DNA from: Bacteroidota bacterium
GTDB lineage: Bacteria; Bacteroidota; Bacteroidia; Chitinophagales; BACL12
Length of the DNA stretch: 64,000 nucleotides
Assembly (NCBI GenBank): GCA_016706865.1
Contig: JADJIS010000002.1
Span: forward strand, 484,419 to 548,418
Reading direction: 5' to 3'
In this document: positions 1 to 64,000 of the stretch, piece by piece
Numbering within the stretch: position 1 is the stretch's first letter
Layout: each line of letters begins with the position of its first letter
Made by a program: the position numbers and the translations under genes
The notes under the pieces: generated by a model
What the model was told of the DNA's origin: nothing
Database searches by the model: none
Seen by the model: only the letters and a program-made list of their open reading frames with translations

Positions 1-1
1 A

Positions 2-718
2 TCAGAAGATGGAACTCGATTAAATAAATATCTCGCTAATTCAGGTGTTGCGGCGCGCAGAAAATGTGATGAAATAATTGAAAAAGGAGAAGTTACCGTT
101 AATGGAAAAGTAGTGCGCGAAATGGGTTACAAAGTAAAACCCGGCGACTCCGTAAAATATAAAAATAAACCCATTAAACCTGTTAATTACGTTTATATTT
201 TGTTGAATAAACCGAAAGATTATTTAACAACGGTAGATGATGATAAGGGTAGAAATACAGTAATGGAATTAATTTCCAATGCGACTACAGAACGTGTATT
301 TCCTGTTGGAAGATTAGATAGAAATACCACAGGATTATTATTGTTGACCAACGATGGCGACCTCGCACAAAAATTAGCTCATCCTAGTTTTGGAGCTAAA
401 AAGATCTACGAAGTTGAAGTGGATAAACCGGTAACACAAGCTGATATGCAAAAAATTTCTGATGGTGTTATGCTGGAAGATGGATTGGCCATTGTTGACG
501 GAATAGATTACGCACATCATACCCAAAGAAATATTTTAGGTATTTCGTTGCACATCGGAAAAAACAGAATTGTCCGCCGCATATTTGAATCACTTGGTTA
601 TAAAGTTGAGCGTCTCGACAGAACTTTATATGCCGGATTAACAAAACGCGATCTTCCCAGAGGAAGATGGAGATATTTGACGGAACGTGAGATTATTAAG
701 TTGAAGTACCTTAAATAG
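2..718 (+). CDS. pseudouridine synthase, RsuA/RluB family (5' end outside window)
   Basis: Frame 2 is open from the window edge (SEDGTRLNKYLANSGVAARRKCDEIIEKGEVTVNGKVV, an S4 RNA-binding domain). The GTG at 113 in the ORF track is therefore internal. The catalytic motif GRLDRNTTGLLLLTNDG is present. Stop TAG at 716-718. Confidence 0.9.
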   Translation, partial: SEDGTRLNKYLANSGVAARRKCDEIIEKGEVTVNGKVVREMGYKVKPGDSVKYKNKPIKPVNYVYILLNKPKDYLTTVDDDKGRNTVMELISNATTERVFPVGRLDRNTTGLLLLTNDGDLAQKLAHPSFGAKKIYEVEVDKPVTQADMQKISDGVMLEDGLAIVDGIDYAHHTQRNILGISLHIGKNRIVRRIFESLGYKVERLDRTLYAGLTKRDLPRGRWRYLTEREIIKLKYLK

Positions 719-783
719 GATTTAGGACATAGGACATAGGAAGTAGGACTGACATAGGACATGGGAAAATGGACATAGGAAAA
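716..783. repeat. heptanucleotide tandem tract (TAGGACA-type, about 9 units with one 4-nt interruption)
   Basis: Reads taggatt taggaca taggaca taggaag taggact (gaca) taggaca tgggaaa atggaca taggaaa. The first unit begins with the TAG stop codon of the upstream gene. Confidence 0.9.
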
Positions 784-790
784 CAAAATT

Positions 791-1470
791 GTATCAGGAA
801 TCAAGTATCAGGAAAACAAACAGTGGGATTTGGTAAAATTTCGCAAGAAATTTAAACTCCTTTCTCCTCTCTCCTTTCTCCTTTTTAGTATCGGGTATCA
901 GGAATCAAGTATCAGGAAAACAAACAGTGGGATTTGGTAAAATTTCGCAAGAAATTTAAACTCCTTTCTCCTCTCTCCTTTCTCCTTTTTAGTATCGAGT
1001 ATCAGGAATCAAGTATCAGGAAAACAAACGGTGAGATTTGCAAAAATTTCGCAAGAAAAATCCTTTTTCGAATTAAGAAATAGGACCTAGGAAGTAGGAA
1101 AACAAACGGTGGGATTTGGTAAAATTTCGCAAGAAATTTAAACTCCTTTCTCCTCTCTCCTTTCTCCTTTTTAGTATCAGGTATCAGGAATCAAGTATCA
1201 GGAAAACAAACGATGGGATTTGAAAAAATTTCGCAAGAAAAATCCTTTTTCGAATTAAGAAATAGGACCTAGGAAGTAGGAAAACAAACGGTGGGATTTG
1301 GTAAAATTTCGCCAGAAATTTAAACTCCTTTCTCCTCTCTCCTTTCTCCTTTTTAGTATCAGGTATCAAGAATCAAGTATCAAGAAAACAAACGGTAGAA
1401 TCTGGTAAAATTTCGCAAGAAATTTAAACTCCTCTCTCCTCTCTCCCTCCCTCCTTTTCTTTTATAATAT
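791..1470. repeat. composite tandem array: 7 copies of a hairpin core in alternating 104-bp and 78-bp units
   Basis: The core ggaaaacaaacNgtgggatttggtaaaatttcgcaagaaa starts at about 811, 915, 1019, 1097, 1201, 1279 and 1383, giving spacings of 104, 104, 78, 104, 78 and 104. Each core holds the hairpin AAATTTC-GCAA-GAAATTT. Long units are flanked by the heptamer blocks (GTATCAG/GAATCAA)n and (CTCCTTT/CTCCTCT)n. Confidence 0.9.
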
Positions 1471-1615
1471 GATTCTGTAGAAATTATTCAACAAGAATAA
1501 GAATATAATGTAAAAAATTTCTTTTTATTCTACAATATTAATCATCCTGTTCCCTTGCATAAAGCATATTTTCTAATGGCATGATTTTGTTCTAAAAAAG
1601 TATAAAAACTTATAT

Positions 1616-2146
1616 ATGGAACATAATTTTCATGATGAAGAAAATAACATCAAAAATCTTAGTGGTCAGGAAGCAATTGATTTATTAAAAAAGATTGCAG
1701 AAGGTGCGCGTATTTGTATGTTCACTACCTTTTCCGAAAATCGTCCCCTGCCAAGCAGACCTATGGCACTTCAGGCAGTGGATAATGATGGAACCTTGCA
1801 TTTTTTTAGCGCTGTAAATTCTGATAAGAATGCGCAGATAGTTGCAGATCCTTATGTTCAATTATTTTTCGAAAATTCCAGTGCAAGCGAATATCTGAGC
1901 ATTTATGGCCAGGCAACAATTTCGCACGACAGAGAAAAGATCAAGGAATTATGGACATCCTGGGCAAAAGCATGGTTTCAGGAAGGCCCGGAAGATCCAA
2001 TGCTTACCTTAATTAGCGTCCGACCTGATACAAGCAGTTATTGGGATACCAAACACAATAAAATGGTTTCACTTTTCAAGATAGTTGCATCTATGGTGAG
2101 TGGTAAGGTTATGGATGATGGGGTAGAGGGGAAACTGAATATATGA
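1616..2146 (+). CDS. general stress protein 26 / pyridoxamine 5'-phosphate oxidase-like FMN-binding protein
   Basis: 176 aa. Split-barrel family pattern (ARICMFTT...RPMALQAVDNDGTLHFF...ATISHDREKIKELW) matches the size and layout of GSP26-type proteins. Confidence 0.8.
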   Translation: MEHNFHDEENNIKNLSGQEAIDLLKKIAEGARICMFTTFSENRPLPSRPMALQAVDNDGTLHFFSAVNSDKNAQIVADPYVQLFFENSSASEYLSIYGQATISHDREKIKELWTSWAKAWFQEGPEDPMLTLISVRPDTSSYWDTKHNKMVSLFKIVASMVSGKVMDDGVEGKLNI

Positions 2147-2149
2147 CTG

Positions 2150-2241
2150 GGAAATAGGAAGTAGGACATAGGACACAGGACATAGGACTTGATATAGGAC
2201 AATGTAAAATGATATAGGACGATGTAAAATGATTTATGACG
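2150..2241. repeat. heptanucleotide tract (TAGGACA-type) followed by a 20-bp direct repeat
   Basis: Starts 4 nt after the TGA at 2144-2146 and reads taggaag taggaca taggaca caggaca taggact. It is followed by ataggacaatgtaaaatgat and ataggacgatgtaaaatgat (2194-2233). Confidence 0.85.
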
Positions 2242-2512
2242 GATGTTGTTTGCAATCTTGTGGCTCGGCAGAATTAACAAAAGAATTGAAGTGGATTCTA
2301 AGGATAATTCATGCTGTGGTGTCTCCACAGAGTTACGCGCAGCGAACTCTGTGGATGGGTAGGATAAAAATTAATGTTTATTCAAACTTTGAATTATTGT
2401 GGATTCAGATATTTCATGAAAGTATTTTAGTAAACAATTTTTTGAAATGTTACTGCGTTTTATTTTGTGTAATTAACATATCGTTAAAAGCCCTGAATAT
2501 TAACCCTTCAAC

Positions 2513-3139
2513 ATGAAATTCCTGTTTACAGTATTCTGCTTATTGATGTCTGTAATGCTCATCGACTGCAGAAACCCAACTATAAGTCCTGAAGAAACAA
2601 AACCTGCTGTTAATGTTGATTCCACACGTATAAAGGCAGCTGAAGCACTTGAATATTGTAAATCGAAAAAATTTAATACTGATTTTTGTATTTTGATTGA
2701 TATGAGTTTGCATTCCGGTGTTAAACGCTTTTTTGTTTGGGATTTTACAAAGGATACCATCAGTTACAGTTTTTTGGTGGGTCACGGATGTTGCAACAAT
2801 GCCTGGAGCAGCGATCAATCAAAAGAAGACCCAACCTTCAGTAATGTGGATGGAAGTCATTGCTCCTCCCTTGGAAAATACAAGATAGGGGAAAGAGCTT
2901 ATACTTATTGGGGAGTAAAAACAAAATATGTATTACATGGATTGGAAAGTACCAATAGTAATGCACTTTCCAGATATATCGTCTTCCATTCCTGGGAGGC
3001 AATTTCAGATGTGGAAGTGTATCCAAATGGCACACCTGAAGGCTGGGGCTGTCCTGTGATCTCCAACAACAGTTTCACTACTCTTGACCCAATATTAATG
3101 GCGGTAAAAAAACCTGTGCTTATGTGGATATATAATTAG
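2513..3139 (+). CDS. L,D-transpeptidase catalytic-domain family protein (YkuD_2-like), secreted
   Basis: N-terminal signal/lipoprotein-like peptide (MKFLFTVFCLLMSVMLIDC). The pattern FVWDF...SFLVGHGCC...GSHCSSLGKYKIGE...LHGLESTNSNA...IVFH is typical of this family. Confidence 0.7.
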   Translation: MKFLFTVFCLLMSVMLIDCRNPTISPEETKPAVNVDSTRIKAAEALEYCKSKKFNTDFCILIDMSLHSGVKRFFVWDFTKDTISYSFLVGHGCCNNAWSSDQSKEDPTFSNVDGSHCSSLGKYKIGERAYTYWGVKTKYVLHGLESTNSNALSRYIVFHSWEAISDVEVYPNGTPEGWGCPVISNNSFTTLDPILMAVKKPVLMWIYN

Positions 3140-3142
3140 ATA

Positions 3143-3204
3143 TAGGACACGGGACACGGGACACGAGACACGAGACACGGGACACGAGACACGAGACAAA
3201 AGAC
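3143..3204. repeat. heptanucleotide tandem tract (CGGGACA/CGAGACA, 8 units plus a partial one)
   Basis: Begins 4 nt after the TAG at 3137-3139 and reads taggaca cgggaca cgggaca cgagaca cgagaca cgggaca cgagaca cgagaca aaagac, in perfect 7-nt register. Confidence 0.9.
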
Positions 3205-3317
3205 TTACTTTGATTGTAAATTTATGCTTCTAATTCAAATTATATTTGATTTAATTTAATAGGAGACTTGTATTATTTTATTCTTTAATTTTGAGATCAT
3301 GAATTCAAAATGAAATT

Positions 3318-3998
3318 ATGGAAAATTTGCCAATTTATATTTCAATTTTATTTGGTCTCATCACACTTTTGACGGTGGGATTATTTTATAAGGCAACAAA
3401 CAGATCAATACTTTCTCTAGTAATTTTATTGACTTGGTTGGTTATTCAGGCAGTTATTGCTCTGACAAATTTTTATACTGTTACAGATACAATCCCACCA
3501 CGATTTTTGTTATTGGTAATGCCACCAATACTATTTATCATTCTGCTATTTGCTACCAATAAAGGTCGAATATTTATTGATAGTTTGGATATAAAAGCAT
3601 TAACATTATTGCATATCGTACGAGTACCGGTTGAAATTGTTTTATTCAGGTTATTTATATATATAATGATTCCTGAACTTATGACTTTTGAAGGAAGAAA
3701 TTTTGATGTCATATCAGGAATTAGCGCACCTCTCATTTATTATTTTGGATTTGTGCAAAAACAATTAAGTAATAAAATAATAATAATTTGGAATGTTTTA
3801 TGTTTGATGCTCCTTTTTAATATTGTTATAAATGCAGTATTTTCCGCACCATTTCCTTTTCAAAAGTTTGCATTCGACCAGCCCAATATCGCAATTTTAT
3901 ATTTCCCTTTTAACTGGTTGCCATCTTGTGTTGTGCCCATTGTTTTATTCTCCCATATTGTAGTAATTCGACAATTATTAAAAGTGAAAACTCTTTGA
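3318..3998 (+). CDS. integral membrane protein, unknown function
   Basis: 226 aa with about 6 hydrophobic segments. No family recognised. Confidence 0.6.
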   Translation: MENLPIYISILFGLITLLTVGLFYKATNRSILSLVILLTWLVIQAVIALTNFYTVTDTIPPRFLLLVMPPILFIILLFATNKGRIFIDSLDIKALTLLHIVRVPVEIVLFRLFIYIMIPELMTFEGRNFDVISGISAPLIYYFGFVQKQLSNKIIIIWNVLCLMLLFNIVINAVFSAPFPFQKFAFDQPNIAILYFPFNWLPSCVVPIVLFSHIVVIRQLLKVKTL

Positions 3999-4065
3999 TC
4001 TATAGCAGATATTTCGGTTCTAAAATCATCATTAATTAAAAACGCAAAAAAATCTAAAATAAAAT

Positions 4066-4464
4066 ATGCGAACTTTTACTCTGCGGTTAATGCCGAACGA
4101 CGATCTTAAACTGGGTTTGCAGAAATTTATTGTAGAGAAAAATATTGCAGCCGCTGCCGTAATTACTTGTGTGGGAAGTTTAAAGCAAGTTGCACTGCGA
4201 ATGGCAAATGAAAAAAATGCTACTACATATACCGAAAAATTCGAAATTGTTTCACTGGTTGGAACACTCTCTATTAATGGTTCTCACTTGCATATGGCAA
4301 TTTCCGATCGCAATGGATTGGTGAGGGGAGGACATCTATTAAACGGTTGTTTAATTTTTACCACAGCAGAAATTGTTATAGCAGTTTTTGATGATGTAAC
4401 TTATTTGCGGGAGTTTGACGATGTTACAGGATTTAAGGAATTGGTTGTGAAACCTTTAGATTAA
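4066..4464 (+). CDS. PPC (DUF296) domain protein
   Basis: 132 aa. The pattern RLMPNDDL...AAAVITCVGSL...FEIVSLVGTLS..GSHLHMAISD..G.V.GGHLL...IFTTAEI is typical of PPC/DUF296. Confidence 0.75.
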   Translation: MRTFTLRLMPNDDLKLGLQKFIVEKNIAAAAVITCVGSLKQVALRMANEKNATTYTEKFEIVSLVGTLSINGSHLHMAISDRNGLVRGGHLLNGCLIFTTAEIVIAVFDDVTYLREFDDVTGFKELVVKPLD

Positions 4465-4516
4465 TTTTTGATTGTATTTATGACTATCTCAAATTTTTCA
4501 ATTATTTTCGTAATTC

Positions 4517-5449
4517 ATGACAAGAAATGCTAAATTGATCCTCGAAACTATTGCAGTTTTTCTTTTTAATAGTTGTCTGGCAATATTTATCAGTACTTTA
4601 TCGGTAGCTGCAGGGATCAAAATGACCATATACATTCCTGTGTTATTATTTCAAGGTCTTTGGTTTTATCGGTTTTATATAGTAGGTCATGAAGCTGCAC
4701 ACAAAAAATTATTTCCTTCCAATGCTAAAATAAATGATTTTTGGGGATCTGTTATTTTGATTCCCCTGATGGTGCCCATCACTATTTACAGAAAAATTCA
4801 TTATTTTCACCATGGTTTTAATAGAAAAAATGATCATACTTCTGCATTGGATACCTATGTGATACAAGGCAAACCAACCATGTTAAAAAAACTATATGTT
4901 TATATTCTCTGGTATCTGAGTGTGTTTTTGGGTGGATTTTTTTTACATTCCCTTATTTCGGTAATTTTATTTTTATTCATACCCCCAAAAATTTCGGTTA
5001 AAATTTCCCCCGCATTTAACAACTGGACGCCAAAGGATCAGTTGCGATCAATTGTACTATTTTTATTGGGAGTAGGTTTTCACCTTGCCGTTTTGTTTTT
5101 GTTCGGCAGAACAATTTATTTATATGTTTTAGGATATCCCATGCTTGCTTTTGCCTGGGTATTGTCGCTATTAGTGTATATTTTTCATTATGATACCACC
5201 AAAGGAGATGAAGTAAGATTTAACGTGCGATCTGTAAAACGTATTCCGGTATTTTCCTGGATACTTATGAATTTTAATGAACACGCGACACATCACCAAT
5301 ATCCGAATATCCCCTGGTATGAATTACCCATTAAAAGTAAACCGCTACCGGAAACCTTCGAAACAAAAAATCAAAACACACGAAATTTTTTTAAAGCAAT
5401 TCTCAACCAATTCAAAGGCCCTGTAATAGTATATGAAAAGCAGGATTAG
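4517..5449 (+). CDS. membrane fatty-acid desaturase family protein
   Basis: Three histidine boxes (HEAAH, HYFHH, HATHH) lie between hydrophobic segments. Confidence 0.85.
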   Translation: MTRNAKLILETIAVFLFNSCLAIFISTLSVAAGIKMTIYIPVLLFQGLWFYRFYIVGHEAAHKKLFPSNAKINDFWGSVILIPLMVPITIYRKIHYFHHGFNRKNDHTSALDTYVIQGKPTMLKKLYVYILWYLSVFLGGFFLHSLISVILFLFIPPKISVKISPAFNNWTPKDQLRSIVLFLLGVGFHLAVLFLFGRTIYLYVLGYPMLAFAWVLSLLVYIFHYDTTKGDEVRFNVRSVKRIPVFSWILMNFNEHATHHQYPNIPWYELPIKSKPLPETFETKNQNTRNFFKAILNQFKGPVIVYEKQD

Positions 5450-6068
5450 AATTGCCGAATTACAAGATGCTGCTGCCTTTGTTGCGATCAAAGATCAACT
5501 TCCTATTCAGAGGACAGATGGATCTACCACAACTGGAGGTTTTCTGCTTGGAACCGATTTAAATACCTACGAATATTATATTGAAAACGCATTTTGCCTC
5601 GTTGCAGAGGTGAATAATGTAATTGTAGGTTTCGGAATAATTTTCCCTGATGAAATGCTTCGAAGTTCTGATGTGTGGTTGCGCAGAAATCAAGCGAACT
5701 GGTTTATTGATCTGGCGTTTTGGGAGGATAAAAAACTTTGTTATTTCGAACAACTTGCTTTTTTGCCCGGTCATAAAAAACAAGTGATTCTGCTTGCTTA
5801 CAACTTAGTTAAATGGGTTTTTGATCTCGGTTATGAAACATTGTTTACAACAACAGTGAAGGAACCGGTTTTAAACCTTGCAGCAATACCATTTATAAAT
5901 GCTGTTGATGGGATCAAAGCAGGAAGTATACAGGAAGTTTATCCGAAAATAGGTCTTATAAATTCTGATATTTACTTAATCGACTCTAAAGCTTTTGACC
6001 GAAAAACCAAGATTCATAATTTATATCCTTTCTTCCAGAATAATTTAACATTATTGATCGAACAGTGA
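5433..6068 (+). CDS. hypothetical protein, possibly acyl-CoA N-acyltransferase-like
   Basis: 211 aa. It overlaps the desaturase stop by 17 nt. The opening IRIAELQDAAAFVAI resembles GNAT N-termini, but no clear Q/RxxGxG/A motif was seen. Confidence 0.4.
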   Translation: MKSRIRIAELQDAAAFVAIKDQLPIQRTDGSTTTGGFLLGTDLNTYEYYIENAFCLVAEVNNVIVGFGIIFPDEMLRSSDVWLRRNQANWFIDLAFWEDKKLCYFEQLAFLPGHKKQVILLAYNLVKWVFDLGYETLFTTTVKEPVLNLAAIPFINAVDGIKAGSIQEVYPKIGLINSDIYLIDSKAFDRKTKIHNLYPFFQNNLTLLIEQ

Positions 6069-6135
6069 TTCAAAAAATTCAAAAGACTTTGCTTAAGATA
6101 AATATTTTCTAATTTTGATTACCAAATATTTTGAA

Positions 6136-6849
6136 ATGAAGATCCTTATTCTTGTATGGTTATTATTTAGCTCAAATTATATTTTTGCACAACAGTTTTA
6201 TTCTGAACTTTCATTAAAGAATTCAGACATCGAAATTGCAAATATTCCATTAAAACACAATGACGATTCCGTTTCAAAATTTGTAGTTGACGATTATCCT
6301 GTTACCGATTCTATGTTTAAATTAAGCAATGATGTATTGATTGCTGCTGGTTTACGTAATATAGATAGAGTTTGGTATTCGAATGATTCACTTAATGAGA
6401 CTTTAATTTTTGAAATTTATACCGATTATTTCAGGATGAATACCTTTCATTTTTATAATAATGATATACCATCTGGTTTATTGAAAAGGTTAGTGTTATA
6501 TGATGAATCCGGAAATTATGCTACCGAAGAAAATAAAGCTAATGGAATTTTGAGTTTGCAAAAACTAGCAACTCTTATCTCACCAAAATATTTTATTACA
6601 AATAAAGGGTTTGTATTGGGAGATACTAAAGAAAAGGCAATTGATATTTATGGAAAACCCGATACCATATCGATTCTTGATGGTGTAGAAAAACTCCAAT
6701 GGAAATTTATCGGAGATATTTACTACTATGATCATAAGAGGGACTTAAAAGGAAAGCCTTTTGCAGAACATAGTTTTGGGCATACAATTACTATGTTTTT
6801 CAGAGACGACAAATTGATCGGGTTGATTTTGGAAAATGAAATCCCATAA
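6136..6849 (+). CDS. secreted hypothetical protein
   Basis: I prefer the ATG at 6136 (MKILILVWLLFSSNYIFAQQ signal peptide) to the TTG at 6115. Confidence 0.6.
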   Translation: MKILILVWLLFSSNYIFAQQFYSELSLKNSDIEIANIPLKHNDDSVSKFVVDDYPVTDSMFKLSNDVLIAAGLRNIDRVWYSNDSLNETLIFEIYTDYFRMNTFHFYNNDIPSGLLKRLVLYDESGNYATEENKANGILSLQKLATLISPKYFITNKGFVLGDTKEKAIDIYGKPDTISILDGVEKLQWKFIGDIYYYDHKRDLKGKPFAEHSFGHTITMFFRDDKLIGLILENEIP

Positions 6850-6852
6850 ATT

Positions 6853-7920
6853 TTATAATTTGCTCACTCCCAAACCCGGTAAATCATTTGGAAACATTAA
6901 TCCATCCTTGAGAATGAATCCTCCCATAAACGTTTTTTCCATAACATCTAAACTACCATCAAGATCAAGGTATTTGGTATTGATACACGAATAAGCTGCA
7001 TGAAGTGCAGCAGTTATACTTATCAAACTTTCGTCATTACAGCCCCAAAATAATTTGCAATCGGATTCATATGCAATCCATTGAATTTTATTTGCAGCTT
7101 GTATACCACCGCATTTCATTAATTTAATATTATAAACGCCGTATGGGCTACCTATTTTTTTAAGATAAATTGCAGAATCTTCATCTATCAACGATTCATC
7201 TGCAACAAGTATTTTTCTAAATTTGTAGGGAATAGCTAATAATTCCTTTTCCATTCCGGTTGGCAAAGGTTGTTCAATTAATTCAATTTTTAATTTTTCT
7301 GCTGCATCCAGAAATTGAAATAATTCTTTAATGTTATAACCTTGATTAGCATCAACTCGAATGCGCATGGAATGTCCAAAAAAATTTGATAATTTCGACA
7401 CACATTCAATATCCTGTTCTATATTTCGACCAGTTTTAATTTTTAAAGCTCTGAAACCCATTCCAAAGTATTCTTTAGCCTCCTCCAGCATTTCTGAGGC
7501 ATCTTTAATTCCAATTGTGATAGAAGTGGGAAGTGGGCCTGTAGTTCGTTTATATATGTCAAGCACGGAAATTCCTGTAAATTTTCCAAACGCATCATGT
7601 AAAGCAATATCAATTGCAGCCTGTGTTCCAGGAAAACCTTTAAAATGAGAAATCACTTCCTCGATAATGATACTAAAATCATTAATGTCTCTTCCAATGA
7701 GTTGCTGAACAAAATCACTTTGTAAATGCAATAATGTCGATAACGGAGTTTCGCCAACAACCTCCACAAATGGATTTGCTGCACCTAATCCAATTATCCC
7801 ATTTTCCAATTCAATTTCCAAATAAACAATTTCCGTGTCGCTAAAGGTCTGATACGAAATTGTATAGGGTTTTGTCAAAGGAATTTTTTCCAGATTGGTC
7901 CTTATTGCTTTGATCTTCAT
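6853..7920 (-). CDS. dipeptide epimerase / N-acyl amino-acid racemase (enolase superfamily)
   Basis: 355 aa with MR/MLE-type layout: capping domain, then KIKTG, RVDANQGY, IEQPL and ADES metal/catalytic motifs. The start overlaps the upstream gene by 4 nt. Confidence 0.85.
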   Translation of the reverse strand: MKIKAIRTNLEKIPLTKPYTISYQTFSDTEIVYLEIELENGIIGLGAANPFVEVVGETPLSTLLHLQSDFVQQLIGRDINDFSIIIEEVISHFKGFPGTQAAIDIALHDAFGKFTGISVLDIYKRTTGPLPTSITIGIKDASEMLEEAKEYFGMGFRALKIKTGRNIEQDIECVSKLSNFFGHSMRIRVDANQGYNIKELFQFLDAAEKLKIELIEQPLPTGMEKELLAIPYKFRKILVADESLIDEDSAIYLKKIGSPYGVYNIKLMKCGGIQAANKIQWIAYESDCKLFWGCNDESLISITAALHAAYSCINTKYLDLDGSLDVMEKTFMGGFILKDGLMFPNDLPGLGVSKL

Positions 7921-8987
7921 GGATTGTTTTTAATTAGATCTTTTATCAAAGGAATAATTTTTTCAACCCCTTGTAATATGGGCAATAGCACAGGAATTTT
8001 TAATTCGTTTTCATATTGTCTTTGATAAGATATTGCTTCTTCTTCACTGCATAATTCTGTATTTAATGCAAGTGCGATCACCTTGGAGCCATACATATTT
8101 ATCAATGCAATTTCTGAGGATACATCAGGAATTTCTCCCCATGCAATATCATGTTCGTAATATTTTCTTTTTGGAGCATGTACTAATATTACGTTTTTCG
8201 CATTTCCCGATATTAATAATTCTGAACCGCAAGGTCCACTGGGATTCCGTAATGCGGATTGACCTTCTACTAATATTATTTCAGCCTTTGTTTCTTTCCA
8301 GCAGGAAACTATCGCATGTTCCAATTCGCCGGAAATAAAATCATTTAAGGTGGAATCAAAAATAAAACCGTATTTACCCCCCTGTAACCAACCTGTTTGA
8401 CCGGTATAGATCATTTGTGCATTAATATTATCCGCCTCACAGGCCTGACGAATAAGTCTGCATGTTGTGCGTTTACCCATGGCACAATCTGTTCCTATCA
8501 CCGCAATTATAGGTGCATCAACAGAATAAATTTCTCCGGTCCAAAAATGAAGGTCTTTTTTATTTTTTGGTTTTCGAACATCTATCAATTCCACCTGATA
8601 TTGTCTTGCCAATAAAACCAATTCAGGTATATCAGAAAGATATTCATGAAGGCCGTTTACAATATTCATTTTCTTGCTTATACAATCCTCCATAATTGGG
8701 TTAAAACTTTTTGGCAAAATTCCTCCAACCGTGGCTATACCGATTATGCAATAACGGATATCCGGTATCGACTCAAATGCAGTTTTTACTTCACTAAATA
8801 TTGGTATATTTCTTTTTTTGCCATCCAGCACCTCGCCTGCATCTTTTCCGGCATGAACGGCGTCAATTATTCCAACAATATCAAATCGTTCGCTGCCGCG
8901 AATTAAACCATGTGCAGTTTTCGCATCCGATTCGTGCAACATGCCGGCAGTTAATACTATGGCTTTGGGTTTGTTAATATTATTCAA
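7917..8987 (-). CDS. DUF1611 family protein (DgcN-like putative D-Glu N-acetyltransferase)
   Basis: 356 aa. The N-terminal pattern KAIVLTAG...AKTAHGLIRGSERF.IVGIID and the central GTDCAMGKRTT P-loop-like segment are typical of DUF1611. This family is usually paired with an enolase-type epimerase, as it is here. Confidence 0.7.
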   Translation of the reverse strand: MNNINKPKAIVLTAGMLHESDAKTAHGLIRGSERFDIVGIIDAVHAGKDAGEVLDGKKRNIPIFSEVKTAFESIPDIRYCIIGIATVGGILPKSFNPIMEDCISKKMNIVNGLHEYLSDIPELVLLARQYQVELIDVRKPKNKKDLHFWTGEIYSVDAPIIAVIGTDCAMGKRTTCRLIRQACEADNINAQMIYTGQTGWLQGGKYGFIFDSTLNDFISGELEHAIVSCWKETKAEIILVEGQSALRNPSGPCGSELLISGNAKNVILVHAPKRKYYEHDIAWGEIPDVSSEIALINMYGSKVIALALNTELCSEEEAISYQRQYENELKIPVLLPILQGVEKIIPLIKDLIKNNP

Positions 8988-9050
8988 AATATTATTTTAA
9001 TGATATTTAAATATAAATTAAGACATTATCGAGTTACAAGATATTAAATT

Positions 9051-11585
9051 CTAATCCGCTATCACCCTATCATATTCACCGGTCCTGCTTAAAAACTTTC
9101 CTGGAAATACATTGGTAAATTCTTTATCGCGATAAACCATTTTTCCATTCACCCATACCATTAATATGCCATCAGAAAGCGCTTTTGGATCTTCAATGTT
9201 TGCTTTGTCAATAACAGTTGCGGCATCAAACAAAACAAGATCTGCATAATATCCCGCGGCAATTATTCCACGTTCTTTTATTCCCACATTTTCAGCAGTT
9301 AATGCCGTCATTTTGTTGATACAATTTTCCAGGCTCATAATTTTTTGTTCGCGCACATAATATCCCAAAACCCGGGTAAATGCTCCATAACCTCGCGGAT
9401 GTCCGCCATTTGCTCCATCTGAACAAATATTCGTATGCGCCCAACTTAAAAATGGAATTATATCCGCATCGCTCATCGATTTACCCATGATAGTTTCTAT
9501 TCCATCTTCCTCAGGGTGCAATTTTTCATATTCTTCTGAAGCAGCAACTAAATACAATAAAGTTTGAGCAGCAGTTTCGTTGCGCAGTTTCGCAATTTCG
9601 GAAACCGTTTTTCCAACATATTCCTTATTAGGTTTAAATCGCACCATAACAGAACCTGTTGGATCAAATAAATGTTCCACCGCAAAATTTGCACCTTCTA
9701 TACTCGTGAAATCTTTTTTAGGAAAAAGCACCCGAACAGTGCTGTTCCAAAATGTATAGGGATAACAATCGGCAGTAATATTTATTCCTTCTGCACGTGC
9801 AGATTCTAATTTGGCGATAAGTGCCGGCGCAGTTCCCCAATCATCTTTTAATGCAATTTTAATATGAGAAATTTGAACGGGTAATTTTGCCTGTCGTCCT
9901 ATTTCAATTATTTCGTCGATGGCATCTGCCATGCTAATGTCTTCACTTCTTAAATGGCTGATATATTTTCCATTATATTCTGCGGCAACTTTCGCCAATT
10001 GTATAATTTCATCTCTGTTGGAATAAAATGCTGATTCATATTCTAATCCCGTTGATAAACCGAGAGAACCATTCTTCATTTCAAGCCTTAGAACATCTTT
10101 CATTGTATTTATCTCCTTTTGTGTTGCAGGCCTATTTAATTGGTCTTTGCCCATCACACTTTCACGAAGTGTGGAATGTCCTGTATAAGTTGCATAATTA
10201 ATAGCTGGTGAAAAATAACCTTTCATTGGATTAATATAATAACTATCTCCATCCTGCCCCGCTACAATAGTTGTTATACCCTGACTTAAAGCTGCAAGTG
10301 CATCCGGATGTTCTTTAAACGAACCTTCTAAATGACTATGACTATCGATAAATCCCGGTGCGAGAATTTTACCTCCGCCATCAATAACTTTTTCACCATC
10401 AAATTTTTTGAGATCGCCAACTGCCATTATTTTATCTTCTTCAATTCTTACAGAAGCATTTCGTGCAGGTGATCCTGTACCATCTATAACTTTTACATTT
10501 GTAATTAAAAACGTTTCCGGAATTGTAAATCGTTGTCCGTTAAATATATTTCTTGCAGTATAAGCACCTAAATGATTATCTCCACTACTCAATACAATAA
10601 GAGTGCGGTCGTTTTTAATATCTCTGCAGATCACATTTATAAATCCCGCCCAACCACCTGTATGTGAATATTGTTCGTTTGGTTTATCAATACCCCAACC
10701 AAATCCATAATTATATGTGGAACCATCCTTTAATTTAACAGGTTCAAATGCCTGTTGTAAGGTTTCTTTTTTTACGAGCTTTTCGGTCTTTAAACTTTGT
10801 TCCCATTTATACAGATCTTCTACGGAGGAATAAATATTTCCATCACCGGTAACACCATCTACATTGATCAGATCATTTAATTTCTTTACACCGTTAACTT
10901 CCGAAAATCCATATACATGATTGGTTGGCACTGCAGGCAATAATAAATGATAAACATAAGTGTCATTCAATCCTAACGGAGTCGCAATATTGTTTTTAAA
11001 AAAAATATTTAATGGTTGTTTTGTGATTCGTTCAATTATTGTAGCAAGAAAAACATAATTTGTATTACAATAACTCCAACTCGTTCCGGGAAGAAATTCT
11101 AATCGTGGAGAATAGGTGTTGTACGACTGAATCAATTTTTCATTGTTGAGTGTATCCAAAGTTTCCCGGTGGTTGTTATACAGATCAAAATATTCGGGAA
11201 TGCCTGAGGTATGGGTTAAAAGATTTCTAATTGTGATATCAACATAAGGTAATTCCGGAAGGTATTTTTTTATATTATCATCTAACGTCAGTTTCCCCTC
11301 TTCAGAAAGTATCAAAATACACATTCCGATAAATTGTTTTGAAACTGAAGCGAGGTTAAATGAGGAAGAGGTTTGTAAACTCTCCCCGGTTTTAATATCA
11401 GTCACCCCAAATGCTTTTTTATACAATACTTTGCCCTTAGAGGCATACAGCACCGTCCCGTTAAATCGATCAGTATTGTATAATTGGGTAAGAACACTAT
11501 CGAGTTGGTTTACATATGCGTTTCCCTGAGAAAAGCCTCGGGTAAAAATAAGGGTTAGAATAAATATGGAAAACAATTTTTTCAT
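9051..11585 (-). CDS. fusion protein: serine hydrolase (beta-lactamase/DD-peptidase fold) plus N-acyl-D-amino-acid deacylase (amidohydrolase)
   Basis: 844 aa with a signal peptide. The N-terminal half has SVSK (SxxK), YCN (YxN) and HTG motifs. The C-terminal half has GFIDSHSH and looks D-aminoacylase-like throughout. Confidence 0.8.
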   Translation of the reverse strand: MKKLFSIFILTLIFTRGFSQGNAYVNQLDSVLTQLYNTDRFNGTVLYASKGKVLYKKAFGVTDIKTGESLQTSSSFNLASVSKQFIGMCILILSEEGKLTLDDNIKKYLPELPYVDITIRNLLTHTSGIPEYFDLYNNHRETLDTLNNEKLIQSYNTYSPRLEFLPGTSWSYCNTNYVFLATIIERITKQPLNIFFKNNIATPLGLNDTYVYHLLLPAVPTNHVYGFSEVNGVKKLNDLINVDGVTGDGNIYSSVEDLYKWEQSLKTEKLVKKETLQQAFEPVKLKDGSTYNYGFGWGIDKPNEQYSHTGGWAGFINVICRDIKNDRTLIVLSSGDNHLGAYTARNIFNGQRFTIPETFLITNVKVIDGTGSPARNASVRIEEDKIMAVGDLKKFDGEKVIDGGGKILAPGFIDSHSHLEGSFKEHPDALAALSQGITTIVAGQDGDSYYINPMKGYFSPAINYATYTGHSTLRESVMGKDQLNRPATQKEINTMKDVLRLEMKNGSLGLSTGLEYESAFYSNRDEIIQLAKVAAEYNGKYISHLRSEDISMADAIDEIIEIGRQAKLPVQISHIKIALKDDWGTAPALIAKLESARAEGINITADCYPYTFWNSTVRVLFPKKDFTSIEGANFAVEHLFDPTGSVMVRFKPNKEYVGKTVSEIAKLRNETAAQTLLYLVAASEEYEKLHPEEDGIETIMGKSMSDADIIPFLSWAHTNICSDGANGGHPRGYGAFTRVLGYYVREQKIMSLENCINKMTALTAENVGIKERGIIAAGYYADLVLFDAATVIDKANIEDPKALSDGILMVWVNGKMVYRDKEFTNVFPGKFLSRTGEYDRVIAD

Positions 11586-11791
11586 ATACAGCTTGTTGTT
11601 CTGCGTTAAAGTTAGGATAATTTTTAATACCGGAAAATGAGCTTACCCAATACTTACCTGCTCATATCTTATTGGTTTTAAGTTTGTAGCTTTGATACAA
11701 AATGAAGTTCCCTGTCAAATGCTAATTATATGTATTTTTGACAAGCGCTTTATCTATAAAATATGGTTTCTTATTGAATTAAAAATCAAAT

Positions 11792-12391
11792 ATGGAAAAT
11801 TCAAATAGATCAATTCAAATTGTTGTGTTCTTGGTAATTACGATATTTTTTTCAGCTTGTTCGCCAAAAAAGAGCTCGGAAGAAATTAAAAAAACTGATA
11901 CCATTGTTCCGGCATCTCAGGCATCTGAGTCGGTAATAGGTTTTTTAACATGGTATAAAGTGCATATGATGGATCTAAATGCCTTTAAGCTGGTAACGAA
12001 TAATGGCAATGAAACCCCGGAACCGGATAAACCATATTCCGTTAATTTTTCAGAAACTGAAAAATATATTGCTGCACTAAAGGCCAGCGGATTTATTTCT
12101 GAAAAATATGTAGAAAATACCAGAGCATATTTTAAAAAATGGAATGATACACTAAAAGTGGAAAAACAATATGATGGTCCTCCTATGGGTTTTGATGCAG
12201 ATCTGATCATGTTGTCTCAGGATTTTGATCTAAATTTTCTGGATCAGGTGAAAATTAATACACATCCCGGCGGAACCTATAATGCACATGTAATGTTGGA
12301 ATTTCCTTACGGTTTGAAACTTGCGTATGCAATGAGTTTGGAAAATGGAAAATGGTTAATCGACGATATTCAGAATGTTTCTGAAAGATAA
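11792..12391 (+). CDS. lipoprotein, unknown function
   Basis: Lipobox FFSAC after a hydrophobic leader. 199 aa. Confidence 0.6.
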   Translation: MENSNRSIQIVVFLVITIFFSACSPKKSSEEIKKTDTIVPASQASESVIGFLTWYKVHMMDLNAFKLVTNNGNETPEPDKPYSVNFSETEKYIAALKASGFISEKYVENTRAYFKKWNDTLKVEKQYDGPPMGFDADLIMLSQDFDLNFLDQVKINTHPGGTYNAHVMLEFPYGLKLAYAMSLENGKWLIDDIQNVSER

Positions 12392-12397
12392 TTATAC

Positions 12398-13195
12398 ATG
12401 TTAAAAACAGAACAAAATTTAAGAAAAGTAAATGTTACAAGATATATCATGCCTTTGCGTGAAGGTGGTTCATTACCTGCATTGGCCGAGGCTGATGATG
12501 ATTTTAAATACGTATTAAAATTCAGAGGTTCAGGTCACGGTGCTAAAGTGTTGATAGCAGAATTAATTGGTGGAGAAATTGCGCGATTACTTGGTTTGAA
12601 AGTTCCTGAATTGGTTTTTGCAAATTTAGATGAGGCTTTTGGGCAAACGGAAGGAGATGAGGAGATACAGGATATTTTACAATGGAGCAAAGGATTAAAT
12701 CTCGCATTACATTTTTTATCCGGAGCAATAACTTTCGATCCTGTTGTAACACAGGTGGATGAAAAATTGGCTTCGCAAATTGTTTGGCTCGATGCATTTA
12801 TCACCAATGTTGACAGAACATTTAAAAATACAAATATGTTGATCTGGCATAAGGAATTATGGCTGATAGATCACGGCGCATGTTTGTATTTTCATCATAA
12901 TATTTCCAATTGGGAAAAACAGGCTTTGAGTCCTTTTAGTTTGATAAAGGACCATGTTTTATTATCAAGAGCATTTATGCTGGAGCAAATTAATGCGGAT
13001 TTCAAATTAATTTTGACGGAAGAAAAATTGCGGTATATCACGATGTTGATTCCCGATGAATGGTTGTTTTGGGAAGGAACAGAAGAAACGCCCGACGATT
13101 TGCGTAACATGTATTTTCATTTTTTAATTTCGCGATTAAATAATTCTGATATCTTTATAAACGAAGCCATACATGCCAGAGAAATATCTATATGA
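12398..13195 (+). CDS. HipA-like kinase family protein
   Basis: 265 aa. The pattern PLREGGSLPALAEADD...YVLKFRG.G...KVLIAELI...NVDRT..NTNMLIW...LWLIDHGA resembles the HipA-like C-terminal kinase core found next to DUF3037 genes. Confidence 0.65.
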   Translation: MLKTEQNLRKVNVTRYIMPLREGGSLPALAEADDDFKYVLKFRGSGHGAKVLIAELIGGEIARLLGLKVPELVFANLDEAFGQTEGDEEIQDILQWSKGLNLALHFLSGAITFDPVVTQVDEKLASQIVWLDAFITNVDRTFKNTNMLIWHKELWLIDHGACLYFHHNISNWEKQALSPFSLIKDHVLLSRAFMLEQINADFKLILTEEKLRYITMLIPDEWLFWEGTEETPDDLRNMYFHFLISRLNNSDIFINEAIHAREISI

Positions 13196-13556
13196 GTATG
13201 CGATAATTCGTGTTTTGCCTGTTGTGGAACGGGAAGAATTTCTCAATGTGGGTATTATATTGTTTTCCAAAAAGGCAAATTATATTAAGGTACTTTATAC
13301 AATCAATGAAAATAAATTAAAAGTTTTTTCCGGGGATGTTGATGTACAGCAAATCAAAATGAATCTGGAATCCCTTGTAAAAATTGCCAATGGTGAAAAA
13401 AATTCGGGTCCGATTGCTGAATTGGATGTCCCTTCTCGTTTTCGATGGTTAACTGCTGTTCGGAGTTCTGCGATACAGGTTTCCCGACCGCATCCCGGCA
13501 TGTGCTACAATTTGGATGCAACTGCAGAGAGGTTGTTTCAAGAGTTGGTGTTATGA
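13173..13556 (+). CDS. DUF3037 domain protein
   Basis: The opening YLYEYAIIRVLPVVEREEFLNVGIILFSK is the characteristic DUF3037 N-terminus. It overlaps the kinase gene by 23 nt. Confidence 0.7.
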   Translation: MPEKYLYEYAIIRVLPVVEREEFLNVGIILFSKKANYIKVLYTINENKLKVFSGDVDVQQIKMNLESLVKIANGEKNSGPIAELDVPSRFRWLTAVRSSAIQVSRPHPGMCYNLDATAERLFQELVL

Positions 13557-13625
13557 TGATACATTCTGCAACTTTATTCATTTTGTGTAATTTTGATATT
13601 AAGGAATTTTTAAAATAATTTTTTA

Positions 13626-15095
13626 ATGCAAAATAAATTCTCCAGAAAAAATTTTATCACACTAACTACACTTGCCGGAGCCGGATTAATTTTAGATGCA
13701 TGTGGTGCAGGAGGGGGAAAGGAGAGAGGAGAAAGCAGTGAGGAGTATGCAGATTCTTTGAATCTGCCTGAAGAGGAAAACGAGTTTACATATTCCGTAA
13801 AATTAATTCGAAAAGAGGATATGGAATATGAAGAATTGCGTAAAGGATTTAATAAACGCATTAATAAATTTCCATTAATAATTGCGCTTTGTACATCAAC
13901 ACAAGATGTTTCAGAAGCCATTAAATATGCTAAAATAAATAAACTGGCAGTTACAATTAAAAGTGGCGGACATAGTATGGAGGGATTTTCATCTAATGAT
14001 GGAGGGCTTGTTATTAATTTGTCGAAAATGAATTCCGTGGAATTTTTAGAAAACAATAATATAAAAGTTGGTCCCGGTTGCACTTTGTTTAATTTATATG
14101 ATCAAATACTTCCTAAAAAAAGATTATTACCTGCAGGCTCTTGTGGAACCGTTGGCATCGGCGGTTTAACTATGGGAGGTGGATATGGTTTATTTTCCAG
14201 AAAATTTGGTTTGACTTGCGATCATTTGCTGGAAGCAACTTTTGTTGATGGTAACGGAAAAATACATTCTACAAAAGATGACCCTGAATTATTATGGGCG
14301 CTGCGTGGCGGTGGTGCAGGAAATTTTGGAGTAGTAACAGAAATGGTATTTCGCACACAGGAAGCTCCTTCTGTAATGAGGTCACATCATTTTAAAGCAA
14401 GAAAACTGGATGCACTACGTGCAAAAAACATTTTAGAAAAGTGGTTTGAATTTACAGCAAAATTATCGGACACCTGTTTTTCGGCATTTGTATTAAATGG
14501 CAGTACATTAAATATTCTGGTGACAAATTTTGGTGAACATAATTCCACTTTGGAAACAAATTTGAAGGAACTTGCTCAGCACACGGATGAATTCAGATCA
14601 GTTGCACCAATTGAACTATCTAAAAAATTAAAGAATTATTACGGATCATTGGCTCCGGTAAATTTCAAAAATTCATCTGCAGGATTGTATAAAAGTTATA
14701 AAGATATTTCAGGCTTCATTGCTGATGTATTTGAAAAAATAATTCATAATCCCGGAATGATATATCAATTAAATACTTTGGCAGGAAAAATTAATGATGC
14801 TGAATTTGAAAAAGTTTCCTGTTACCCTCATCGTGCTTACAATTATATTTCCGAATTACAAGCCTATTGGGAAGATGTTTCCCGTGAAGAAAAATTAAAA
14901 ACAGTTTCCGTAGAAATATTGGATATATTTAAAAGTAACGGAATTACCTCACAATACATCAATTATTGCAGCACCGAATTCGCCAATTGGGAAAATTCGT
15001 ATTATGGAAACAATTATCCGAGGTTGCAGGAGGTGAAGAAAAAATATGATGCAAGTGATGTTGTGAGGTATGCACAGAGTGTGAGGGTGGGGTGA
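13626..15095 (+). CDS. FAD-linked oxidoreductase (FAD_binding_4 plus BBE-like C-terminal domain), exported
   Basis: Tat/lipoprotein-like leader (SRKNFITLTTLAGAGLILDAC), a GGHSMEGFS FAD-binding motif and a C-terminal BBE-like YINY...NYPRLQEVKKKYD. Confidence 0.85.
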   Translation: MQNKFSRKNFITLTTLAGAGLILDACGAGGGKERGESSEEYADSLNLPEEENEFTYSVKLIRKEDMEYEELRKGFNKRINKFPLIIALCTSTQDVSEAIKYAKINKLAVTIKSGGHSMEGFSSNDGGLVINLSKMNSVEFLENNNIKVGPGCTLFNLYDQILPKKRLLPAGSCGTVGIGGLTMGGGYGLFSRKFGLTCDHLLEATFVDGNGKIHSTKDDPELLWALRGGGAGNFGVVTEMVFRTQEAPSVMRSHHFKARKLDALRAKNILEKWFEFTAKLSDTCFSAFVLNGSTLNILVTNFGEHNSTLETNLKELAQHTDEFRSVAPIELSKKLKNYYGSLAPVNFKNSSAGLYKSYKDISGFIADVFEKIIHNPGMIYQLNTLAGKINDAEFEKVSCYPHRAYNYISELQAYWEDVSREEKLKTVSVEILDIFKSNGITSQYINYCSTEFANWENSYYGNNYPRLQEVKKKYDASDVVRYAQSVRVG

Positions 15096-15146
15096 ATTTA
15101 TATTTTGATATTTTAATAGAATGTTTTGCAAAAGTGGATATAAAAC

Positions 15147-15186
15147 ACAAAAAAATCCCGAATAGAATTCACTTCCATCCGGGATT
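15147..15186 (-). terminator. putative intrinsic terminator of recA
   Basis: AATCCCG (15154-15160) pairs with CGGGATT (15180-15186) and is followed on the minus strand by a 7-nt T-run. The loop is long (19 nt). Confidence 0.55.
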
Positions 15187-15206
15187 GGTTTAATAATGAT
15201 CAGTAT

Positions 15207-16238
15207 TTATTTTTCTTTCACCTCTGCAATCACAGGTGCATTCATTGCAAGTTTTGCTTTGATCTTTTTTTCGATCTCTGCTGCTAATTCCGGATTGTCT
15301 TTTAATAATTCTTTAACACCTTCACGGCCTTGTCCGAGTTTGGTGCCTTCGTAACTATACCAAGCTCCGCTTTTTTGAACAACTCCGCATTCGGCTCCAA
15401 GATCTACAATTTCACCTATTTTGGAAATTCCTTCTCCATACATAATATCAAATTCTGCCTGACGGAAAGGAGGTGCAACTTTGTTCTTCACAATTTTTAC
15501 GCGAACACGGTTACCAACCATATCTTCCTTGTCTTTAATTTGTCCGATACGACGAATGTCAATTCTTACCGAAGCATAAAATTTAAGTGCATTACCACCG
15601 GTGGTTGTTTCCGGATTTCCGAACATAACTCCGATCTTTTCACGCAACTGATTGATGAAAATACAGCAACATCCTGTGCGGCTGATAGTTCCGGTCAATT
15701 TACGAAGTGCCTGACTCATCAAACGGGCCTGAAGTCCCATTTTGCTTTCGCCCATTTCGCCTTCTAATTCGGCTTTTGGTACTAATGCGGCAACGGAGTC
15801 GATTACCACCACATCCAATGCGCCGGAGCGAATTAAATGATCGGCAATTTCCAATCCCTGCTCACCATAATCTGGTTGGGAGATCAATAGATTCTCCACA
15901 TCCACACCCAATTTTTCGGCATATCCTTTGTCGAAAGCGTGTTCCGCGTCAATAATTGCGCAAACTCCACCCTTTTTTTGAGCTTCTGCTATAATATGTA
16001 TCGCTAAAGTCGTTTTTCCGGATGCTTCCGGGCCATAGATCTCAATCACACGTCCACGGGGAATTCCGCCAATACCCAATGCAAGATCCACGCCTATGGA
16101 TCCCGATGGAATAACATCTTCCGCAACTACGGGCGAATCGCCCAATTTCATTACGGTGCCTTTACCGTACAATTTATTAAGGCTGTCTACTGCAAGTCCT
16201 AAGGCCTTTGCTTTGTCATCGTTTTTGTCTGCTGCCAT
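15207..16238 (-). CDS. recA: recombinase RecA
   Basis: Full-length RecA: Walker [10 protein letters not shown], the [14 protein letters not shown] segment and L2-loop motifs. Confidence 0.98.
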
Positions 16239-16462
16239 TTTTTTAAGTTTTTAAGGTTTATAAAGTAAATTAGTTGCATTTTCGGGCCTTTTGTTTTTTC
16301 CCCGTCAATGCATCTGCGAAGCTAAATAATTACACTGCCAATAAAAATTATTTTTAACGATTGTAAACAGAATGTTGACAAAATCTGAAATTGTAAGGTT
16401 TGTTAAGGAATTGGGAACTCCGCAACATAATGCCTTAACTTCGTGCTCAAAACTCAACCAAA

Positions 16463-18283
16463 ATGAAAAAATCACTCTTTTTATTATTTACTGCTTCTGT
16501 TGTTTTGATGGCTTGTAAGTCGAAAAAAACAGAAGATAACAGTGTTTTACAGCAAGAGGTGCAAACCTACCTCGACCAATACAATGCAGAATATCAAAAA
16601 TTGGTAACTGCAGCTTCCGAAGGACAATGGGTGCTTAACACGCATATTGTGGAAGGCGATACCATGGCAAAACACAATGCAGCAATTTCTGATGAAGCCT
16701 ATTCAAAATTTACAGGAAGTAAGGTTAACATCGAAACTGCACAAAAATATTTAAAGGAAAAAGATAAACTCACCGATCTGCAAGTGAAGCAATTGGATTA
16801 TATTTTATTTTTTGCAGGAAATAATCCGGAAACAGCAGGAGATGTTGTTAAAAAAAGAATTGATGCAACCAACGCACAAACAGAGGCGCTATTCGGATTT
16901 AAATATACTATGAAAGATAAACCCGTAACACCAAATGCACTTGATGGTATTTTACGTGAATCAACCGATCTTAAAGAGAGATTAGCTGCATGGGAATCAA
17001 GTAAAGAAGTTGGAAAAACTTTAAAAGATGGATTATCAAATTTGCAGCAATTACGAAATGCAAGTGTTACTCCACTCGGATATAAAGATTTTTTCGCATA
17101 TCAGGCAAGTGAATACGGAATGACAAGCGAAGAAATGTTGGAACTTACACATAGTATGATAAATGATGTTTGGCCGCTTTATCGCGAATTACATACCTGG
17201 GCACGTTACGAACTTGCAAAAAAATATGGTCAGGAAGTACCTGAATATTTACCTGCAGAATGGTTGCCAAATCGTTGGGGACAAGACTGGACAGCGATGG
17301 TAAATGTGGAAGGATTGGATATTGATCCGGTTTTAAAAACGCATGATGCCGAATGGGTTGTGAAACAAGGAGAAGCATTTTGGATGAGCATGGGATTTCC
17401 TGCGCTTCCAACTTCTTTTTATGAAAAATCATCTTTATATCCCGCACCGGAAGGAGCAGGTTATTCAAAAAATAATCATGCAAGTGCATGGCATATTGAT
17501 CTTGATAAAGATCTTCGTTCATTAATGAGCGTGGAAACAAATACAGAATGGTGGGGAACAGTTTTACATGAACTCGGACATATTTATTATTACAGTTCTT
17601 ATTCCACACCTGAAGTTCCTTATGTTTTAAGAACAGGTGCTAATCGCGGATATCATGAAGCATTTGGTTCCATGATTGGTATGGCGAGTTTACAAAAACC
17701 TTTGTTGGAAAGTCAGGGTTTAATTACCGCAGGTGTTAAAACTGACGACACTCAAAAATTATTAAGTGAAGCGTTGGATTTTATTGTACATATTCCTTGG
17801 GGAAGTGGGGTAATGACAGAATTTGAATATGCATTATACGCACAAAATTTACCCAAAGATCAATACAATGCAAAATGGTGGGAATTAGTTAAAAAATATC
17901 AGGGAATTGTTCCACCTTATGTACGCGGAGAAGAATATTGTGATGCTGCAACTAAAACACATATTAATGATGATGCTGCACAATATTATGATTATTCCAT
18001 CAGCAACGTTTTATTATTTCAGTTCCACGATTATATTGCAAAAAATATTTTAAAACAAGATCCGCATGCTACCAATTATTGGGGAAGCACTGCAACAGGT
18101 GATTTCCTTAAAAAAGTGATGGCTCCCGGCGCAACAGTGGACTGGCGTGAACATTTAAAGGCATCCATCGGCAGCGATATGAGCGCAAAACCCATGTTGG
18201 ATTATTTTCTTCCTTTAATGGATTATCTTAAAAAACAAAACGAAGGAAGAGTTTATACCTTACCTGAAAAACCGGTTTTTTAA
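16463..18283 (+). CDS. M2 family metallopeptidase (peptidyl-dipeptidase A / ACE homologue), lipoprotein
   Basis: The zinc motif HELGH plus a downstream GANRGYHEAFG parallels HEMGH...GANPGFHEAIG of angiotensin-converting enzyme. Leader ends in a lipobox (LMAC). Confidence 0.85.
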   Translation: MKKSLFLLFTASVVLMACKSKKTEDNSVLQQEVQTYLDQYNAEYQKLVTAASEGQWVLNTHIVEGDTMAKHNAAISDEAYSKFTGSKVNIETAQKYLKEKDKLTDLQVKQLDYILFFAGNNPETAGDVVKKRIDATNAQTEALFGFKYTMKDKPVTPNALDGILRESTDLKERLAAWESSKEVGKTLKDGLSNLQQLRNASVTPLGYKDFFAYQASEYGMTSEEMLELTHSMINDVWPLYRELHTWARYELAKKYGQEVPEYLPAEWLPNRWGQDWTAMVNVEGLDIDPVLKTHDAEWVVKQGEAFWMSMGFPALPTSFYEKSSLYPAPEGAGYSKNNHASAWHIDLDKDLRSLMSVETNTEWWGTVLHELGHIYYYSSYSTPEVPYVLRTGANRGYHEAFGSMIGMASLQKPLLESQGLITAGVKTDDTQKLLSEALDFIVHIPWGSGVMTEFEYALYAQNLPKDQYNAKWWELVKKYQGIVPPYVRGEEYCDAATKTHINDDAAQYYDYSISNVLLFQFHDYIAKNILKQDPHATNYWGSTATGDFLKKVMAPGATVDWREHLKASIGSDMSAKPMLDYFLPLMDYLKKQNEGRVYTLPEKPVF

Positions 18284-18312
18284 GGATTTAAATTTTTGGA
18301 ATAGTATTAAAA

Positions 18313-18352
18313 ATGTCCGAAGAGTTTTAATGAACTCTTCGGACATTTTTAA
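18313..18352 (+). terminator. intrinsic terminator
   Basis: Perfect 14-bp stem ATGTCCGAAGAGTT/AACTCTTCGGACAT, loop TTAATG, then a T-run. Confidence 0.85.
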
Positions 18353-18550
18353 TTTAAAATTTGGGTCAGTAGTAAAATTTGGGGAATGAATAATTATAGT
18401 TGATCTTTTTGTATGAAATTAAGACTTATTACCTTTATTTTTATTTGCACTCACTAACTCTCAATTTATTAATTGAATTAATTCATATTGTAGAGCTCAA
18501 ATTAAAATAAAGAATTTTGATCCTCAAAATTAGTTTACGGAGCAGAGGGC

Positions 18551-18812
18551 GGGCATCAGCAGGTGGCTTTAATGTCCCTTATGCGCCGCCACATCATAAC
18601 AAAAGCACCAATGTTAGCAGGATTTGAGCGAAAATAAGCGCCATCATATTGTAAAGTACTATTTTGATCTTAAATTAGATTTTAAATCGAATGATAAATC
18701 ACCAAATGAAAAGGCGCCTTTTTCGCTCCGGGTGGCAAGCATTAGGGACATTTAAGCCGCATGGTGAAGCCCTTGACTTTTGGCGCCACCTTTTGGTCAA
18801 ACAAAAGGTGGC
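18551..18812. other. GC-rich nested imperfect palindrome plus an 11-bp hairpin (candidate structured RNA or MITE)
   Basis: Outer 34-nt arms at 18551-18584 and 18739-18772. Inner arms at 18626-18642 and 18713-18728. Perfect hairpin GCCACCTTTTG/CAAAAGGTGGC at 18785-18812. It lies in a 680-bp gap with no ORF of 60 aa or more. Confidence 0.35.
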
Positions 18813-18965
18813 AAAACTGATGTAATTGCAATTAATCACTCGGAGCTGAATCTTGATTTCTTAATATTATAATGACCTTTATATGTCTAAAAATAATAAT
18901 GAAATTAATGTTACTCCCCAGAAATGAAGATGTCCCTAAATTATTCAAGATCAACACATTAGAAT

Positions 18966-19361
18966 TTAGGTTATATTTATGAAACAAATCTCTACTGCAT
19001 CCCAATATTTTTTACGCATCCAATAACGAAAATAGTTGCGCATTTTACAATTCAACCGATATAACTTATTCTTTCTTTTGTAATAAGATTTTTCACAGCA
19101 GGATAATAACCAATTTTCCTCAAAGCCATCCCAAACACCAGCAGGACTTAATAAATTAGCTTGTAATACAGGAAATACTTCGTACAGATCAATTTGTTTT
19201 AGAATTTTTAGGTCTAAATTGGAACTTTTAAGAATGGATGTTATACGACTAATATCTGATTCTGATAATTCCGTATCGAGGTAAAACTCAGAAATAGCTA
19301 TCCAAATATGTTTTCTGGTTTCAATTTCAGATGTATGGGTCTCTATTTTTACCGTTTCCAT
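18966..19361 (-). CDS. hypothetical protein
   Basis: 131 aa. The ORF abuts the downstream dehydrogenase gene with a 4-nt gap. No motif recognised. Confidence 0.5.
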   Translation of the reverse strand: METVKIETHTSEIETRKHIWIAISEFYLDTELSESDISRITSILKSSNLDLKILKQIDLYEVFPVLQANLLSPAGVWDGFEENWLLSCCEKSYYKRKNKLYRLNCKMRNYFRYWMRKKYWDAVEICFINIT

Positions 19362-19365
19362 CTCC

Positions 19366-20325
19366 TTAAAAAATCGTGATTACGACATTCCCAACCTTCT
19401 CTCCACTCTCCACATATTTTGTTGCTTCTACAATTTTTTCAAGTGGATATTTTCTGTCAATTATCGCTCTAAAGTTTCCTCCTTCTATTAATTCCTTAAA
19501 AAATAAAATGTCCTTTTTATTATCGGTTGGAATAGGAAATTTTACCTTCTTATTTCTGAACGAATTAAAAAGTGGTAAAAAAACATTTTGTGCCCAATCT
19601 CCGAGTTCCGTGGAATAATATACTCCATTAGGCTTGAGAATATTTTTACATTTTCCGAAGGAACTTTTTCCAACGGCATCTAAAACAGTATCATAGGTGT
19701 CATCCGTTTTTGTAAAATCTTCTTTGGTATAATCAATTAATTTATTTGCACCCAATGATCTGATCAATTCAAAATGTTCTGCACGACATACTGCTGTAAT
19801 CTCTGCACCATAATATTTGGCAAGTTGAACCGCAGCAGAGCCTATAGATCCGGATGCACCATTAATAAGTATTTTGGGGGTTGATTTGAAATCTATTTTT
19901 CGGATATAATTTATTGCTAGCATTAAACCATCACAAATTGCAGCAGCTTCTTCAAACGACATATTTTCCGGTTTAAGCGCAATTGATCTATGCTCCGGAA
20001 TACAAACGTATTCTGCATGTGTGCCGAATTTAAAGGTATTTAATCCAAAAACAGAATCTCCGACCTTAAATAATGTTACATTTTTTCCTATTGCTTCTAC
20101 CGTTCCGGCAAATTCAGTTCCAAGAATATTAATTTTTGGTTTGAATACACCGCTGAAAAATCGCACAAAAAAATATTCCGGTTGCCGAAAACCACAATCT
20201 GTCCGGTTAACGGTGGTAGCATGAATTTTAATTAATACTTCATCGTCTTTAGGAATTGGTTTGTTTACTTCCACAATTTGAAGAACTTCTGGAGGACCGT
20301 ATTTTGTATGAAAACTTGCTTTCAA
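19366..20325 (-). CDS. NAD(P)-dependent medium-chain dehydrogenase/reductase (quinone oxidoreductase-like)
   Basis: GroES-like N-terminal domain, Rossmann motif INGASGSIGSAAVQLAK, and C-terminal GKVV-type ending (GNVVITIF). Confidence 0.85.
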   Translation of the reverse strand: MKASFHTKYGPPEVLQIVEVNKPIPKDDEVLIKIHATTVNRTDCGFRQPEYFFVRFFSGVFKPKINILGTEFAGTVEAIGKNVTLFKVGDSVFGLNTFKFGTHAEYVCIPEHRSIALKPENMSFEEAAAICDGLMLAINYIRKIDFKSTPKILINGASGSIGSAAVQLAKYYGAEITAVCRAEHFELIRSLGANKLIDYTKEDFTKTDDTYDTVLDAVGKSSFGKCKNILKPNGVYYSTELGDWAQNVFLPLFNSFRNKKVKFPIPTDNKKDILFFKELIEGGNFRAIIDRKYPLEKIVEATKYVESGEKVGNVVITIF

Positions 20326-20384
20326 TTTATTGGATTTTTAGGATGAAATTAGAATGCGTGATATAAATTAAATCTGAATAAATA

Positions 20385-20996
20385 TTAATTACTATCCCAA
20401 ATTGTTATTATGTTTTCGCTGGTTAAACTTTTAAAAACATAAAATACGGTATCATATTCACTGCTCTCCTCGTAATTATTAATTTCATCTTGCGGTAAAA
20501 CTTCATCCCATAAATATTCTACATCGGAATCTTCCTTAAGATCCTTATAAATGGAACCTTTGAATAACAGTTCGCCTGACGATTTAATGGCTAATTTATT
20601 GTATAAGGATTTTGAACCATACCCAATAAATTTACAATAATCGCCATTGGAAACCGGCCATAACCAATCCTGCCAGGTTATTAGGTGCGGAGTTTCTTTT
20701 TCTAATTCTTTGGTCTTTTTTTCTGCAATGGAATCAATTTCCTGAGCTGATAATTCAGGTTGGAGGGATTTTAGTTGCAGTTTGAGTTCTTCTATATCGC
20801 CTGAACAGGAAAATATATCCAGCGTATTTAGTTTACCGCCTTTTAAACATTCGGGGCAAATATTCTCAAAACTATCTTCGCCGAAAAAGGAACTTCCATC
20901 GAAACACTTCTTTTCCTTGTTACAGAAATCACACGTAATTAATTCATCACTAAGTCCGATAATTTCTTCCGGATCTTCAAAATATTTAAATGCCAT
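20385..20996 (-). CDS. CbrC-like family protein
   Basis: N-terminus FKYFEDPE...CDFC...CPECLKGG (a two-CxxC arrangement) resembles the CbrC/UCP037205 family. Recognised by pattern only. Confidence 0.5.
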   Translation of the reverse strand: MAFKYFEDPEEIIGLSDELITCDFCNKEKKCFDGSSFFGEDSFENICPECLKGGKLNTLDIFSCSGDIEELKLQLKSLQPELSAQEIDSIAEKKTKELEKETPHLITWQDWLWPVSNGDYCKFIGYGSKSLYNKLAIKSSGELLFKGSIYKDLKEDSDVEYLWDEVLPQDEINNYEESSEYDTVFYVFKSLTSENIITIWDSN

Positions 20997-21010
20997 ATCG
21001 TAAGGTTTAA

Positions 21011-21682
21011 TTATTTCTCAAGTTTGAGGATATTCTGAAGATTTGATTTTATTCTGAGTTCCTCCTTTTCAAGATAGGATTCAGAAAATGGGGCTCCGCA
21101 ATCTTCACTATTTATTTGGTGAATTAATTTCTCTTTTTCAAAATAACTTCTGTTTTCTGAATATATGGATTTTTCCACATCAAAAACCTCTGTATCATTT
21201 AACTCAATCATTGTTAAAGAATCATAATATAAAGGACGATTGTATTTGCACGATCTTTCCACTACAAAGGATAGTGCTTCATTAAGAAAATAATATTCGT
21301 ACAATTCCTGATAGGTTTCACCATAATTTCGATTTATTATTTTTTCTAATACATTATGGGTGTAATAAAAAACCACTTCTCCTCCCTCAGTACTTTCAAA
21401 AATATCTTTAGATACTACAGAGGTCCATGCCTCAATTGAATTTATTTTCTTATAATTTGAACGGATAGGGGATAATGTTTCGAGTAAATATTCATTTATT
21501 ACCATATCTACTTCATTATTCGACTCTGTTAGTTTTCTGATTGCCGTAAAACAAGTATCAGAAATTGTATTACTTCCTTCATAGATTTGTGGTTCTGCAA
21601 ATTTGGTAGTGTAAGTATTATTGTGACCAGCAATATCCACAAAAGTTGCAACTACAATTGAAATGATTATTGGATTAAACAT
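21011..21682 (-). CDS. hypothetical protein with N-terminal hydrophobic anchor
   Basis: 223 aa. Sits 14 nt downstream of the CbrC-like gene on the same strand. Confidence 0.5.
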   Translation of the reverse strand: MFNPIIISIVVATFVDIAGHNNTYTTKFAEPQIYEGSNTISDTCFTAIRKLTESNNEVDMVINEYLLETLSPIRSNYKKINSIEAWTSVVSKDIFESTEGGEVVFYYTHNVLEKIINRNYGETYQELYEYYFLNEALSFVVERSCKYNRPLYYDSLTMIELNDTEVFDVEKSIYSENRSYFEKEKLIHQINSEDCGAPFSESYLEKEELRIKSNLQNILKLEK

Positions 21683-21757
21683 GGCGAGTAGTTTAAGGTT
21701 TAAAAGTGTGGTAAAACTTATGTAGCATACGAAGGTATATAAAACATCTTAATTGTT

Positions 21758-23356
21758 CTAAACTGATTTGCCCCGCACCTTGTATTCTTCCATATCGATC
21801 AGGAATTGATATTTCCGGATAATGTCTTCATCGTATTCCGAATGCTGATTGATATCATTCAATAATTTGCGTTGTTGATCCAACAGATCGAGATATATCT
21901 TATTAAACTCCTTTCTTACATTTTGATTGGTATCGCCTGTTTCATCCAATTCGCGATTGAAAAAAACCATTTCTGTTTTAAGTTTGGCTTGCAGGTTGGA
22001 TAAATGTTCGTTTTGAAATCCTTGTTTGTTTAATATTTTTTCTATTTGATTTATAGAATATTGTGTTATTTTTTTCTGAAGAATTTTTTCCTGGTCAAGT
22101 TCAGAATTGGCCTGATCGCTCTTCACACTTAATTTTCTTATTAACCAGGGTAATGTTAAACCTTGTAAAACAAGTGTTACCAGAATTACTACAAATGTTA
22201 TAAATAGAATGAGATTTCTATGAGGAAATGCTTCTCCATCACTCAAAAGCAATGGAATTGATAATGCTGCAGCTAAAGAAACAACTCCCCGAATACCTGC
22301 CCAACCAAATACCAATGGCATTCTCCATCCGGGATTTGATTCTGCAACTGTAATAAAACGACTTATAAATATTGTAAAGGCTGATGATCCTAAAGTAGTG
22401 GCTATTCGGGTAATTATCAATACAAATGATATAATTAATCCATACCAAATTGCCGTCATCAAACTTACATCACCCAATTGTTGAACTATTGATGGCAATT
22501 GTAGTCCAATAAGTAAAAACACAAATCCATTTAAAACGAATACAATACTGTTCCAAACATTTACTCCTTGTATTCGGCTCATATAATTGAGCATGCTCAA
22601 TCGTTTACTGGATAAAAATAATCCACCGCTAACAACAGCCAGCACTCCAGAAAAATGAAAATGTTCCGCCGAATAATACATGCAGTAGGGTGTTACAATT
22701 GTGAGCACAATTTCTATACTTGCAGTAACCGGCAACCAGCGATGAATGCAATAAAATATAAAACCTACCAGAAGACCAATTGCAATGCCCATCAACACAA
22801 CAATAAAAAAACTGAAGGATGCTTCCTTCAAATCAAATTGACCTGTGATAATTGCAGCCAATGCAAAACGAAAAACAATGAGCGATGATGCATCATTAAG
22901 TAAACTTTCACCTTCGGCAATGCTTAATAATGTTTTTGGCGCTTTCGCCTGACGCATTATTGTTGTTGCAGCTATTGCATCCGGAGGCGAAACTATTCCT
23001 CCCAATAAAAAACCCAGCGCCAATGTAAATCCCGGAATAATAGCATTCGATACCACTGCTACCACACAAGAGGTAATTATTACAATTGGAAAGGCAAAAC
23101 TTGAAATTACACGTCTGAATTTCCAAAATTCTTTCCAGGATATTTGCCAGGAAGCTTCATATAATAAAGGAGGCAGAAAAATAAAGAAAACCAGCTCAGG
23201 ACTAATAGTAATATCGCTGAAAATCGGTATAAAACTGACTGCCAGGCCTCCAACTACCAATAATATGGGAGAGGCTATATTGAGTTTATTAGCCAGCATT
23301 ACTAAACCCAAAATGATCAGGATCAGATATACATATTCTATAAATTCGCTTTGCAT
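21758..23356 (-). CDS. Na+/H+ antiporter (CPA1/NhaP type)
   Basis: 532 aa with about 11-12 TM segments, a GESLLNDA motif and a C-terminal soluble helical tail. Confidence 0.9.
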   Translation of the reverse strand: MQSEFIEYVYLILIILGLVMLANKLNIASPILLVVGGLAVSFIPIFSDITISPELVFFIFLPPLLYEASWQISWKEFWKFRRVISSFAFPIVIITSCVVAVVSNAIIPGFTLALGFLLGGIVSPPDAIAATTIMRQAKAPKTLLSIAEGESLLNDASSLIVFRFALAAIITGQFDLKEASFSFFIVVLMGIAIGLLVGFIFYCIHRWLPVTASIEIVLTIVTPYCMYYSAEHFHFSGVLAVVSGGLFLSSKRLSMLNYMSRIQGVNVWNSIVFVLNGFVFLLIGLQLPSIVQQLGDVSLMTAIWYGLIISFVLIITRIATTLGSSAFTIFISRFITVAESNPGWRMPLVFGWAGIRGVVSLAAALSIPLLLSDGEAFPHRNLILFITFVVILVTLVLQGLTLPWLIRKLSVKSDQANSELDQEKILQKKITQYSINQIEKILNKQGFQNEHLSNLQAKLKTEMVFFNRELDETGDTNQNVRKEFNKIYLDLLDQQRKLLNDINQHSEYDEDIIRKYQFLIDMEEYKVRGKSV

Positions 23357-23434
23357 ATTATTACAAAGAAAATGAATAATACGTAAAATTTACTTGTACA
23401 TGAAAATTATTGTTCAGGTGTGAAACCTAAACTG

Positions 23435-23968
23435 TTACCATCCTTTATTTTTTTTCAAAGTTGTTACATGCGCAAGATGGTGATCACAATGCCAGGCATA
23501 TAGTGCAGTTGCTACAGCTAATGTAAATTGTTTTCCATTTTGAGGATTAACAAATGCTCTTAGAAAATCGGATTCCGACATATTATTTAATAATACCACC
23601 CATCTTTCGTGTATACCTTCCAACATCTTAAACGCGGGAGCAATTGGAATTGAAGTACTATCCGCTAATTTAGCCCACTCCGCTTCGAGATAGGGTTTAA
23701 CTATCGGATTATCTTCCGTTAAAGCAAGTTTAAACCTTATAAGGCTGTTTGCATGACTATCAGCACAATGATTAATTAACTGCCTGATGGTCCATCCTTC
23801 AGGTCGGTATTCCGTATTTAACTGATCATCGTTTAGATAAGATACTTCTTGTTTGAGTTTTTCAGGAAATAAGGAAATAGTATTGATATATTGATTTAAT
23901 AACTCTGATGTAATTATTTCGGGTCTTTTAAATTTTCCGACCGGGTATTTTAATATTTCATCTATCAT
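23435..23968 (-). CDS. DinB/YfiT-family metal-dependent hydrolase or thiol transferase
   Basis: The pattern YPVGKF...W.IRQLINHCADSH.N...R and a C-terminal HCDHHLAH form the DinB_2 His triad. Confidence 0.85.
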   Translation of the reverse strand: MIDEILKYPVGKFKRPEIITSELLNQYINTISLFPEKLKQEVSYLNDDQLNTEYRPEGWTIRQLINHCADSHANSLIRFKLALTEDNPIVKPYLEAEWAKLADSTSIPIAPAFKMLEGIHERWVVLLNNMSESDFLRAFVNPQNGKQFTLAVATALYAWHCDHHLAHVTTLKKNKGW

Positions 23969-23979
23969 TTGATAATTAT

Positions 23980-24438
23980 TTATTGTTTTATTAAATATTT
24001 TTTAAAACACAGGCTGTTTTCAATATTAGCATATTGCCCGTAATTCGGAATTTTGAAATAATTATTTTTTTCGTACAAACGTATGGCTTCTGGTTGCTTT
24101 ATTCCTGTTTCTAAGATACAAGTTTGGTGGTTGAGTTCCAGACTCCAGTTTTCTAAAGCGGTTAATATCAAAGATGCAATACCCTTACCTCGGTATTGAG
24201 GAAGCACGAACATTCTTTTAATTTCCATGGTATCGGAAGAAAATTCTTTGATAGCTCCACAACCCACTGCGGTTGATGATTCGTAAGCAACAATTACATG
24301 TTGAAGGGAATTAATTTTATTGAATTGATGATAAAATGCATGATCGTCTCCATCTCGAATTGCTAAATCAATATCAAGTTCCTTCACCAGATTTTGAAAG
24401 TCTTTATTATCGGAATTGCAACGGATAAGGTTATTCAT
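23980..24438 (-). CDS. GNAT family N-acetyltransferase
   Basis: MFVLPQYRGKGIASLIL is the acetyl-CoA-binding R/QxxGxG/A motif. Confidence 0.85.
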   Translation of the reverse strand: MNNLIRCNSDNKDFQNLVKELDIDLAIRDGDDHAFYHQFNKINSLQHVIVAYESSTAVGCGAIKEFSSDTMEIKRMFVLPQYRGKGIASLILTALENWSLELNHQTCILETGIKQPEAIRLYEKNNYFKIPNYGQYANIENSLCFKKYLIKQ

Positions 24439-24469
24439 AATGAAAGAAGCATCATCAGAAAAATTTATT

Positions 24470-24817
24470 TTATTTAGGTGTCATTATGTAACCTGTAAGT
24501 TGCTTTATTTTATCACCCTCAAAATGGAACACATCACAAAACATAGCATCCATCATTGGACCGTTTTTTACTTTAAATTTTACATTTCCCTCTGCTACAA
24601 CTATATTCCCTTCTTCCACCATCCTGATTAATGTAATGGTGGGTCTTCCTTCAAAGGCTTCGTTTTCAATTTCCTTGTCGAATGCTTCTTTCCCAACATG
24701 AGAAAATAATCCGTGCATTTCCCAAATAACATTGTCAGTAAGACAGGATAAAATTTTAGCGTGGTCACCTTCGTTGAAACCTTCCATGTAGGTTTTTATA
24801 ACTTTTTTGTTGCTCAT
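24470..24817 (-). CDS. SnoaL/NTF2-like fold protein
   Basis: 115 aa. The pattern VIKTYMEGFNEGDHAKILSCLTDNVIWEM is typical of SnoaL-like proteins. Confidence 0.7.
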   Translation of the reverse strand: MSNKKVIKTYMEGFNEGDHAKILSCLTDNVIWEMHGLFSHVGKEAFDKEIENEAFEGRPTITLIRMVEEGNIVVAEGNVKFKVKNGPMMDAMFCDVFHFEGDKIKQLTGYIMTPK

Positions 24818-24832
24818 AGTTATATTTTTATG

Positions 24833-25192
24833 TTACATTATGCTCTGACCAAATGTAAGTAAGTTATTGTCCGGATCGAGCATAGAAAATTCCCTCTGCA
24901 TCCAGTGTTTCATTTCTAAATGACCGGCTTCAGGCATATTAATGTTTTTATCCAAAGCTAACTGATACCAATTTTCAATATCATCAGTACGAATATAAAC
25001 CTGACCATAATTTTCTGCCGGATCAAGTTCCTTAAATTCGAAAAAATGAATTTGGATATTATCTTTTTCTACCATTAGATACCCATCAAAATCAGCACTG
25101 CCAAATTCTTGAAAGCCTAATTTGTTTAAATAGAAATCCCTGGTTGTTGCCTTATCGCGCATTGGGAGTTTTGGGTTGATAGATGTTAACAT
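24833..25192 (-). CDS. VOC (glyoxalase/bleomycin-resistance) family protein
   Basis: 119 aa. The pattern PMRDKATTRDFYLNKLGF...FxxxDPDNNLLTF is typical of this family. Confidence 0.8.
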   Translation of the reverse strand: MLTSINPKLPMRDKATTRDFYLNKLGFQEFGSADFDGYLMVEKDNIQIHFFEFKELDPAENYGQVYIRTDDIENWYQLALDKNINMPEAGHLEMKHWMQREFSMLDPDNNLLTFGQSIM

Positions 25193-25293
25193 ATAAAAAT
25201 CAATTTTAGCTTATTTAAAGCCAAAAATAAGGGATTATTATTAAAGTCTAAATACGGAGTTTAATTGTCTTGATTTGAAAAGACGAGTGATTT

Positions 25294-26292
25294 TTATTCC
25301 GCACCAGGTTGAAAGTCTATAAATATCATTTCTCCATCCTTCAATTCATAAATTGTGCAATCGCTGCGTTCAGAACTTTGACTTTTTTGCCGGCAAACTC
25401 TCCTTTTTGTAACTATAATATTTCCATCCATATATTCGTAAGTATCAAATTGTTGTGTCAGATCATCTATTCTGATGCTCCGGCTACCAATAAATTTGTT
25501 TGTTTCCCAATCAAAATATGCATTTTGCATTGAACTCAATAAAGTGTCTATTTGATACGCATTGGAAAGTTTGTCGAAAAGATAATAATTCCATTCAATA
25601 TCATACTCGGTCGACTGAATTCGAAAATCTTCCTTACCATCAAAATTATAATCTCCAAACTCCTTTTTCAGGATTGGAATAATGGGCCCTTTGTTTGGAT
25701 TTTCTATATTTTTCAAATATCCCCGTTTATTTAAGAAAAGGTATTCATTTGCAATGAATGGTTTATAGAGCGTTTGTTGAAACCTGATAAGAGTATCAAA
25801 ATACACACCTTTTAATGTATAGGTGGTTTCATAATAACCATCATAAAATTTTCCTACTAATTGATTTTTATTTTCATCACGGGTAAAATCTTTTATGCTG
25901 CTCAATAAGTTTTCCTGATAAAATACTATTCTCTCTTCCTCATTTTTTGCTGACAATATATAGGTGTAAGTTTGATTAAGGTGAGTAAATTTTACATCAG
26001 CAATACCATCAAAATTGATCTGGACCAATTCAAAACTGTCCCGTTGCGTATGGGTTTCATTTAATGCATTTCCATAAATAATTTCTTCATAAATCAAATC
26101 GTTGTTGCGCTGATCATATATACGAAGCTTCTTGGCATAACTCCCCTTTTCCTGCGGAATCGGAATATCGCCAATGTCAAAAGTAAGTTCATATTTGAAG
26201 CCCGAAACTGTATTGGTGATTTGTTGGGCCTGTAATAATTTGGATCCGGCAAAAAGAATAATCCCGAAGAGTAAAGTTAATTTAATGGTCAT
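25294..26292 (-). CDS. secreted hypothetical protein
   Basis: Signal peptide MTIKLTLLFGIILFAGSKLLQAQ. 332 aa. Confidence 0.6.
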   Translation of the reverse strand: MTIKLTLLFGIILFAGSKLLQAQQITNTVSGFKYELTFDIGDIPIPQEKGSYAKKLRIYDQRNNDLIYEEIIYGNALNETHTQRDSFELVQINFDGIADVKFTHLNQTYTYILSAKNEEERIVFYQENLLSSIKDFTRDENKNQLVGKFYDGYYETTYTLKGVYFDTLIRFQQTLYKPFIANEYLFLNKRGYLKNIENPNKGPIIPILKKEFGDYNFDGKEDFRIQSTEYDIEWNYYLFDKLSNAYQIDTLLSSMQNAYFDWETNKFIGSRSIRIDDLTQQFDTYEYMDGNIIVTKRRVCRQKSQSSERSDCTIYELKDGEMIFIDFQPGAE

Positions 26293-26370
26293 CCCGTTTT
26301 GTTTGTTATTTTGAGATGCCTGAATAGTAGCAATTGCATATTATCAACAAAAAAAAGGTATCAATTTTTA

Positions 26371-26604
26371 TTATCTTGTTGAATTTCCGCTTTTTGTGAT
26401 TTTGTTCAAAGAAATTATGCAGATCAAGACATTTATGATCAAAGTAGTAATGTTAAATATTCTGGCAAAAGGAGGTGCCCCTGCAGGCCAAATTTGTCCT
26501 AATAATACAATGGAGTTGATTATTAACAAAAAAAACAAAATGGATTTATTCGAAATGTTCATAATTGTATTTATTAGTTTATTGGTAAAAATAATGAATC
26601 TCAC
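26371..26604 (-). CDS. small two-TM membrane protein (uncertain)
   Basis: 77 aa with two hydrophobic helices. A 70-aa ORF on the opposite strand covers the same DNA, so the call is tentative. Confidence 0.35.
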   Translation of the reverse strand: MRFIIFTNKLINTIMNISNKSILFFLLIINSIVLLGQIWPAGAPPFARIFNITTLIINVLICIISLNKITKSGNSTR

Positions 26605-26654
26605 TTAATTACACCAGTTGAACAATATAAATTGCTTCTAGTGATTAATTATAT

Positions 26655-27440
26655 TCAGTATTGCCTTCCTGTTCTACTAGGTTCATTCAGATCTATCCAA
26701 TATATATGAATAGGTTCTGAATCTTCCAGTTGCCCGTTTTGGTTTTCATCCAATTTGGCAAACACATACATAAAATCATTTTCCGGATCGTATTCCGATT
26801 TTAATACAGAATAATTTTCCGGGAGCAGGGGATTTAACCTGTCTCCATTTATATCGAACAAATACAACCTTCTGAGATCTTTTAAATTGATAAATCCATC
26901 TTTATTAGTATCATCATTATAAACCGATACCATAAAATAATTTCTGCTTATTGGCTTGAAGTTTAATGTATCTTTAGAATAAGCAGGATAATACAGAGTT
27001 TTTATTAATACAGGTTTCTCAAAAAAGTTTTTTTGTTTGGTTGTTGTTATATCATAAAGGGAAATGTTTACCATATTGTAACCATAAACCGCTTCGATTC
27101 CAGGCATGAAATTGTAATTCCATTCATTACCTTCTGTATTCTCATGATCAGTATAATTTCCGTAAAAACTATTTGAACCAATAAAGGTGGAGTTTTTGTC
27201 TTTATTGAAATTTACTTTGTAAATGGTAGTCAAACGAATATTGGGTGCCGTAGTTAATAAGACATTGCTTGGCCTTGTTTCAAATTTTAGAGAGTCCTGG
27301 TTTATCCACGTTCCCCTGTCTTCTTCCGTAGCTTCAGATGTTGGACCAACCTGAAATCCCTTTTCTTCTAAACGTTCTTCTTTGCAAGAGAATAAACAAG
27401 CAATACCTATGATAATTAAAATGAAATGTATGTTTTTCAT
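26655..27440 (-). CDS. lipoprotein, unknown function (EF-hand-like Asp-rich loops)
   Basis: Lipobox LFSC. Contains DTNKDGFINLKD and DENQNGQLED calcium-loop-like segments. Confidence 0.6.
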   Translation of the reverse strand: MKNIHFILIIIGIACLFSCKEERLEEKGFQVGPTSEATEEDRGTWINQDSLKFETRPSNVLLTTAPNIRLTTIYKVNFNKDKNSTFIGSNSFYGNYTDHENTEGNEWNYNFMPGIEAVYGYNMVNISLYDITTTKQKNFFEKPVLIKTLYYPAYSKDTLNFKPISRNYFMVSVYNDDTNKDGFINLKDLRRLYLFDINGDRLNPLLPENYSVLKSEYDPENDFMYVFAKLDENQNGQLEDSEPIHIYWIDLNEPSRTGRQY

Positions 27441-27535
27441 AGAAATAAACTTAAGGTGAAATTATTTAAAAATGTATAATATTATTTTTGTTGAAATGGA
27501 AATCTTTGATATTCAATTCCTTGTAAAATTAACTT

Positions 27536-29188
27536 CTATTTTTCATTTATAACCTCCATCGCCTTTTCCAAAACTTCATCTTTACCTGCTCTAATTCCTT
27601 CAATTGTTGGTTTAACTTTAATATCGGGTATTATCCCTATTCTTTGGGTTTCAGTTCCATCGGGATAATATACACCGATGCCTGTCATAACAGTTTTATA
27701 ACCTCCGGGTAATGGAATATAAGATACATTTCCATCCGCACCGGAAGTTTGGCTTCCTATCCCTATAACATTCGGCGCAGTTTTTAATGCCATTAAGGTA
27801 AATTCTGCATGACTTTGTGTTGTTTCGTTAAATAATAGGACAACTTTTCCTTTGTAAGGATTTTTATTATTCCCACCACAAAAATATGGTTCAGTAAAAC
27901 GATAAGCTCCAGGAAATGAAATATCAGGATTCGAAAACATAACAAATTGTTTTTTTTCAGGAAGTAAATGATATGCGATATTATACATAGTCCCATTTGG
28001 ATAATTTCTTACATCAAATATTATTGCCTTGGTATCATCTAGCTTTTCAAAAACATTATCAACTTCGTTTTTCGTTAATTGGCCTAAATCAACATATCCA
28101 ATATTCCCATCTAAAATTTTATAGTGCTCATTTTTGGATTCATGCTGCCAATTGTAATTAAATTCGTAAAAATTATACCTCGCGATGGTCTTTTGAAGTG
28201 TTTTTCCTTCTCTTTCATATGTTACTGTAACTGAATCGGTGCTCCCGGTAAAAATTCCATAATATAACTTACGCATTTTAATTGCTTGATTGGAAGCACA
28301 TATATATTTGGATTGTTCATTTATTATTTCTTCAATGGTTCTGCCATTCACCGTTAAAAATACATCTCCATATTTAATATCATTCCTTAAGCACAAAGAG
28401 TCATTATAACAACCGGTTACTATTGCCTTGCTATCAATTATATTATATATAAATGGTGTCCACTTAATACCAAAATATTGTTGGGTGTATTTTGTAACAA
28501 ACCCGGCGTGACTATCATTAATTTTTACAGTTAATTCCAATATGGCGAGATGATATGCTACAGTATCATCAGCATATTTAAATTTGGAGATCATTTCTAC
28601 CAGTACACTATCCCAGTTTTCACCAATAACATATTTGTACGGGAAAAAATAATTTATAATATTCCAATATCTCGAGAGAGTAAGTAAACGTAATTCTGGT
28701 GATGGGAAAACAGAATCTGTATATAATTTTTCATTTTTAAAACCCGTGTTTCCAACGAATTTCGTTTGTTGCACATAATAATTTTTACCCTGGTTTCTTT
28801 TTTGCTGAATATATTGAAGTTGCTCGATCATATTATTTGAGAAAACAGAAGTATCACTCAGCCAGTTGAGTTCAAGATTGAATTTCAAACTATCGGGCAA
28901 AATATTATTACATTTTTTACAATGTTTAACTTCACCTAAACTTTTTATCCATTCAGAATAATAATTATTTAATTCCTGTTTGGTTTTTAAATTATTGATC
29001 GATTTAACTCCATTCATAAATTCGGAGTCCCAGTCAAGATTACCTTTTGCAACTTCTGGATGATAATATTTGAGAAATCCCCAAAGCTTACAGAAGGTAG
29101 AGATCTTTTCCGTTTCAGTTGGGATAGTTTTGGAAAATGAGGTAAGGGGAATTAAAAGAAAAATTGTGATGAATATCAGAGTTTTCAT
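27536..29188 (-). CDS. S41 family peptidase (tail-specific protease-like)
   Basis: Signal peptide. The C-terminal half has IIFDVRNYPNG, NETTQSHAEF (catalytic Ser context) and GSQTSGADGN. Confidence 0.7.
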   Translation of the reverse strand: MKTLIFITIFLLIPLTSFSKTIPTETEKISTFCKLWGFLKYYHPEVAKGNLDWDSEFMNGVKSINNLKTKQELNNYYSEWIKSLGEVKHCKKCNNILPDSLKFNLELNWLSDTSVFSNNMIEQLQYIQQKRNQGKNYYVQQTKFVGNTGFKNEKLYTDSVFPSPELRLLTLSRYWNIINYFFPYKYVIGENWDSVLVEMISKFKYADDTVAYHLAILELTVKINDSHAGFVTKYTQQYFGIKWTPFIYNIIDSKAIVTGCYNDSLCLRNDIKYGDVFLTVNGRTIEEIINEQSKYICASNQAIKMRKLYYGIFTGSTDSVTVTYEREGKTLQKTIARYNFYEFNYNWQHESKNEHYKILDGNIGYVDLGQLTKNEVDNVFEKLDDTKAIIFDVRNYPNGTMYNIAYHLLPEKKQFVMFSNPDISFPGAYRFTEPYFCGGNNKNPYKGKVVLLFNETTQSHAEFTLMALKTAPNVIGIGSQTSGADGNVSYIPLPGGYKTVMTGIGVYYPDGTETQRIGIIPDIKVKPTIEGIRAGKDEVLEKAMEVINEK

Positions 29189-29238
29189 ATTGTGAAAAAG
29201 TGAATTTTATAGGTAAATACTCAACAAATTTATCGTGT

Positions 29239-29634
29239 TTAAAGTACTTTATTCTTATCCTCTCTGTAAGGGATGGTTGACACCTGATGATCATCCTCAT
29301 ATACAATATAACCGGGTCTGGTTCTTTTAATTATATCAACCCGCATTTCATATCTTTCTAATATTTCTTTTAATGCATGCATCTGATTTAAATGTGCGGT
29401 TGCGCTACTTTTAAACCATGATAAAGAAACATTTGCCGGATTTTTACGTGTTGCATTTGAAAGTCTGTCCGGCTTTTTTAAATTTAGGCTAAACCATTTT
29501 ATTATTTGTTCTAAATTTTTTTTATCATATTCAAATAAAAGATCGCCAACCCTTAAAAATTCGGCGGCGCTAAACATACCGGTTTCTATTTGGTCTTTTT
29601 CATTTCTGAACTGAGTTATGAATCTAATATACAT
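29239..29634 (-). CDS. hypothetical protein
   Basis: 131 aa ORF with an ATG start. An 18-bp perfect hairpin ends 3 nt upstream of the ATG. Confidence 0.5.
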   Translation of the reverse strand: MYIRFITQFRNEKDQIETGMFSAAEFLRVGDLLFEYDKKNLEQIIKWFSLNLKKPDRLSNATRKNPANVSLSWFKSSATAHLNQMHALKEILERYEMRVDIIKRTRPGYIVYEDDHQVSTIPYREDKNKVL

Positions 29635-29637
29635 ACC

Positions 29638-29681
29638 AATTTTCCATTTTCCTGTTTGATCGCACAGGAAAATGGAAAATT
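29638..29681. promoter_or_regulatory. perfect 18-bp inverted repeat (hairpin or operator)
   Basis: AATTTTCCATTTTCCTGT - ttgatcgc - ACAGGAAAATGGAAAATT. It lies between two co-oriented minus-strand genes. Confidence 0.6.
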
Positions 29682-29713
29682 ACCCCCTTTTTTTCAAATA
29701 CAGGAATACTACA

Positions 29714-30148
29714 TTATTTATTTTTTGTGACCGGTATATCTGAAATTATCTGCCATTTGCCTTCAGAATTCAATATGTAGGTTTGATATGTAGTAAAAAT
29801 CATTTTATCCGATTCAAATACCACCTTGGCAGTTGCAACATATTCGCTGATATCCAGGTTAATGATCTCCACGCTGCGTTTTTCGCCACCTATTTTTCCT
29901 GCTGATAAAAGGAAGATATACTTTTCTTTTGACAAAACAGTTGTTTTGTCAGGTGTTGGAAAACGTAAAGCAACTACCCTGAAATTTTCATTCAGTAAAG
30001 GGTCTAATAAAAGGGTATCTCTATTTTCAACTGCCGATGAAAAATTAGTTACAAGAGTACTGATCTCTTCTTTTGCCTTATTTGTGTTTTGTCCGAATAG
30101 GGTAAGGCTTACAAGTGTTAGCATAATTGTTAGATTTAAAGATCTCAT
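29714..30148 (-). CDS. secreted NTF2-like (SnoaL_3/DUF4440-like) protein
   Basis: Signal peptide. 144 aa with the size and pattern of nuclear-transport-factor-2-like lipocalin-type proteins. Confidence 0.45.
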   Translation of the reverse strand: MRSLNLTIMLTLVSLTLFGQNTNKAKEEISTLVTNFSSAVENRDTLLLDPLLNENFRVVALRFPTPDKTTVLSKEKYIFLLSAGKIGGEKRSVEIINLDISEYVATAKVVFESDKMIFTTYQTYILNSEGKWQIISDIPVTKNK

Positions 30149-30218
30149 AAAATTGGTTTTTATAGTATCAGTTTATTCTGATACAATGCAAAATTGTTGC
30201 GTTCCATAAAATTGTACC

Positions 30219-30234
30219 TGAGACAATTGTCACA
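30219..30234. promoter_or_regulatory. CRP/FNR-type palindromic site
   Basis: TGAGA-CAATTG-TCACA has one mismatch to TGTGA-N6-TCACA. It is about 71 nt upstream of the ATG at 30148 and just downstream of the Crp/Fnr regulator gene. Confidence 0.4.
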
Positions 30235-30245
30235 AAATATTATAC

Positions 30246-30824
30246 TTACTTTTTCCTTCTAATTCTTGTAAGCGTTTCCCTTGTTACACCAAGATAAGAT
30301 GCGAGTTGTGATAAACTTACCCTTTGAAGAAAGTTTGGATTGTGTTGGAGGAGATAATGATATCTTTCAGTAGGAGAATAAATTTTAAAAAGATTACTGT
30401 GCTCTTCCTGCGAAATTAAGAGTTGTTCCAAGAGTTTTCTTCCAAATGATTCAATTTCAGGTGAGACTTTATAAAGATCAAGTAATTTGTCTTTGTCGAA
30501 TTCGAATATGGTAGAATCTTCACCTGTTACTATATTGCTATCTGATATTGAATTGGAGCGTAAACTTTTTAAATTGGTTATAAAATTATTTTCAAAGGTA
30601 AAATCCGTATTTATTTCTATTCCGTCTTTGTTTACATAAGTCCTCAGATACCCTTTTTCAACAAATACAATAGTTTTACAAACCGTGCCTTCTTTTAATA
30701 TAAGTTTTCCTTTTTTGAGATCCGCGGTAGAGGTTATCTCAAATAGTTTATTAATGCTATCCGCAGAGATCTCTGTAAATCTGTTTATTTTCTTATACAG
30801 GAGAGTTTGGCTATGATCTGTCAT
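30246..30824 (-). CDS. Crp/Fnr family transcriptional regulator
   Basis: cNMP-binding beta-roll followed by the C-terminal HTH SLSQLASYLGVTRETLTRIRRK. Confidence 0.85.
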   Translation of the reverse strand: MTDHSQTLLYKKINRFTEISADSINKLFEITSTADLKKGKLILKEGTVCKTIVFVEKGYLRTYVNKDGIEINTDFTFENNFITNLKSLRSNSISDSNIVTGEDSTIFEFDKDKLLDLYKVSPEIESFGRKLLEQLLISQEEHSNLFKIYSPTERYHYLLQHNPNFLQRVSLSQLASYLGVTRETLTRIRRKK

Positions 30825-30874
30825 ACTTAATTCGTTTTAATAAAAGTTATCTTTTAAAACAAATTGTATTCACT

Positions 30875-31378
30875 TTATGGATATAAATACGGCTCCTTAT
30901 TGGCCGCCATTTTCCGAATATTTTCGATTACCCTTTTCATATAGGTTTTCCAAAATGTTTTTGTAAATAACCAATTTAATGGATAAAGCAAACCGATATC
31001 TGATTTCAAATGGTAGGTATATTCTACCAATATTTTATTCGGTTCGATTTCGGTAGTTTTCCATTCGCCTGTAAACTTTGAAAATCCCAGCATCCAAGAT
31101 TGAAAATCGCTCACTTCAATTTTCCAATATTTATTTTCTTCGCGTTCAATAACTTTGTCAACTGATGCAAATCCTCCCTTTTGAGAAATGGATTTAGCTA
31201 CAAACACCTTTTTTGTGGATCCCGGTTTACCCCAATTTTCATCTTCTGTTGCGTGCGTTACCTTTGGCATAATACCGAAGCCTGTGTGCACTTTTGCCAC
31301 ATTGCATAACATGGGAGTTTTAAATGCTCTTTCTAATGAGCAGTTATAAATAGTTTCAATTTTAACTGTTGTTACCAT
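30875..31378 (-). CDS. SRPBCC (START/Bet v1-like) superfamily protein
   Basis: 167 aa with an alternating beta pattern and a long C-terminal helix. Weak, pattern-level call. Confidence 0.45.
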   Translation of the reverse strand: MVTTVKIETIYNCSLERAFKTPMLCNVAKVHTGFGIMPKVTHATEDENWGKPGSTKKVFVAKSISQKGGFASVDKVIEREENKYWKIEVSDFQSWMLGFSKFTGEWKTTEIEPNKILVEYTYHLKSDIGLLYPLNWLFTKTFWKTYMKRVIENIRKMAANKEPYLYP

Positions 31379-31465
31379 ATAGTTGAATTTTGTTGTTTCC
31401 CCAGAATTTTACGCATTTACAATTTTACCTGATTCATGCACTGCTCTTTTTTAAAATTCCTATTT

Positions 31466-31798
31466 TCAGAAATTTAAAACTTTTGCGTTTTCCAATAATT
31501 TTTTCCCCTCCTTCCATGTAGGTAAAACATTTGCATCATAGGTGTATGTTCTGATCTCCTTTGCGATCTCCTTACTTTTTTTCATCGCATCCAGGTGCGG
31601 ACCACTCCTTGCAAATTCTTTTAATTCTGCTTCGTTGTTCCAGAGCGTCATAGTATAATGTTTTGTCCAGAAGCCTGTGCTTTTAAAATCTTTGAAATTG
31701 GTTGTTTTTAACTGCTTAATAACTTTTAAGGCGCGTGAGGATAAAAGGAAGAATTTCATTGGTCCTTTTAGTTCAATGGATGTAATTGTTACTTTCAT
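31466..31798 (-). CDS. DUF3291-like / ABM-fold small protein
   Basis: 110 aa. The pattern FFLLS....K....GF......HYTMTLWNNEAELKEFARSGPHLDAM is recognised by eye. Confidence 0.5.
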   Translation of the reverse strand: MKVTITSIELKGPMKFFLLSSRALKVIKQLKTTNFKDFKSTGFWTKHYTMTLWNNEAELKEFARSGPHLDAMKKSKEIAKEIRTYTYDANVLPTWKEGKKLLENAKVLNF

Positions 31799-31911
31799 AT
31801 ACTAATATATTTTTCGGAGGGGAAAAATCATCCTTTTGTAATTATGGATTTACATGCATTTTTTTTCATTACATGGTATTTACAAATTTAATTTTTAAGT
31901 TGTTGCACTAA

Positions 31912-34900
31912 TTATCGCATGATAAGAATTTTTTGTTTGTAAATATCCCCTCCTGTTTGTAATACTATAAAATATACTCCAACCGAAAGATTTGAATTTA
32001 TTTGCAGAGAGTTAAGAATATTTCCTGCTTGAACATACACATTTTGACCTGATGAATTATAAATATATAATTCATAATCGGCATTGTTCATTGATTGTTC
32101 AAATGCAAGCACAAAATCCCCATTTGATGGGTTTGGATATAGCATTAATTCATTATTTGGTATTGATGCATTGAGTTCATTTTCGCCGAAATTGTTTTCT
32201 TCACCATCTTTGAGAGGTAATGTAGTGAAATTTACAACGGGGGTAAAGGGACCGCCAATTACTCCGCAAATTCCTTGAACTTTAATTTCATAAGTAGTAT
32301 TCGGGAATAAATTTTTAATTACCTTTTGTACTGTTGATGCCGTTACTTTTTTCCAAACAGTTGTCCCAGTTGCGCGGTACCAGACCTTATATTTTGTTGC
32401 TCCTTCCACTGCGCCATACTTTGCTTTGGCTGATGTAGTGGTTATATTACTGATAGTTAAGTAAGAAGGCGCATTTACACATGCAGGGCAAAGTGTCTGA
32501 AAATTATATATACTTGAATAATCTCCACTATCCGTAGCACAAATTGCACGTATTTTAAAATCATAGAATGTGCATCCTGATAATAGAGAAATATCGAAGA
32601 TTGCATCTGCATTTATTAATGTATCCCAGATAACGGAGGTTGTGGGTTTAAATAAAATTTCATATACCACTGCATCCGGTGAATCATCCCATGTTACATG
32701 AGCTGCGGATTCTGTGATGCCTGAAATTATAACGCCATTTATAATTATGGAAGAACACGGAATTATACAACCGGAAGTTTGTACAACTAAAGTATCACTC
32801 CATGCAGATGCCCCGCTTTCACAATTTTTCTGAATAAGAAATAAATAATCAGTGCAAGGTACCAATGATTCAAAATTGACTTCCGGATTTAAAAGTAAGG
32901 TATCATTCCAATCAGTATCGCCTGCACTTTTCCATTTTATGATATAATTAAAATCAAATTTATTACCTGTCCAACTTAAATAAATAGAATTGGAAAGAGC
33001 CGATGAAGTTAGTGATGGTATTGTTGTGCAGGATGAAGCAGCACTATTAAAATATAAAATTTCCAGTGTTTCCTCGTTATCATTAACTGATAATGCGCCT
33101 ATCTCATCTATGCCATCGCCTGTAAAATCCGGCTCGAAAAATAATCGTCGCCCTAATTTCTGATGTTCTTTGGATGTGTCGGCTTCAATCAATTTAGAGG
33201 GCAATTTTACCCCCGTATAGCTCCCATAAAATATATAAATACCGCCTTCCGTATAAGTGTTATAATCATCAACTGATCCCGTATATCCCAATGCGCCAAC
33301 TACAAGATCATCATAACCGTCATTATTAATGTCATTGGGTCCTGCAAAGGAACCTCCTAAATGAGCTTCCAATTGACCACCCTTAAAAACCCATTTATTA
33401 TTATCAGAAATTCCGGAGCTGCTCCCATAATATAATCTTATCTGACCTTCGTAAGTAAAATTTTCCGGAGTAGAACGGTCTTTTATAAGTATATCATCAA
33501 ACCCATCCGCATTTACATCACCGGCAGCATATGCGGGGTCACCAAGATATTCATTATCTACTGTGCCGATTATATTTGAAATTGGAGTTGTTGAAAGGCC
33601 GGATGCTGAACCTAAAAATAATTTAATTCCACCCCAACTATCAGGAGCCATATATAGATTATATGCATAAGTTGAAGTAACAACCAGATCATTATATCCG
33701 TCACCATTTACATCACCTGCATTTGCAATATCATAACCAAAATCTTCTTTCGATACAGACCCTTTTAAAATATTAGCCGGTGGGGTTTGATAACCATCTA
33801 CAGTTCCTAAAAATACATAAACTGCACCCTGGCGTGAACCAATCTCATTATAAGAATCATCCCCAACTACCAGATCTTTAATTCCATCTCCATTAAAATC
33901 TTCAGCTATTATTTTTTTTCCAAAGGCTAAAACATTAGGATTATCAGTATAAGTAAAAATAGTTGGTGTTGTATTAATTCCAGTTGCATTACCATTATAA
34001 ATATATACTGCTCCATTAACACCATAATCTTTTGAAGCTACAGCTACATCATCAAATCCATCATTATTGTAATCACCCAGATTTGCCACACCGGCACCTA
34101 AATGTTGGCTAAGTTCAATTCCAGTGACAATAGTAGAAGGCGTGGTTTCTATTCCTAAACCGGGACCATGATTCAAGTATATACCAAATCCTCCAGGAGC
34201 TTGATAATATCCGGGATAAGTTTGTGCTCCGATTACAACATCGTTGTAACCATTATTATCCAGATCAATATCCAATACCACATCTCTTTCATAATAAATA
34301 GAACTTTCATATAAAGTATGTTGAAGCATTACAGATGAGTCGGCAACATCATTAATATAATTAAGATTTGGAGATCCATAATATATAAATATACCTCCAG
34401 CGCCAGTAAAAGGCGCATTAAACCCGGGAATTCCAACAATATAATCATCAAATCCGTCCTGATTAAAATCAGCGTCTCCGGCTAATGACTTTCCATAACT
34501 GGTATAGGAATATTCATATAATCGATTTGCCCATGCAGCTCCGCTTTTTAATCCGGTAGCTGAACCAAAATATAATGCCGACCCCTCCGATCCTGTTCCA
34601 CATTCAGGTGCGAACACTGATCCACTTAGTCCTGAAGAATACAGAAGATCCGAATATCCGTCACCATTAAAATCACCAGCATTAATAACGGTGGTGCCAC
34701 TATGATTAAATAACCCTGTTTTGTTCCATGAAAGTACAGGGCCAGTAGGTCCTCCTAAATAATTTTTTACCATGCCCTTACACGAATTTGCCTCACCACC
34801 TTCACCGGGATTTCCTATTGTGAAGTCGGCAAACCCATCATTATTTACATCCATATCGCCAGCTATTGACCAACCCATACCTGCATGTTCGGTTTCGCCA

Positions 34901-36297
34901 TAAAATGTATAGGAAGGAATGGTATCCGGAATTGTTGCCGTACCATAAAATAAATAGGCCGCTCCCTGATAATGCAATAAAGTATCTTCGTAATTATAAT
35001 AAGGTGCACCAATAAAAAAGTCGTTAAACCCATCACCATTTATATCACCACCTTTACCAACTGATCGACCAGTACCACTGTATAAAATTCCGGTATATTT
35101 CCAAACCGGAATTGGATTTAAACCTGTTTCACTTCCATAATATAAATAACACCTACCTCGAGCTCCATCATATATTCCCGGATAATAATAAGAAGTGATA
35201 ATTACATCTCCGTATCCATCACCATTTATATCGCCTAATCCATTTACATAAGATCCAAAATTTCCATTAAGATCATCTAGTGGTGGTAGTATTTCCAAAA
35301 TGTTGTTGGAATCAATACCATAACTGCAACCATACATAATATAAGCGGCACCAGTTGCATTATAACCATACACTCCATCAGTATAATATTGATAAGGTGC
35401 TCCAGCAATTATATCTTCATATCCATCATCATTGATATCACCTGCGTTTGCAACTTTAGAACCAAGTCTTGAATCATTAATGCTTGATAATAATTTAAAA
35501 TTTGGTTTTTCAGAAATCCCATATAGGTTTGTTAAATGAACAAATACTCCACCATCTCCCGTAATTCCTTTGTCGTAAAAAGGAGCACCTCCAATAACAT
35601 CATCATATCCATCATCATTTACATCAGCTAAGGCAACGCTACTTCCAAACTGTGCGGATGCGTCATCTGAGTTAATAACGTTTAAAACCAGACTGCGAAA
35701 CAATGGATCAATTATTAATGGGTAAACTGCATCGATATCCTCGATAATAAATTCAATTTTAATGTCATTGTTTTCGATATCAGAAATAATATTCGTTGAA
35801 AAACCAATTAAATTATTATTTGCATCCCAAACTTTGAAACCTGAATATTCAAAAACCTGATAATCATTTTTATCCGGCATAAAAAAATTAACTTGCTCGT
35901 TTGTGTTTTGAATTTCGAGATTAGTTTTTATGTTGATATGAAAAATAAGGGGTGAATTACCTTCAGGTTTTTTATTCAAAATATAATTAGTTCTTAATCC
36001 CTCCGGCTTTTTAAAATATTCTATTTCCAATAAATTTTCAAAATCGTATTTCACATATCCTTCATTTTTTATTGTAGGATATGAATGGTATTGGTTGATC
36101 AAATTCAGATTTCCTGTGCGGCCAAACTCGATCGCTTCAAGATTGAGATAGAGTTTTTCATCCTTTTGAAATTTTAGGTTAAATGCAGCCGGTTGAATTG
36201 AAACATCATACTTCGACTGTGCAATTAAGTCAGCAGAAAAAAATAGTGTTGAAATGGCAAAAAACACAAGCCCGGAAATGGTTAAGAATGGTCTCAT
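31912..36297 (-). CDS. giant FG-GAP/VCBS-repeat surface protein with FN3-like domains and T9SS C-terminal sorting domain
   Basis: 1461 aa with a signal peptide. More than 12 repeats of GD(I/V)NGDGY.D...GAP. Three FN3-like modules (YEILFKP, YKVWYR). C-terminal LYPNPSNGDFVL...GVYFIVLQ is a Por secretion tail. Confidence 0.85.
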   Translation of the reverse strand: MRPFLTISGLVFFAISTLFFSADLIAQSKYDVSIQPAAFNLKFQKDEKLYLNLEAIEFGRTGNLNLINQYHSYPTIKNEGYVKYDFENLLEIEYFKKPEGLRTNYILNKKPEGNSPLIFHINIKTNLEIQNTNEQVNFFMPDKNDYQVFEYSGFKVWDANNNLIGFSTNIISDIENNDIKIEFIIEDIDAVYPLIIDPLFRSLVLNVINSDDASAQFGSSVALADVNDDGYDDVIGGAPFYDKGITGDGGVFVHLTNLYGISEKPNFKLLSSINDSRLGSKVANAGDINDDGYEDIIAGAPYQYYTDGVYGYNATGAAYIMYGCSYGIDSNNILEILPPLDDLNGNFGSYVNGLGDINGDGYGDVIITSYYYPGIYDGARGRCYLYYGSETGLNPIPVWKYTGILYSGTGRSVGKGGDINGDGFNDFFIGAPYYNYEDTLLHYQGAAYLFYGTATIPDTIPSYTFYGETEHAGMGWSIAGDMDVNNDGFADFTIGNPGEGGEANSCKGMVKNYLGGPTGPVLSWNKTGLFNHSGTTVINAGDFNGDGYSDLLYSSGLSGSVFAPECGTGSEGSALYFGSATGLKSGAAWANRLYEYSYTSYGKSLAGDADFNQDGFDDYIVGIPGFNAPFTGAGGIFIYYGSPNLNYINDVADSSVMLQHTLYESSIYYERDVVLDIDLDNNGYNDVVIGAQTYPGYYQAPGGFGIYLNHGPGLGIETTPSTIVTGIELSQHLGAGVANLGDYNNDGFDDVAVASKDYGVNGAVYIYNGNATGINTTPTIFTYTDNPNVLAFGKKIIAEDFNGDGIKDLVVGDDSYNEIGSRQGAVYVFLGTVDGYQTPPANILKGSVSKEDFGYDIANAGDVNGDGYNDLVVTSTYAYNLYMAPDSWGGIKLFLGSASGLSTTPISNIIGTVDNEYLGDPAYAAGDVNADGFDDILIKDRSTPENFTYEGQIRLYYGSSSGISDNNKWVFKGGQLEAHLGGSFAGPNDINNDGYDDLVVGALGYTGSVDDYNTYTEGGIYIFYGSYTGVKLPSKLIEADTSKEHQKLGRRLFFEPDFTGDGIDEIGALSVNDNEETLEILYFNSAASSCTTIPSLTSSALSNSIYLSWTGNKFDFNYIIKWKSAGDTDWNDTLLLNPEVNFESLVPCTDYLFLIQKNCESGASAWSDTLVVQTSGCIIPCSSIIINGVIISGITESAAHVTWDDSPDAVVYEILFKPTTSVIWDTLINADAIFDISLLSGCTFYDFKIRAICATDSGDYSSIYNFQTLCPACVNAPSYLTISNITTTSAKAKYGAVEGATKYKVWYRATGTTVWKKVTASTVQKVIKNLFPNTTYEIKVQGICGVIGGPFTPVVNFTTLPLKDGEENNFGENELNASIPNNELMLYPNPSNGDFVLAFEQSMNNADYELYIYNSSGQNVYVQAGNILNSLQINSNLSVGVYFIVLQTGGDIYKQKILIMR

Positions 36298-36352
36298 AAG
36301 GTTTTTTTTGCAAATCTAGTGCATTTCACCCATTCTAGGATAGAATGGCTCC

Positions 36353-37006
36353 TCATTTAAGATAAACAAAGTCAGAATATTTGAACTTCTGAAACCCCTT
36401 AGGAATGGTATTGGTTGCGAATGTTTGATTTTTTATCCATAACTCAATTTCCGCTTTTAATTCCATATTGCACTTAAAATCAAAATCCATGTGAATATCA
36501 GTTCTTACGGTTGGAGACACCGAAACATCTTCACATTTACCCTCCTTATTGATCAATAATGTGTGAACGTATATTTGAATAACAGCACTATCCTCTTTAT
36601 AATCACTTAGTTTTTTATTGAGGAGTTCAGCAAGACCCTGTGCTAAAGTTTTTCCGATTTGTAAATCGGGTAAAAGGTAACTTTCCGGATACTCAACCTT
36701 TTGATATTTCCGTTCGAGTGATTTTGGATTCCAAAATAATTTTTGATTTAATGTTTCAAATGCGTTTTGGTGATTTATAATTTCACCTGAAACAATATCA
36801 ATTGTGATCAATTGATTGTCAGTGGTGATTAAATAAAGATTGGATCTCTCTTGAAAAATAGAATGCTGCGACATTTTTTTCATTAGTCTGTTTTTTATAG
36901 TTTCATTTGCGCTGTAATTCCAGGTGAAAGTACCTCTAAATTCGTTTACGATGTATGTAGAAGGATCAATTTGATGCGTCTTAAGGAATCCGATAAGCAC
37001 CGTCAA
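36353..37006 (-). CDS. hypothetical protein
   Basis: 217 aa ORF. No motif recognised. Confidence 0.5.
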   Translation of the reverse strand: MTVLIGFLKTHQIDPSTYIVNEFRGTFTWNYSANETIKNRLMKKMSQHSIFQERSNLYLITTDNQLITIDIVSGEIINHQNAFETLNQKLFWNPKSLERKYQKVEYPESYLLPDLQIGKTLAQGLAELLNKKLSDYKEDSAVIQIYVHTLLINKEGKCEDVSVSPTVRTDIHMDFDFKCNMELKAEIELWIKNQTFATNTIPKGFQKFKYSDFVYLK

Positions 37007-37079
37007 TTTCTTGCTATTTTTTATTTGTGAGTTCCATTTTATTTAATTTGACAGTCAAATAAATTTGTTGTTCCTCAAA

Positions 37080-37637
37080 TTAAAGCATCCGTTTTTGTTC
37101 TCCACTTAATTTAATTGTTTTTTCAAGCCTTGATATTCTGGTCTTTTCCTGTTTCGCATTCATGATCCAATGAGTCATTACCTTTTTATATGATGGAGCT
37201 TGTTTATTAAAAAATTCCCAGGCAGTCTTATTCTTTTTGAATTGGTTTTCAAATTTTGAATCTAGAGTTCCCGGTATATTTTCGTATGAATAAATTCCGG
37301 ATCTGTTTTCCAGCCTCCACTCAAAAGCCTTTTGTCCTTCCGGCATCATCAATCCGGCTTTAGTGAGTTCCTCAACTTTTTTGATATTGATCTCACTCCA
37401 GTTGCTATTCTTCCTTCGCGGGGTAAATCGGTTGCAGTAACTTTCTTTATCAACGGATCTTCTTACTCCATCTATCCAACCAAAGCACAGCGCCTGATCA
37501 ACTGCTTCCGGCCAGGTTATAGAAGGTTTCCCCGTTCCAACTTTATAGAAACCAACGAATAACTCTGTTTCTTTTTTGTGATTTTTTTTTAACCACTTTC
37601 TGAAATCGGCAGGTGTTGGGAAAAATATTGGAGTCAT
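37080..37637 (-). CDS. YdeI/OmpD-associated family protein
   Basis: The pattern FFPTPADFRKWLKKNH....ELFVGFYK.......ITW.EAVDQALCFGWIDGVRR is the characteristic YdeI N-terminus. Confidence 0.85.
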   Translation of the reverse strand: MTPIFFPTPADFRKWLKKNHKKETELFVGFYKVGTGKPSITWPEAVDQALCFGWIDGVRRSVDKESYCNRFTPRRKNSNWSEINIKKVEELTKAGLMMPEGQKAFEWRLENRSGIYSYENIPGTLDSKFENQFKKNKTAWEFFNKQAPSYKKVMTHWIMNAKQEKTRISRLEKTIKLSGEQKRML

Positions 37638-37784
37638 TTTTATTTATTAATTTAAATTCCAATTTTGATTATAGGATTTTGTTTTTTGCAATTTTGATTA
37701 CAAATATTTTGAAAAGTTACATTAGTAATAATATAAATTTGGATAACTTTCAAAATTCATGGAAATAAGAATGATTCAAAAAAA

Positions 37785-38579
37785 TTAATTTTTCTTTGCA
37801 TGTACCCAGTAATAACCACTATTGTTATGAAATACTGAACTCTTGTAATTTTTTGCATCAATAATGATGCGATCAAAATAAGTCCGATAATACCATACAA
37901 AAAATACTGCACCAAGTGTAGGTTCATCTACAAATGAATAATCAAGCCAAATTTCAGCTTTACGATCTGGTTTAAATCCTTTATACCCATAAGATTTTTC
38001 TGATTTCGACAATACATGATTCCCGCTTGCATCAAACAAATAATAGAATTCACCACCATAAACCGCCGTTCCGTTTTGAGTAAAAGCAGGCATATACCAA
38101 ACAGAAATAGTAGAATCTTTGTTCCTTTGTATATAAGGGTTAAAATTCACATTTGCGCCATCTAGGTATTGTGAAAGAAGATCGCTGCCCTTAATTAACG
38201 ATCTGCAAAACGAATTTGTAGTGAATGTATCTATTTCAATATGAATGCGTTTTATCCGGGCACTTGAATCAACTGTATAATGAAAAACTAAATCATATTG
38301 CCCATCTGTAAATTTTCCATATGCAGCATGCCATAAATCGTCTTGTTTAAAACAGAACCATTGAGGCCCCAGTTTTGCTTGCTCAGCTTCTGAAGAGGCA
38401 GAAACCTTGTCAGATGTCCACCATGCAATATTATCATATTCACATAACCAAAATACGGTATCCATTTTGCTGTTAAATCGGTTGATAAATTTATCAATTT
38501 CCAATTTACTCGTATCTTCTTGTGCTTGAAGATTACTGATTATTAAAAATAATAAAACTGCAATTATCGGATGTTTCAT
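37785..38579 (-). CDS. secreted hypothetical protein
   Basis: Signal peptide MKHPIIAVLLFLIISNLQAQ. 264 aa. Confidence 0.6.
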   Translation of the reverse strand: MKHPIIAVLLFLIISNLQAQEDTSKLEIDKFINRFNSKMDTVFWLCEYDNIAWWTSDKVSASSEAEQAKLGPQWFCFKQDDLWHAAYGKFTDGQYDLVFHYTVDSSARIKRIHIEIDTFTTNSFCRSLIKGSDLLSQYLDGANVNFNPYIQRNKDSTISVWYMPAFTQNGTAVYGGEFYYLFDASGNHVLSKSEKSYGYKGFKPDRKAEIWLDYSFVDEPTLGAVFFVWYYRTYFDRIIIDAKNYKSSVFHNNSGYYWVHAKKN

Positions 38580-38867
38580 AATATGCTGATTAGCGTTTAA
38601 CAGATTTCCGGATAGACAGCATAAAACTGTAAATCCATAATAAAATTACAAAAATTTATCTAATGGCAAATTATTTTGCGAATATCAATATCCGGTTATA
38701 ATAACTGTCCTATTAAAGTTTATTTTGTACTGGTTTTTTTTGTCGGATATTGGAAGTATTTACTATTCAAATTATTATGATAGTAGGAGGTAAAAAGTTA
38801 TTTTTAAATAGAAATACAAAATATATTAACCTTGAAATTATTTGTAAGGGCAGTTATCGTATTACAG

Positions 38868-39356
38868 TCATTCAATCTCCTCTTCTGTATTATCATTTGT
38901 TACTGCCTTGAAATTGTCAACAACCCATTGTTTCAATTCTGCATTTTTAAAGTCGAACCATTTTTGCCGGTAGTCCCCTGAGTTATCAATTACCCACTTA
39001 AATTCTCTGAAAGGTTTTCTTTTATTTAATGCCTTAAATAACTCAGATTTAAGTTCGTCGTTGCCTTCTAATTGATACGCGAAGTTTTCCATAATTTTAA
39101 AACTGTCGTTCGAATCCGGTTTGTCAATTTCGAAATAATCGTCAGGATTGTTATTTAATTTTTCGAGGTCTTCATCCTTTAGATCTTCATCAAAATCTGT
39201 ATAGTCCTCATTATTAAGAATGAAAAGAAGTTCACCGGTATGTTTGTGCCAATAACTCCGAAATCCGCAGTCAAGCATTTCTGCTATTTCTTTAATTTGT
39301 TCTTCTGTTAGGGACGCCATACTAGGTATAATTAGTCTGAAGGCTAAATTATACAT
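38868..39356 (-). CDS. UPF0158-like hypothetical protein
   Basis: The acidic protein starts either at 39356 (TAATG overlap with the upstream stop) or at the Met at 39320 (MASLTEEQIKEIAEML). Family assigned by pattern only. Confidence 0.5.
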   Translation of the reverse strand: MYNLAFRLIIPSMASLTEEQIKEIAEMLDCGFRSYWHKHTGELLFILNNEDYTDFDEDLKDEDLEKLNNNPDDYFEIDKPDSNDSFKIMENFAYQLEGNDELKSELFKALNKRKPFREFKWVIDNSGDYRQKWFDFKNAELKQWVVDNFKAVTNDNTEEEIE

Positions 39357-40000
39357 TATTTTTGGATTTCGCTTTTCATATCAAAAGTTATGGGTAAATT
39401 TTTGAGTCTATAATGTTCATCCAAAACGGATGCATTAATAAAATTCGTTTTTGACTCCGTAACTTGTCCATAAGCCTCATGTATATGCCCGCAAATATGA
39501 AACTTTGGGTTTATTTCCTGTACCTTTACTAATAGATCTTTGCAACCAACATTCTGCCCATCATTTGTTTTATCAAGTTTTCCAAAAACAGGTCCATGTG
39601 TGATCAATATGTCAATGTCTGCGGGAATTAAATCCCAATGTCTTTTAATTTGGTTACCCCGGGTTCGGTTAAAAGCCCAATCATAAAACCAGGGAGTAAC
39701 GGGTGAACCCCAAATTTTTATATTTTCTATCGTTATACCGCTGTCGCACAAATAAATAATATTGTCGGGAATTATTTTCTTAAACTCTTCTTCGGATTTC
39801 CGCTCAAAATAAAAATCGTGATTGCCTGCAATGAATATTTTATATTTAAAGTCAAGGTTTGTAAACCATTCTAAAAATTCAATTACAGCACTTTCCTCAC
39901 CGCGCCCACTTATATCTCCGGCATGGATAATTACGTCTCCTTGCGGGAGTTGTAATTTTTTATGCTGCCCGTGGGTGTCGGCGATTGTTATGAATTTCAT
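39356..40000 (-). CDS. metallophosphoesterase (calcineurin-like)
   Basis: Motifs ADTHG, GDISGRG, GNHD, THGP and GHIH appear in the canonical order. Confidence 0.85.
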   Translation of the reverse strand: MKFITIADTHGQHKKLQLPQGDVIIHAGDISGRGEESAVIEFLEWFTNLDFKYKIFIAGNHDFYFERKSEEEFKKIIPDNIIYLCDSGITIENIKIWGSPVTPWFYDWAFNRTRGNQIKRHWDLIPADIDILITHGPVFGKLDKTNDGQNVGCKDLLVKVQEINPKFHICGHIHEAYGQVTESKTNFINASVLDEHYRLKNLPITFDMKSEIQK

Positions 40001-40068
40001 TGTTGTTTGTATAGTAATGATTCTAAAGGTTTGGGCATTTATTATTTAAAATCATTAATATTGAAACT

Positions 40069-40344
40069 TCATTTATTTTTAACAACTGCTAATTCATTTT
40101 GCAGATTTTCAATTTTTTTCAATAAGTGAGCTATGGCATCTATTCCCTCAAGATTTATTTGAAGTTCAGTATGAAAATATATTAAACTTTCTAATGATTT
40201 TAAATGGTCTTCAATAATGTAAAAATCATTGCTTTCATCTATCAATTCTATGTGACCAAGCTCGTGAAGGGATTGAATGAAAGATACCTCCACATTAAAA
40301 TGAGTACAAACCTGTTCGATATGAATTAACTTACTTTTTTTCAT
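40069..40344 (-). CDS. cbpM: chaperone modulator CbpM (MerR-like)
   Basis: A 91-aa protein immediately downstream of a CbpA-type J protein and overlapping it by 14 nt. N-terminal HTH-like segment. Confidence 0.75.
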
Positions 40345-41227
40345 TGGTTCTTATTGTTTTTAATTTCGAAAACAATTCTTTTTCTTCTGTAGAAAGTTGG
40401 GTAGGTAGTTTAGTCTGATAAGTAATAAATAGATCTCCATAGGTATTTTCCTTTTTATATAGAGGGAAACCTTTTCCTTTTAACTTTACAGTTGTTCCTG
40501 GTTGGGTTTCCGGAGCCACTTTCAGTTTCACTTTTCCATCAAAAGTATTCACAACAATATCTCCTCCTAACAAAGCAGTATATAGATCTATTCCCTCATT
40601 TTTGTAAAGATTATTGCCTTCTCGTTTAAATTGCGAATCATTTTCAATTTTAAAGGTAATATACAAATCGCCATTTGGTCCCCCGTTAAAACCTGGTGAA
40701 CCATGTCCTGAAATTTTTATAGTCTGTCCATTTTCAATGCCAGCAGGAATTGTAATTCGAATCTTTTTATTGTTTATGGTTAGTTCTTGTTTTTGGGTTT
40801 TATATACATCGGATAACTTGAAATGCAGTTCTGCATTTAAATCTTGGCCCCTGAATTTTGTTTGATTATATTGACTTTCTTGTCCCCCGAACATCGACTC
40901 AAAAAAGTCGGAAAAATTACCGGTATCATCATTTCGAAATTGCTGACCAGTATTCCGCCGGGATTGTTTCTGTTGTTTTTTTTCTGTCTCGAAAGCATCG
41001 GCGTGCTTCCAATCTTTACCATATTGATCATATTTCTTCCGATTTTCTGCATTACTTAAAACTTCATTGGCCTCATTTATTTCCTTAAATTTCTTTTCTG
41101 CCTCTTTGTTGTTTGGATTTAGGTCGGGGTGATACTTACGCGCGAGTTTTCGATACGCCTTTTTAATATCCTCCTGTGTGGCATTTTTATTTAGTTCTAA
41201 TATTTTGTAATAATCTTTAAATTCCAT
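40331..41227 (-). CDS. cbpA: curved-DNA-binding J-domain protein CbpA
   Basis: J domain DYYKILE...[12 protein letters not shown]. No Cys-rich zinc-finger region. Two C-terminal DnaJ_C beta domains. Confidence 0.9.
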
Positions 41228-41418
41228 TATTTATTTAATTAATTTATTATTCCCGACTAGTGTTTGATCTGTTTTTTAAAACACTAAGTTACTGCAAATG
41301 TTAGTATGTTGTTCCTATTTATTTTATTGTACAAGCATCTAAATATAAATGCCTTCCAATATTCCGAAACGTCCTGCAGTTGTCTTTTGTCAGGTCGTTA
41401 CCGCATTTTAGTTTGTCA

Positions 41419-42075
41419 TTAGTAAATGGGGTCAAAACGCACACTTTGATGTGATATTACTTTCCCAGTTTTTGCATCTATATTGACAATTTCACTTTCG
41501 CCATAATCATCATTAAGTTCATTCTTTTTAATCCATAGAGTTTGACTTACCTCCAAAGAAAATGTTTTTGTTTTTTTGTCATAATTTATTGTCGCTTTAA
41601 GCGTGTCAATAGCTGGCTTTAAGTTTTGTCGTTTAGCAATTGTTAACGCCTCGTCTCTGTTGGTTAGTTGGCAACTATCGTTAGTCCAATAAAAGTCAGG
41701 GATAAAGTCAAAGTTGGCCTTTAGTGTCGGTCGTAATAAACTATCAAGGACGAATGATGTATTGCCCTTTATAGAGTCATAAGCTGAACAAGTTGGATAA
41801 GGAATAATTACATTCCAACGTACATCTACTTTTACAAATTTGCCTTTTGTCTTTTTAAATCTATTTAATGTCTCCCAATGCGGTTTTCCAAAAATGTCTC
41901 TGTATTCATAATATGTGTTAGCATCATAAAAGCAATTATTTGAAAAAACAATGTCGCCAATGTAAGTAATTAAAATGCTATCTGATTTAGCTCTAATCTC
42001 CGCAGTCAAATATTTTTGTCCTCAGACTGTTGTCACTGTATAAAACGTCAAAAGAAAAAAAGTCAGTTGTTTCAT
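41419..42075 (-). pseudogene. secreted hypothetical protein interrupted by an in-frame TGA after codon 17
   Basis: The ATG at 42075 encodes MKQLTFFLLTFYTVTTV. A TGA follows at 42024-42022, and the same frame then continues into the 196-aa ORF 41419-42009. Confidence 0.55.
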
Positions 42076-42093
42076 AGTTGTTTGCAATTGCTT

Positions 42094-42222
42094 GTAACGT
42101 TCGTGTAGCAGATTTGCGATAGCGGGGAAGGTAATCGAAAATCTTTAATAAAAATACAAAATTTTAATTATTGAAAACTATTTTAAGGAGTGGTGGTATT
42201 TTCAGAACAATCGGACTTGTTG
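42094..42222 (-). repeat. attC-like intergenic repeat, copy A (diverged)
   Basis: Shares about 70 nt at roughly 85% identity with copy B (CAGATTTGC..GGGGAAGGyAATCGAAAATCwTTAATAAAAATAC). GTAAC at 42094-42098. The distal arm is degenerate and overlaps the stop codon at 42225. Confidence 0.4.
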
Positions 42223-42224
42223 TA

Positions 42225-42668
42225 TCAGCTATCGCCCTTCGTTCTCGCTACTATTTTTCTTCGTTTTATCAACTTATAAATTGGCACAAATACAAAAGCC
42301 TGTATGATAGTCATTAATGCAGCATACTCTAGCCATTCCACTAAAAGTTTCTGTTTGCCATGATTAGTATAGTGATGTATTGAGCCGACCTCACTAAAAA
42401 ATTGGAAAATACCCCATCCAATAAGAAATACAGGGAATCCAACAATTAATGAGTTTACTACTTTAACGTCTACACCAATAATCCTCTTGTAGGTTTTGAT
42501 AAAAAAATGGAATATGAAAAATAGCAAAATGAAATAAGTGAATATAGCCAAATAGCTAATGAGGTTTGCCAACAATATATTAAATGAAAGAGCAAGGCCA
42601 CAAATGAGACCATATAGAATTATGAACTTTAGTGTTTTGTTGGTTTTAATTTTATTTTCGGTTGGCAT
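42225..42668 (-). CDS. small integral membrane protein (about 4 TM)
   Basis: 147 aa and hydrophobic. GTTAGC (minus strand) lies 7 nt upstream of the ATG. Confidence 0.55.
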   Translation of the reverse strand: MPTENKIKTNKTLKFIILYGLICGLALSFNILLANLISYLAIFTYFILLFFIFHFFIKTYKRIIGVDVKVVNSLIVGFPVFLIGWGIFQFFSEVGSIHHYTNHGKQKLLVEWLEYAALMTIIQAFVFVPIYKLIKRRKIVARTKGDS

Positions 42669-42708
42669 AAATTTGAGCTAACATTGTGTCTTTTTCACCT
42701 GCAGATTA

Positions 42709-43473
42709 CTAATCGTAAAAATTTTCCCAGTTATTAGGCGTAGGATCTGTTAGCTTAAAAATAGTTTTTTCTCTAGCGGTAAGTCCGCTATAATATTTAT
42801 TAAACTGCAATAAATAATCAGCTCCTATCCTGGTTCGCCAAAACAAATCGTGTTTGTTATTGTGCGGGAACTTGTTCCAAGGTGTTTGATGTGTGTATTC
42901 AAGTGGTTTGAAATGTCCAAAATATTTTAGGAAATCTCGAACTTCCATAAGAACAAAACCGAGTAAATTAAGCCCGGGCCAAGCATAAATATTGTCAATA
43001 TCCTTAATGTACTGAGAAAGTCCAATGCCCCATATATTGTCAACGGGACTTGCTTCAATTAATACTCTGTCACCTGTTTTTATTAAATAGTCAGCAAGTT
43101 TTGGATTTTGATTGAACTTGTGAATATTTCCAATCTTTACAATTTCAAATCGTTTGTTATTCCAGGTTTGTTCGTCAAAACCTAAAACTTGTCTGCCCAA
43201 TTCTTTTGCTTCTCCGGGACTTTCAGCCGCCAAAATTTTTTCAAAGTTGGCCTTGTCGTCAAAGAGAAGTGCTTTTTGCGACATCATCCAATGCTCAGTA
43301 GTTTTATAAGTTCTGTTGTCAACTGTGAAGGGACTCTCAAACCATTGACTAAAACAAAATTTGCCGACATCAACATTCAATTTATTGGTATGTCCCCAAA
43401 AGTAAATATACTTCAAAGTGTCTCCTCTTTCAAAGCTGTCAATCAACCATTTTATGTTGTAGTGTTTTGTCAA
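42709..43473 (-). CDS. NADAR (DUF1768/YbiA-like) family protein
   Basis: The pattern FSQWF.SPF.VD...Y.T.EHWMM..KALLF.D......I....SP.EAK.LGR.V.GFD...W......IV..GN..KF.QN..L...L..TG...L.EASP.D.IWGIG is seen. The only in-frame start is a TTG. Confidence 0.75.
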   Translation of the reverse strand: MTKHYNIKWLIDSFERGDTLKYIYFWGHTNKLNVDVGKFCFSQWFESPFTVDNRTYKTTEHWMMSQKALLFDDKANFEKILAAESPGEAKELGRQVLGFDEQTWNNKRFEIVKIGNIHKFNQNPKLADYLIKTGDRVLIEASPVDNIWGIGLSQYIKDIDNIYAWPGLNLLGFVLMEVRDFLKYFGHFKPLEYTHQTPWNKFPHNNKHDLFWRTRIGADYLLQFNKYYSGLTAREKTIFKLTDPTPNNWENFYD

Positions 43474-43526
43474 GTTATAGATTTAATTTTGGATTGGGAG
43501 TGATGTAAAATAAAAGCCAATAATGC

Positions 43527-43647
43527 GCTACAGATTTGCAATTGAGGGGAAGGCAATCGAAAATCATTAATAAAAATACGAAGTTTTGGGTTACCGAAAA
43601 TTATTCGGAGGTGGTCGTCGCCCCGATGGCGCAAATGTGCTGTTAGC
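43527..43647 (-). repeat. attC-like intergenic repeat, copy B
   Basis: On the minus strand it reads GCTAAC-agcac-ATTTGC-gccatc-GGGG ... CCCC-tcaatt-GCAAAT-CTG-TAGC. This is an imperfect palindrome with unpaired bases, starting 20 nt after the stop at 43667. Confidence 0.45.
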
Positions 43648-43666
43648 AGTAGGCTGTTCAGATGGT

Positions 43667-44362
43667 TTAAAAATCATCCTTATTAAATGTCAAGTCGTTA
43701 ATTGTTCTATTTTGTTCTGTTGAAAAGTAGCAATTTTTTCCGTTTTTATAAATTCCAAAGCATGAATTGTCGAGCCATTTACAATTCTTGGCATAATGAT
43801 AATTGCTGTCAAACCAATACCAATTATTTTTTTCGAGAAGTACTTTTGTAATTGTCGAATCTCTTGTCTTTATTACTACAGATAATTTAGATTTTTCTTC
43901 GGTTTTTGCTAAAATTATTTGTCCTACGTGTTTTCTGTCTTTTGATTTTTTTTCGGGATAATGTTTTTCAAACTTAAAGTCGCTTTCGATAATATGTTTG
44001 TAGGCGGTATTAAAAGCAGATTTGTCCCAACTATAAATGTCTGCAATTTCTATAACTGTTGTATGTAAAATTTCTAGAATGTATTTATATTTTTCTTTTT
44101 TAGAAAGACTTAAATATTTATTTTCATCAATAACACTGCCGTAACTGCAAATTGAACCAAAGTAATTTGGTTTGGCCCAGTTGTTTGTAGCGCCAAGGTG
44201 AAAGCATATTCTTCCAGTCTTTGTAGGTTTAAAACCGTTTAAGCTATCGTGATAAAAGTCAGCGATGTAATTTACTTTTCGTCTAAAGTCCCAGTCTTGT
44301 GGGGCGTCCTTAATAACGGTTCCGTGGTAATAAATTGTTATGTCGTTAAGGGGTGCTCCCAT
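43667..44362 (-). CDS. hypothetical protein
   Basis: 231 aa with an ATG start 27 nt downstream of the GTTAGC end of repeat C. No motif recognised. Confidence 0.55.
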   Translation of the reverse strand: MGAPLNDITIYYHGTVIKDAPQDWDFRRKVNYIADFYHDSLNGFKPTKTGRICFHLGATNNWAKPNYFGSICSYGSVIDENKYLSLSKKEKYKYILEILHTTVIEIADIYSWDKSAFNTAYKHIIESDFKFEKHYPEKKSKDRKHVGQIILAKTEEKSKLSVVIKTRDSTITKVLLEKNNWYWFDSNYHYAKNCKWLDNSCFGIYKNGKNCYFSTEQNRTINDLTFNKDDF

Positions 44363-44388
44363 GTCACGATTTGTTTTTTAAACTTACT

Positions 44389-44518
44389 GCTAACGTTTCG
44401 GGCTTTGCGAAGTGGCGGCATTCGAAGCGAAATCATTCATGATCACTAAAATCATCAAATGAAAATAAAAGTTTCAGGTTTACGATTCACCAAGCCATTT
44501 TGCAAAGCTTTTGTTAGC
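44389..44518 (-). repeat. attC-like intergenic repeat, copy C (best-formed)
   Basis: GCTAAC (44389-44394) and GCTTTGC (44402-44408) pair with GCAAAGC (44502-44508) and GTTAGC (44513-44518). The spacers are unequal (7 nt versus 4 nt). Total length 130 bp. Confidence 0.5.
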
Positions 44519-44558
44519 GGATGTGCTGACATGAGGTCGAATGTCCCAACCATCAGGT

Positions 44559-45449
44559 TCAATTTATAAATATTTTTTTTGTAAATTGTTTTTTGCCACC
44601 CATAATTTTCACAATATAATAGCCGAGTGAATAGTCCTCCAATGATACTTTATTTGTGGTTTCTATTAAAATATTGGTATAAATAATTTTACCATTTAAA
44701 TCAGTGATGAACATTTCGTAATTATGCTTTAAAGTTTCTATATTAACAAACACGTCATTATTGAAACTATAAATATTTACACCTGCCAATGTATTCTCCA
44801 TAATGTCAACCGTAATGGTATCACCGATTGTGTCACCTGCTAAAATTGCTACATCACATTTAGTTTCATACGCAAAATCCTTTATGATTAAAGTATCACC
44901 TTTACTTTTTACATCACAGCGAATCCATCCATAATGATTGCATCCTTTATCGTCGATAAATCGCACACCTATATAATGATCTATTTTTTGAGGATACCAA
45001 AAGCCTCTATCAATAATAGCTACACCATCTTCATTTAAGACCCTAGCTGCAAGCACCTGATAAAAATCATTTTGAAAATTTAATTCTTCATATACTAAAT
45101 CATTAACTAAAAGAGCATAAGGGTAATATAAAGTAAATCCACCATATGAAGGATCAATTACTACACTTAATCCTGCAATGGCATTATTGGAAATTTGAGG
45201 GGATGCATGCATGTAAAAGAAGTACAAATACTCTTCACTCCAATAAGTATATCCGGTACCGGTAAATTTTAAGAATGCAAAATCATACGTTCCATTGTTA
45301 TCCATGTCTAATCTAAAAACTTCAAGGTTGTCATTTACGACAGTATCCGGATCGATATTGGTGTAAACGGCTGCGGCATCAGCTTCCTTGAAAAAAAGGA
45401 AGCTGATTGCCATAGCTGAATATTGAACTAATTTATTCTCGGTTGCCAT
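44559..45449 (-). CDS. T9SS C-terminal sorting-domain protein, unknown function
   Basis: 296 aa. The C-terminal roughly 80 aa (VNIYSF...LNGKIIY...GYYIVKI) resemble a Por secretion tail. The start lies 2 nt after the upstream gene's stop. Confidence 0.6.
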   Translation of the reverse strand: MATENKLVQYSAMAISFLFFKEADAAAVYTNIDPDTVVNDNLEVFRLDMDNNGTYDFAFLKFTGTGYTYWSEEYLYFFYMHASPQISNNAIAGLSVVIDPSYGGFTLYYPYALLVNDLVYEELNFQNDFYQVLAARVLNEDGVAIIDRGFWYPQKIDHYIGVRFIDDKGCNHYGWIRCDVKSKGDTLIIKDFAYETKCDVAILAGDTIGDTITVDIMENTLAGVNIYSFNNDVFVNIETLKHNYEMFITDLNGKIIYTNILIETTNKVSLEDYSLGYYIVKIMGGKKQFTKKIFIN

Positions 45450-45451
45450 TT

Positions 45452-48049
45452 CTATTGTTTTACAAATTGTTTGTTCAAAATAAGGCCATTCGATAGCTCA
45501 ATTGTGAGGGAATAAAACCCTGCACTCATTGCGGAAATATCAATTGCATCATTATTTTGCATACTGTTATTATAACATACCGAACCCATCATATTTATAA
45601 TTTTCACGTTAAAGTTACTCATTTCCGTGAAATCTTTTCCATTTACAGTAATATGCAAGAAGGCGCTTGCTGGGTTTGGATACACATTTACACTAAATGC
45701 AGGTTTCTTTATTTTTTCATAGGGAGGGTAGTCGGCTTTGATAGGTACTTTTATATAACCGAAAGAATAGGGTGGAACCTCAATATGATACAATACATTA
45801 TCTGTGCAACAATTTTGAATGGTGTCAATCGTTGTTATTTCAATCGGGTAGGGCACATCATTAACATTATTGTAACATTCATTTAGTGTGAAGAGCGTAT
45901 TTTTACCTTTTCCGGCAGTGGAATAGGGTTTTAGTGCAGTTACACAATAAATAGTTGCAGTGTCTGAAACATATAACAAACCGTCCGGTGGGTAAATACC
46001 TGTTGTACCTGCAATATTCAAATTATGTTTTTGAGCGTCTTCTGTTACATTGGTAAAATAGATATAAAAATTTTCTTTTTCCGGGTCTATGAATACAGTT
46101 GGTTGCACATTCGGATTGTTTTTTGCAATTACAAAATTGCTCTGCAGATATTTTAAATCCTTTTTTGTTATTTCGCTTAGCAGTTGCATTACATAAAATG
46201 TTGAACGCTTCATATAATAATTACGAAAAGCTGCAGAATCCGGATCATTAATGCTATAAGGTGAAATATATTTCCCGAGCCAAACCAGTTCAGGGTCCGA
46301 TGCAGGGCTCATGATTGGGTTACTGCCCCCACCGGCAAAATTGTGCAAATGCGCGTATTTGAAAAAATTGCTTCGGTAATTTCCATTAAAATTAATTTTT
46401 AAGTTTTTCAACCACCATTCTTGCAACATTGTACAATGGATAAAGGATTGTGCAAATACACCAATTTGATTTACTTTTGTTGAATTGTAATTTCCTTGAT
46501 CTTTTAAATTATATTCAGAGGTAATTACATCCTTACCACCTTCAGCTAACGAAAGATTTAAACCTAAATGTGTTTTATGCTCATCCCACGATTCCAAATA
46601 CCGGGATTTAATAAAATCTTTAAAGTTACGGGTGATACCGTCAAAGGTTGCTTCTAATCTTTCATCATAAATATCGTATCGCCAACCATCATTAGTTGAA
46701 ATTGTATCACCTAAGTTGCAGGAGTAAGTTGTTTCTAAATGATCAAATGGTATGGAGTCATAATTATGTCCATCATAATACGGGTGAATTGCATAAGCAT
46801 CGAAAGATTTCCGAAAATGGCCCGGCCATCCGGTAATTTCCACTTTTTCCATTCGTTTTGTAAATAAGCTGTCGTTCCAATCGGAATAATTTACAACACC
46901 TGCAATTTTACCGGCAGCTTGCAATGCAAAGGTTGTGTCATGAATATTTTCAGCAGGTAGTGCTATTTTACAGGAACCTGTCAATGGTTTTTTGAAAGCT
47001 GAAATATAATCATGGTCCAACCAAACATCGGTGCCAATTAAAACACTGTCGAGGCTATCGGTAATACCTCCGTTTATATAGATCCAATAATCTTCCAACG
47101 AATAAATACCGAGCATAGTTTCGGAAAACTCATAATACATTTCATTACCGAGTTCAACATAGGTCACATTTACATCGTGTATTGAATTTCCGTTTGCGAG
47201 TGGTGTACCTTTTAAATAATCAACGATCCGTTTGCATTCAGTTGCAGTTTCATTCATAATATTCAGGTCAACTACCACCTCTACACTTTGTCCTGAATTT
47301 TCTGTTTCAATCTTTTTTATCATTTCGATAAAATCATCAATATATCGGTGTGTGCTGTCCAGTAATTGTTGCTCAAGATAGCTGTTACCAAAACTTTTAA
47401 AGTCATCAATTTCTGTTGAATCCATCCATGCTTTATAGAAGTTTGCTGAAGCGTCAGCTTCCAAACTATCTATTATTACAATAAATTCAGGTGCATTATC
47501 ACTGTAATCAGTCCTGTCATAAAATCGTATTATTTCTTCTAACACATATCCATAACCGGGGCCTTGCAATAAATGCATAAATTTACTGTCGGCGCCACCG
47601 GGAAAACGCAAACTTTTTGGTGCGAAATTGCTCATCCAATTCCATTGATCAAGTGCAGAGCTGTCGTTTGGAATTTGTTTTCTGCCAAAAATACCGGCAA
47701 CATGAAAACCATTCAAACCTTGATTAACTGTTTTCTGAACGCTTCCAAAATTGATATAAATTGTAGAATCCCCTTTGATTTTTGCATATTGATTATTATT
47801 GTTTGAATAAGCATTATTATTAATTCCCGATATAGTTCTTAAATTAATTTCCGGTTCTGTTTCGGTGATACCATCCTCCCAGTACCAAACTGTATCCAAT
47901 CCGTCGGCTAAAGTTTCTTCGATAATTCCAGTGGTGTCAAAAATTTCTTCATCAGGAAAATATTGTGCTTTCGTTTGAAGATGGGAAGTAAGGATTGCTA
48001 TAAGTATAACAGCTGTCCGAACATTTTTTGGAGTAGTAATATTTTTCAT
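45452..48049 (-). CDS. secreted T9SS-sorted protein, possible clan GH-A-like glycoside hydrolase
   Basis: 865 aa with a signal peptide. YVELGNEMY is an NE acid/base-like motif in a TIM-barrel-sized region (inference only). C-terminal VNVYPNPASAFLHITV...GFYSLTI is a Por tail. Confidence 0.5.
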   Translation of the reverse strand: MKNITTPKNVRTAVILIAILTSHLQTKAQYFPDEEIFDTTGIIEETLADGLDTVWYWEDGITETEPEINLRTISGINNNAYSNNNNQYAKIKGDSTIYINFGSVQKTVNQGLNGFHVAGIFGRKQIPNDSSALDQWNWMSNFAPKSLRFPGGADSKFMHLLQGPGYGYVLEEIIRFYDRTDYSDNAPEFIVIIDSLEADASANFYKAWMDSTEIDDFKSFGNSYLEQQLLDSTHRYIDDFIEMIKKIETENSGQSVEVVVDLNIMNETATECKRIVDYLKGTPLANGNSIHDVNVTYVELGNEMYYEFSETMLGIYSLEDYWIYINGGITDSLDSVLIGTDVWLDHDYISAFKKPLTGSCKIALPAENIHDTTFALQAAGKIAGVVNYSDWNDSLFTKRMEKVEITGWPGHFRKSFDAYAIHPYYDGHNYDSIPFDHLETTYSCNLGDTISTNDGWRYDIYDERLEATFDGITRNFKDFIKSRYLESWDEHKTHLGLNLSLAEGGKDVITSEYNLKDQGNYNSTKVNQIGVFAQSFIHCTMLQEWWLKNLKINFNGNYRSNFFKYAHLHNFAGGGSNPIMSPASDPELVWLGKYISPYSINDPDSAAFRNYYMKRSTFYVMQLLSEITKKDLKYLQSNFVIAKNNPNVQPTVFIDPEKENFYIYFTNVTEDAQKHNLNIAGTTGIYPPDGLLYVSDTATIYCVTALKPYSTAGKGKNTLFTLNECYNNVNDVPYPIEITTIDTIQNCCTDNVLYHIEVPPYSFGYIKVPIKADYPPYEKIKKPAFSVNVYPNPASAFLHITVNGKDFTEMSNFNVKIINMMGSVCYNNSMQNNDAIDISAMSAGFYSLTIELSNGLILNKQFVKQ

Positions 48050-48318
48050 TTTAACTAATTTGTGGTTAATTTATTCAATAGTAATGATGTAAGAAATGAG
48101 CGCATAGGTTTTTACACCTACGAACTATCAAAGAAGTCTATGGATAAGATATTTTTATGGTTGAAGTGTTCCGTAGGCATATACGCTAACTAGTTTATTG
48201 GAGAAGTTTCCTCCCAATAAACTTCTCCAACCCTTCCAAAATGGCAGGATAGGAGAATAACCAATATTCAAATCTACCTATTATTTCTAACTTTAAAATT
48301 AATGAAATCTTTCACTCA

Positions 48319-50751
48319 TCACTTCTCCGCCACCACTCCAATACTATTAAAAGTCTCAATCCCGCACTCCAAAAATCCCTGATATTCATCTTCGTCCGGT
48401 GTATAACCGCGTGGTTGATTTAATACCTTGCCATCCGGGGCAATTAATACGTAGTAGGGTTGAGAGTTGGTATTAAATTCACGTGCCTGAAAGTCGCTCC
48501 ATTTGTTTCCTATGCTGCGTACTTTATTTCCGGTATGTGCAGATATATATTGATCTTCTAAACGCAGCGCTTCTTTATCGTCAACGTATAAACTTACCAA
48601 TACATATTCTTCGTTGATTAATTTATAAACTTCCTCATTTGGCCAAACATGTTCTTCCATTTTTCTGCAATTTACACACGCCCAGCCAGTGAAGTCAATC
48701 ATGATAGGTTTGTTCACTTCCTTAGCATATGCAACTGCTTCGTCCATGTCGTGAAAACAATTTAATGCGAGTGGGCATTCGCTGTCGTAATGATAAATAC
48801 TGTAAAACATCGGAGGTGTAAATCCGCTTATTAATGCTAAATTTTTTCCTTTTTGTATCCCACTGGCAAAATAAATGGTAAGCGCTAAAAAGGTTAATGA
48901 AAAAATTCCTCGTGCGATTCCGAATTTCACTTTTTTATCATCGTGCGGGAAACGGATAACACCTATAAGATATAAGAATGTGAGCAACGAAAATAAAGCC
49001 CATAATCCTAAAAATATTTCGCGTTTTAAAAATCCCCAGTGATAAGCAAGGTCTACATTCGATAAAAATTTGATGGCAAATGCGAGTTCGATAAATGCAA
49101 AAACAATTTTTACTTCGTTTAACCATCCACCGCTTTTTGGTAATTTATTTAAGAGTTGTGGAAATAACGCCAATAAAGTAAATGCCAAAGCAAACGCTGT
49201 CCCGAAACCAACCATACCGGCGCTTAATGCAGCTCCACCACCTTTTAAACTATTTGCAAGTAAGGACCCTAAAATTGGACCGGTGCAGGAAAAAGAAACA
49301 ATACATAAAGTAACGGCCATGAAAAAAATACCGAGTAATCCACCTACATCTGATGCGCTGTCGGTTTTATTTGCCCATTTGGAGGGTAATTTAATTTCGA
49401 ATAATCCGAATAATGAAAGAGCAAATAAAATGAACACAAAAAAGAAAACCATGTTCACCACATTATTTGTAGAGAAGGAGTTTAATGCATCGCCGGATAA
49501 ACCAAATAATAAAAAGGGAAGTGAGACAAGAAAATAAACTAAAATAATACTGAAACCATAAAAAGATGCTTCAAAAATTCCCTTTTTTCTGTTGGTTGAT
49601 CTTTTAGTAAAAAAGGAAATTGTAAAGGGTATCATCGGGAAAGTACAAGGCATTAATAATCCTATTAATCCTCCGATAAAACCTAAAATAAATGTGCTGA
49701 ATAATCCTTTATTATTTGCATTGGTAATTTCCTGATCAATTTTGGGATCGCATTGTGCCTGCCGGGCATATCCTGTATCCACAGCAAATGTTCCGAATAT
49801 ATTTGCAGGAGCTGCAGAGGCACCAGTGTCCGTTTTAATGATCTCAATGATATCACCTCCACTCAATTTAAAGGTAAAATCTTTAATTCCAAATTTACAT
49901 TGTATGGCATCACAAGTTTGAAAATCAATATATCCGCTGATGATTGCATTGGCAGAATCAACCTTAATTTTTTGACGAATTTCTAACTTATCGTGATAGA
50001 ATTTTGTTATCTTATTTTGAAATAAAGGTTCCGGTTTATTTTCTGCATGCCCAAATTCGTCTGCCTTTCCAATTAGCTGATAATTTTTCCCGGCATTTTC
50101 AAAAACAACCTTCATAGGTTGAGCGCCGTCTTCCGGTGAGTCCTGAGAATATAATTTCCAGGTTGGCGCTACAGTAGCATTAAATTTTAACCAATATTCG
50201 GTATCGTTGATTTTTTCGCTGCTAATTTCCCAGGTTACAGGATATTTTATTTTAGAATAATCAGTGGTAAAATTACCGTTATAGGTATTTGCAATTGCAG
50301 TAAGATCAAAACTAAAGTCGTGTGAAAATGCCATGCATTGTTTATCATCACAACTCATAAAATCGATATACCCTTTAACCGTTACATTTTTGCTAACCTT
50401 AACCGTTTGTTTGAGTACGAGTTTTTTATGATAAAATTTTATCACCTGATTTTGGAAAAGTGGTTCTACTTCCTCCTCTTTTCTTCCCAGTTCCGTCATT
50501 TCACCGATCAATTCAACTCCTTCAGGTAAATCCTCAAAAATCAGAGATGTTGGTATTGGTCCGTCCTCCGGAACATCATGCGAATACAACTTCCAACCTT
50601 CATCAATAGCAGCTACAAAAATGAGAATGTATTCATTTGGCACACCACTGGCAGTTACCGATGTTTCCCATTTAACGGGTTTTAGTAGTTGGGCATGGGT
50701 TTGATTGATAAACAGGATCGCCAATAAAAACTGAAAAAACTTTTTTCCCAT
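48319..50751 (-). CDS. DsbD-family protein-disulfide reductase with a duplicated N-terminal domain
   Basis: I prefer the ATG at 50751 (MGKKFFQFLLAILFINQTHAQ) to the GTG at 50796. Two homologous DsbD-alpha-like modules, a CcdA-like TM core and a C-terminal thioredoxin WACVNC. Confidence 0.85.
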   Translation of the reverse strand: MGKKFFQFLLAILFINQTHAQLLKPVKWETSVTASGVPNEYILIFVAAIDEGWKLYSHDVPEDGPIPTSLIFEDLPEGVELIGEMTELGRKEEEVEPLFQNQVIKFYHKKLVLKQTVKVSKNVTVKGYIDFMSCDDKQCMAFSHDFSFDLTAIANTYNGNFTTDYSKIKYPVTWEISSEKINDTEYWLKFNATVAPTWKLYSQDSPEDGAQPMKVVFENAGKNYQLIGKADEFGHAENKPEPLFQNKITKFYHDKLEIRQKIKVDSANAIISGYIDFQTCDAIQCKFGIKDFTFKLSGGDIIEIIKTDTGASAAPANIFGTFAVDTGYARQAQCDPKIDQEITNANNKGLFSTFILGFIGGLIGLLMPCTFPMIPFTISFFTKRSTNRKKGIFEASFYGFSIILVYFLVSLPFLLFGLSGDALNSFSTNNVVNMVFFFVFILFALSLFGLFEIKLPSKWANKTDSASDVGGLLGIFFMAVTLCIVSFSCTGPILGSLLANSLKGGGAALSAGMVGFGTAFALAFTLLALFPQLLNKLPKSGGWLNEVKIVFAFIELAFAIKFLSNVDLAYHWGFLKREIFLGLWALFSLLTFLYLIGVIRFPHDDKKVKFGIARGIFSLTFLALTIYFASGIQKGKNLALISGFTPPMFYSIYHYDSECPLALNCFHDMDEAVAYAKEVNKPIMIDFTGWACVNCRKMEEHVWPNEEVYKLINEEYVLVSLYVDDKEALRLEDQYISAHTGNKVRSIGNKWSDFQAREFNTNSQPYYVLIAPDGKVLNQPRGYTPDEDEYQGFLECGIETFNSIGVVAEK

Positions 50752-50845
50752 CAGGTCGGATTTTTTGCTGTGCAAATTTAACGAATTAGGCCTCACAGAG
50801 GTTCGTTAAAAGGTTGTGTGACATTATTTTTACTGTTAAAAGATC

Positions 50846-51559
50846 TTAAACCGATGCAGAGGAAACCACTTTGGCTAAAAATGACTCGAAGATCATCCTG
50901 CCATCGGTATTTCCTAAAATTTCCTCACTGGCTCTTTCCGGATGGGGCATCATACCGAAAACATTACGTTCCTTATTACAAATACCGGCAATATTAAACA
51001 ACGAACCATTTGGATTTGACCCTTCCGTTACTTCTCCATGTTCATCACAATAACGAAAAATCACCTGATCGTTTGCAATAATTTCTTTCAAAACCTTGTC
51101 TTCCGCATAAAACCTTCCTTCGCCATGGGCAATAGGTATCTTGAGCGCATGATGCTGAGGCACATACCGGTTGATCCTGCTGGCAGTATTTTCTGCCGTG
51201 AGAAAAATATTTTTACAGATGAATTGCTGATTGTTGTTTTCCAATAAAACCCCGGGAAGTAGTCCAGCCTCACATAATATTTGAAAACCATTACAGATAC
51301 CCCAGGCAAAACCTCCTGCCTCGCAATGTTTGATCACTGCCTGCATAATTGGGGAAAACCGTGCTATAGAACCCGTTCTGAGGGCATCTCCATAAGAAAA
51401 ACCACCCGGTAGCATAACACAATCCTTTGTGGTGAGTCCACCCAGATCTTTTTGTTTGTGAAACAATTCTATTACTTCACAACCCATAACATTGCGTAAA
51501 ACATGGATCAGATCCTGATCGCAATTGGAACCCGGAAAAGTAACAACGCCAAATCTCAT
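50846..51559 (-). CDS. purQ: phosphoribosylformylglycinamidine synthase, glutaminase subunit PurQ
   Basis: MRFGVVTFPGSNCDQD, GICNGFQIL (catalytic Cys), HGEGRF and MMPHPER. Confidence 0.92.
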   Translation of the reverse strand: MRFGVVTFPGSNCDQDLIHVLRNVMGCEVIELFHKQKDLGGLTTKDCVMLPGGFSYGDALRTGSIARFSPIMQAVIKHCEAGGFAWGICNGFQILCEAGLLPGVLLENNNQQFICKNIFLTAENTASRINRYVPQHHALKIPIAHGEGRFYAEDKVLKEIIANDQVIFRYCDEHGEVTEGSNPNGSLFNIAGICNKERNVFGMMPHPERASEEILGNTDGRMIFESFLAKVVSSASV

Positions 51560-51570
51560 TTTTTGTAGAG

Positions 51571-52566
51571 TTAAGCTGTAAAGTTAATATATTGAAACAG
51601 GATTGTGGCACCCAAAAGTGTAATATGTATTATTTCAGGTGTCATGCGGTTTTTGGAGTGGAAGAAATAGTAACTTATAAAAAACGAAGTTCCCATCATC
51701 AAAAAATAAAGTCCGCCAACATCGGCATTGGAATTGAACAAAAATGCCAATATCCCGAAAAGAAAAAAGGAAACAAATGAACCCAGATATTTTCTTACTT
51801 GAATGAGGTTGCTGGTAAATTTATTACTGTAAAAAATGAGTGAAATTATCAGCGCAATTCCGATTAATACCAATTTTACAATGACGATAGTGCTGAAAAA
51901 ATTGGAAAGTTTTGTTAGATCCGGAACAAAGTGAAATTGTTTTTCCCAAAATTCAGGAAGCAGATCAAACCAGAAAAATGCGGTAGCTGCGAGAAAATAG
52001 ATCACCATAAATCCGGAGAGAAATAAAACGAATTCCCGAAAAGTTATGCTTCTCATTCTTATGATGGCCAATAAACTGTAAAGGCTGAAGACCAAAGCGG
52101 GAAAAAATAAAAGTGAAACAAATCCATTCAGCAATCCTGTGTCAAAATAAATGGTATCTGCTTTTGGTTTATTATATGCGCTGAATATTTTAAACAATAT
52201 CCAAATTAAAAAGAATCCGCTGAGTACTGCAGGAGTATTAAGCAACATATCCGGAAAAAAACTGCATAACAATATAAATACAAGTGCGGGTAGGAGAGAA
52301 GGTTTCGTATTTACTTTACTTCCCTGCATAAGCATACTAATAAGTACCGCTTGAGTTACAATACATGCCAGGTTAAAAAAAGGAACAACTGTTTGGGGTA
52401 ATTTATTTAGCGGTATCCATTGATTAAATAATAAGTCGCCAATAAAATAATACGATGTTTCAGTAGTTGGTATTCCTCCTAAAAAAAATTTAAGATTTAC
52501 CAATGCTGCATAAATTATGAGCAAAATAAGAGATACCGGATTAGAGGATTGGAAAAGCCGCAGCAC
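51571..52566 (-). CDS. polytopic membrane protein, unknown function
   Basis: 331 aa with about 9 hydrophobic segments. Confidence 0.6.
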   Translation of the reverse strand: MLRLFQSSNPVSLILLIIYAALVNLKFFLGGIPTTETSYYFIGDLLFNQWIPLNKLPQTVVPFFNLACIVTQAVLISMLMQGSKVNTKPSLLPALVFILLCSFFPDMLLNTPAVLSGFFLIWILFKIFSAYNKPKADTIYFDTGLLNGFVSLLFFPALVFSLYSLLAIIRMRSITFREFVLFLSGFMVIYFLAATAFFWFDLLPEFWEKQFHFVPDLTKLSNFFSTIVIVKLVLIGIALIISLIFYSNKFTSNLIQVRKYLGSFVSFFLFGILAFLFNSNADVGGLYFLMMGTSFFISYYFFHSKNRMTPEIIHITLLGATILFQYINFTA

Positions 52567-52575
52567 TGAAATTAA

Positions 52576-54048
52576 TTAAAGTTGTAATTTGACAAATGAT
52601 AATGTTTTTTTATAAATACTGGGGATAATAATTTCATTAAAGGAGATCTGTTCTGCGGAAGAAGGTCGTAATTGCACTTCCTGCTGATTGGCATTAAAAA
52701 TACTTTTTCTGTCCAATGCGCCGTCAGCCTCCATTTCGTATTGCAGCACATTGGAATTTTGTTCCACATCTTCATTAAAAATAAAGGTGATCTGTTGTTT
52801 GCTGTTAATTATTGCATACGACGAATTTACACCTCTGTCTTCGCGACTTATTTGTTTTTTTCTGATCACATTATTCCAAGAGGGAGTTCCATCAGGTTTA
52901 ATGGAAAATAATAAAATATCATCATACTCATAAAATTCAACTTGTCGCGTGGAGGTTCTATAACCGTAATAGGGATCGTAATTTGTATACTCATAACTCT
53001 CCACAGTTTTATCGTAGTATTCTGCAACCAACAAAGCACCGCCATCCGCACGTGGTACAATATTCCCGATCTGATATACCGGTAAGTTTTTAATTGCTTT
53101 TTCCGTTGCAAGGCCTGCAATCTCATCTAACGTCTCTTGGGGAAAAATATAATTGTGTTTTAAATTTATGGAGGAAGAAGATGGATCAATTACCTGATAA
53201 TTATATCCAACCATATATTCTTTACTATCTTCTTTTAAAAAACTAATCGCAATAATATTTCCGGAAGAATTATCAATTGCAAAATTCATTTCGTCCAGAC
53301 AGAAATCGTTGCTGGTGATATCCGTATATAAAACAGCAGATCCTTGTTTCGGAAGTACAAAAGAATATTGAACTGCAGTTTTATCTTTTTTGCAATTAAA
53401 CTCATCGTTCTCAAAAAGAAAAACAGGAATGCCCGAATCGGTTATTAATTCTTTTATCAGGATGGGACTATAATTGATATCAGGCAAATTAATATCGTTT
53501 TTTTGTAACAATGCAGCTTCACTGTTAATTACCAATGAAAACATTTTATCAATACGACCTGCACTGAATTCATATTTGTAAATAAGAAAATATGCATTAT
53601 TCTTCGACTTGACTATTTTAAATTCCGAAAAATTTTCACCTATTTTCAAGGATGTTGAATCCAGAAGTATGGGCTCACCCTTTTTTTCCACGTCCTCATT
53701 AAATAACTGGACTGCGAGGTAATTATTCTTATTTTCTTTATATGTGTAAAAATGATAAATTTTTTCTCCGCTTTTATACACTTCCACCGATTCGTAATCC
53801 ATGGTTTTTATGGTAATTTCTTTTTTGCGTTTAAAGGTCATTTGTTTGTCATAAATATCGATCTCGTCTTCAAAACGATATTTTTTATAGACTAAAACAT
53901 CACCATTTTTATTTTTGCCTAATATATTATAGCCTACCAGTTCTGTGCTGATTTTCTGCGGATCAGAAATAAATATTTTTTGAGCCTGCATAATGGCAGG
54001 AAGGAACACAAACATAAAACAACAATACCATACCCTCGATTTATTCAC
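52576..54048 (-). CDS. secreted hypothetical protein
   Basis: 490 aa with signal peptide CFMFVFLPAIMQAQ. Confidence 0.6.
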   Translation of the reverse strand: MNKSRVWYCCFMFVFLPAIMQAQKIFISDPQKISTELVGYNILGKNKNGDVLVYKKYRFEDEIDIYDKQMTFKRKKEITIKTMDYESVEVYKSGEKIYHFYTYKENKNNYLAVQLFNEDVEKKGEPILLDSTSLKIGENFSEFKIVKSKNNAYFLIYKYEFSAGRIDKMFSLVINSEAALLQKNDINLPDINYSPILIKELITDSGIPVFLFENDEFNCKKDKTAVQYSFVLPKQGSAVLYTDITSNDFCLDEMNFAIDNSSGNIIAISFLKEDSKEYMVGYNYQVIDPSSSSINLKHNYIFPQETLDEIAGLATEKAIKNLPVYQIGNIVPRADGGALLVAEYYDKTVESYEYTNYDPYYGYRTSTRQVEFYEYDDILLFSIKPDGTPSWNNVIRKKQISREDRGVNSSYAIINSKQQITFIFNEDVEQNSNVLQYEMEADGALDRKSIFNANQQEVQLRPSSAEQISFNEIIIPSIYKKTLSFVKLQL

Positions 54049-54175
54049 AATGTCATATTTTTTTTGCCATATTTAGGGCAATTATTAATGTATCAAAATT
54101 ACATAAAAAACGTTTAGGGTGCTGTTTTGTTGTGTGGGTTGTCCCATATGTAAATAATAAAGTTAAGTATCTATG

Positions 54176-55504
54176 CTACTTTTTTTGTTTGGGGTCCAAT
54201 GCATCGCGCAGTCCTTCGCCAATGAGATTGTATACAGTCACCGTTATAAAAATTGCCATACCGGGAAAGAGCACAAGCCACCAGGCACTGAATTTTTCCC
54301 TCCCATCGCTTACGAGAGAACCCCAGGTAACCAGATCGGATGGTACGCCAATTCCGAGAAAAGATAAACTTGATTCTATCAAAATGGCAGAAGCTATTCC
54401 AAATGCAATGGATACCAATGCCGGAGCAATTCCATTTGGAAGGGCGTGTTTTACTATGATATTTAATTCTGAAAACCCAAGTGAACGCGCAGCTTGAATA
54501 TATTCTAAATTCCGTATTCTCAAAAATTCCGCTCTGGTTAATCGGGCAATACCTGTCCATGAGGTTAAACCAATTATAACCATGAGATTTGTAATGGAAG
54601 GTCTCGCAATGGCAGCAATGGTAAGAATTAATATAAAAGTTGGCATTGCATAAAATATTTCAATGGTTCTTGAAATAAGTGTATCTGCAGGAATAAACAT
54701 TCGTTTATTTAGATAAGGTAATTTACCCACCAGTTTTCCTACCAACATAAAAATAAAAATTATCCCTGCAAAAATGAATATACTCAGAATTAATTGCAGC
54801 AACATATTTAATCCTGAACTGTTTATTGCATCCTGTAAAATGAAATTTCTGGTTTGAAATGCATAGAACCAGGCAACAAAAACACCAATTACCACAGTCC
54901 AGAATTTACCTCTGGTGGTAACCAATCTATTATCGCCAAAATATCCCGCGATAGCACCTAATAATAATCCAATAATTGCAGCAATGGTCATGGAAATAAA
55001 TCCAATTGTGAGGGAGATTCGCGCTCCGTGGATGAGACCTGCCATCAGATCGTCGCCCAGACTTCCCGTACCTAAAATATGTCTGAAACGTCTCGGCATC
55101 TCTACGATCTGACCATTTTTATCCTTAAATAATTGGGCATCTCCCGGACCTTTATATCCTGTATTCAACATGTCGGTTTTACCCGGAGAATACGGTACTG
55201 GTGCCCAAATCACCTTTTCCATATCCATTTGTTTCCAGTCGGCAATATCCAACTGAATATTTTCAATACTCCCATCACTTTTTGTGACGATATAATTATT
55301 TTTCCATGAAAATGCCGGGAAATAATTATTCCCTTCATATTTAACGAACAGTGGTTTCTGATTTGCAAGAATAGGTGCTAAAATTGCAATTATTGCAAGA
55401 AATAATAATATATACAATGAAATATACGCAGGTTTATTGTGCCTGAATTGTTTTCGCGCATGTGCACGGAAACTGAATTCGTTTTGCGTTTTATTTTTTT
55501 TCAT
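54176..55504 (-). CDS. peptide/nickel ABC transporter permease (OppC/DppC-like, extended N-terminal loop)
   Basis: EAA-loop region AARSLGFSELNIIVKHALPNGIAPALV. 4-nt overlap with the upstream permease gene. Confidence 0.85.
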   Translation of the reverse strand: MKKNKTQNEFSFRAHARKQFRHNKPAYISLYILLFLAIIAILAPILANQKPLFVKYEGNNYFPAFSWKNNYIVTKSDGSIENIQLDIADWKQMDMEKVIWAPVPYSPGKTDMLNTGYKGPGDAQLFKDKNGQIVEMPRRFRHILGTGSLGDDLMAGLIHGARISLTIGFISMTIAAIIGLLLGAIAGYFGDNRLVTTRGKFWTVVIGVFVAWFYAFQTRNFILQDAINSSGLNMLLQLILSIFIFAGIIFIFMLVGKLVGKLPYLNKRMFIPADTLISRTIEIFYAMPTFILILTIAAIARPSITNLMVIIGLTSWTGIARLTRAEFLRIRNLEYIQAARSLGFSELNIIVKHALPNGIAPALVSIAFGIASAILIESSLSFLGIGVPSDLVTWGSLVSDGREKFSAWWLVLFPGMAIFITVTVYNLIGEGLRDALDPKQKK

Positions 55505-57006
55505 TGATTGTTTGAATAAGAGATTCTTGGGTCAGCAATTGCATATAAAATATCAGCTATTAAATAGCCTACTAAAGTTAGAACTCCCGTTAATGTAAAA
55601 ACATCAATTATAACCGGATAATCGTTTGTTTGTATTGCGTGAAATATTTGTTGCCCCATTCCCGGAATGGTAAAAATGGTTTCCAAAATAACAGAGCCAC
55701 TGATTGCCAACGGAAATACATTGGAAAAAACCGTAATGATCGGTAAAAGTGTGTTTCTGAAAACATGTTTATATAAAACCTTCCCATCACTCAATCCTTT
55801 TGCTCTGGCAGTACGGATATAATCCTGCGAAATAACTTCTAATGCGGAAACTCTTGTTATCCTGCTTAAAAATGCAAGTTGTGAATAGGTATAAGCAATG
55901 GTTGGTAAAATCAAATAAGGCAAACGCAAACGTATCACTTCTAAAAAATTTGATCCTTCCGGAATTCCGGTTACGGGTTGAATTCCTGATGCAGGGAAAA
56001 CAGAAAGTGCTTCTGTGTTGGCAAAACCCATCAACAATAATGTTGCAACCCAAAAAGTGGGCATAGAATATAAAACAAAAAGTATTACAGAAGATGTTCT
56101 GTCAAATAAGGAATTTTTATTGGCCGCAGCTTTTAATCCAATTGGAAGGCTGATCAAATATGCCAATAATATGGAGATCATGGTAAAAAACAACGACCAT
56201 TTCATGCGTTCTGAAATGATATCGGATACTTTTAATTTGGTTTCATACGAATATCCGAAATCGCCCCGTATCAATCCTGCGCAATTAACATTTCCTTTGC
56301 CTGTTAGCCAGTTGCCATCCCCGAATATCCAGCGATGGTATTGATTGCTTTTATAAAAATTAATGGAGGGGATGTAATTTTTATATTTTGTGGAATGGGA
56401 TTCCATCGCCAGATAATTGTCATTTGCCGATTTTATTTCATTCTGTATTGTATGGAGATAGGAAAGTTGTTCTGCATTTTGTTTTAAATAATTTAATTTC
56501 AATTGAATGAGTTTATCATTATAACTCACTTTCAAATTACTCACCTCTATTTTAAAGTTTGTGATACTGTCCTGAATGGCATTTTTTCCAAATTTATTTA
56601 TATCAACGGAGTCAGGTGAAATTTTATTTATAGCCAGTTCCAGATCTTTTACCGATCGATACCATGCAGCAATTTGAGGCCAGTTTCCATAGGTATTCAA
56701 AAGGCGCTTCAAAGCATCGCGTTCATTTTCATCGTATATTTTATACAAAGTATCGGGTGTTGCAAGGGTGGTAATACTAAAATAAAACACCGGCAGATCA
56801 AGACCTAATTTTTTGCGCCATCTATCTTCTTCCTTTTGGGTGTTGTTTTGTTGAACTCCCATCTCTCCACCCGATTCCCTGGCTGAAACCATACGATCCA
56901 ACGGGTCGCCAGGCGCATTAATACTAATTACAAATGCCAGTAATGAAATTATAATAAGTGTGGGAATAAAAAACAAAATTCGTTTGAGAATATATTTACC
57001 CATCAC
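55501..57006 (-). CDS. peptide/nickel ABC transporter permease (OppB/DppB-like with a large TM1-TM2 insertion)
   Basis: YILKRILFFIPTLIIISLLAF N-terminus and RTARAKGLSDGKVLYKHVFRNTLLP EAA motif. 501 aa, against roughly 310 aa as I recall for typical members. Confidence 0.85.
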   Translation of the reverse strand: MMGKYILKRILFFIPTLIIISLLAFVISINAPGDPLDRMVSARESGGEMGVQQNNTQKEEDRWRKKLGLDLPVFYFSITTLATPDTLYKIYDENERDALKRLLNTYGNWPQIAAWYRSVKDLELAINKISPDSVDINKFGKNAIQDSITNFKIEVSNLKVSYNDKLIQLKLNYLKQNAEQLSYLHTIQNEIKSANDNYLAMESHSTKYKNYIPSINFYKSNQYHRWIFGDGNWLTGKGNVNCAGLIRGDFGYSYETKLKVSDIISERMKWSLFFTMISILLAYLISLPIGLKAAANKNSLFDRTSSVILFVLYSMPTFWVATLLLMGFANTEALSVFPASGIQPVTGIPEGSNFLEVIRLRLPYLILPTIAYTYSQLAFLSRITRVSALEVISQDYIRTARAKGLSDGKVLYKHVFRNTLLPIITVFSNVFPLAISGSVILETIFTIPGMGQQIFHAIQTNDYPVIIDVFTLTGVLTLVGYLIADILYAIADPRISYSNNQ

Positions 57007-57071
57007 TAAGTTGGTTGAAACTGCAGTAAAAATACATTAACTGTTGCACATAAAATGGAACTGCAGTGAGA

Positions 57072-58952
57072 TTACATGTCAGTATTATTTTTAACTACTC
57101 CCGTTTTCATTCCGTATAATGACAATAATCTCATATTATTTAAAATAACACCCGGTCTGTCGAAAACCATGTATTGATTTCCAAATCTTTTATGTAAAAT
57201 ATTTTTTTTGGATGTAGAATATAAAATTACATACGGTTGCTCTTCATAAATTATTCTTTGCAATTCCTTTTCCATCGGAATACGTTTTGAATCGTCCAGA
57301 GTATATTTAATAGAATCAATCAGAGCATCCGTTTCTGCGTTTCCAAATCCCACATAATTAGATCCGCCTGAAATATAAGAGGAGGTATGCCATATCTGAG
57401 TATAATCTTCCGGAAATGAACCCGAAGCCCAGGCACTTGCATACATATCAAAATCATGTTTTCTTAATTGTTCTTTCAATGTATTTGCTTCCACTCCTAT
57501 AGGAATTAATACAACTCCGGCCTTATAAGCAGCTTCCACAACCATATTTATCATATCCACAACAAATTTTTGTCCCGATTGATATTTAAATTCAATTTCC
57601 ATTTGAATTTTTTCTCCGTCCACTTCCTTGTCCCGGATATTATTGCCATCGGTGTCTTTCCAACCGGCCTCATCCAATAATTTTTTAGCTGCTTCCACAT
57701 CAAACGGAATTAAAGGCAAGTCATTATTGTATTCTTTTTTTAATGGCGAAATAGTTCCATTTTGTCGTTTGGCATATCCGTAAGAAACTACACGAATTAT
57801 TTCTTCAACCGGAACTAAATAAGCCATTGCTCTTCGCACCTTAGCATCTGTGAAATATTTTTTATGTGTGGTTCCATCCGGTTTCAAATTCATCCCGATA
57901 TAATTAAAACTGAAATTATCGGTAAACTGAATATTATAATTTTTATTAAAATCAGGTTCCTGCATTAATTCCAGAACCGATGCAGTTGGGAGCCAGGTAG
58001 TCGCGTCAAAGGTTTGTGCTCTTATTTCAAGTTTTTGAGAATTTGGATCCTTGTCCAGTTTAAATATTATTTTTTCCGGGAAGGATGTTTCATATGCTGT
58101 TGGATCAGTGAGTTTTTGTGTCCAGTGATTTTTTTTGCGTTCCAGCGTTAATGTTTGTCCGGGAGTCCACTCCACAACTTTATATGGTCCTGAACCATTT
58201 AAAAAATTAACGTCACTTCCGTATTTCGGATCATTAAAGTTATTTGCCCAGGCAGCTAATTTTTGTTCGCCATCAGCATTAAATGTACTGTCGTTAAACT
58301 GTTCAAAACTATATTGCGCAAGAATATTTTGGGGATCATAATAACTGCGTTGAATTATCGGAAAATCAGTTAGAAATGCAACATTCAGAATATATTCTTT
58401 TTTCATTACAATGGTGAAAGAGAATTTATCGTTAGGATCAGCAACCACATTTTTGATATTTTCAAAATAGGATTTTAAGGAGGGATTATTTGTGAGCGGA
58501 CACTTATTTGCTTTAAGCATAAATATGGCATCTTCTGCAGTTATTTGCTCACCGTTGTCCCAGGTAGCATCTTTTCTAAGAGTGTAGGAATAACTCAAAT
58601 TATCTGCGGAAATTTTCGGCATGGAAACAGCAAGATCAGGACAAATTCCAAGATTTATTATATCATTTCTCAAAATAAAGTTACTGGTATATTGTAATAC
58701 CCAACTGCGGGATGCTGTTCCTCCATTGGTTGGATGCAGGTTATCCGGATCGCCAACCCAGTGATTCACCACTACATTTTCTTTGCTCCATTCCGGCAAA
58801 ATGCTGTCGGCATCAGGAAGTAAAATATATTTAACATTTTCGGTGATGCCCACAGTTTCAGTATCTCCGCCATTTTTGTTGTTACCACAGGAGTTAAAGA
58901 CCGCAACTGTGAAAATTATAAAACTGATCCGGGAAAGGGTAACTATTTTCAT
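57072..58952 (-). CDS. ABC transporter substrate-binding lipoprotein (family 5, peptide-binding)
   Basis: Lipobox FNSC. 626 aa with a family-5 SBP pattern (GSGPYKVVEW, NYIGMN). Confidence 0.85.
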   Translation of the reverse strand: MKIVTLSRISFIIFTVAVFNSCGNNKNGGDTETVGITENVKYILLPDADSILPEWSKENVVVNHWVGDPDNLHPTNGGTASRSWVLQYTSNFILRNDIINLGICPDLAVSMPKISADNLSYSYTLRKDATWDNGEQITAEDAIFMLKANKCPLTNNPSLKSYFENIKNVVADPNDKFSFTIVMKKEYILNVAFLTDFPIIQRSYYDPQNILAQYSFEQFNDSTFNADGEQKLAAWANNFNDPKYGSDVNFLNGSGPYKVVEWTPGQTLTLERKKNHWTQKLTDPTAYETSFPEKIIFKLDKDPNSQKLEIRAQTFDATTWLPTASVLELMQEPDFNKNYNIQFTDNFSFNYIGMNLKPDGTTHKKYFTDAKVRRAMAYLVPVEEIIRVVSYGYAKRQNGTISPLKKEYNNDLPLIPFDVEAAKKLLDEAGWKDTDGNNIRDKEVDGEKIQMEIEFKYQSGQKFVVDMINMVVEAAYKAGVVLIPIGVEANTLKEQLRKHDFDMYASAWASGSFPEDYTQIWHTSSYISGGSNYVGFGNAETDALIDSIKYTLDDSKRIPMEKELQRIIYEEQPYVILYSTSKKNILHKRFGNQYMVFDRPGVILNNMRLLSLYGMKTGVVKNNTDM

Positions 58953-59057
58953 GATATAATTTTTACTTGAACCACCAAAGTAAATGAATTTGGTTCATTT
59001 TTTAAACCTTAACACTATTAAATTGTATTATTACTTTTACTTGACAATAGATTTAAC

Positions 59058-59954
59058 ATGCAAAAGATTCTGATAACAGGTGGTTCGGGTTTGATAGGAC
59101 GGCGTTTGACCGAAATTTTAGTGGCGGGAGGTTACCACATAAATTGGTTGAGCAGAAGTAAAAAAACGATACCCGGTGTTACTGTTTTTTTGTGGGATAT
59201 TGATAAGGGATTTTTGGAAGAAAGTGCTTTTAGTGGGGTGGATGTTATTATTCATTTGGCCGGAGAGGGAATTGCCGACGAAAGATGGACAACATCCCGA
59301 AAAAAAATGATCATTGAAAGCAGAACAAAAAGTACGGATCTCCTGATAAAAAAACTACGTGAAATTCCCAATCAGATAAAAACCGTTATTTGCGCATCTG
59401 CGATCGGGTTTTATGAAACTAATGCCAATTCCATAATAAATGAAGAAAATAAGTCGGGAACAGGGTTTCTCAGCGAATCGGTTTCTATATGGGAAAGCAG
59501 CACTAAAAATTTTGAAACTCTACCAATAAAACTCGCCACTATTCGAATTGGAATTGTTTTATCAAAAAAAGGTGGCGCCTATAAAGAATTGATCCAAACA
59601 AAGCCCATGGGAATATTACCCCTTATGGGAAATGGCAAACAAATTTATTCGTGGATTCATATTGACGATGTTTGTGGTATTTTTTTATTCGTTTTGGAAA
59701 ATAAACTTCATGGAATATTTAATGCAGTTGCCCCTAATCAGGTCTCCCAAAAAACAATAATGCAAACAGTAAAAAAGTATTCCAAAGGATTTCAAATAAT
59801 TGTTCCGGTTCCTGCTTTTGGATTAAAATTGATTTTAGGCGAAATGAGCAATGCAGTTTTAAATTCTCAAAAAATAAGCGGCGATAAAATAATTAACGCA
59901 GGTTATAAATTTAAATTCCCGAACATCGAAGATGCGATCAATGATCTGGAATGA
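59058..59954 (+). CDS. TIGR01777 (YfcH-like) NAD-dependent epimerase/dehydratase family protein
   Basis: ILITGGSGLIGRRL Rossmann motif and a C-terminal DUF1731-like GYKFKFPNIEDAINDL. Confidence 0.9.
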   Translation: MQKILITGGSGLIGRRLTEILVAGGYHINWLSRSKKTIPGVTVFLWDIDKGFLEESAFSGVDVIIHLAGEGIADERWTTSRKKMIIESRTKSTDLLIKKLREIPNQIKTVICASAIGFYETNANSIINEENKSGTGFLSESVSIWESSTKNFETLPIKLATIRIGIVLSKKGGAYKELIQTKPMGILPLMGNGKQIYSWIHIDDVCGIFLFVLENKLHGIFNAVAPNQVSQKTIMQTVKKYSKGFQIIVPVPAFGLKLILGEMSNAVLNSQKISGDKIINAGYKFKFPNIEDAINDLE

Positions 59955-59967
59955 GTAATGAGTTATG

Positions 59968-59994
59968 CCCGCCCGAAAGACCCGGTCGGACGGG
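59968..59994 (+). terminator. GC-rich hairpin after the stop codon (weak terminator candidate)
   Basis: CCCG-c-CCGA ... TCGG-a-CGGG, 14 nt after the TGA. No T-run follows; the heptamer tract does. Confidence 0.3.
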
Positions 59995-60023
59995 AGTATT
60001 GAGTTTGTTCCTACTCGGATTAA

Positions 60024-60183
60024 AACCCAGAACCCAGAACCCAGAACCCAGAACTCAGAACCCAGAACCCAGAACTCAGAACCCAGAACTCAGAACCCAG
60101 AACCCAGAACCCAGAACCCAGAACTCAGAACCCAGAACCCAGAACCCAGAACTCAGAACTCAGAACTCAGAACCCCGAACTCA
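60024..60183. repeat. 22 perfect-register heptamers (AACCCAG x14, AACTCAG x7, AACCCCG x1) plus a partial unit
   Basis: Counted unit by unit from 60024 to 60177 with no indels. The final partial unit aacTCA supplies the complement of the vWA gene's TGA stop codon (60181-60183). Confidence 0.95.
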
Positions 60184-62148
60184 TTTATTCGCCGCAAGCC
60201 CTGTGCAAGTTTTCAGCATATTGATAAAATCTTCGCGATAACCGTAGGTATCTAAACCTCTGGCTGAATTTGCCAATTTAATTGCCTCTTCATAGGTAGC
60301 ATCTCCTTTATATTCGCTGTCTCTTAATATCATTCCAAATTCAATTACTGCACTCGCAAAACGGAAATTATCACTTGTGGATGCCAATGGAATAGCTTTA
60401 GAGGAAAGTGATTTTTCTATTAATTTACTTGTTTCACTATTAGGTGCCTTGAATCTCAATTTTAATGTCATGATCTCATCGGTGTTGTATGCATTTTTGT
60501 TTACTTCGGTGGTTTGATATTTTAAAGTTTCACCAGATGGTTTTTCATTGGAACCACTTGGTTGATATTGATTTGCACGTAATTTAATTTCATACATTGC
60601 GGTAACGCGATGTCCTGCACCGAGTTCACCGGCATCTTTTGCATCGTTATCAAAATCTTCATTATTTAAAGTTCTGTTCTCATAACCGATCAAACGATAT
60701 TCTTCAACCAAAGCAGGATTAAATTCGATCTGAATTTTTACATCTTTTGCAATGGTAAATAGGGTTCCGCGCATATCGGTAGTAAATACTTTTTTTGCTT
60801 CTTTTTCATCGTCGATATAATAGTAGGCGCCATTTCCATTATCAGCAATGGATTCCATTTTACTGTCTTTATAATTTCCTAAACCGAATCCACATATCGT
60901 TAAAAATACCCCGGTTTTTCTTTTTTCTTCTACAAGGCGTGTCATTTCCGCATCGCTGCTTGTGCCAACATTAAAATCGCCATCTGAACATAAAATAACT
61001 CTGTTATTTCCTTCCGGTATTAAATTTTTTACTGCTATATCATAAGCGAGTTTTATACCTGCACCACCTGCGGTACTTCCACCGGCTTCGAGATTATTTA
61101 TTGCGTCTTTTATTTTCTGTTTATTTGAGCAAGTTGTGGATGGTAAAACTTCTCCTGCGGCACCTGCATATACTACAATTGCAACTCTGTCTTTTTCATT
61201 TAAATTATCTATCAATGAAATTAAAGAATGTTTAACGAGTGGTAATTTATTGGGATCCTGCATACTGCCACTTACATCAATTAAAAAAACAAGATTGGAT
61301 GCATCGGCTTCAGAATAATCAATTTCCTTTCCCTGTAATCCAACCATAATTAATTTTGTTGATTTATTCCAGGGACATTCACTCATTTCATAATTAATGG
61401 AAAATGGATCATTGCCTTTTGGTTTGTTATAGGTGTAATCAAAATAATTCACCATTTCTTCAATACGCACAGCATCTTTTGGAGGAACTTGTCCGTTATT
61501 AATAAATCTGCGGATATTAGAATAGGATGCATTGTCAACATCAATGGAAAATGTAGATAAGGGATTGCCGATCACCTTTTTAAAAATATTTTCATTTATG
61601 GCATTATAGGATTCTGTATTAAAATCGGGCCCATAATCGGCTTCAATTCCCTCATAAGTGGCATCAGCCATATAGATTTGGCCAGAATAACTTTGATTTG
61701 CTTCTACTTTTTTGTAGCTTTTATCTTCTCTTTTTTGCGGTGAAATTCCTGTTTCCGAATCCTCTTTTTCCCTGATTACCATTTCCTCTATTATGATCTC
61801 CGTTTGTAATTTAACATCCAATTTTAATTGATCATTATTTTTTAATTCTATTTTTTTCTCTACCAAAACATAATTTTCTTTAAAGAATGTTATTTGATAT
61901 TTATCCGCTTCCAGATTTGAGAAAATATAATTTCCCAAAGAATCGCTTGTAGTTTCCGTTTTTCCCTTTTCGGATTTTATTTCAATAGTTGCATTGGCGA
62001 TAGGATTGCCAAAATCAACATCCGTAATTACACCACTAATGGTTGCAGTACCCGTCAATGGCAATGAATTGTTTTTTTTGCCTCCGGCGATAATTATTCC
62101 GGTGAGCAATAAAATTGTAACTCCCGAAAAAAGAATGATCCTTTTCAT
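60181..62148 (-). CDS. von Willebrand factor type A domain protein (YfbK-like) with an N-terminal CarboxypepD_reg-like domain
   Basis: MIDAS motif VFLIDVSGSM. N-terminal ISGVITD...PIANATIEI beta-sandwich. C-terminal DUF3520-like region. Confidence 0.88.
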   Translation of the reverse strand: MKRIILFSGVTILLLTGIIIAGGKKNNSLPLTGTATISGVITDVDFGNPIANATIEIKSEKGKTETTSDSLGNYIFSNLEADKYQITFFKENYVLVEKKIELKNNDQLKLDVKLQTEIIIEEMVIREKEDSETGISPQKREDKSYKKVEANQSYSGQIYMADATYEGIEADYGPDFNTESYNAINENIFKKVIGNPLSTFSIDVDNASYSNIRRFINNGQVPPKDAVRIEEMVNYFDYTYNKPKGNDPFSINYEMSECPWNKSTKLIMVGLQGKEIDYSEADASNLVFLIDVSGSMQDPNKLPLVKHSLISLIDNLNEKDRVAIVVYAGAAGEVLPSTTCSNKQKIKDAINNLEAGGSTAGGAGIKLAYDIAVKNLIPEGNNRVILCSDGDFNVGTSSDAEMTRLVEEKRKTGVFLTICGFGLGNYKDSKMESIADNGNGAYYYIDDEKEAKKVFTTDMRGTLFTIAKDVKIQIEFNPALVEEYRLIGYENRTLNNEDFDNDAKDAGELGAGHRVTAMYEIKLRANQYQPSGSNEKPSGETLKYQTTEVNKNAYNTDEIMTLKLRFKAPNSETSKLIEKSLSSKAIPLASTSDNFRFASAVIEFGMILRDSEYKGDATYEEAIKLANSARGLDTYGYREDFINMLKTCTGLAANK

Positions 62149-62273
62149 AATTAAATATTTTATGGTTATTAAATTGTTTCGGGAGGGAGATGCGAGAGAA
62201 ATAAAAATTCCATAAGATCGGGAATTGTGAGGCGTGAATCCCTTTCATGGAGGCAGAATATTTTTAATCCAGG

Positions 62274-62422
62274 CTAGTGACTTGTGACCTTGGGTGAATA
62301 GTGAATAGAAGTGAGTATGATCCTCTAAGCATTGAAGCTATGGATATAGGCTCTAAACTTTTTTTCCGAGTCGAAGTATACTCACCACTCACTACTCACC
62401 ACTTACCACTCCCCACCTCACG
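62274..62422. repeat. two heptamer-periodic tracts in inverted orientation (xxGTGAx versus xTCACxx)
   Basis: Left arm 62274-62322 reads tagtgac ttgtgac ... tagtgaa tagaagtgagtat. Right arm 62376-62422 reads gtatactcaccactcactactcaccacttaccactccccacctcacg. AGTGAGTAT and ATACTCAC(c) are complementary. Confidence 0.7.
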
Positions 62423-62433
62423 ATTTCGGTGCT

Positions 62434-62462
62434 CAAAAAAAAAGACCCTTTCGGGCCTTTCT
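62434..62462 (-). terminator. intrinsic terminator
   Basis: On the minus strand: AAAGGCCC-GAAA-GGGTCTTT followed by a 9-nt T-run. It lies 22 nt after the stop at 62484. Confidence 0.85.
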
Positions 62463-62483
62463 AAAATATTATTCTTTAATTAA

Positions 62484-62822
62484 TCAATCCAAAAGCATAT
62501 CAATAAATACCAGATCGCCACCAACGTCTTTGGCTTTGCGAACGGTGTCCCCTTCGTGGGAAACAACAATTCTGATTACAATATCGTCGCTACCTCTTGC
62601 CATTAAATACATAGGCTCGCCTATCGTAGCAAAAACATCTTGTTTCCAAGAGCCTTTTTGGGCATAAACGGTCTCTGGAGTTCCGTCAGCTCTTAAAAAA
62701 GTTACATCAAATTCATCACCGGTTACACGGTAAGTGATCTTTTTTGTGTCTGGTAATACTTCTTCATTACAAGCCTGGAATAGAAAAAAACTAGCTATCA
62801 AACACAGAATTAAATTCTTCAT
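62484..62822 (-). CDS. small lipoprotein, unknown function
   Basis: Lipobox LFQAC. 112 aa. Confidence 0.6.
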   Translation of the reverse strand: MKNLILCLIASFFLFQACNEEVLPDTKKITYRVTGDEFDVTFLRADGTPETVYAQKGSWKQDVFATIGEPMYLMARGSDDIVIRIVVSHEGDTVRKAKDVGGDLVFIDMLLD

Positions 62823-62951
62823 ACCTTCTTAGTTTTAATTGGAGGACTAAGATACCACAATCAGAATGTGAATTGTATTAGCAATGGGACAGTGAATGTG
62901 ACATGGTATTTGGGGAGTATTTTGCACACTTTAAAACTAAAAATGTCCGTT

Positions 62952-63896
62952 TTATGGCGTTTTTGACATTTTTTCAAAGGTAGAATCATATTCTTTCATC
63001 AAATTTTGTATGATTTCTGACGCGGGTAAAATCTCTTTAATTGTTGCACTTATCTGTCCTATCTCCAATTCTCCTTCCTCTAATTCTCCCAGAAACATGC
63101 CCTTCTTAGCGCGACCTCTTCCTAATAACATTTTCAGTTCCTCCACAGTGGCTTTATTTATATACGCTTTTTCCACTTGGGCATAAAACTCATTTTTTAT
63201 CATCCGAACCGGTGTTATCTCCTTTAAGGTAAGCACCGTAGAACCCTCATCGGTATTGATTATCCTTTGTTTAAAATTTTCGTGGGCTGAACTTTCCAGA
63301 CTTGCCGCAAATCTGCTTCCTACCTGAACTCCCTCGGCACCAAGTGCCATACATGCAAACATTGCCCGTCCATCTGCAATTCCTCCTGCTGCAATAACCG
63401 GAATATCCAAAGCATCGCTCACCATGGGAATCAGACATAAGGTAGTGGTCTCCTCACGTCCATTGTGACCTCCCGCTTCAAATCCCTCGGCAACAACGGC
63501 ATCACATCCGGCCTCCTGACTTTTCAAGGCGAATTTTTTACTGCTCACCACATGAACCACAGTAATTCCGTTATCTTTTAACTTTTGGGTCCATGTTTTA
63601 GGATTTCCTGCGCTGGTAAAAACAATTTTTACTTCCTCCTCTATAATAATATTTATATGTTTATCAATATCAGGATATAATAATGGAACATTCACACCAA
63701 ATGGTTTTTTTGTTGCAGCCTTACATTTTTGAATATGTTCTCTCAAAACCTCCGGATACATACTTCCACTTCCTATCAACCCCAATCCCCCCGCTTCACT
63801 CACCGCACTCGCCAATCTCCACCCACTACACCAGATCATGCCCGCCTGCACAATGGGATATTTGATATTAAATAATTCTGTTATTCTGGTTTTCAT
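62952..63896 (-). CDS. nitronate monooxygenase / FabK-like FMN-dependent oxidoreductase
   Basis: YPIVQAGMIWCSGWRLASAVSEAGGLG, GFEAGGH and PVIAAGGIADGR motifs. Confidence 0.88.
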   Translation of the reverse strand: MKTRITELFNIKYPIVQAGMIWCSGWRLASAVSEAGGLGLIGSGSMYPEVLREHIQKCKAATKKPFGVNVPLLYPDIDKHINIIIEEEVKIVFTSAGNPKTWTQKLKDNGITVVHVVSSKKFALKSQEAGCDAVVAEGFEAGGHNGREETTTLCLIPMVSDALDIPVIAAGGIADGRAMFACMALGAEGVQVGSRFAASLESSAHENFKQRIINTDEGSTVLTLKEITPVRMIKNEFYAQVEKAYINKATVEELKMLLGRGRAKKGMFLGELEEGELEIGQISATIKEILPASEIIQNLMKEYDSTFEKMSKTP

Positions 63897-63906
63897 TTGT
63901 AATTGT

Positions 63907-63983
63907 TAGGACGTAGGACATAGGACGTAGGACGTAGGACATAGGACATAGGACATAGGACATAGGACATAGGACATAGGACT
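63907..63983. repeat. 11 tandem heptamers (TAGGACA/TAGGACG)
   Basis: Counted from 63907 to 63983 in perfect register. Same unit as the tracts at 716 and 2155. Starts 11 nt upstream of the ATG at 63896. Confidence 0.95.
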
Positions 63984-64000
63984 ATTTTAATTTAAGAGGT

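Follow-up and report, generated by a model that had tools for sequence, protein, structure and literature searches.

Heptanucleotide tandem arrays at the stop codons of neighbouring genes in an uncultured Chitinophagales (Bacteroidota) lineage

Intergenic heptamer arrays are an already published class without an explained function, which includes the STRR sequences, the long simple sequence repeats (LSSRs), and the GGGAATC and TAACTGA arrays. The STRR heptamers of heterocystous cyanobacteria reportedly comprise several families with about 100 dispersed intergenic copies and no known function; the units of STRR1–3 are CCCCAGT, TTGGTCA, and CAACAGT. The REP/BIME elements of enterobacteria are imperfect palindromes of about 35 nt mobilised by RAYT (Y1 transposase), and they form dispersed, strain-variable mosaics at gene 3′ ends or between convergent genes, where they are co-transcribed with the upstream gene. 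In Xanthomonas and Nostoc, 89–93% of the GGGAATC/GGGGAYT heptamer arrays are intergenic, with a bias to positions 0–50 bp from, or overlapping, stop codons; at corresponding gene pairs, sister species carry arrays of different length and sequence, some arrays form inverted pairs, and no function is known (Rehm et al., 2015; PMC4692102). TAACTGA and other heptamer direct repeats have been described in Beggiatoaceae, Cyanobacteria, and five Bacteroidetes (Flexibacter, Gramella, Aequorivita, Paludibacter, and Elizabethkingia), one Flexibacter array being set directly past a stop codon, and close relatives lack these arrays in the orthologous gaps (MacGregor, 2015; PMC4679880). As relayed in these two papers, the LSSRs of Mrazek et al. 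(2007) have units of 5–11 nt and reach above-chance lengths in non-pathogens, with heptanucleotides most abundant, non-triplet periods kept out of coding DNA, and polymerase slippage proposed as their origin.

We analysed a 64-kb stretch of DNA (the window) from an uncultured wastewater lineage of Chitinophagales (Bacteroidota), for which a syntenic MAG of about 80% nucleotide identity was available. Three neighbouring plus-strand genes at its 5′ end are each trailed by a genuine period-7 tandem array, and reading the sequence directly places the array onsets at, or at most 1 nt past, the stop codons (716–718, 2144–2146, 3137–3139). The first gene (1..718), of which the window holds the 3′ part, encodes a pseudouridine synthase of the RluB type (S4 and PseudoU_synth_2, from the ORF list and the Pfam families of the same gene in five loci). 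As predicted, its TAG stop (716–718) is the opening triplet of the first unit of array 1 (716..782, plus strand), about 9.5 TAGGACA-type heptamers found by sequence reading, TRF, and pattern search: TAGGATT, TAGGACA, TAGGACA, TAGGAAG, TAGGACT, a single 4-nt indel (GACA, 751–754), TAGGACA, TGGGAAA, ATGGACA, and TAGGAAA. TRF reports this array at 715–780 with period 7 and 9.9 copies. The second gene, of the PNPOx-like (pyridoxamine 5′-phosphate oxidase) family (1616..2146), ends in TGA (2144–2146), and array 2 (2148..2189, plus strand; same three methods) starts 1 nt later with TGGGAAA, TAGGAAG, TAGGACA, TAGGACA, CAGGACA, and TAGGACT. It is followed at 2190..2246 (plus strand, TRF) by a 20-nt tandem repeat of 2.8 copies (TGATATAGGACGATGTAAAA), a higher-order repeat with an embedded TAGGAC unit. 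The third gene encodes a YkuD_2 (L,D-transpeptidase catalytic domain) protein (2513..3139) and ends in TAG (3137–3139), with which array 3 (3137..3198, plus strand; sequence and TRF) begins as TAGATA TAGGACA, continuing with seven CGGGACA/CGAGACA units and a super-period of 21 nt. All three arrays have period 7 in TRF, so the predicted constancy of the period despite drift from TAGGACA-type units (arrays 1 and 2) to CGGGACA/CGAGACA (array 3) holds. With up to three mismatches allowed, the window contains 30 matches to TAGGACATAGGACA, where 3.75 would be expected.

The picture of three arrays proved incomplete. A GGACA-type array also lies at the stop codon of atpG, the fourth consecutive plus-strand gene, just upstream of the window, and the window itself holds three additional arrays between 60 and 64 kb (60024–60183, 62380–62421, and 63907–63982). 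Four of these six window arrays abut a stop codon. The first additional array (60024..60183, TRF) has 22 units, TGAGTTC/TGGGTTC on the minus strand or AACCCAG on the plus strand, opens with the TGA stop of the minus-strand gene 60181..62148, and sits between convergent genes. Nearby, two AATGAGT units (59950..59963, plus strand) overlap the TGA stop (59952–59954) of an epimerase gene (59058..59954), and in a related species (L019) the orthologous epimerase ORF ends within a CGTGAGG array. The second is a degenerate minus-strand array of about six GGTGAGT-type units (ACTCACC on the plus strand) at 62380..62421 (TRF). The third, eleven TAGGACA/TAGGACG units at 63907..63982 (plus strand, TRF), lies 10 nt upstream of the ATG of the minus-strand NMO-family gene 62952..63896 and is therefore antisense to that gene.

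Between the first two genes, TRF and a core-motif search identified a tandem 104/182-nt mosaic repeat (791..1455, plus strand). It consists of [GTATCAG]n, AGGAAAACAAACRGTGGGATTTGG, the hairpin AAATTTC-GCAA-GAAATTT, and [CTCCTTT]n, in this order, with TAGGACC/TAGGAAG inserts. The core motif is present in 5–7 copies here and recurs at eight other loci, in four of which the hairpin core adjoins TAGGACA arrays; a common 3′ boundary, GGACATAGGAAAACAAAAT, at two loci points to dispersal of the module. The repeat is a dispersed family linked to the heptamer arrays. Its 7-bp AU-rich hairpin is confined to the associated core, and the arrays themselves have no self-complementarity. The gap that holds it measures 900, 795, 614, or 536 nt in different assemblies.

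As predicted, period 7 is in excess in the 6.8 kb of intergenic DNA of the window, and it alone is: 11 period-7 arrays (524 nt) were found against 0.0 in 200 dinucleotide shuffles, and periods 5, 6, and 8–12 stayed at background level. TRF scores of the window arrays range from 50 to 258, and period 7 also dominates the TRF output from 127 sequences. All true arrays of the window lie in gaps between ORFs, occupying 6 of the 43 intergenic gaps. The sole candidate inside an ORF (13720–13745) was rejected as purine-rich coding sequence with 73% matches.

Comparison of assemblies separated two kinds of arrays. Whole-unit gain, loss, and reordering between near-identical strains affect long pure arrays, whereas short degenerate ones are invariant. 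Six independent assemblies, made from different samples with different assemblers, agree on arrays 1–3 in every base, and the 62380 array is invariant in eight. Among nine assemblies, the 63907 array occurs with 10 units, with 11, or with 11 in another order, and unit order and length of the 60024 array differ in the loci L131 and L132. The slippage part of the original suggestion of slippage-prone contingency tracts thus stands for the two long arrays (63907 and 60024). Between species, arrays appear, vanish, or switch unit. The AACCCAG array, with 22 units here against 2–3 in the related species L019, expanded from a 2–3-unit seed beside a stop codon. The RluB orthologue carries two GGTATCG units at the same stop, and three YkuD_2 orthologues of 82–85% identity stop at the same position with TAA and have no array; array 3 is a lineage-specific gain, the stop having changed from TAA to TAG in place. 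The position of the 63907 array next to the start codon is kept in two related species, that is, in three species in all. One genome holds TAGGACA, GGTGAGT, AATGAGT, CGTGAGG, GTATCAG, CTCCTTT, and AACCCAG units side by side.

To place the arrays relative to genes, we used about 120 loci from many phyla, which had been ascertained via TAGGACA and for which an ORF-based caller, not annotation, supplied the gene ends. In line with the predicted bias to gene 3′ ends, an array onset within 10 nt of a stop codon is 2–3 times commoner at these loci than under uniform placement. For TAGGACA arrays, 19 stop-facing flanks measured at most 10 nt where 8.4 were expected; the figures were 27 and 10.3 for other units, and 16 and 5.2 when only low-GC loci were counted. 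Flanks that face a start codon showed no enrichment at the same loci. In many cases the first unit opens with the stop codon itself, and TAA terminates only 2 of 18 array-abutting genes compared with 133 of 272 genes overall. Most arrays lie between co-directional genes. TAGGACA arrays behind a gene are in sense orientation in 39 of 50 cases (18 of 21 in low-GC loci), or 23 sense to 5 antisense in co-directional gaps, a bias seen in unrelated phyla. On the sense strand, most units that abut a stop codon contain more G than C, and this skew is reversed in arrays farther away (23 to 10). Beyond 12 nt from the stop codon, units have no sense-strand bias for stop triplets.

These arrays resemble the published systems to different degrees. 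The STRR heptamers, named in the original prediction, are an apt parallel, since several families of tandem heptanucleotides are dispersed in intergenic DNA here too; the host is however a Bacteroidota and not a heterocystous cyanobacterium, and the window arrays (TAGGACA, CGGGACA, AACCCAG, ACTCACC, GTATCAG, CTCCTTT) contain none of the STRR1–3 units. The arrays share with those of Rehm et al. (2015) a strictly heptameric period, intergenic location, proximity to stop codons, both in the window and across loci, variation in length and sequence between related species, and the occurrence of inverted pairs. They differ in their Bacteroidota host, in the many coexisting unit families, and in units such as TAGGACA, CGGGACA, and TGAGTTC, which carry stop triplets, whereas the Xanthomonas and Nostoc units are rich in G tracts and form G-quadruplexes; judged by sequence, the present arrays would not, as GGG tracts spaced as in GGGAATC are absent and CGGGACA has one G3 per unit with C/A spacers. 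With the TAACTGA arrays they have in common the intergenic location, stop triplets in the unit, the sharing of one unit by distant phyla, and absence from orthologous gaps in close relatives, but most of those arrays closely precede a start codon, in forward orientation, and have another sequence, whereas ours are enriched at stop codons. The five Bacteroidetes with such arrays, one of them with a set right after a stop codon, contradict the original statement that no equivalent was known for this phylum. Above-chance length and exclusion of a non-triplet period from coding sequence agree with the LSSRs, which, as presented in the papers that relay them, are a statistical category rather than a mechanism and do not extend to stop-codon placement or orientation. 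Like REP/BIME, the arrays lie at gene 3′ ends and between convergent genes, are linked to dispersed mosaic repeats, vary between strains, and would be co-transcribed with the upstream gene, but they are non-palindromic tandem heptamers and not palindromes of about 35 nt.

On balance, the arrays are probably non-coding heptanucleotide microsatellites of the STRR/LSSR class, driven by slippage, partly dispersed, and tolerated at stop codons. Slipped-strand mispairing would create and resize them, and some would be copied around the genome inside mosaic intergenic repeats composed of an array, a core, an AU-rich hairpin, and a CT-rich array. Arrays may persist flush with stop codons because this is the nearest harmless point for a period-7 array, the promoter and 5′UTR side of the gap presumably being constrained; an out-of-frame array whose every unit holds TAG or TGA ends translation at once and so can contain the stop codon itself. 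The focal arrays 1–3, which are short, degenerate, and stable, are most likely carried passively in the 3′ untranslated region rather than serving as terminators. Several observations sit uneasily with this explanation. Independent slippage predicts locus-specific units, yet each genome has TAGGACA at dozens of loci, and slippage gives no reason for period 7. A purely neutral model does not predict the sense-orientation bias, and the position of the 63907 array beside a start codon in three species hints at selection.

An alternative is a function as single-stranded RNA or DNA. By analogy with HutP on (UAG-N4)3, TRAP on spaced GAG/UAG triplets, or CspB on heptamers, the arrays could be 3′UTR platforms for an oligomeric protein that takes one heptamer per protomer, and binding would then govern how stable the mRNA 3′ end is, how much read-through reaches the following gene, or how ribosomes are released. 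RNA sites of the HutP/TRAP type repeat NAG triplets with fixed spacers. HutP sites consist of two sets of three triplets in a Bacillus 5′ leader, where the protein contacts U498, U505, and U512, 7 nt apart (PMC2425495); (UAGGACA)n is exactly UAG-N4, so that arrays 1, 2, and 63907 would offer the same single-stranded geometry and spacing. The sense orientation behind genes, the recurrence of TAGGACA at many loci in several phyla, the conserved position of the 63907 array, the lack of structure, which leaves the arrays accessible, and the finding that Xanthomonas heptamer arrays are mostly transcribed (PMC4692102) are all consistent with such a platform. However, the UAG triplet is lost in array 3 (CGG/CGA) and absent from other units of this genome, whose variety would demand many binders or a non-specific one; close orthologues and 37 of the 43 gaps do without arrays, and stop triplets lose their sense-strand bias away from the stop codon. 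We therefore regard this reading as rather unlikely.

The original prediction also raised the possibility that the arrays serve as terminator surrogates, or 3′-end-forming signals in place of a hairpin and U-run. Their position directly past stop codons and the somewhat more frequent transcript starts and stops at the G4-forming Xanthomonas arrays than at controls (PMC4692102) favour this, and, as predicted, no hairpin plus T-run was found after the three focal genes, nor any inverted repeat of at least 12 nt within 700–3300. This absence is uninformative, since nowhere in the window are terminator-like sites enriched (17 against an expectation of 13.9, and 1 against 6.1). RNA minimum free energies are −5 kcal/mol for array 1 and −3.8 kcal/mol for array 3, and array 2 is unstructured (z-score +0.4); array RNAs overall fold at −4 to −9 kcal/mol, no better than shuffles, with neither stem nor U-run, and matched no Rfam family. 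A Rho utilisation site does not fit either, because G exceeds C on the sense strand (G2/C1 in TAGGACA, G3/C2 in CGGGACA), the opposite of a Rho loading site, and only the antisense strand is C-rich. [quoted passage not shown] Since the arrays are unstructured, lack a U-run and an Rfam match, occupy 6 of 43 gaps, and in one case follow a genuine terminator, a terminator role is unsupported and highly improbable.

Rho could instead load on the C-rich, G-poor, unstructured antisense strand (UGUCCUA, AACCCAG), making the arrays strand-specific insulators that block convergent or antisense transcription, or, in a variant, the G-rich sense RNA could form R-loops. The antisense (UGUCCUA)n is indeed unstructured (−3 kcal/mol), G outnumbers C on the sense strand of most stop-abutting units, and the 22-unit AACCCAG array between convergent genes is oriented such that a transcript reading through from the opposite gene carries the C-rich strand. 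We consider this very doubtful, as the skew is largely a consequence of TAG/TGA in the units and is reversed farther from stops, and most arrays occupy co-directional gaps, where no convergent transcript is expected.

It is similarly very unlikely that the arrays are contingency loci, in which unit number switches or tunes expression of a neighbouring gene, although period 7 is not divisible by 3. Phase-variable repeats lie inside an ORF or between promoter elements and vary in unit number; the focal arrays lie past stop codons, where a change in length cannot shift a reading frame, and they are invariant in the six assemblies, so that the contingency part of the original suggestion finds no support in them. 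Their neighbours are of housekeeping types (RluB, PNPOx, YkuD, atpG) and not surface or restriction-modification genes. Variation in unit number was seen only at 63907 and 60024, and only 63907 is 5′ of a gene; there, the array itself supplies AUG in all three frames at any unit number, and an in-frame TAA stands between it and the ORF.

An assembly or sequencing artefact has a negligible probability and is refuted for the focal arrays by their identity across independent assemblies: short-read contigs do end at the 157-nt AACCCAG array and the length of the 104/182-nt repeat region varies, but the other window arrays are present in eight assemblies, one a 545-kb contig, related species have orthologous arrays, and isolate genomes contain arrays as well.

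Three consecutive + strand genes of the window end in arrays of heptanucleotide repeats, as inspection of the sequence and TRF both confirmed. The RluB-type pseudouridine synthase gene ends at 718, and its TAG stop codon (716-718) is also the opening triplet of the first unit of array 1 (716-782; TAGGATT TAGGACA TAGGACA TAGGAAG TAGGACT (GACA) TAGGACA TGGGAAA ATGGACA TAGGAAA). The PNPOx-like gene stops with TGA at 2144-2146, and array 2 follows from 2148 (TGGGAAA TAGGAAG TAGGACA TAGGACA CAGGACA TAGGACT). Behind the TAG of the YkuD_2 gene (3137-3139), array 3 reads TAGATA TAGGACA and continues with seven CGGGACA/CGAGACA units, which show a super-period of 21 nt. Directly 3' of array 2 lies a 20-nt tandem repeat of 2.8 copies (2190-2246; TGATATAGGACGATGTAAAA); it contains one TAGGAC unit, which indicates that array fragments were duplicated at a higher order.

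A pattern search of the window for TAGGACATAGGACA with up to 3 mismatches gave 30 occurrences, compared with 3.75 expected. The original prediction had proposed comparing period 7 with other periods and with shuffled sequence. In the 6.8 kb of intergenic DNA of the window, this comparison yielded 11 period-7 arrays (524 nt) versus 0.0 in 200 dinucleotide-preserving shuffles, with periods 5, 6, and 8-12 at the background level. An apparent array at 13720-13745 was discarded as a purine-rich coding segment. Among public contigs, 68 blocks encode the YkuD protein, and the three focal arrays were identical base for base in 6 independent assemblies. Two NCBI MAGs are among these assemblies, as are several ENA wastewater metagenomes, and different assemblers were used to build them. 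This rules out the objection that the focal arrays are an assembly artefact. We conclude that the arrays at stop codons are a real, statistically strong feature of a known, functionally unexplained class.

The focus on three genes stood as far as it went and was too narrow, because the window holds three further arrays, one of them at a start codon. The latter consists of 11 TAGGACA units (63907-63982), lies upstream of the ATG of a - strand NMO-family gene at a distance of 10 nt, and is antisense to that gene; on the NMO mRNA strand, each of the three frames receives an AUG from it. The array at 60024-60183 has 22 units (AACCCAG/AACTCAG) and reads TGAGTTC... on the - strand, where its first triplet is the stop codon (TGA) of gene 60181..62148 on the same strand. 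The third, of GGTGAGT type, is also on the - strand (62380-62421). Of the 43 gaps in the window that measure at least 30 nt, only 6 hold arrays, and these cluster at 0.7-3.2 kb and 60-64 kb. The TGA of the epimerase gene (59952-59954) sits within two AATGAGT units. The epimerase and VWA genes converge, and the gap that separates them contains a GC-rich hairpin (CCCGCCCG...CGGACGGG) with AATGAGT units on its flanks, at 59966-59998 and at 2250-2283 of L019, the syntenic locus of a related Chitinophagales species; there the hairpin is kept but the adjoining heptamer array is not. Some 7.5 kb before the window begins, in another assembly of the region (L001, 715-800), the TAA of atpG is followed by GCGGGCG CGAGGCG CGCGACA AGGGACA CAAGACA CAGGACT and then by GGACATAGGAAAACAAAATG, which is also the 3' boundary of array 1. 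With atpG, the number of consecutive + strand genes that carry a GGACA-type array rises to four.

An exact scan for (TAGGACA)3 in one genome per species found at least 120 loci. Among the matches listed, dozens were in two Gemmatimonadales MAGs (GC 0.63-0.69) and many in an activated-sludge Chitinophagales MAG (GC 0.36); Saprospiraceae MAGs also carried the repeat, and scattered copies were found in Cyanobacteria, Planctomycetota, Omnitrophota, Chloroflexota, and Deltaproteobacteria. The matches listed included isolates with 8-14 units, namely Cytophaga sp. FL35, Vreelandella venusta NBRC 102221, and Euzebyella saccharophila 7SM30 (loci L033, L035, and L075), in which binding and reporter work is feasible. 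Period 7 dominated the TRF output for all sequences collected, with several unit families per genome. The Chitinophagales MAG had the same unit set as the window (TAGGACA, CGGGACA, GAACCCA, GTATCAG, CTCCTTT, and GTGAGTA). Horizontal transfer by phages was without support, with only 7 matches in 2.9 million viral contigs.

Among the matches listed, the stop codon of a same-strand gene lay 5' of the TAGGACA array in 39 of the 50 arrays with both neighbors resolved, and in 18/21 at low-GC loci. Gene ends were taken from an ORF-based caller, so start codons are approximate and spurious ORFs are likely at high-GC loci; in high-GC genomes gene callers can be misled by arrays, since ORFs run through the stop-free strand. 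The median distance from a TAGGACA array to the same-strand stop was 14 nt among these matches, and 19/44 lay within 10 nt. Compared with uniform placement inside each gap, stop-facing flanks of at most 10 nt were in excess for TAGGACA arrays (19 observed, 8.4 expected), for all other units (27 versus 10.3), and for low-GC loci only (16 versus 5.2), whereas start-facing flanks in the same test and matches were not enriched (9 versus 9.1). A broader statement, that arrays lie nearer the stop than the start in co-directional gaps, was not significant overall (13/28, 35/56), and the real positional signal is the class of arrays that abut the stop codon.

In array-abutting genes among the matches listed, TAA stops were rare (2/18, versus 133/272 overall). 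The stop codon was often the first triplet of the first unit, as in TAGGACA, TAGGGAG, TAGGCGG, TAGGAGT, TAGATTT, TGAAGTT, TGACAAT, and TGATTTG. The stop triplet in such units follows automatically from the overlap. A rule that units carry stop triplets on the sense strand is tautological where an array overlaps the stop, and it was rejected as an independent, general rule; in arrays lying beyond 12 nt from a stop, stop triplets showed no sense bias (other units: 5 sense, 12 antisense).

The short degenerate arrays (the three focal arrays and that at 62380) were unchanged in 6-8 assemblies. The long pure arrays at 63907 and 60024 differed between assemblies. In the window, the former had 11 units; six assemblies, among them a 545-kb contig, had 10, and two others had 11 units whose A/G order differed. 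The latter was altered in unit order in one further assembly (L131) and in length in another (L132). Short-read contigs stop at the 60024 array, and in practice such arrays break short-read assemblies. L019 is syntenic with 57.8-64 kb of the window and shares 76-83% nucleotide identity with it, which places the window in a related Chitinophagales species. An array is kept in front of the NMO start both there and at L112, a locus of a second related species, with other variant units; in L019, the counterpart of the 22-unit AACCCAG array has 2-3 units beside the same stop codon, and the epimerase ORF terminates within a CGTGAGG array. YkuD orthologues (82-85% identity) have TAA at the same codon position without an array, and an RluB orthologue has TAG followed by two GGTATCG units. 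Over the time in which species diverge, arrays therefore arise, grow, give way to others, and disappear; array 3 is a recent gain exactly at the ancestral stop codon. Inverted heptamer arrays at 4559-4716 of L019 (GCGTGAAGCGTGAAGCGTCAATCGTGAATCC ... GGATTCACGCCTCACGATTGACGATTCACG) form a long inverted repeat, like the convergent array pairs of Xanthomonas (Rehm 2015).

Array 1 runs into a tandem 104/182-nt mosaic repeat (791-1455) in which GTATCAG heptamers and a core (AGGAAAACAAACRGTGGGATTTGG) are combined with CTCCTTT heptamers and an AU-rich hairpin with a GNRA loop (AAATTTC-GCAA-GAAATTT); the GTATCAG and CTCCTTT arrays flank the hairpin. The gap holding this repeat measures 900, 795, 614, or 536 nt, depending on the assembly. 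The core or hairpin also lies 3' of arrays of the TAGGACA type elsewhere, both in this genome (L001) and in relatives (L069, L089, L115, L047, and L139), and two loci have the 3' boundary GGACATAGGAAAACAAAAT in common. The dispersal of the core in this and related genomes makes it a REP/BIME- or MITE-like family without an Rfam match. The Gemmatimonadales MAGs contain 18 copies of an unrelated dispersed element of ~250 nt beginning TCCCTTACGGACAAGATTGAACACAAAACGGCAACAAT, in every case immediately 3' of an array of heptamers (TAGGACA, TTAGGAC, or TAGGGAG; loci L007, L028, L034, L039, L050, L056, L059, L060, L077, L085, L087, L088, L097, L121, and L123); the element may be mobile and may target the arrays or carry them. 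The shared core and hairpin, the GGACATAGGAAAACAAAAT boundary, and the TCCCTTACGGACAAGATTGAACACAAAACGGCAACAAT element suggest that some arrays were propagated inside larger dispersed repeats, much as in REP/BIME mosaics.

Intergenic heptamer arrays (STRR) have reportedly been described since 1990. Heptanucleotides are, as relayed by later papers, the most abundant class of long SSR in bacteria (Mrazek 2007, via PMC4679880 and PMC4692102). GGGAATC arrays of Xanthomonas and Nostoc are 89-93% intergenic, have a mean distance of 28 nt to the upstream ORF (mostly 0-50 bp from the stop or overlapping it), are mostly transcribed, and differ between sister species (Rehm et al. 2015, PMC4692102). TAACTGA and other heptamer arrays are known from Beggiatoaceae, Cyanobacteria, and five Bacteroidetes (MacGregor 2015, PMC4679880). 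No TAGGACA or TGTCCTA dimer was found in the open-access papers searched. What the present case adds is an uncultured activated-sludge Bacteroidota lineage dense in heptamer arrays, the extension of stop-flush placement, known from Xanthomonas and Nostoc, to at least 120 loci, many phyla, and many units, and a clear sense-orientation bias for one unit, TAGGACA, together with population-level and between-species dynamics.

On balance, we favor the view that the arrays are heptamer microsatellites driven by slippage, partly dispersed within mosaic repeats, and retained flush at stop codons as harmless. An out-of-frame, stop-bearing array would do no harm at a stop codon, might itself supply the stop, and would for that reason be retained there. 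Slippage does not explain why one unit recurs, why it is biased to the sense orientation, or why the period is 7, and these points keep alive a second, rather unlikely reading, in which the arrays are a putative protein-binding platform. HutP binds UAG triplets at 7-nt spacing (PMC2425495), and is a precedent for the reading of (UAG-N4)n RNA. Less probable still is that the arrays are cis-elements of an undescribed system common to several phyla. Conceivably, by analogy with HutP, a candidate multimeric binder with a 7-nt register and one unit per protomer would recognize UAG-N4 in unstructured arrays directly behind terminating ribosomes and control the fate of mRNA 3' ends; alternatively, a candidate enzyme might actively seed arrays of a specific unit at stop codons and copy them. 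If true, each of the two forms would explain sense-oriented TAGGACA at dozens of loci from Chitinophagales (35% GC) to Gemmatimonadales (66% GC).

The two other roles first proposed fared worse. Contingency tracts are a poor fit for the three focal arrays, which follow stop codons, are invariant, and have housekeeping neighbors. As predicted, no terminator-like site follows the three focal genes, but such sites are not enriched anywhere in the window. A surrogate terminator is not supported, because the RNA of the focal arrays is essentially unstructured (-5, -8.9, and -3.8 kcal/mol, no better than shuffles) and lacks a U-run, because the heptamer array at 62380 is separated from a stop codon by the one clear terminator (62434-62462, hairpin plus U9), and because the excess of G over C in the sense orientation makes arrays poor Rho loading sites. 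There were no inverted repeats in 700-3300. Rfam gave no match in a gathering-threshold scan of the whole window or in an E-value scan of 600-3400, and the window contained no tRNA or tmRNA. Pairing of array 1 with the downstream CTCCTTT array as a long 3' stem was rejected, since the predicted fold, with AGGA paired to UCCU in register, was no better than shuffles (z = +1.05).

Tandem repeats of other periods also occur nearby. The 1.3-kb gap after atpG (L001, 900-1100) contains three copies of a 60-nt tandem repeat, each with a CCACAACCCCGGGTAGGGGTGG hairpin. To the right of the window end (L131, 5722-5850, reversed), GATTCGAAG-type repeats, whose period is 8-9 nt, come after the stop codon of an NTP-transferase gene, and a further assembly (L133) has a 24-nt repeat-mediated deletion there.

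Follow-up and report, generated by a model that had tools for sequence, protein, structure and literature searches.

Genomic Context and Layout of the Array

The stretch of DNA analyzed here (the window, 64,000 nucleotides) comes from a wastewater Chitinophagales metagenome-assembled genome (MAG). Near its start, a 680-bp non-coding stretch (791–1470) lies between an rluB-like gene and a PNPOx-like gene. The upstream neighbor is the 3' part of an ORF for an rluB-like pseudouridine synthase (1–718, + strand) with S4 and PseudoU_synth_2 domains, and its product is a 100% match to a Chitinophagales MAG protein. The downstream neighbor (1616–2146, + strand) is an ORF resembling PNPOx and general stress protein 26 (PF01243/PF16242), whose promoter presumably lies in the 146-bp unique spacer at 1471–1615. 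The genes of the neighborhood encode ScpB, RluB, PNPOx, YkuD_2, PCC, and a desaturase. In agreement with the initial annotation, no coding potential was found in the 680 bp, where ORFs reach at most 61 amino acids and none has a Pfam match. A short peptide on the minus strand (TTG to TGA, 12 codons) was rejected on reading the sequence, since a variable heptamer block supplies its stop codon, which other loci do not conserve.

The array itself is real. Seven cores are distributed over 811–1383 with spacings of 104, 104, 78, 104, 78, and 104 bp. Six matches to the 40-nt core with three mismatches or fewer were found (at 811, 915, 1019, 1097, 1201, and 1279), with none expected, and a seventh, more diverged core begins at 1383. 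TRF reported a period of 104 (2.6 copies, 96% matches) and a period of 182 (2.8 copies, 95% matches). Two unit types, long (L) and short (S), are present in the order L L S L S L L, the last being terminal. The repeat structure begins upstream of 791, with a TAGGACA-type heptamer microsatellite (713–777, + strand; TRF period 7/14) that starts at the rluB-like stop codon, so that the TAG (716–718) sits within this first heptamer block. This is followed by an orphan left arm of the element, GGAAAACAAAATT (778–790, + strand), which was recognized from the count of GGAAAACAAA (seven occurrences, all within 778–1288, versus 0.72 expected). The first GTATCAG/GAATCAA block then occupies 791–810 (+ strand).

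All units lie on the + strand. The first long unit (811–914) consists of a core (811–856) with a hairpin at 836–853, a CT-heptamer block (857–884), and TTA followed by a GTATCRG/GAATCAA block (885–914). The hairpin and CT block are at 940–957 and 961–988 in the second long unit (915–1018), at 1122–1139 and 1143–1170 in the third (1097–1200), and at 1304–1321 and 1325–1352 in the fourth (1279–1382). The terminal long unit (1383–1470) is more diverged, with a hairpin at 1408–1425, a degenerate CT block at 1429–1454, and a T-rich tail. The heptamer blocks are as originally described, with GTATCAG/GAATCAA at 791–810 and in every long unit and four CTCCTTT/CTCCTCT heptamers in each of the first four long units. 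The first short unit (1019–1096) has a core with a broken 3' arm, followed by TAGGACC/TAGGAAG heptamers without a CT block; the second spans 1201–1278. Both contain the expected second inverted repeat, GAAAAA-TCC-TTTTTC (1055–1069, there GAAAAATCCTTTTTC, and 1237–1251), and the first also has an alternative hairpin, GTGAGATTT-GCAA-AAATTTCGC, at 1031–1052.

With its regularly spaced, partly palindromic repeat of 30–40 nt, the array resembles a CRISPR. However, it has no unique spacers: as had been noted, the inter-core segments comprise only two sequences (58-nt and 38-nt types), each of which is repeated, and no cas genes were found among the neighboring genes.

The Hairpin

Each core had been described as containing a perfect 7-bp hairpin closed by a GCAA loop. 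This description was only partly upheld, as the 7-bp hairpin is found in five of the seven cores and the GCAA loop in four of those. AAATTTC-GCAA-GAAATTT is exact at 836, 940, 1122, and 1408. At 1304 the loop is GCCA and does not belong to the GNRA type; GCCA loops are found in 2 of 16 distinct copies of the element. In the short-unit cores the 3' arm reads GAAAAAT, leaving only four contiguous pairs. The stem holds a single G-C pair and is AT-rich and weak; aligned copies show it preceded by GGTA/GCAA and followed by AAAC on the 3' side. Perfect 7-bp hairpins are not rare in the window (68 versus 34–59 in shuffles), and this one recurs in the array because the unit was duplicated. An extended outer helix around it (GGGATTT/AAACTCC) was rejected, being broken without compensation in 4–6 of the 16 copies.

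Allelic Variation and the Locus in Relatives

An identical 7-core array was found in four MAG assemblies (GCA_018058405.1, GCA_018062245.1, GCA_018055985.1, and GCA_963852155.1, the last on a 545-kb contig). Alleles from the same species have 7, 6, 4, or 3 cores and differ by whole 104- or 182-bp units, while their flanks are 96–99.9% identical. The 6-core allele (LSLSLL, L056) comes from an unrelated wastewater data set, a 4-core allele (LSLL) is found in L002/L057, L004, L006, and L060, and a 3-core allele in L005. The L002 allele has one CT heptamer fewer, which produces a 97-nt unit. Such head-to-tail units of at least 10 bp with an allelic unit number place the array among minisatellites or VNTRs, with short-read collapse possible for some alleles. 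The copy-number differences could in part reflect collapse of the 680-bp repeat in short-read assemblies, and the evidence for real alleles consists solely of strain-specific SNPs and the 97-nt unit in L002 and L006.

It is very improbable that the array as a whole arose during assembly through erroneous tandem duplication in the MAG. Repeats of this kind do break or collapse short-read assemblies; contigs L008 and L009 end within the array, and the matches to the element in another MAG (MBR_AS.25, below) lie at contig ends. Against this, the identical 7-core structure recurs in assemblies from two accession series, including the 545-kb contig, and the 6-core version is present in the unrelated wastewater data.

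In related genomes the rluB locus looks different. A relative with 91% RluB identity (L054) has a TAGGACA block, a GTATCAG block, and the left arm only. At 75% RluB identity (L039) a different core family is found in the same heptamer-core-heptamer architecture, at 68% (L041) there is an 8-mer repeat only, and in more distant relatives no repeat array was found at this locus. The gene content downstream of rluB also varies among relatives, and a five-gene block bounded by such repeats is missing in L041. Given the alleles, the lack of conservation in relatives, and the absence of covariation described below, the hypervariable minisatellite that the initial annotation had listed as one option is the one that the data favor.

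MLVA loci of the VNTR or minisatellite type are intergenic tandem units of tens to ~100 bp whose alleles differ by whole units. The array shares this behavior among strains, but differs in having two alternating unit types (a 104/182-bp higher-order repeat) and in drawing its unit from a dispersed family. A gene flanking the array is found in at least 55 blocks of public assemblies. The array can serve as a VNTR marker for strain tracking in an abundant activated-sludge Chitinophagales population, and it accounts for broken contigs in MAGs of this lineage assembled from short reads.

A Dispersed Family of Elements

The core together with the CT-heptamer block constitutes a dispersed intergenic family, with at least three loci in the source genome and further copies in two other Chitinophagales/Bacteroidota MAGs. 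The census covered ~95 kb of the source genome and used an exact pattern, which itself fixes 16 nt of the hairpin region. Scanning with this pattern returned single or double copies on five contigs of the Bacteroidota MAG GFS_13507, a close relative of the source (AtpG 96.3% and permease 96% identical), and on three contigs of the Chitinophagales MAG MBR_AS.25, where the matches sit at contig ends. Like copies of the family in general, all those in these two MAGs lie between heptamer blocks, which change fast, and CT heptamers follow them. In the source genome, a long-form copy is found ~6 kb upstream of the window (L048, 4678–4800), and this form bears an extra GC-rich imperfect palindrome. 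Another copy is located between two metal-ABC permease genes (L052, 11325–11394). A metagenome scan in which the hairpin was left free, with C at core position 11 excluded, gave one chance match (L038), and no copies were found in the viral contigs, plasmids, and phages searched.

The core measures 50 nt and includes an 18-nt palindrome. It is accompanied by the CT block in all full long-type copies, although the block is interrupted or truncated in two (L021 and L026a). Among loci flanked by same-strand genes, the element is co-oriented at three (the window, L048, and L026) and antisense at two (L052 with its ortholog L021, and L024). Direct orientation is shared by all seven array copies and by the doublets of L026, L029, and L033. 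Comparison of the orthologous copies L052 and L021 showed that the palindromic half is identical at 24 of 24 positions, versus 74% identity in the other core half and 71% in the unique spacer; the type of heptamer block is not the same in the two. The region downstream of atpG contains a doublet in GFS_13507 and a left-arm fragment only in the source.

Heptamer Blocks and the Resemblance to the Anti-Shine-Dalgarno Sequence

Tandem 7-nt units are widespread in this genome. The window contains the motifs TAGGACA, GACACGA, AACCCAG (22 copies), ACTCACC, GTATCAG, and CTCCTTT; it carries six such blocks, and ~15 are found in 21 kb of L052. Two points had been missed in the initial annotation, namely that related genomes share a dispersed family made up of the core and CT block and that the heptamer blocks are genome-wide. 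Heptamer blocks start at or within 10 nt of the stop codons of co-oriented genes at window positions 713, 2150, and 3146, as they do after atpG in L033 and L048.

Heptanucleotide repeats have been described as cyanobacterial STRRs and as TAACTGA runs in Beggiatoaceae, cyanobacteria, and some Bacteroidetes; they are intergenic, often near start or stop codons, and vary in copy number among relatives (PMC4679880). The blocks studied here are similar to these LSSR/STRR repeats, as they are tandem 7-nt units in intergenic DNA with several heptamer sequences per genome. Unlike the plain runs reported, however, they bracket a conserved non-repetitive core, and the whole heptamer-core-heptamer module is dispersed and tandemly amplified.

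The initial annotation had likened the CT block to the 3' tail of 16S rRNA. The likeness holds, in that CUCCUUUCU equals the last 9 nt of the tail oligo ACCUCCUUUCU used in an earlier study (PMC7797042), a published oligo rather than the 16S of the source genome. As the heptamer blocks are genome-wide and the core and CT block are dispersed, the resemblance to the anti-Shine-Dalgarno (anti-SD) sequence is therefore a property of the family and not of the rluB locus. In some modules the heptamer block on the left pairs strongly with that on the right to give a long stem (z = -5.5 for L039 211–360 and z = -2.3 for L033). As a family rule this pairing was rejected, being absent in L024, L029, L034, and the long units of the window.

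Possible Roles at the RNA Level

The initial annotation had also proposed a tandem small-RNA array or a decoy or sponge. In such a model the array would encode trans-acting RNAs, either GNRA-hairpin sRNAs in tandem or an anti-SD mimic (+ strand) or SD sponge (- strand, AAAGGAG repeats) whose targets would be ribosomes or mRNAs with an SD, rpsU for example. The 9-nt identity with the 16S tail and the constant company of core and CT block would suit this model, as would a weak CsrB-like match over AGGA-rich heptamers (16.9 bits versus a gathering score of 71, E = 0.024). The remaining tests make it highly unlikely. No Bacteroidetes TAnnTTTG motif was found on either strand between 600 and 1700, nor in the core. 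Sigma-70-like and terminator-like matches in the array, in or between units, are no commoner than shuffled sequence would give and are not repeated from unit to unit. A scan for intrinsic terminators found none in the array, while classical ones are present elsewhere in the window (e.g., near 18310 and 62430). No Rfam family matched the array at gathering scores, and the sub-threshold matches (CsrB, DPB, and Ocean-VII) were dismissed. On neither strand does the long unit have a better folding energy than shuffled sequence (z = +1.0 and +0.6). Covariation is absent from the core copies, in which seven pairs are invariant and none is changed on both sides, and the uncompensated breaks in the outer helix and the GCCA loops also speak against the model. 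Moreover, the family occurs in both orientations, the array is missing in the relative with 91% RluB identity, and Bacteroidia ribosomes sequester their anti-SD and ignore SD sequences (PMC7797042). There is probably no dedicated product of the array, and any transcription of it would be read-through from rluB.

Read-through leads to a second possibility, that of a cis-acting RNA element, with the array serving as a multi-site terminator, insulator, or 3'-UTR. Past the rluB stop codon, the mRNA would contain heptamers rich in purines as well as a small hairpin and G-free tracts of 40 nt that are rich in C and U. These tracts could load Rho or bind cold-shock or S1-type proteins, with one OB fold per heptamer. 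Several observations are consistent with this. No intrinsic terminator was found between rluB and the array, the + strand has five G-free tracts of 40–51 nt, and heptamer blocks follow co-oriented genes at or near the stop codon. The pair of elements in L033 is found between the atpG stop codon and a hairpin judged by eye to be terminator-like, and it is probably transcribed there. Typical rut sites, however, are longer than these G-free tracts. Furthermore, at two of the five loci with same-strand flanking genes the element is antisense, and the mRNA there would carry AAAGGAG repeats instead of CUCCUUU, while the other heptamer-core-heptamer module of the window (62230–62425) lies past an intrinsic terminator. 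In favor of the idea, binding of CSP, S1, or Csr has been proposed for heptamer repeats (MacGregor, 2015; PMC4679880). On balance, a cis-acting role is considered unlikely.

Mobility and Comparison with Known Interspersed Repeats

The element could alternatively be a non-autonomous mobile element of the REP/REPIN type or derived from IS200/IS605 (PATE), its hairpin being the single-stranded DNA target of a Y1/HUH transposase encoded elsewhere and the array a BIME-like cluster. It is small, hairpin-bearing, strictly intergenic, dispersed, and prone to clustering; its hairpin half is invariant, and the long form has its additional GC-rich palindrome. Presence also differs among close relatives, as seen downstream of atpG. 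Neither terminal inverted repeats nor target duplications were found for the element, nor a transposase at the annotated loci. Its ends (GGAAAACAAAC and ...AAACTCC(CTCCTTT)n) are not inverted repeats and its flanks are different heptamer runs, which sets it apart from MITEs. Elements of the IS200/IS605 type transposed by Y1 enzymes are expected to have neither terminal inverted repeats nor target duplications, so on this point the element would conform.

Other features argue against mobility. The array copies and doublets are all direct, whereas REPs alternate in orientation within BIMEs (PMC2817692), and the stem has no adjoining GTAG or CGTC tag (PMC3733652). No transposase gene was found in ~150 kb of annotated loci, nor any RAYT (Y1 transposase) gene among the genes called at the examined loci or the 10 window proteins scanned. 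Finally, the copy between the permease genes occupies the same site in two species and has thus not been recently mobile. Mobility of this kind therefore appears doubtful, and an array built up by local amplification is preferred.

There is nevertheless a likeness to REPs and BIMEs in organization. In Enterobacteria and Pseudomonas these are short palindromic intergenic units with many dispersed copies, joined by linkers into composite tandem clusters of variable length (PMC2817692). Apart from its uniform orientation, the array is distinguished by an untagged, AT-rich, weak stem and by linkers that are heptamer microsatellites.

The intergenic mosaic elements of Neisseria (NIMEs) and the pneumococcal BOX elements offer a further parallel. 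NIMEs are RS units separated by dRS3 repeats, and BOX elements have the form boxA-boxB(n)-boxC; both have fixed short inverted or terminal modules, and BOX elements fold stably. Like these, the array is lineage-specific, non-coding, and modular, with internal modules that are iterated in numbers varying by strain or locus. The sequences, however, are unrelated, variable 7-nt microsatellites take the place of fixed modules, and the long unit of the array is not stably folded as BOX is. No specific description of such elements in Chitinophagales was found in the literature searched.

Origin of the Array

The array is probably a non-coding, hypervariable higher-order tandem repeat, produced when a lineage-specific mosaic element that is interspersed in Chitinophagales was amplified locally. 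The best reading is that it is analogous to BIME, NIME, and BOX elements. The basic element measures ~70 nt and is always preceded by a purine-rich heptamer microsatellite. Its left arm (GGAAAACAAAC-nGTGGGATTTGG) is joined to a right half that is palindromic (AAAATTTC-GCAA-GAAATTTAAACTCC), and a CTCCTnn heptamer run completes it. Two neighboring variants, the long and short units, would then have been multiplied in 104- and 182-bp steps, probably through unequal recombination or replication slippage between the repeated modules. The same processes may now add or remove whole units and single heptamers, yielding the differences observed among strains.

The invariant 24-nt half and its constant association with CT heptamers show a constraint that is unexpected for a purely neutral minisatellite. 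Since the palindromic half does not vary between copies or species, it most likely serves as a recognition site, putatively for a factor that copies the element or for a DNA-binding host protein. Its invariance while the surroundings diverge by ~30% provides a defined sequence for the long-standing question of whether a selfish, structural, or regulatory nature should be ascribed to heptamer repeats and mosaic elements in bacteria. The lineage is extremely rich in heptamer microsatellites, and the conserved core travels with them.

A bolder and rather improbable reading is that these repeats form a previously undescribed class of bacterial interspersed elements. Its members would have a conserved palindromic core that never occurs without 7-nt microsatellites on both sides; these evolve fast and are rich in purines on the 5' side and in CT, resembling the anti-SD, on the 3' side. 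Recurrence of the architecture in the L039 family of a related genome, with no detectable relationship in sequence, suggests that a specific mechanism makes or uses the heptamer blocks. It could involve an enzyme for single-stranded DNA that targets heptamer runs or lengthens them, or else a protein that binds heptamers, with one OB fold per repeat, and would act in genome-wide transcript or nucleoid organization. If these repeats do form such a class, the array next to rluB would be an extreme case with many sites.

Homology between the window core and the 95-nt L039 core was rejected, as an nhmmer profile of eight L039 copies had no match in the window at E ≤ 1, and the two are treated as analogous only. 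By eye they have the motifs AACAAAC..ATTTGG..ATTTCGAAATTTAA..TCC in common.

Organization of the Repeat Array

The window is AT-rich (34.6% G+C), and near its start a repeat region (713-1470) lies in the gap between the stop codon of a rluB-like pseudouridine synthase gene (+ strand, ending at 718) and a PNPOx/general-stress-26-like gene (+ strand, 1616-2146). We interpret the array in this gap as, probably, a hypervariable higher-order tandem repeat derived from a lineage-specific interspersed mosaic element and lacking a dedicated product. Neighbouring copies of the element would have multiplied through slippage or unequal recombination to form it. At the protein level RluB has a 100% match in 'MAG: Chitinophagales bacterium', and the flanking gene is present in many wastewater and activated-sludge assemblies. 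In line with a Bacteroidota origin, T9SS cargo (Por_Secre_tail) is encoded in the window.

The initial annotation described a 40-nt core repeated seven times in two alternating unit types, and this was reproduced. Matches with three or fewer mismatches start at 811, 915, 1019, 1097, 1201, and 1279 (expected number 0), a more diverged seventh core starts at 1383, and the spacings are 104, 104, 78, 104, 78, and 104 bp. TRF detects two periods, 104 and 182 bp, with 95-96% identity, and the long (L) and short (S) units follow the order L L S L S L L. The long unit consists of a 46-nt core, a CT block of (CTCCTTT/CTCCTCT)x4, TTA, and a GTATCRG/GAATCAA block. The short unit has a core with a changed 3' arm, followed by GAAAAATCCTTTTTC, GAATTAAGAAA, and TAGGACC/TAGGAAG heptamers. 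The array was annotated from position 791, but the repeat structure opens earlier: a TAGGACA-type heptamer block (713-777) sets in at the rluB stop codon, followed by an orphan left arm (778-790). Coding potential is absent, as annotated: array ORFs do not exceed 61 aa and have no Pfam matches.

The perfect hairpin ascribed to each core (AAATTTC-GCAA-GAAATTT) is exact in only four; a fifth has a GCCA loop, and in both short units only four of the seven pairs remain. Perfect 7-bp hairpins number 68 in the window against 34-59 in shuffles, about one per kb, so the hairpin by itself is unremarkable. Its recurrence in the array is the result of unit duplication.

A Dispersed Family of Elements

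When one genome per species was scanned with an exact pattern, the core was found on five contigs of the Bacteroidota MAG GFS_13507 and three contigs of the Chitinophagales MAG MBR_AS.25. The remaining matches had neither the left arm nor the CT-heptamer block at their flanks; those inspected (L012, L020, L027, and L036) lay in unrelated sequence. Every real copy has the same anatomy: purine-rich heptamers of the TAGGACA, GGGACAC, or GTATCAG type, then GGAAAACAAAC, nGTGGGATTTGG, AAAATTTCGCAAGAAATTTAAACTCC, and CTCCTnn heptamers. The dispersed loci are otherwise without similarity to the window. GFS_13507 is a close relative (AtpG 96.3% and metal-ABC permease 96% identical). An nhmmer profile of the element found no more copies within the 64-kb window; the source genome carries two further copies outside it. 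One, about 6 kb upstream (L048, 4678-4800), is a long form, also present in MBR_AS.25 (L029), whose left arm and palindromic half are parted by 70 nt of inserted sequence containing a GC-rich imperfect palindrome. The other stands alone between a pair of metal-ABC permease genes (L052, 11325-11394).

This permease-gene copy occupies the same site in GFS_13507 (L021). The two copies agree at all 24 nt of GTTTAAATTTCTTGCGAAATTTTT in the palindromic half. Identity falls to 74% in the other core half and 71% in the adjoining unique spacer, and the flanking heptamers are of another type (TCCTATG vs CGTGTCC) and number. The chance of 24 identical positions at 71% identity is about 3x10^-4, and the palindromic half has therefore been held constant, by what may be either selection or gene conversion among copies. 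The element would have some means of dispersal, with the 24-nt palindrome as a putative recognition site. A search of viral contigs, plasmids, and phages yielded no element copies.

The GC-rich palindrome, AGTGAGGCTCTCGC-(loop)-GCGAGGGTCTCACT, is a module common to three genomes, alone or inserted in the element (L048 4718-4756; L029 4370-4408; L024 2247-2284 and 2460-2498). Two G.T wobbles are retained in 4/4 copies, and one compensatory change (G:C to A:T) separates L048 from L029, which hints at a strand-specific structure of RNA or single-stranded DNA. L048 also has 3.7 copies of a 54-nt unit (4105-4308) between atpG and a Por_Secre_tail gene, about 6.5 kb upstream of the window, each unit with a AACCCCGGGTAGGGGTG hairpin behind an A-run. 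It lies inside a 1.35-kb intergenic region dense in other repeats, among them a palindrome, CCTGCCTGAC..GGCAGGCAGG, that is found in the related Chitinophagales MAG locus L039 too.

Copy Number and Age of the Array

Alleles were compared among contigs encoding an identical PNPOx or PCC protein. The seven-core array is identical in four MAG assemblies (GCA_018058405.1, GCA_018062245.1, GCA_018055985.1, and GCA_963852155.1, the last on a 545-kb contig). Six cores (LSLSLL) are present in L056, from a separate wastewater data set, four (LSLL) in L002/L057, L004, L006, and L060, and three in L005; contigs L008 and L009 end within the array. The alleles stand apart by whole 104- or 182-bp steps, and their flanks are 96-99.9% identical. 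Some of the shorter alleles could reflect short-read collapse. L002 has a 97-nt unit (one CT heptamer less) and private SNPs; variants of this kind, limited to one strain, speak for copy-number differences that are, at least in part, genuine. That the array is an assembly artefact is extremely improbable. The initial annotation's option of a hypervariable minisatellite is supported by a core number that varies between seven, six, four, and three.

Downstream of rluB, the relative L054 (RluB 91%) has a TAGGACA block, a run of seven heptamers of GTATCAG type, and left arm GGAAAACAAACGGTGG, and then unrelated sequence and a different gene. In L039 (RluB 75%), a different 95-nt core, present as two tandem units, is bracketed by (GGTCAGG)n and (TCCTTTG)n; the architecture is that of the window array, with no detectable homology. 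L041 (68%) has only an 8-mer repeat, with the desaturase gene, five genes further on in the window, directly 3' of rluB. In more distant RluB relatives (L042, L045, and L047) there is no repeat. From this comparison, the array expanded recently.

The region 3' of rluB is variable in gene content also, with heptamer blocks at its gene junctions. Five genes follow the array (1616-4464): PNPOx, a 95-aa ORF, YkuD_2, a 226-aa membrane protein, and PCC. They are missing from the stretch of L041 compared (9291-9377), where rluB is followed at once by the desaturase gene (window 4517-5449). L039, L042, and L054 have other genes in their place.

Tests for an RNA Gene

A small-RNA array, another option of the initial annotation, found no backing in promoter, terminator, Rfam, folding, or covariation signals. 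Searches of the array for tRNAs and Rfam families gave none, the Bacteroidetes -7 motif (TAnnTTTG) is absent from both strands, and sigma-70-like and terminator-like matches are no commoner than in shuffled sequence, nor do they repeat from unit to unit. Long units fold no better than shuffles (z = +1.0 and +0.6 for the two strands); the short unit does somewhat better (z = -2.4) owing to another hairpin, GUGAGAUUU-GCAA-AAAUUUCGC. The seven hairpin pairs are invariant over 16 distinct copies, so that no covariation is seen, which is weak evidence because 16 nt of the hairpin region were already set by the search pattern. The three pattern-free stem positions and the following TAAAC are constant across the 16 copies all the same. 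A possible outer helix is broken without compensation.

The resemblance of the CT block to the 16S rRNA 3' tail holds as a 9-nt identity (ACCUCCUUUCU, PMC7797042), but it is family-wide and not particular to this locus. Ribosomes of Bacteroidia keep the anti-SD sequestered and do not respond to SD sequences (PMC7797042), making the suggested decoy or sponge less plausible. A trans-acting small-RNA array or sponge is very unlikely.

The array could instead act in cis as RNA in read-through transcripts, for example by loading Rho or an OB-fold protein, for which its 40-nt G-free CT tracts are putative sites. Copies lie 3' of co-oriented genes (window, L026, L017, L033, and L048), between convergent genes (L017 and L033), upstream of a gene (L034), or antisense between same-strand genes (L052 with its ortholog L021, and L024), one such site being within a transporter operon. 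Loci with same-strand neighbours are divided 3 sense to 2 antisense, and this lack of bias, in a small sample, speaks against a strand-specific cis role, which we consider unlikely.

Comparison with Known Repeats

The array works most like BIMEs, NIMEs, and BOX elements, all of them intergenic repeats built of modules that are iterated, and like VNTR loci. It qualifies both as a minisatellite and as heptanucleotide simple sequence repeats. The element may be REP/RAYT-like or derived from an IS200/IS605 mobile element, but array copies are direct where REP/BIME copies alternate, and the GTAG/CGTC tag is missing; such an origin is doubtful. Unlike MITEs, it has no terminal inverted repeats or target duplications. 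The array is not an intrinsic terminator and belongs to no Rfam family. Nor is it a CRISPR, in agreement with the initial annotation: its 'spacers' are themselves repeated and there are no cas genes nearby.

A conserved core obligatorily bracketed by variable heptamer runs is unusual, and literature searches found no description of such elements in Chitinophagales. Together with the second family of like architecture in L039, not detectably related in sequence, this bracketing is the basis for a more novel reading of the array, which we consider unlikely.

Heptamer Microsatellites and Related Modules

Intergenic heptamer repeats of unknown function occur in cyanobacteria, Beggiatoaceae, and some Bacteroidetes (PMC4679880, citing Mrazek 2007). 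The source genome is unusually rich in 7-nt microsatellites: the window has them at 713-780, 2150-2188, 3146-3198, 60024-60180, 62380-62421, and 63907-63982, and L052 has about 15 blocks in 21 kb. The CT-rich block is one among many heptamer types, yet it is the type that accompanies this core.

The longest in the window is an AACCCAG/AACTCAG run (x22, 60024-60180), which nearly fills the gap between two convergent genes, epimerase-like (ending at 59954) and VWA/YfbK-like (ending at 60181). Blocks at 2150-2246, 3146-3198, and 63907-63982 (GGACATA, the 20-mer TGATATAGGACGATGTAAAA x2.8, GACACGA, and TAGGACA x11) lie immediately 3' of stop codons or 10 nt before a start codon. A second heptamer-core-heptamer module (62230-62425), just past an intrinsic terminator (~62430-62465), has a different core of about 63 nt between (GGTGAAT/AGTGAAT) and (ACTCACC)n, two mutually reverse complementary types (folding z = -2.0).

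In L039, at least eight copies of the 95-nt core occur in 10.5 kb (1-500, 3120-3760, and 7078-7460), each flanked by G-rich and C/T-rich heptamer blocks. Other modules there pair a heptamer block with its own reverse complement around about 30 nt, such as (ACTCATC)n...(AATGAGT)n, and positions 211-360 fold with z = -5.5. In L041, a 151-nt unit (x2.6, 1115-1512) containing AATTTCGAAAT palindromes and AATCCGC heptamers lies within the ATP synthase operon (atpH-atpA). The window also holds a 57-nt direct repeat (88% identical; 42109-42165 and 43531-43587) upstream of two minus-strand genes. Nearby stretches (~41230-42220 and 43290-43660), adjoining a NADAR-domain gene, have no long ATG-initiated ORFs; pseudogenes or duplication of a regulatory region may explain them.

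Follow-up and report, generated by a model that had tools for sequence, protein, structure and literature searches.

The minus-strand locus that runs from an attI-like site (48191-48262) to about position 41290 of the window (the whole 64-kb stretch of DNA analysed here) is a real gene-cassette array, integron-like and built by site-specific recombination. It very probably forms the chromosomal array of a gene-capture system of Bacteroidota that resembles the integron. The first-pass annotation had proposed an integron-like array with no recombinase in view, and this idea stands, as do its four minus-strand ORFs (43667-44362, 42709-43473, 42225-42668 and 41419-42075) and its three repeats (44389-44518, 43527-43647 and 42094-42222). 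Several of its details do not, nor does the label of CALIN. The array is twice as long as was stated and starts at the attI-like site, which had gone unnoticed, and the T9SS genes taken for a flank are its first cassette. The array is laid out as follows:

48191 to 48262, minus strand: attI-like site, adjoining the crossover GTTA
48187 to 48190, minus strand: crossover core GTTA (attI followed by GTTAGCGTATATG...), where five left-hand sequences meet one right-hand sequence
44521 to 48186, minus strand: cassette 1, between the attI crossover and site C
43653 to 44387, minus strand: cassette 2, encoding a 231-aa protein of unknown function (43667-44362)
42709 to 43473, minus strand: NADAR-domain gene (Pfam PF08719, E 1e-51), relic cassette 3
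42225 to 42668, minus strand: gene of a 147-aa membrane protein, relic cassette
41419 to 42075, minus strand: gene of a secreted PepSY-like protein with one in-frame TGA, last relic cassette

In the window, the attI-like site and the first two cassettes, with site C between them, are intact. The sites of the older cassettes (NADAR, 147 aa and PepSY-like pseudogene) have decayed, and these cassettes are in effect fixed. The attI-like site holds two direct copies and one inverted copy of TTCTCC(T/A)AT (TTGGAGAAG..CTTCTCCAA) and terminates in ...AATAAACTA immediately ahead of the crossover. Cassette 1 encodes two T9SS-sorted proteins with Por_Secre_tail domains, of 865 aa (45452-48049) and 296 aa (44559-45449), and the 231-aa protein of cassette 2 has homologues in other genomes, in unrelated contexts. 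Among the relics, the TTG once regarded as the only possible start of the NADAR gene has an alternative, a downstream ATG used by other gene callers (giving 245 aa), and a Pfam search matched no family to the 147-aa membrane protein. The single TGA that had been seen to break the secreted protein is there, and the identical 196-aa truncated ORF is called in 10 of 10 strain loci.

Cassettes are gained and lost between strains at a single GTTA crossover. Within the species, five differing left-hand sequences abut one identical junction (...GTTAGCGTATATG), whose right-hand side is constant (GTTAGCGTATATGCC...), and in other strains cassettes are inserted directly to the right of the attI-like site. 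The left side can be the attI-like site itself (the window and loci L002, L003, L006 and L007), attI plus a 290-nt cassette devoid of ORFs (L001), a C-type site closing an extra HxlR+DsbA cassette (L004 and eight similar places; left boundary ..AAAAC, then GTTAGCGG), a second C-type site (L005) or a B-type site (L008); one contig begins at CGTTAGCG. In a second species, strains with an identical recombinase (P0092) differ by whole cassettes exactly at attI: the attI/GTTA junction is followed, depending on the strain, by nothing extra, by a 5.2-kb module (HTH, two methyltransferases and a 587-aa protein) or by a 1.3-kb T9SS gene, and ..AAACC, then GTTATCGGTAACTC, comes next in every variant. 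The sequences are mostly MAG or metagenome assemblies, yet identical junction variants are seen repeatedly in assemblies of independent origin (NCBI, ENA, JGI and Logan). The gain and loss that the first-pass annotation had suggested looking for is thus found at the attI-proximal end, whereas the four ORFs that it had flagged (231 aa, NADAR, 147 aa, secreted) are syntenic and invariant across all ten strain loci. It is barely credible that the hairpins between the genes are only terminators or leader elements and that ordinary homologous recombination within a variable region made the strains differ. Each element does lie in the gap that separates a stop codon from the following start codon, but the junctions sit at a single 4-nt core, on one side of which the sequences are unrelated; the stems are not followed by a T run; and neither the complementarity rule nor the association with a recombinase and an attI-like site (see below) would be explained.

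The sites of the array and its surroundings are as follows:

44388 to 44520, minus strand: site C, the sole intact attC-like hairpin site of the window
43526 to 43652, minus strand: site B, a B-type hairpin site with R'' and L boxes intact and R' destroyed
42092 to 42229, minus strand: site A, a decayed B-type site with a conserved 3' half (..CCCCGCTATCGCAAATCTGCTACACGAAC, then GTTACAA) and a degenerate 5' half
42675 to 42756, minus strand: weak site, tentative and probably decayed (AAGCTAAC ... GTTAGCTC)
41288 to 41339, minus strand: terminal relic, tentative, read directly from the sequence
38588 to 38701, minus strand: relic D, a decayed B-type copy (nhmmer E 0.007 and alignment)

The three repeats had been described as related. 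Sites A and B are homologous (88% identity across 57 nt; nhmmer E 3e-10 and 3e-8 over about 90 nt), whereas site C has no detectable sequence similarity to them (nhmmer E 2.9 to 11) and shares their architecture alone. The right end of site B, previously read as CTG-TAGC within an attC-like layout, lacks GTT: it has lost 8 nt (CAAAACGT) relative to intact relatives, of which one is L017:2185-2306 (nhmmer E 3e-28), and intact B-type 3' ends read GCAAATCTGCAAAAC, then GTTAGCG, in L004 and L008. The weak site overlaps the 3' end of the NADAR gene and has complementary R boxes and a poor L stem. In the terminal relic, GCTTGTACAA is a near-complement of the cassette start GTTACAAGC, and a remnant of a B-type 5' arm (CTAACATTTGC) is also present. 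Relic D, with its R' mutated to GCTAATC, lies downstream of a cbpA-cbpM-phosphoesterase-UPF0158 block, and whether it is part of the array is uncertain.

Site C consists of R'' CCGCTAAC, an 18-bp L stem and R' GTTAGCA. The boxes reported earlier (GCTAAC..GCTTTGC ... GCAAAGC..GTTAGC) are present and fold as a long hairpin; the layout is not that of a textbook attC, since the spacers are of 4 and 7 nt and the stem of 16-18 bp has no extrahelical base. The stem pairs at 16 of 16 positions, four of the pairs being A.C on the top strand and G.T on the bottom. The folding check proposed at first pass thus came out in part: the more stable fold is that of the bottom strand (-21.8 kcal/mol, z -3.0, on the plus strand of the window; the top strand reaches -16.2), and the conserved extrahelical bases are absent from site C. 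These features bear on whether the locus is a classical CALIN, in which canonical attC sites are clustered and either remain from a true IntI or are served by one in trans. Site C does show AAC/GTT R boxes, a bottom-strand G right after AAC, R pairing that reaches 9-16 nt, a preference for the bottom strand and a variable centre, all of which are features of attC (PMC2727003). Against this, a scan of the window for canonical geometry (spacers of 5 nt and of 5/6 nt, with a bulge of 1 nt that follows 3 bp) gave 10 matches versus 7.1 in shuffles, with none at A, B or C, and all the reference attC sites that we extracted have the canonical geometry that site C lacks. The search with attC models suggested earlier gave no support: two models, which are weak for long sites, found nothing at A-C and missed the intact sites of relatives, including one of 66 nt. 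Moreover, complete integrons are almost unknown in Bacteroidota, and the recombinase beside homologous sites is devoid of the IntI insertion. We regard a classical CALIN as very unlikely.

The reading as an integron-like capture system gains from complementarity within cassettes. An intact cassette opens with the reverse complement of the R'' carried by its own 3' site, in leading runs of 7-10 nt. Over the 12 positions from 5 to 16, starts match their own R'' at 8.2 of them, whereas non-own pairs match at 3.4. In the window, the start of cassette 1 (GTTAGCG) pairs with the R'' of site C (CGCTAAC) at 12 of 16 positions, and the start of cassette 2, GTTAGCAGTA, matches the R'' of site B, TACTGCTAAC, in reverse complement without a mismatch (10/10). 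Two further cases match at 13/16 and 12/16 and the one in L125 at 9/9; the cassette of L001 that has no ORF matches at 7/16, with a doubtful assignment of its R''. The hairpin itself is backed by covariation, and the bottom strand is favoured. Six sites of this species and of Olivibacter, i.e., of two orders, share a hairpin of 23 pairs, 12 of them compensatory, in which 91.9% of cells are paired (38-51% in slid controls; 0 of 500 shuffles matched the observed values) and two G.U pairs on the bottom strand never vary. Of the two strands, the bottom one is more stable in 5/5 sites, and A.C mismatches outnumber G.T pairs on the top strand by 11 to 2. A site scanner applied to 1.1 Mb of Bacteroidota loci retrieved 18 sites, 17 of them in such arrays and all on the strand bearing most cassette genes.

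Repeats that are palindromic, intergenic and grouped in families (A/B/D and C-type), at which contigs frequently break, could also be dispersed non-autonomous elements (MITE, REP/BIME or palindrome-associated of the IS200/IS605 type) that landed between genes by chance, and L128-L132 have a Y1-transposase-like gene at a distance of 4 kb from the recombinase. We find this extremely unlikely. The inserting unit is a whole gene module (0.3-5.2 kb) with one site, not the repeat; the first 9-16 nt of the module are complementary to its own site, which is not expected of a MITE; and target-site duplications are absent. Furthermore, the remaining 58 kb of the window hold no copies, and a scan of 185,579 species genomes with the A/B core returned one true relative and 11 chance-like single matches.

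As reported at first pass, the window has no recombinase: tblastn with IntI1 and three Xer-like recombinases gave no match in its 64 kb, and dsbD adjoins the platform where relatives have the recombinase. In these relatives, including Olivibacter sitiensis, a Xer-like tyrosine recombinase gene precedes the hairpin-site cassettes (L017, L121, L123, L125 and L128-L132), with an attI-like site in between in all of these loci except L121. The motif of the window's attI-like site also occurs 3' of the recombinase gene in L017, and similarly laid-out sites are found in L123, L125 and L128-L132; in Olivibacter, the recombinase gene and the first ORF are 45 nt apart, and no attI/GTTA junction is recognisable in that interval. 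The gene is co-directional with the cassettes and has attI at its 3' end. It encodes a "simple" tyrosine recombinase with an N-terminal extension of about 80 residues, best matched by the XerA model. Proteins P0139 and P0054 pass NF040815 (230 bits, cut-off 220), fail the integron-integrase model TIGR02249 (198-202 bits, cut-off 265) and have no IntI-specific insertion (about 41 residues in IntI1). Since the recombinase that accompanies these sites in relatives is no IntI, describing the locus as the CALIN of a classical integron is unjustified.

Acinetobacter plasmids carry pdif modules, which are mobile, Xer-dependent and have 28-bp cores. That housekeeping XerC/XerD similarly move the present modules at double-stranded Xer/dif-like sites is very unlikely. 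The scores of the recombinase with the XerD and XerC models do fall only a little short of its score with the IntI model, but the sites are hairpins of 60-135 nt rather than 28-bp cores, their strands are not equivalent (invariant G.U pairs, a 3-4 nt bulge on one arm alone), and the arrays are headed by a dedicated recombinase gene and an attI-like site.

In the integron-like system that we propose, a cassette comprises at least one gene and then an imperfect palindrome of 60-135 nt, made of an outer R stem (..TAAC / GTTA..), 3-4 unpaired bases on a single arm, an L stem of about 18 bp and a variable centre. Cassettes are joined head to tail at the GTTA core, so that the first 9-16 nt of a cassette pair with its own 3' R'' once it is excised as a circle. 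The attI-like site is the entry point for new cassettes, placed in relatives directly 3' of the gene of the Xer-like recombinase (NCBIfam NF040815). Recombinases of this family would catalyse cassette recombination, and in the present genome a copy presumably acts in trans. By analogy with integrons, and given the folding thermodynamics, the hairpin site probably acts as a folded single strand (bottom). The non-standard sites and their Xer-like partner point to a largely overlooked gene-capture system in Bacteroidota, of which we found no published description.

The array resembles sedentary chromosomal integrons and CALINs in many respects: head-to-tail cassettes with a conserved GTT core; an imperfectly palindromic 3' site built of R and L stems around a variable centre; a bottom-strand G after AAC and a better-folding bottom strand; an R' whose distal half belongs to the next cassette; insertion at an attI-like site beside a tyrosine recombinase gene; decay of the sites farther from attI; and varied cargo, among it secreted proteins and, in a relative, a module with methyltransferases that may be of restriction-modification type. 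It differs from them in its recombinase, which has the N-terminal extension of about 80 residues, lacks the IntI insertion and belongs to NF040815 instead of TIGR02249, and in its sites, with a one-sided bulge of 3-4 nt by the R stem where attC has an unpaired 5 x 5-6 spacer, and without canonical extrahelical bases. In addition, the recombinase gene of relatives is co-directional with the cassettes, with attI at its 3' end, and the array of the window has no adjoining recombinase. In Treponema denticola-type integrons, the integrase gene is also in cassette orientation, and the recombinase gene, attI and cassettes all point in one direction as here; those integrons have a true IntI and canonical attC sites, unlike the present system. 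Xer systems (archaeal XerA, XerC/D, pdif) share with it a simple tyrosine recombinase, nearest to the XerA model, but here the sites fold into long, strand-asymmetric hairpins, and the recombinase goes with a cassette platform and not with the resolution of chromosome dimers. Finally, IS200/IS605 elements and their palindrome-associated derivatives are hairpin-dependent, use an HUH transposase and have hairpins at both ends. They are alike in their hairpins, in the probable use of ssDNA and in inserting beside a short fixed sequence with no target duplication, whereas here the unit has neither hairpins at both ends nor an HUH transposase, and each module has a single composite site that is split by the crossover.

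Four consecutive minus-strand ORFs are separated by non-coding elements of 120-135 nt. They and the repeats are arranged as follows:

38588-38701, site D, a weak fourth copy of the A/B type found by nhmmer and alignment
41419-42075, minus strand, ORF of a secreted PepSY-like protein, a pseudogene with its frame broken by one TGA
42092-42229, site A
42225-42668, minus strand, ORF of a 147-aa membrane protein
42709-43473, minus strand, ORF of a NADAR protein
43526-43652, site B
43667-44362, minus strand, ORF of a 231-aa protein
44388-44520, site C

A, B and C stand where the first-pass annotation had placed them. Its claim that A and B are kin also holds, since the two are homologous, but the identity amounts to 88% across 57 nt rather than about 85% across some 70 nt; similarity is significant over ~90 nt (nhmmer E 3e-10 and 3e-8). 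C has no detectable sequence similarity to A or B (nhmmer E 2.9 to 11) and is a long imperfect hairpin with the arms GCTAAC/GTTAGC and GCTTTGC/GCAAAGC. No further copies were found in the remaining 58 kb of the window, and Rfam gave no match at the repeats with either E-value or gathering thresholds. In most assemblies, gene callers annotate a 32-aa ORF within C (44412-44510; positions 9810-9908 of strain locus L002), which is probably spurious.

The same 231-aa protein sequence recurs on many contigs of a single species (a Chitinophagales MAG), and in all of these the four ORFs and their repeats are invariant. An invariant, syntenic locus had been named as evidence against a cassette array; the invariance extends to these ORFs and repeats, but the attI-proximal end varies by strain. 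Repeat profile searches of every fetched locus revealed extra members of the family upstream of the 865-aa T9SS gene in some strains. We aligned the 400 nt upstream of this gene in the window and ten strain loci. The right-hand side of the junction is constant in all of them (GTTAGCGTATATGCC...). The left side is, in the window and four loci, a structured non-coding sequence ending ..CTTCTCCAATAAA(C/T)TA; in locus L001, the same structured sequence followed by a 290-nt ORF-less insert that starts GTTATATGC and ends ..CGGAAC; in L004, a C-type hairpin closing a 1.4-kb HxlR+DsbA module, which itself starts at GTTAGCGG after a crossover preceded by ..GCAAATCTGCAAAAC; in L005, another C-type hairpin; and in L008, a B-type hairpin. 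The contig of L009 begins at CGTTAGCG. Five unrelated left sequences are joined to one right sequence, and the joint is invariably GTTA. This pattern is the footprint of site-specific recombination. The fixed junction implies that the two T9SS genes (865 and 296 aa) are the first cassette of the array (cassette 1, 44521-48186) and that 48191-48262 is an attI-like entry site. The latter carries repeated recombinase-type motifs and ends ..A(A/T)A(A/C)nnA immediately before GTTA.

A metagenome scan anchored on CbpA returned only relatives at 75% identity or less, without synteny, and was of no help in comparing the locus. Locus L005 (positions 9084-11888, about window 39356) has a 2.8-kb insertion with four small ORFs; it separates the metallophosphoesterase and UPF0158 genes, which overlap in the window. 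Because no hairpin sites flank it, this is a different kind of polymorphism.

In integrons, the crossover splits the site, which leaves the distal half of a cassette's own R' at the start of that cassette (R' and R'' being the outer stem arms of a site). Cassette 2, which encodes the 231-aa protein (43653-44387), starts with GTTAGCAGTA and is complementary to the R'' of its 3' site B, TACTGCTAAC, at 10 of 10 positions. Likewise, the start of cassette 1, GTTAGCG, is complementary to CGCTAAC of C. Among nine cassettes from five loci, positions 5-16 agree with the reverse complement of their own R'' at 8.2 of 12 positions, against 3.4 of 12 for non-own pairs, and three additional cassettes match their own R'' at 13/16, 12/16 and 9/9. 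The integron-type rule holds here, and such complementarity is not expected from a dispersed repeat or a terminator. The first-pass annotation had itself allowed for a dispersed REP- or MITE-type element. We rejected this reading: the copies in the window are confined to one cluster, and the inserted units are whole gene modules. We also considered whether the conserved A/B block is a Bacteroidota promoter; inspection showed no -33/-7 motif at the proper spacing.

The intact sites share a structure of their own. We aligned the bottom strands of six sites of equal length, three of this species and three of Olivibacter sitiensis, a member of another order. The span from TAAC to GTTA is 125-126 nt in each, and the consensus begins with an R stem of 5 bp (TAACG/TGTTA), continues with four bases left unpaired on the 5' arm alone and ends in an 18-bp stem. 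Compensatory changes occur in 12 of the 23 pairs, and 91.9% of cells are paired; sliding the partner columns lowers this to 38-51%, and the observed values were not reached in any of 500 shuffles. Two pairs are G.U in all six bottom-strand sequences, which makes them A.C mismatches on the top strand, where A.C mismatches outnumber G.T pairs by 11 to 2. In line with these invariant pairs, folding gave the bottom strand the greater stability in each of the five sites folded. Across 1.1 Mb of Bacteroidota sequence from the fetched loci, a scanner for this geometry found 18 sites, 17 of them in such arrays and all on the strand bearing most cassette genes. Site C fits the description (TAAC/GTTA R stem, one-sided bulge of 3-4 nt, L or inner stem of ~18 bp), and cassettes 1 and 2 fit the part on starts complementary to their own R''.

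Within the window, C alone passes the geometry scanner; B, A, D and two other relics agree only partly with the description of a hairpin site complementary to its cassette start. The R boxes of C carry AAC/GTT (CGCTAAC and GTTAGCA), a feature also present at the attI junction. A retains the GTT, B has lost it by an 8-nt deletion and in D it is mutated. The array displays an age gradient, in which the intact members are the attI-like site, cassettes 1 and 2 and site C; B lacks 8 nt of R', A lacks its 5' half, two further sites are barely recognisable, and the last cassette gene is a pseudogene. This is consistent with the confinement of strain differences to the attI-proximal end. Between the terminal relic and D lies a cbpA-cbpM-phosphoesterase-UPF0158 block (38588-41227), and upstream of cbpA stands GGGAATAATAA, which bears a faint resemblance to the complement of D's R'' (TTATTATAAC); the block may be an old, fixed cassette.

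Are these sites attC sites? In attC, the central spacers are unpaired (~5 and 5-6 nt), and two or three bases of the L stem are extrahelical: a G in L'' and, 6-8 nt beyond it, a T (PMC2727003). For a classical CALIN, the IntegronFinder covariance model for attC must call at least two sites within 4 kb, in a region that lacks a nearby intI. Our reference set comprised 16 genuine attC sites of five class 1 integron arrays, taken from plasmid records. All have the same order of parts: an R'' of 7 nt, a spacer of 5 nt, three base pairs, a single-base bulge, at least 6 bp, then a spacer of 5-6 nt and R'. Most of them, including those of 86-128 nt, were recovered by a rule-based scan for this canonical geometry. 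In the window it gave 10 matches, where shuffles gave 7.1, and no match fell at A, B or C. C was found only when the spacers were relaxed to 4/7 nt and no bulge was required. What had been described as its textbook attC layout is therefore not one: the spacers are 4 and 7 nt, and the stem of 16-18 bp is uninterrupted, with no extrahelical base. The right end of B lacks GTT, and the left half of A does not pair. The six aligned sites carry a 4-nt one-sided bulge in place of the canonical spacers and extrahelical bases, and the canonical descriptor found none of the intact new-type sites, a 66-nt one included. Two surrogate covariance models, R1 built from 10 real class 1 attC sites and R2 from a structure-only descriptor, gave no match at A, B or C, a weak result given that both are also blind to long genuine attC. 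They recover the training-derived sites and the unseen blaDIM site, miss the long attC of arr-3, qnrVC4, dfrA14 and OXA-4, and detect the 71-nt estX site barely or not at all; because estX and all long attC are missed, they are no substitute for IntegronFinder. By these criteria, A, B and C are not canonical attC sites. The window also encodes no integron integrase (IntI with its additional domain) and, as the first-pass annotation had observed, no tyrosine recombinase (tblastn with IntI1 and three Xer-like recombinases). Filing the array as a classical CALIN is unwarranted because two defining features, extrahelical-base and spacer geometry and an IntI with the additional domain, are lacking. 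The idea of an integron-like array was right in kind; its extent, the layout of the sites and the choice of functional copies needed revision.

The relatives of the array are headed by a recombinase. Scanning a genome collection with the A/B core yielded 11 chance-like matches and one true relative, locus L017, which nhmmer recognised. Homologues of its recombinase exceed 7,700 at E < 1e-30 in public data, many of them on short contigs, which is what breakage of assemblies within such arrays would produce. Each of the four homologues that we looked up heads an array, as the recombinase of L017 itself does:

L017, another Bacteroidota MAG: tyrosine recombinase gene, attI-like sequence, 455-aa ORF and intact B-type site, in this order
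P0139, Olivibacter sitiensis: three intact sites, after a 359-aa ORF, a DinB gene and a 92-aa ORF; no attI-like site could be recognised
P0054, JGI MAG: attI-like site and a duplicated 95-aa cassette
P0160: attI-like site next, then a T9SS cassette with a 66-nt site
P0092: population series with recombinase and attI identical in all strains

The attI-like sequence of L017 reads ..TTGGAGAAGTTT..AAACTTCTCCAATAAACTA up to the crossover and GTTATGGGC after it, and the R'' of its B-type site, GCCCATAAC, complements the start of its cassette, the 455-aa ORF. Between this sequence and the window attI-like site, near-identity covers the 47 nt that precede the crossover; over the 110 aligned nt, identity is 62%. 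In the window, no recombinase of this type adjoins the attI-like site; in this species, dsbD occupies the place held by the recombinase in L017. Analogous attI-like sites occur in loci L123, L125 and L128-L132 of other genomes. Directly at the attI/GTTA junction, some P0092 strains have no extra sequence; others have a 5.2-kb module (HTH, two methyltransferases and a 587-aa protein), and others again a 1.3-kb T9SS gene. Every insert is closed by a hairpin site of its own, beyond which come, invariably, ..AAACC and, across the crossover, GTTATCGGTAACTC. Variable cassette content between strains, insertion at attI and the G/TT crossover are thus found in two species. The accessory genes include T9SS cargo and redox proteins and, in a relative, the methyltransferase module, possibly a restriction-modification system. 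Two other features were seen near the recombinases of relatives: in L123 (9600-9830), a ~30-nt unit (..ACGTACGGCACAACCTTTCAA..) is repeated in tandem about ten times just upstream of the gene, and in the species of L128-L132 (2385-2933), a Y1-transposase-like gene (weak PF01797 match) precedes the array recombinase by 4 kb in every strain.

The recombinases pass the NCBIfam model NF040815, named 'site-specific tyrosine recombinase/integron integrase' (230 bits, cut-off 220), and fail the integron-integrase model TIGR02249 (198-202 bits in two stretches, cut-off 265). They lack the ~41-residue insertion of IntI1 and have an N-terminal extension of ~80 residues, the evident candidate for a substitute of that insertion. 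[quoted passage not shown]

The system most likely works like an integron. A tyrosine recombinase would join the folded hairpin site of a circular cassette, probably as the bottom strand, to the attI-like site, and the same enzyme would excise cassettes between two hairpin sites, with strand exchange in the GTTA core. The excised circle of cassette 1 would carry the junction of ..CCCGAAAC with GTTAGCGTATATG, and the emptied site would read attI followed by GTTAGCAGTAAG. The array-linked recombinase family is the probable catalyst, and the substrate is probably single-stranded; the window array would be served by a copy of the recombinase elsewhere in the genome or in donor DNA.

The 231-aa protein belongs to a rare family of 41 homologues, and comparison of contexts shows that the gene moves between genomes; no clear hairpin sites were found around the homologues in other contexts. 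In Hymenobacter amundsenii (NIRR01000021.1; positions 7900-8730 of locus L025), the homologue stands alone between ruvB and queG, an AT-rich gene in an otherwise GC-rich genome, and no hairpin site accompanies it. In locus L028 (2400-16691), it is found among at least 17 co-oriented small ORFs of unknown function, with heterogeneous intergenic hairpins, several ending ..GCAAAGCC..AAAC(C)GTTA; the scanners called none of these as sites. The window has other repeats, apparently all between ORFs of at least 100 aa: heptamer tandem arrays (AACCCAG x22, 60024-60180; TAGGACA x11, 63907-63982; GACACGA x7.6, 3146-3198) and 104/182-nt tandem repeats near its start (791-1422). A further 680 nt without an ORF of at least 100 aa (18284-18965) include GC-rich, apparently structured segments and a GTTAGCAGGATTTGAGCG motif similar to the B-type 3' arm; this stretch has no Rfam or tRNA match and only a weak match to the repeat profile (nhmmer E 0.006).

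Integrons are the model system for rapid gene capture by bacteria, and the IntI-specific domain is thought to be essential for the recognition of folded attC sites. Complete integrons are reported to be nearly absent from Bacteroidota (IntegronFinder 2.0 preprint; 'clades previously found without any integrons'), and integrons as such are described as missing from this phylum or very rare in it. A full-text search, with most subscription journals outside its coverage, found no published description of recombinase-linked cassette arrays of such kind in Bacteroidota. We lean towards the view that Bacteroidota carry a widespread class of integrons with a Xer-like integrase devoid of the IntI domain, in which a one-sided bulge by the R stem and conserved bottom-strand wobble pairs replace the extrahelical bases, and that current finders miss it, leaving thousands of platforms in a phylum seemingly almost free of integrons. 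The finding leads to something of greater interest than the array initially proposed. An integron-like system without the IntI domain would change the known phylogenetic range of cassette-based gene capture, the view of what the recombination of folded single-stranded sites requires, and the tracking of accessory genes in environmental and wastewater Bacteroidota. The integron is the closest known system, and the window array differs from it in the geometry of its sites and in the recombinase of its relatives.

Follow-up and report, generated by a model that had tools for sequence, protein, structure and literature searches.

Cyanobacterial STRR sequences, described by Mazel et al. in 1990, are reportedly tandem heptanucleotides dispersed in non-coding DNA and of unknown function. 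The defined STRR units are CCCCAGT, TTGGTCA, and CAACAGT, and their hosts are heterocystous cyanobacteria. Two later papers (PMC4679880, PMC4692102) cite Mrazek (2007) for the view that prokaryotic long SSRs are most often heptanucleotide repeats, which arise by polymerase slippage. Rehm et al. (2015; PMC4692102) described GGGAATC and GGGGA(C/T)T repeats in Xanthomonas and Nostoc that form G-quadruplexes (G4) in vitro. They closely follow stop codons, on the sense strand, and differ greatly from one close relative to the next; no function has been demonstrated for them (PMC4692102). MacGregor (2015; PMC4679880) described TAACTGA and mixed heptamer arrays in Beggiatoaceae, Cyanobacteria, and some Bacteroidetes, with indels in 7-nt steps between strains and draft contigs that end in arrays; the Bacteroidetes carry long mixed intergenic arrays that are missing from the orthologous gaps of close relatives. 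In Haemophilus influenzae, heptanucleotide repeats in the hmw1A and hmw2A promoters are SSR contingency loci (PMC8262952).

The array analyzed here lies in a 64-kb stretch of DNA (64,000 nucleotides; referred to below as the window) from a Chitinophagales bacterium. Positions 60024 to 60177 consist of 22 complete heptamers in register, with no indels. On the plus strand, 14 of these are AACCCAG, 7 are AACTCAG, and 1 is AACCCCG; this is the tally given in a preliminary description of the locus, and both the sequence and TRF (60024 to 60180, period 7, 22.4 copies, 92% matches, 0% indels, score of 258) return the same count. The following unit, AACTCAT (60178 to 60184), is in register with the array and is the 23rd. 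As the preliminary description had also proposed, it supplies the TGA stop (TCA on the plus strand, 60181 to 60183) of a minus-strand gene. That gene (60181 to 62148) encodes a secreted vWA protein of 655 aa, identical to MBK7567246.1, with an N-terminal CarboxypepD_reg domain and vWF_A, VWA, and YfbK_C domains. Since YfbK_C profile positions 1 to 182 of 184 are matched, up to residue 649 of 655, we conclude that the vWA gene is complete. On its sense strand, the array reads as TGGGTTC and TGAGTTC units. Homologues of the vWA protein carry Chitinophagales names; the G+C content of the window is 34.6%, and its genes are ordinary chromosomal genes, including those for T9SS-tailed proteins.

A plus-strand gene encoding a 298-aa epimerase/DUF1731 protein (59058 to 59954) converges on the vWA gene. 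The ORFs that border the gap end at 59954 and 60181, and the array (60024 to 60180) is outside coding sequence. The array had been said to fill this convergent gap; it does lie there, and it occupies 157 of the 226 bases (~69%). The TGA stop of the epimerase gene begins a two-unit mini-array, TGAGTAATGAGTTATG (59952 to 59967, plus strand), with the units TGAGTAA and TGAGTTA; this unit type is that of the long array found in two relatives (L004 and L126, below). A G+C-rich stem-loop (CCCG.CCCG / CGGA.CGGG) is present after the epimerase gene, as previously noted. It sits at approximately 59964 to 59998 and has no U-tract on either strand, so it does not have the structure of an intrinsic terminator (G+C-rich hairpin plus U-tract). 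A promoter/terminator scan of both strands of 59955 to 60180 returned no terminator-like site. Rfam gave no match at the gathering threshold in the window and none in the gap at an E value of 1 or below.

Elsewhere in the window, a textbook hairpin followed by a T-run, AAAGGCCCGAAAGGGTCTTTTTTTTT, lies at 62437 to 62465 (minus strand) after a 112-aa gene; it is kept in four other assemblies (L005, L209, L210, and L211) and was missed by the terminator scan. We conclude that this genome does use intrinsic terminators and that the vWA and epimerase genes lack one. The 112-aa ORF itself (62484 to 62822, minus strand) lies between the NMO and vWA genes, has no Pfam match, and is conserved and syntenic in the same four assemblies and in L004. 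Two independent short-read contigs with an identical epimerase, L001 (4715; ENA SPAdes) and L002 (1008; Logan), stop at the same base, corresponding to window position 59967; the G+C-rich hairpin comes immediately after it, and the array begins 57 nt further on. Either population heterogeneity (a graph branch) or a drop in coverage at this point is suggested by the shared end.

We found 11 period-7 arrays (531 nt) in the 64-kb window and none in block shuffles at the same threshold, which excludes chance. Among periods 2 to 13 other than 7, there was one small period-4 array only; three period-14 arrays were also called, 14 being a multiple of 7. The period-7 arrays use at least five unrelated units. 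A TAGGACA-family array (716 to 780) begins with the TAG stop (716 to 718) of a pseudouridine synthase ORF (113 to 718), the stop opening the series TAGGATT TAGGACA. An ATAGGAC-family array (2150 to 2188) begins a few bases past the TGA stop of the ORF at 1616 to 2146. A third array (3143 to 3198), of TAGGACA and then CGGGACA/CGAGACA units, begins 4 nt past the TAG stop of the ORF at 2513 to 3139. Its GACACGG/GACACGA stretch (3145 to 3198) alternates between GGG and GAG as the vWA-side array does, which points to transitions of the middle G in a G-run that are spread by slippage. An ACTCACC/ACTCACT array (62380 to 62421; GGTGAGT on the minus strand) lies between the 112-aa gene and the vWA start, and a TAGGACA/TAGGACG array of 10.9 units (63907 to 63982) runs up to 10 nt before the start of the NMO gene. 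On the NMO sense strand, each GTCCTAT unit of the latter array makes an AUG.

Four CTCCTTT arrays (857 to 1352) are nested in a larger 104/182-nt repeat. That repeat (791 to 1455) has 104- and 182-nt units in 2.6 to 2.8 copies that are 95 to 96% identical, and each unit holds a block of four CTCCTTT heptamers, GTATCAG/ATCAGGA heptamers, and a conserved AAAACAAACGGTGGGATTTGGTAAAATTTCGCAAGAAATTTAAA segment. It occupies most of an 897-nt gap between two plus-strand genes and has no Rfam match. TAGGACA/ATAGGAC is a dispersed unit, found at 716 to 780, 1083 to 1100, 1262 to 1282, 2150 to 2188, 3143 to 3149, and 63907 to 63982; unlike it, the AACCCAG array occurs once in the window.

Of the 42 gaps that separate called ORFs by 40 nt or more, 5 hold a period-7 array. 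These five, together with the array at 63907 to 63982 (past the last ORF), cluster at both ends of the window. The genes that adjoin the sister arrays are housekeeping genes, encoding pseudouridine synthase, a PNPOx-like protein, L,D-transpeptidase, and NMO. Close relatives whose vWA protein is 84 to 85% identical had 2 to 4 period-7 arrays per 2 to 3 kb. A relative with a 78% identical vWA protein (L005) had none in 14 kb, and 80 loci from more distant relatives had 6 in 480 kb. A metagenome scan with the vWA protein recovered relatives of 70% identity or less throughout, which served as the heptamer-poor background and not for allele comparison. We conclude that the period-7 excess is specific to a clade, present at vWA identities of at least 84% and absent at 78%. 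The tract is thus an instance of a genome-wide, clade-specific property, with heptamer arrays in several gaps, that the preliminary description had missed, and not a peculiarity of the vWA-epimerase pair.

The unit itself is widespread. Arrays of (AACYCAG)4 occur in at least 120 stretches from many phyla, with hosts that include Chitinophagales, Bacteroidales, Opitutales, Planctomycetota, Nitrospirota, Vibrio/Photobacterium, and Nostoc/Anabaena. They are pure C, pure T, or mixed, and among the matches listed more than half are pure AACTCAG, without GGG. Gene contexts among these matches, by crude ORF calls, were -|- for 21, +|+ for 16, +|- for 10, and -|+ for 6; we saw no rule of orientation relative to flanking genes across the 120 loci listed with this crude ORF calling, and approximately 31 arrays fell inside crude, possibly spurious ORFs. 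Very long arrays of 23 to 46 units occur at L011 (7 to 328), L025 (4848 to 5008, reverse strand), L115 (5079 to 5267), and L117 (90 to 271). L011 is a Pirellulaceae MAG in which the array is followed by TCATTCC heptamers, and L025 is Photobacterium rosenbergii. Across the listed AACYCAG loci we counted 249 period-7 arrays, belonging to 76 unit types; arrays of other periods were few.

We considered and rejected the idea that AACYCAG is a special, horizontally spread unit. In viral contigs the target heptamer was found in 8 stretches, compared with 4 and 24 for two composition-matched controls, so that matched heptamers are about as common there; the host loci listed also carry 74 other unit types. 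We conclude that period 7 is special and that the AACYCAG unit is not. G4 formation as a unifying principle was rejected as well, since G3 runs are missing from most sister and orthologous arrays. A CRISPR-like or mobile element was dropped because the array has no spacers, inverted repeats, or associated genes.

Across relatives, the corresponding gap, read in the sense direction of vWA, showed turnover of unit number and unit type and a fixed stop codon. From the stop, the window array reads TGAGTTC GGGGTTC (TGAGTTC)3 (TGGGTTC)3 and onward. One relative (L128, GCA_043727235.1; vWA 84% identical) has 5 units and then unique sequence, and another (L127; 85%) has approximately 2.4 units after the stop. 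Two others (L126, 85%; L004, 84%) carry approximately 17 to 20 units of another heptamer, TGAGTAA/TGAGTGA/GGAGTGA. In L005 (78%), no array follows the stop (TGAGAGTTCAGAGC...). In all relatives, L005 included, the vWA protein ends with K at one shared codon (...AANK, ...AENK, or ...ASTK before the stop), and where an array is present it opens with the vWA TGA. Hence, the vWA stop codon is older than the array, whose units keep register with it. A like arrangement, with a stop codon as the first triplet of the first unit, is seen at 716 to 718, 59952 to 59954, and 60181 to 60183 of the window, at 7963 to 7965 of L004, and at 2341 to 2343 of L126; the units opened in this way are TAGGATT..., TGAGTAA..., and TGAGTTC.... 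Among the AACYCAG matches listed, a gene stop lies inside or in register with the last unit at L057, L060, and L109, which are from unrelated genomes, as well as in the window.

An exact look-up of the window's vWA protein gave no record, and within the species we therefore compared alleles from members of the vWA protein cluster in four further assemblies (L209, L210, and L211 among them) with flanks 97.7 to 99.0% identical to the window. Counted in register from the stop, the window allele has 23 units. The allele on a 625-kb contig (L209, GCA_016708595.1) also has 23, with one G-to-A change relative to the window; this is 1 substitution in 154 nt of array (0.65%), compared with 1.4% divergence in the flanks. 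A k127 short-read contig that reaches the far flank (L210) has 18 units, five fewer, and a TAAGTTC variant, and L211 has an extra (duplicated) GGGGTTC unit and at least 24 units, with a scaffold N-gap inside the array; L210 and L211 are short-read or scaffolded assemblies, and their exact unit counts may be imperfect. In L003 (vWA 99% identical), the unit order is that of the window until the contig ends. The TAGGACA array upstream of NMO has approximately 11, 7, 11, and 10 units in the window, L209 (985 to 1250), L210 (967 to 1257), and L211 (974 to 1257), respectively; L004 lacks it. Strains of the species also differ by one unit in a TCACGNN mini-array. From the differences at these three arrays, we conclude that whole-unit slippage is probably active in the species. 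This supports the earlier suggestion of repeated slippage or gene conversion: strains vary in whole units and in single G/A (C/T) substitutions, the TAGGACA array ranges from approximately 7 to 11 units, and relatives carry 2 to 5 units or a different heptamer. The equal unit number of L209 and the window indicates that the vWA-side array is not extremely unstable and could be under length constraint.

The tract showed every property of a heptanucleotide long SSR for which we tested. It is an uninterrupted head-to-tail repeat of a unit in the 5- to 11-nt range and exceeds chance (0 arrays in shuffles). It belongs to a genome with many such arrays, period 7 being dominant (in the window and the close relatives checked). 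It varies by whole units among strains, with the caveat that the two large-contig assemblies are equal in count. Our preferred reading, to which we give a probability of roughly 70%, is that it is a heptanucleotide SSR (a "long SSR" in Mrazek's sense) produced by slippage and unequal exchange in a heptamer-prone Chitinophagales lineage. Replication slippage and unequal exchange would create and maintain the array in a genome unusually prone to period-7 expansion. The array may have been seeded on, or have grown up to, the TGAGTTC heptamer that opens with the vWA stop, and it would extend away from the vWA gene into the convergent 3' gap, where changes of length are presumably tolerated. G-to-A (C-to-T) transitions in single units, spread or lost by slippage, could then produce the irregular C/T pattern. 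The two converging transcripts would be affected, if at all, only incidentally, and the array would be nearly neutral. Counting against simple neutrality, arrays occupy only 5 of 42 gaps and are clustered at the window ends.

A possible but unlikely alternative is insulation: the array would act as a strand-asymmetric element at the 3' ends of the converging vWA and epimerase genes and shield them from each other. G-quadruplexes or a G.U-rich rod formed by (GGGUUCU/GAGUUCU)n would protect or define the 3' end of the vWA transcript, and (AACCCAG)n on read-through epimerase RNA would load Rho in the manner of a rut site and end transcription before antisense RNA of vWA is made. The physical properties of the two strands make this conceivable. 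Two canonical G-quadruplex motifs, the first of the form G3N4 x4 (60026 to 60049) and the second at 60096 to 60119, lie on the minus strand, the vWA sense strand, and are the only canonical G3N1-7 x4 motifs in the window; with the gquad option, ViennaRNA placed one predicted G4 in the MFE structure, for a gain of only ~1 kcal/mol. The vWA-sense array RNA (GGGTTCT/GAGTTCT) is predicted to form a G.U-rich rod (MFE of -52.6 kcal/mol, z = -5.9), and the plus-strand array RNA is predicted to be unstructured (MFE of 0 kcal/mol, z = +2.7). C makes up 39% and G 14% of the array's plus strand; its C-G value ranks at the 99.4th percentile among 78-nt windows, and its composition is that of a rut site (at least 70 to 80 nt of C-rich, G-poor, unstructured RNA), a likeness in composition only. 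The gap has no canonical intrinsic terminator for either gene, the two large-contig assemblies agree in unit number, and the G3N4 heptamers of Xanthomonas and Nostoc, which lie less than 50 bp after stops on the sense strand, form G4 in vitro (PMC4692102).

However, these properties are not conserved at the locus. The orthologous TGAGTAA-type array (L004 and L126) has no G3 runs, and its other strand is not C-rich; L127 and L128 have 2 to 5 units, and L005 has none. Most other arrays of the window (TAGGACA, CTCCTTT, and ACTCACC) lack G3 tracts, as do the more than half of the listed AACYCAG arrays elsewhere that are pure AACTCAG, and the gene contexts of the listed AACYCAG arrays are mixed. 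Moreover, no regulatory role emerged for the repeats that Rehm et al. studied (PMC4692102). Because the proposed properties are absent from the orthologous TGAGTAA array and from the sister arrays, we retain insulation as a rival and not as the main reading. The strong predicted asymmetry of the transcripts is compatible with a function, and a terminator or roadblock role for the array is weakly suggested; we found no evidence for a role as a dedicated regulatory device.

It is improbable that the arrays serve as binding sites of a DNA- or RNA-binding protein particular to this lineage, or that a dedicated enzyme makes them, although either would explain a shared period of 7 without a shared sequence and the persistence of arrays in the same gaps. 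The period is indeed constant while the units differ, the same gaps hold arrays of different units in species whose vWA proteins are 84 to 85% identical, and the arrays cluster in few gaps, several of them in stop-codon register. In Nostoc, deletion of a heptamer repeat altered a promoter read-out, and a binding partner was proposed (bioRxiv 10.1101/2022.06.06.494920). On the other hand, the units found in one clade (TAGGACA, CTCCTTT, GACACGR, ACTCACC, AACYCAG, and TGAGTAA) are too diverse for one sequence-specific binder, no candidate protein was identified, the phenomenon spans many phyla, and slippage alone accounts for whole-unit change.

A more speculative proposal, which we regard as similarly doubtful, starts from the stop codons: the arrays of this clade would nucleate there, through a lineage-specific peculiarity of replication or repair, and be kept as modules that act as a 3'-end backstop and insulator. 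The stop-codon register of several arrays, here and at L057, L060, and L109, hints at a rule beyond random slippage, a point against our preferred reading. If the proposal were true, stop-containing units would, with 7 not being divisible by 3, bring a stop codon into each of the three frames over 21 nt. One strand would yield structured, G4-prone RNA and the other unstructured, C-rich, Rho-loading RNA, and the array would combine a translational backstop with a transcriptional insulator between converging genes.

The preliminary description had raised the prospect that changes in copy number shift the C terminus of the vWA protein. As a phase-variation contingency locus, the array would shift the vWA frame or C terminus, or switch expression, through its unit number. 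Seven is not divisible by 3, the vWA protein is of a secreted or surface type, and unit number is polymorphic within the species, all as such a locus would have it. Yet the array is wholly downstream of the stop, and lies neither in the ORF nor between promoter elements. The first unit opens with the stop triplet itself, beside unique coding sequence, and no allele or species, not even the array-free L005, has the stop at another codon. The vWA protein is 655 aa in every allele examined, whatever the unit number, as it is in all full-length cluster members with such alleles. Were the stop lost, the next in-frame TGA would be only 6 codons on, and the sister arrays adjoin housekeeping genes. 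We conclude that the array leaves the vWA protein unaltered and that a phase-variable C terminus is largely refuted; a contingency locus of any kind is very improbable here. Finally, a mis-assembled or artificially expanded repeat can be dismissed: short-read contigs (L001, L002, and L003) do break in or beside the array and the L211 scaffold has an N-gap inside it, but the array and its unit order recur in assemblies made independently, from different samples and with different assemblers, and the 625-kb contig (L209) has an identical unit count and flanks.

Together, these data indicate that the tract is a real, ordinary, polymorphic microsatellite of the slippage type, anchored at the vWA stop and one of many in its clade. 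Alone, it matters little, as one more intergenic heptanucleotide microsatellite among many. In practice, short-read assemblies of this abundant wastewater lineage break at such arrays, and the arrays are ready-made strain markers of the VNTR type. The clade-specific burst of period 7 and the stop-codon register are a mildly interesting residue. They offer a clean natural contrast of modest conceptual value, which bears on the old question of why seven bases is the favored period of prokaryotic long SSRs.

The tract belongs to none of the GGGNATC, TAACTGA, or STRR unit families. It resembles STRR sequences as a tandem heptanucleotide of the kind dispersed in a genome's non-coding DNA, and differs from them in unit (AACCCAG) and host (a Chitinophagales bacterium). 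With the hmw1A and hmw2A repeats it shares a 7-nt unit, slippage-driven change in unit number, and a position beside a surface-protein gene; those repeats, however, lie in the promoter, 5' of the gene, and tune expression, whereas the vWA array is 3' of the stop and cannot change frame or promoter. MacGregor's arrays are similar in that they are intergenic and sometimes long, several heptamers share one gap in Gramella, Aequorivita, and Elizabethkingia, close relatives lack them in the orthologous gap, draft contigs end within them, and strains differ by 7-nt steps. Most TAACTGA sets, in contrast, lie just upstream of starts in forward orientation, and the vWA array follows a stop in a convergent gap and has another unit.

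The likeness to the repeats of Rehm et al. is closer in position. One strand carries G3N4 units, with at least four consecutive G3 tracts and short loops in the two minus-strand motifs; the G-rich strand is the sense strand, less than 50 bp after a stop, the array starting at the vWA stop itself. Neither set is associated with a gene class, and both vary strongly in length and sequence among close relatives at the same intergenic site. The unit here is GGGTTCT/GAGTTCT and does not fit their consensus (GGGNATC/GGGGAYT), there are 22 units where theirs number preferably 4, and the GAG units, one third of the total, break the G-tracts. In addition, G4 formation is here a prediction from sequence, and the sister and orthologous arrays are not G4 capable. 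The stop-codon register of several arrays is not pointed out in the heptamer-repeat accounts that are compared here. Likewise, the uncultured activated-sludge Chitinophagales lineage is not among the hosts of long SSRs in what those accounts relay of the survey by Mrazek, Guo, and Shah (2007). From the long SSRs of that survey, as they are relayed, the tract shows no difference in kind: it shares with them head-to-tail heptamers beyond chance, an intergenic position, many arrays per genome with period 7 dominant, whole-unit variation among strains, and a patchy distribution among lineages.
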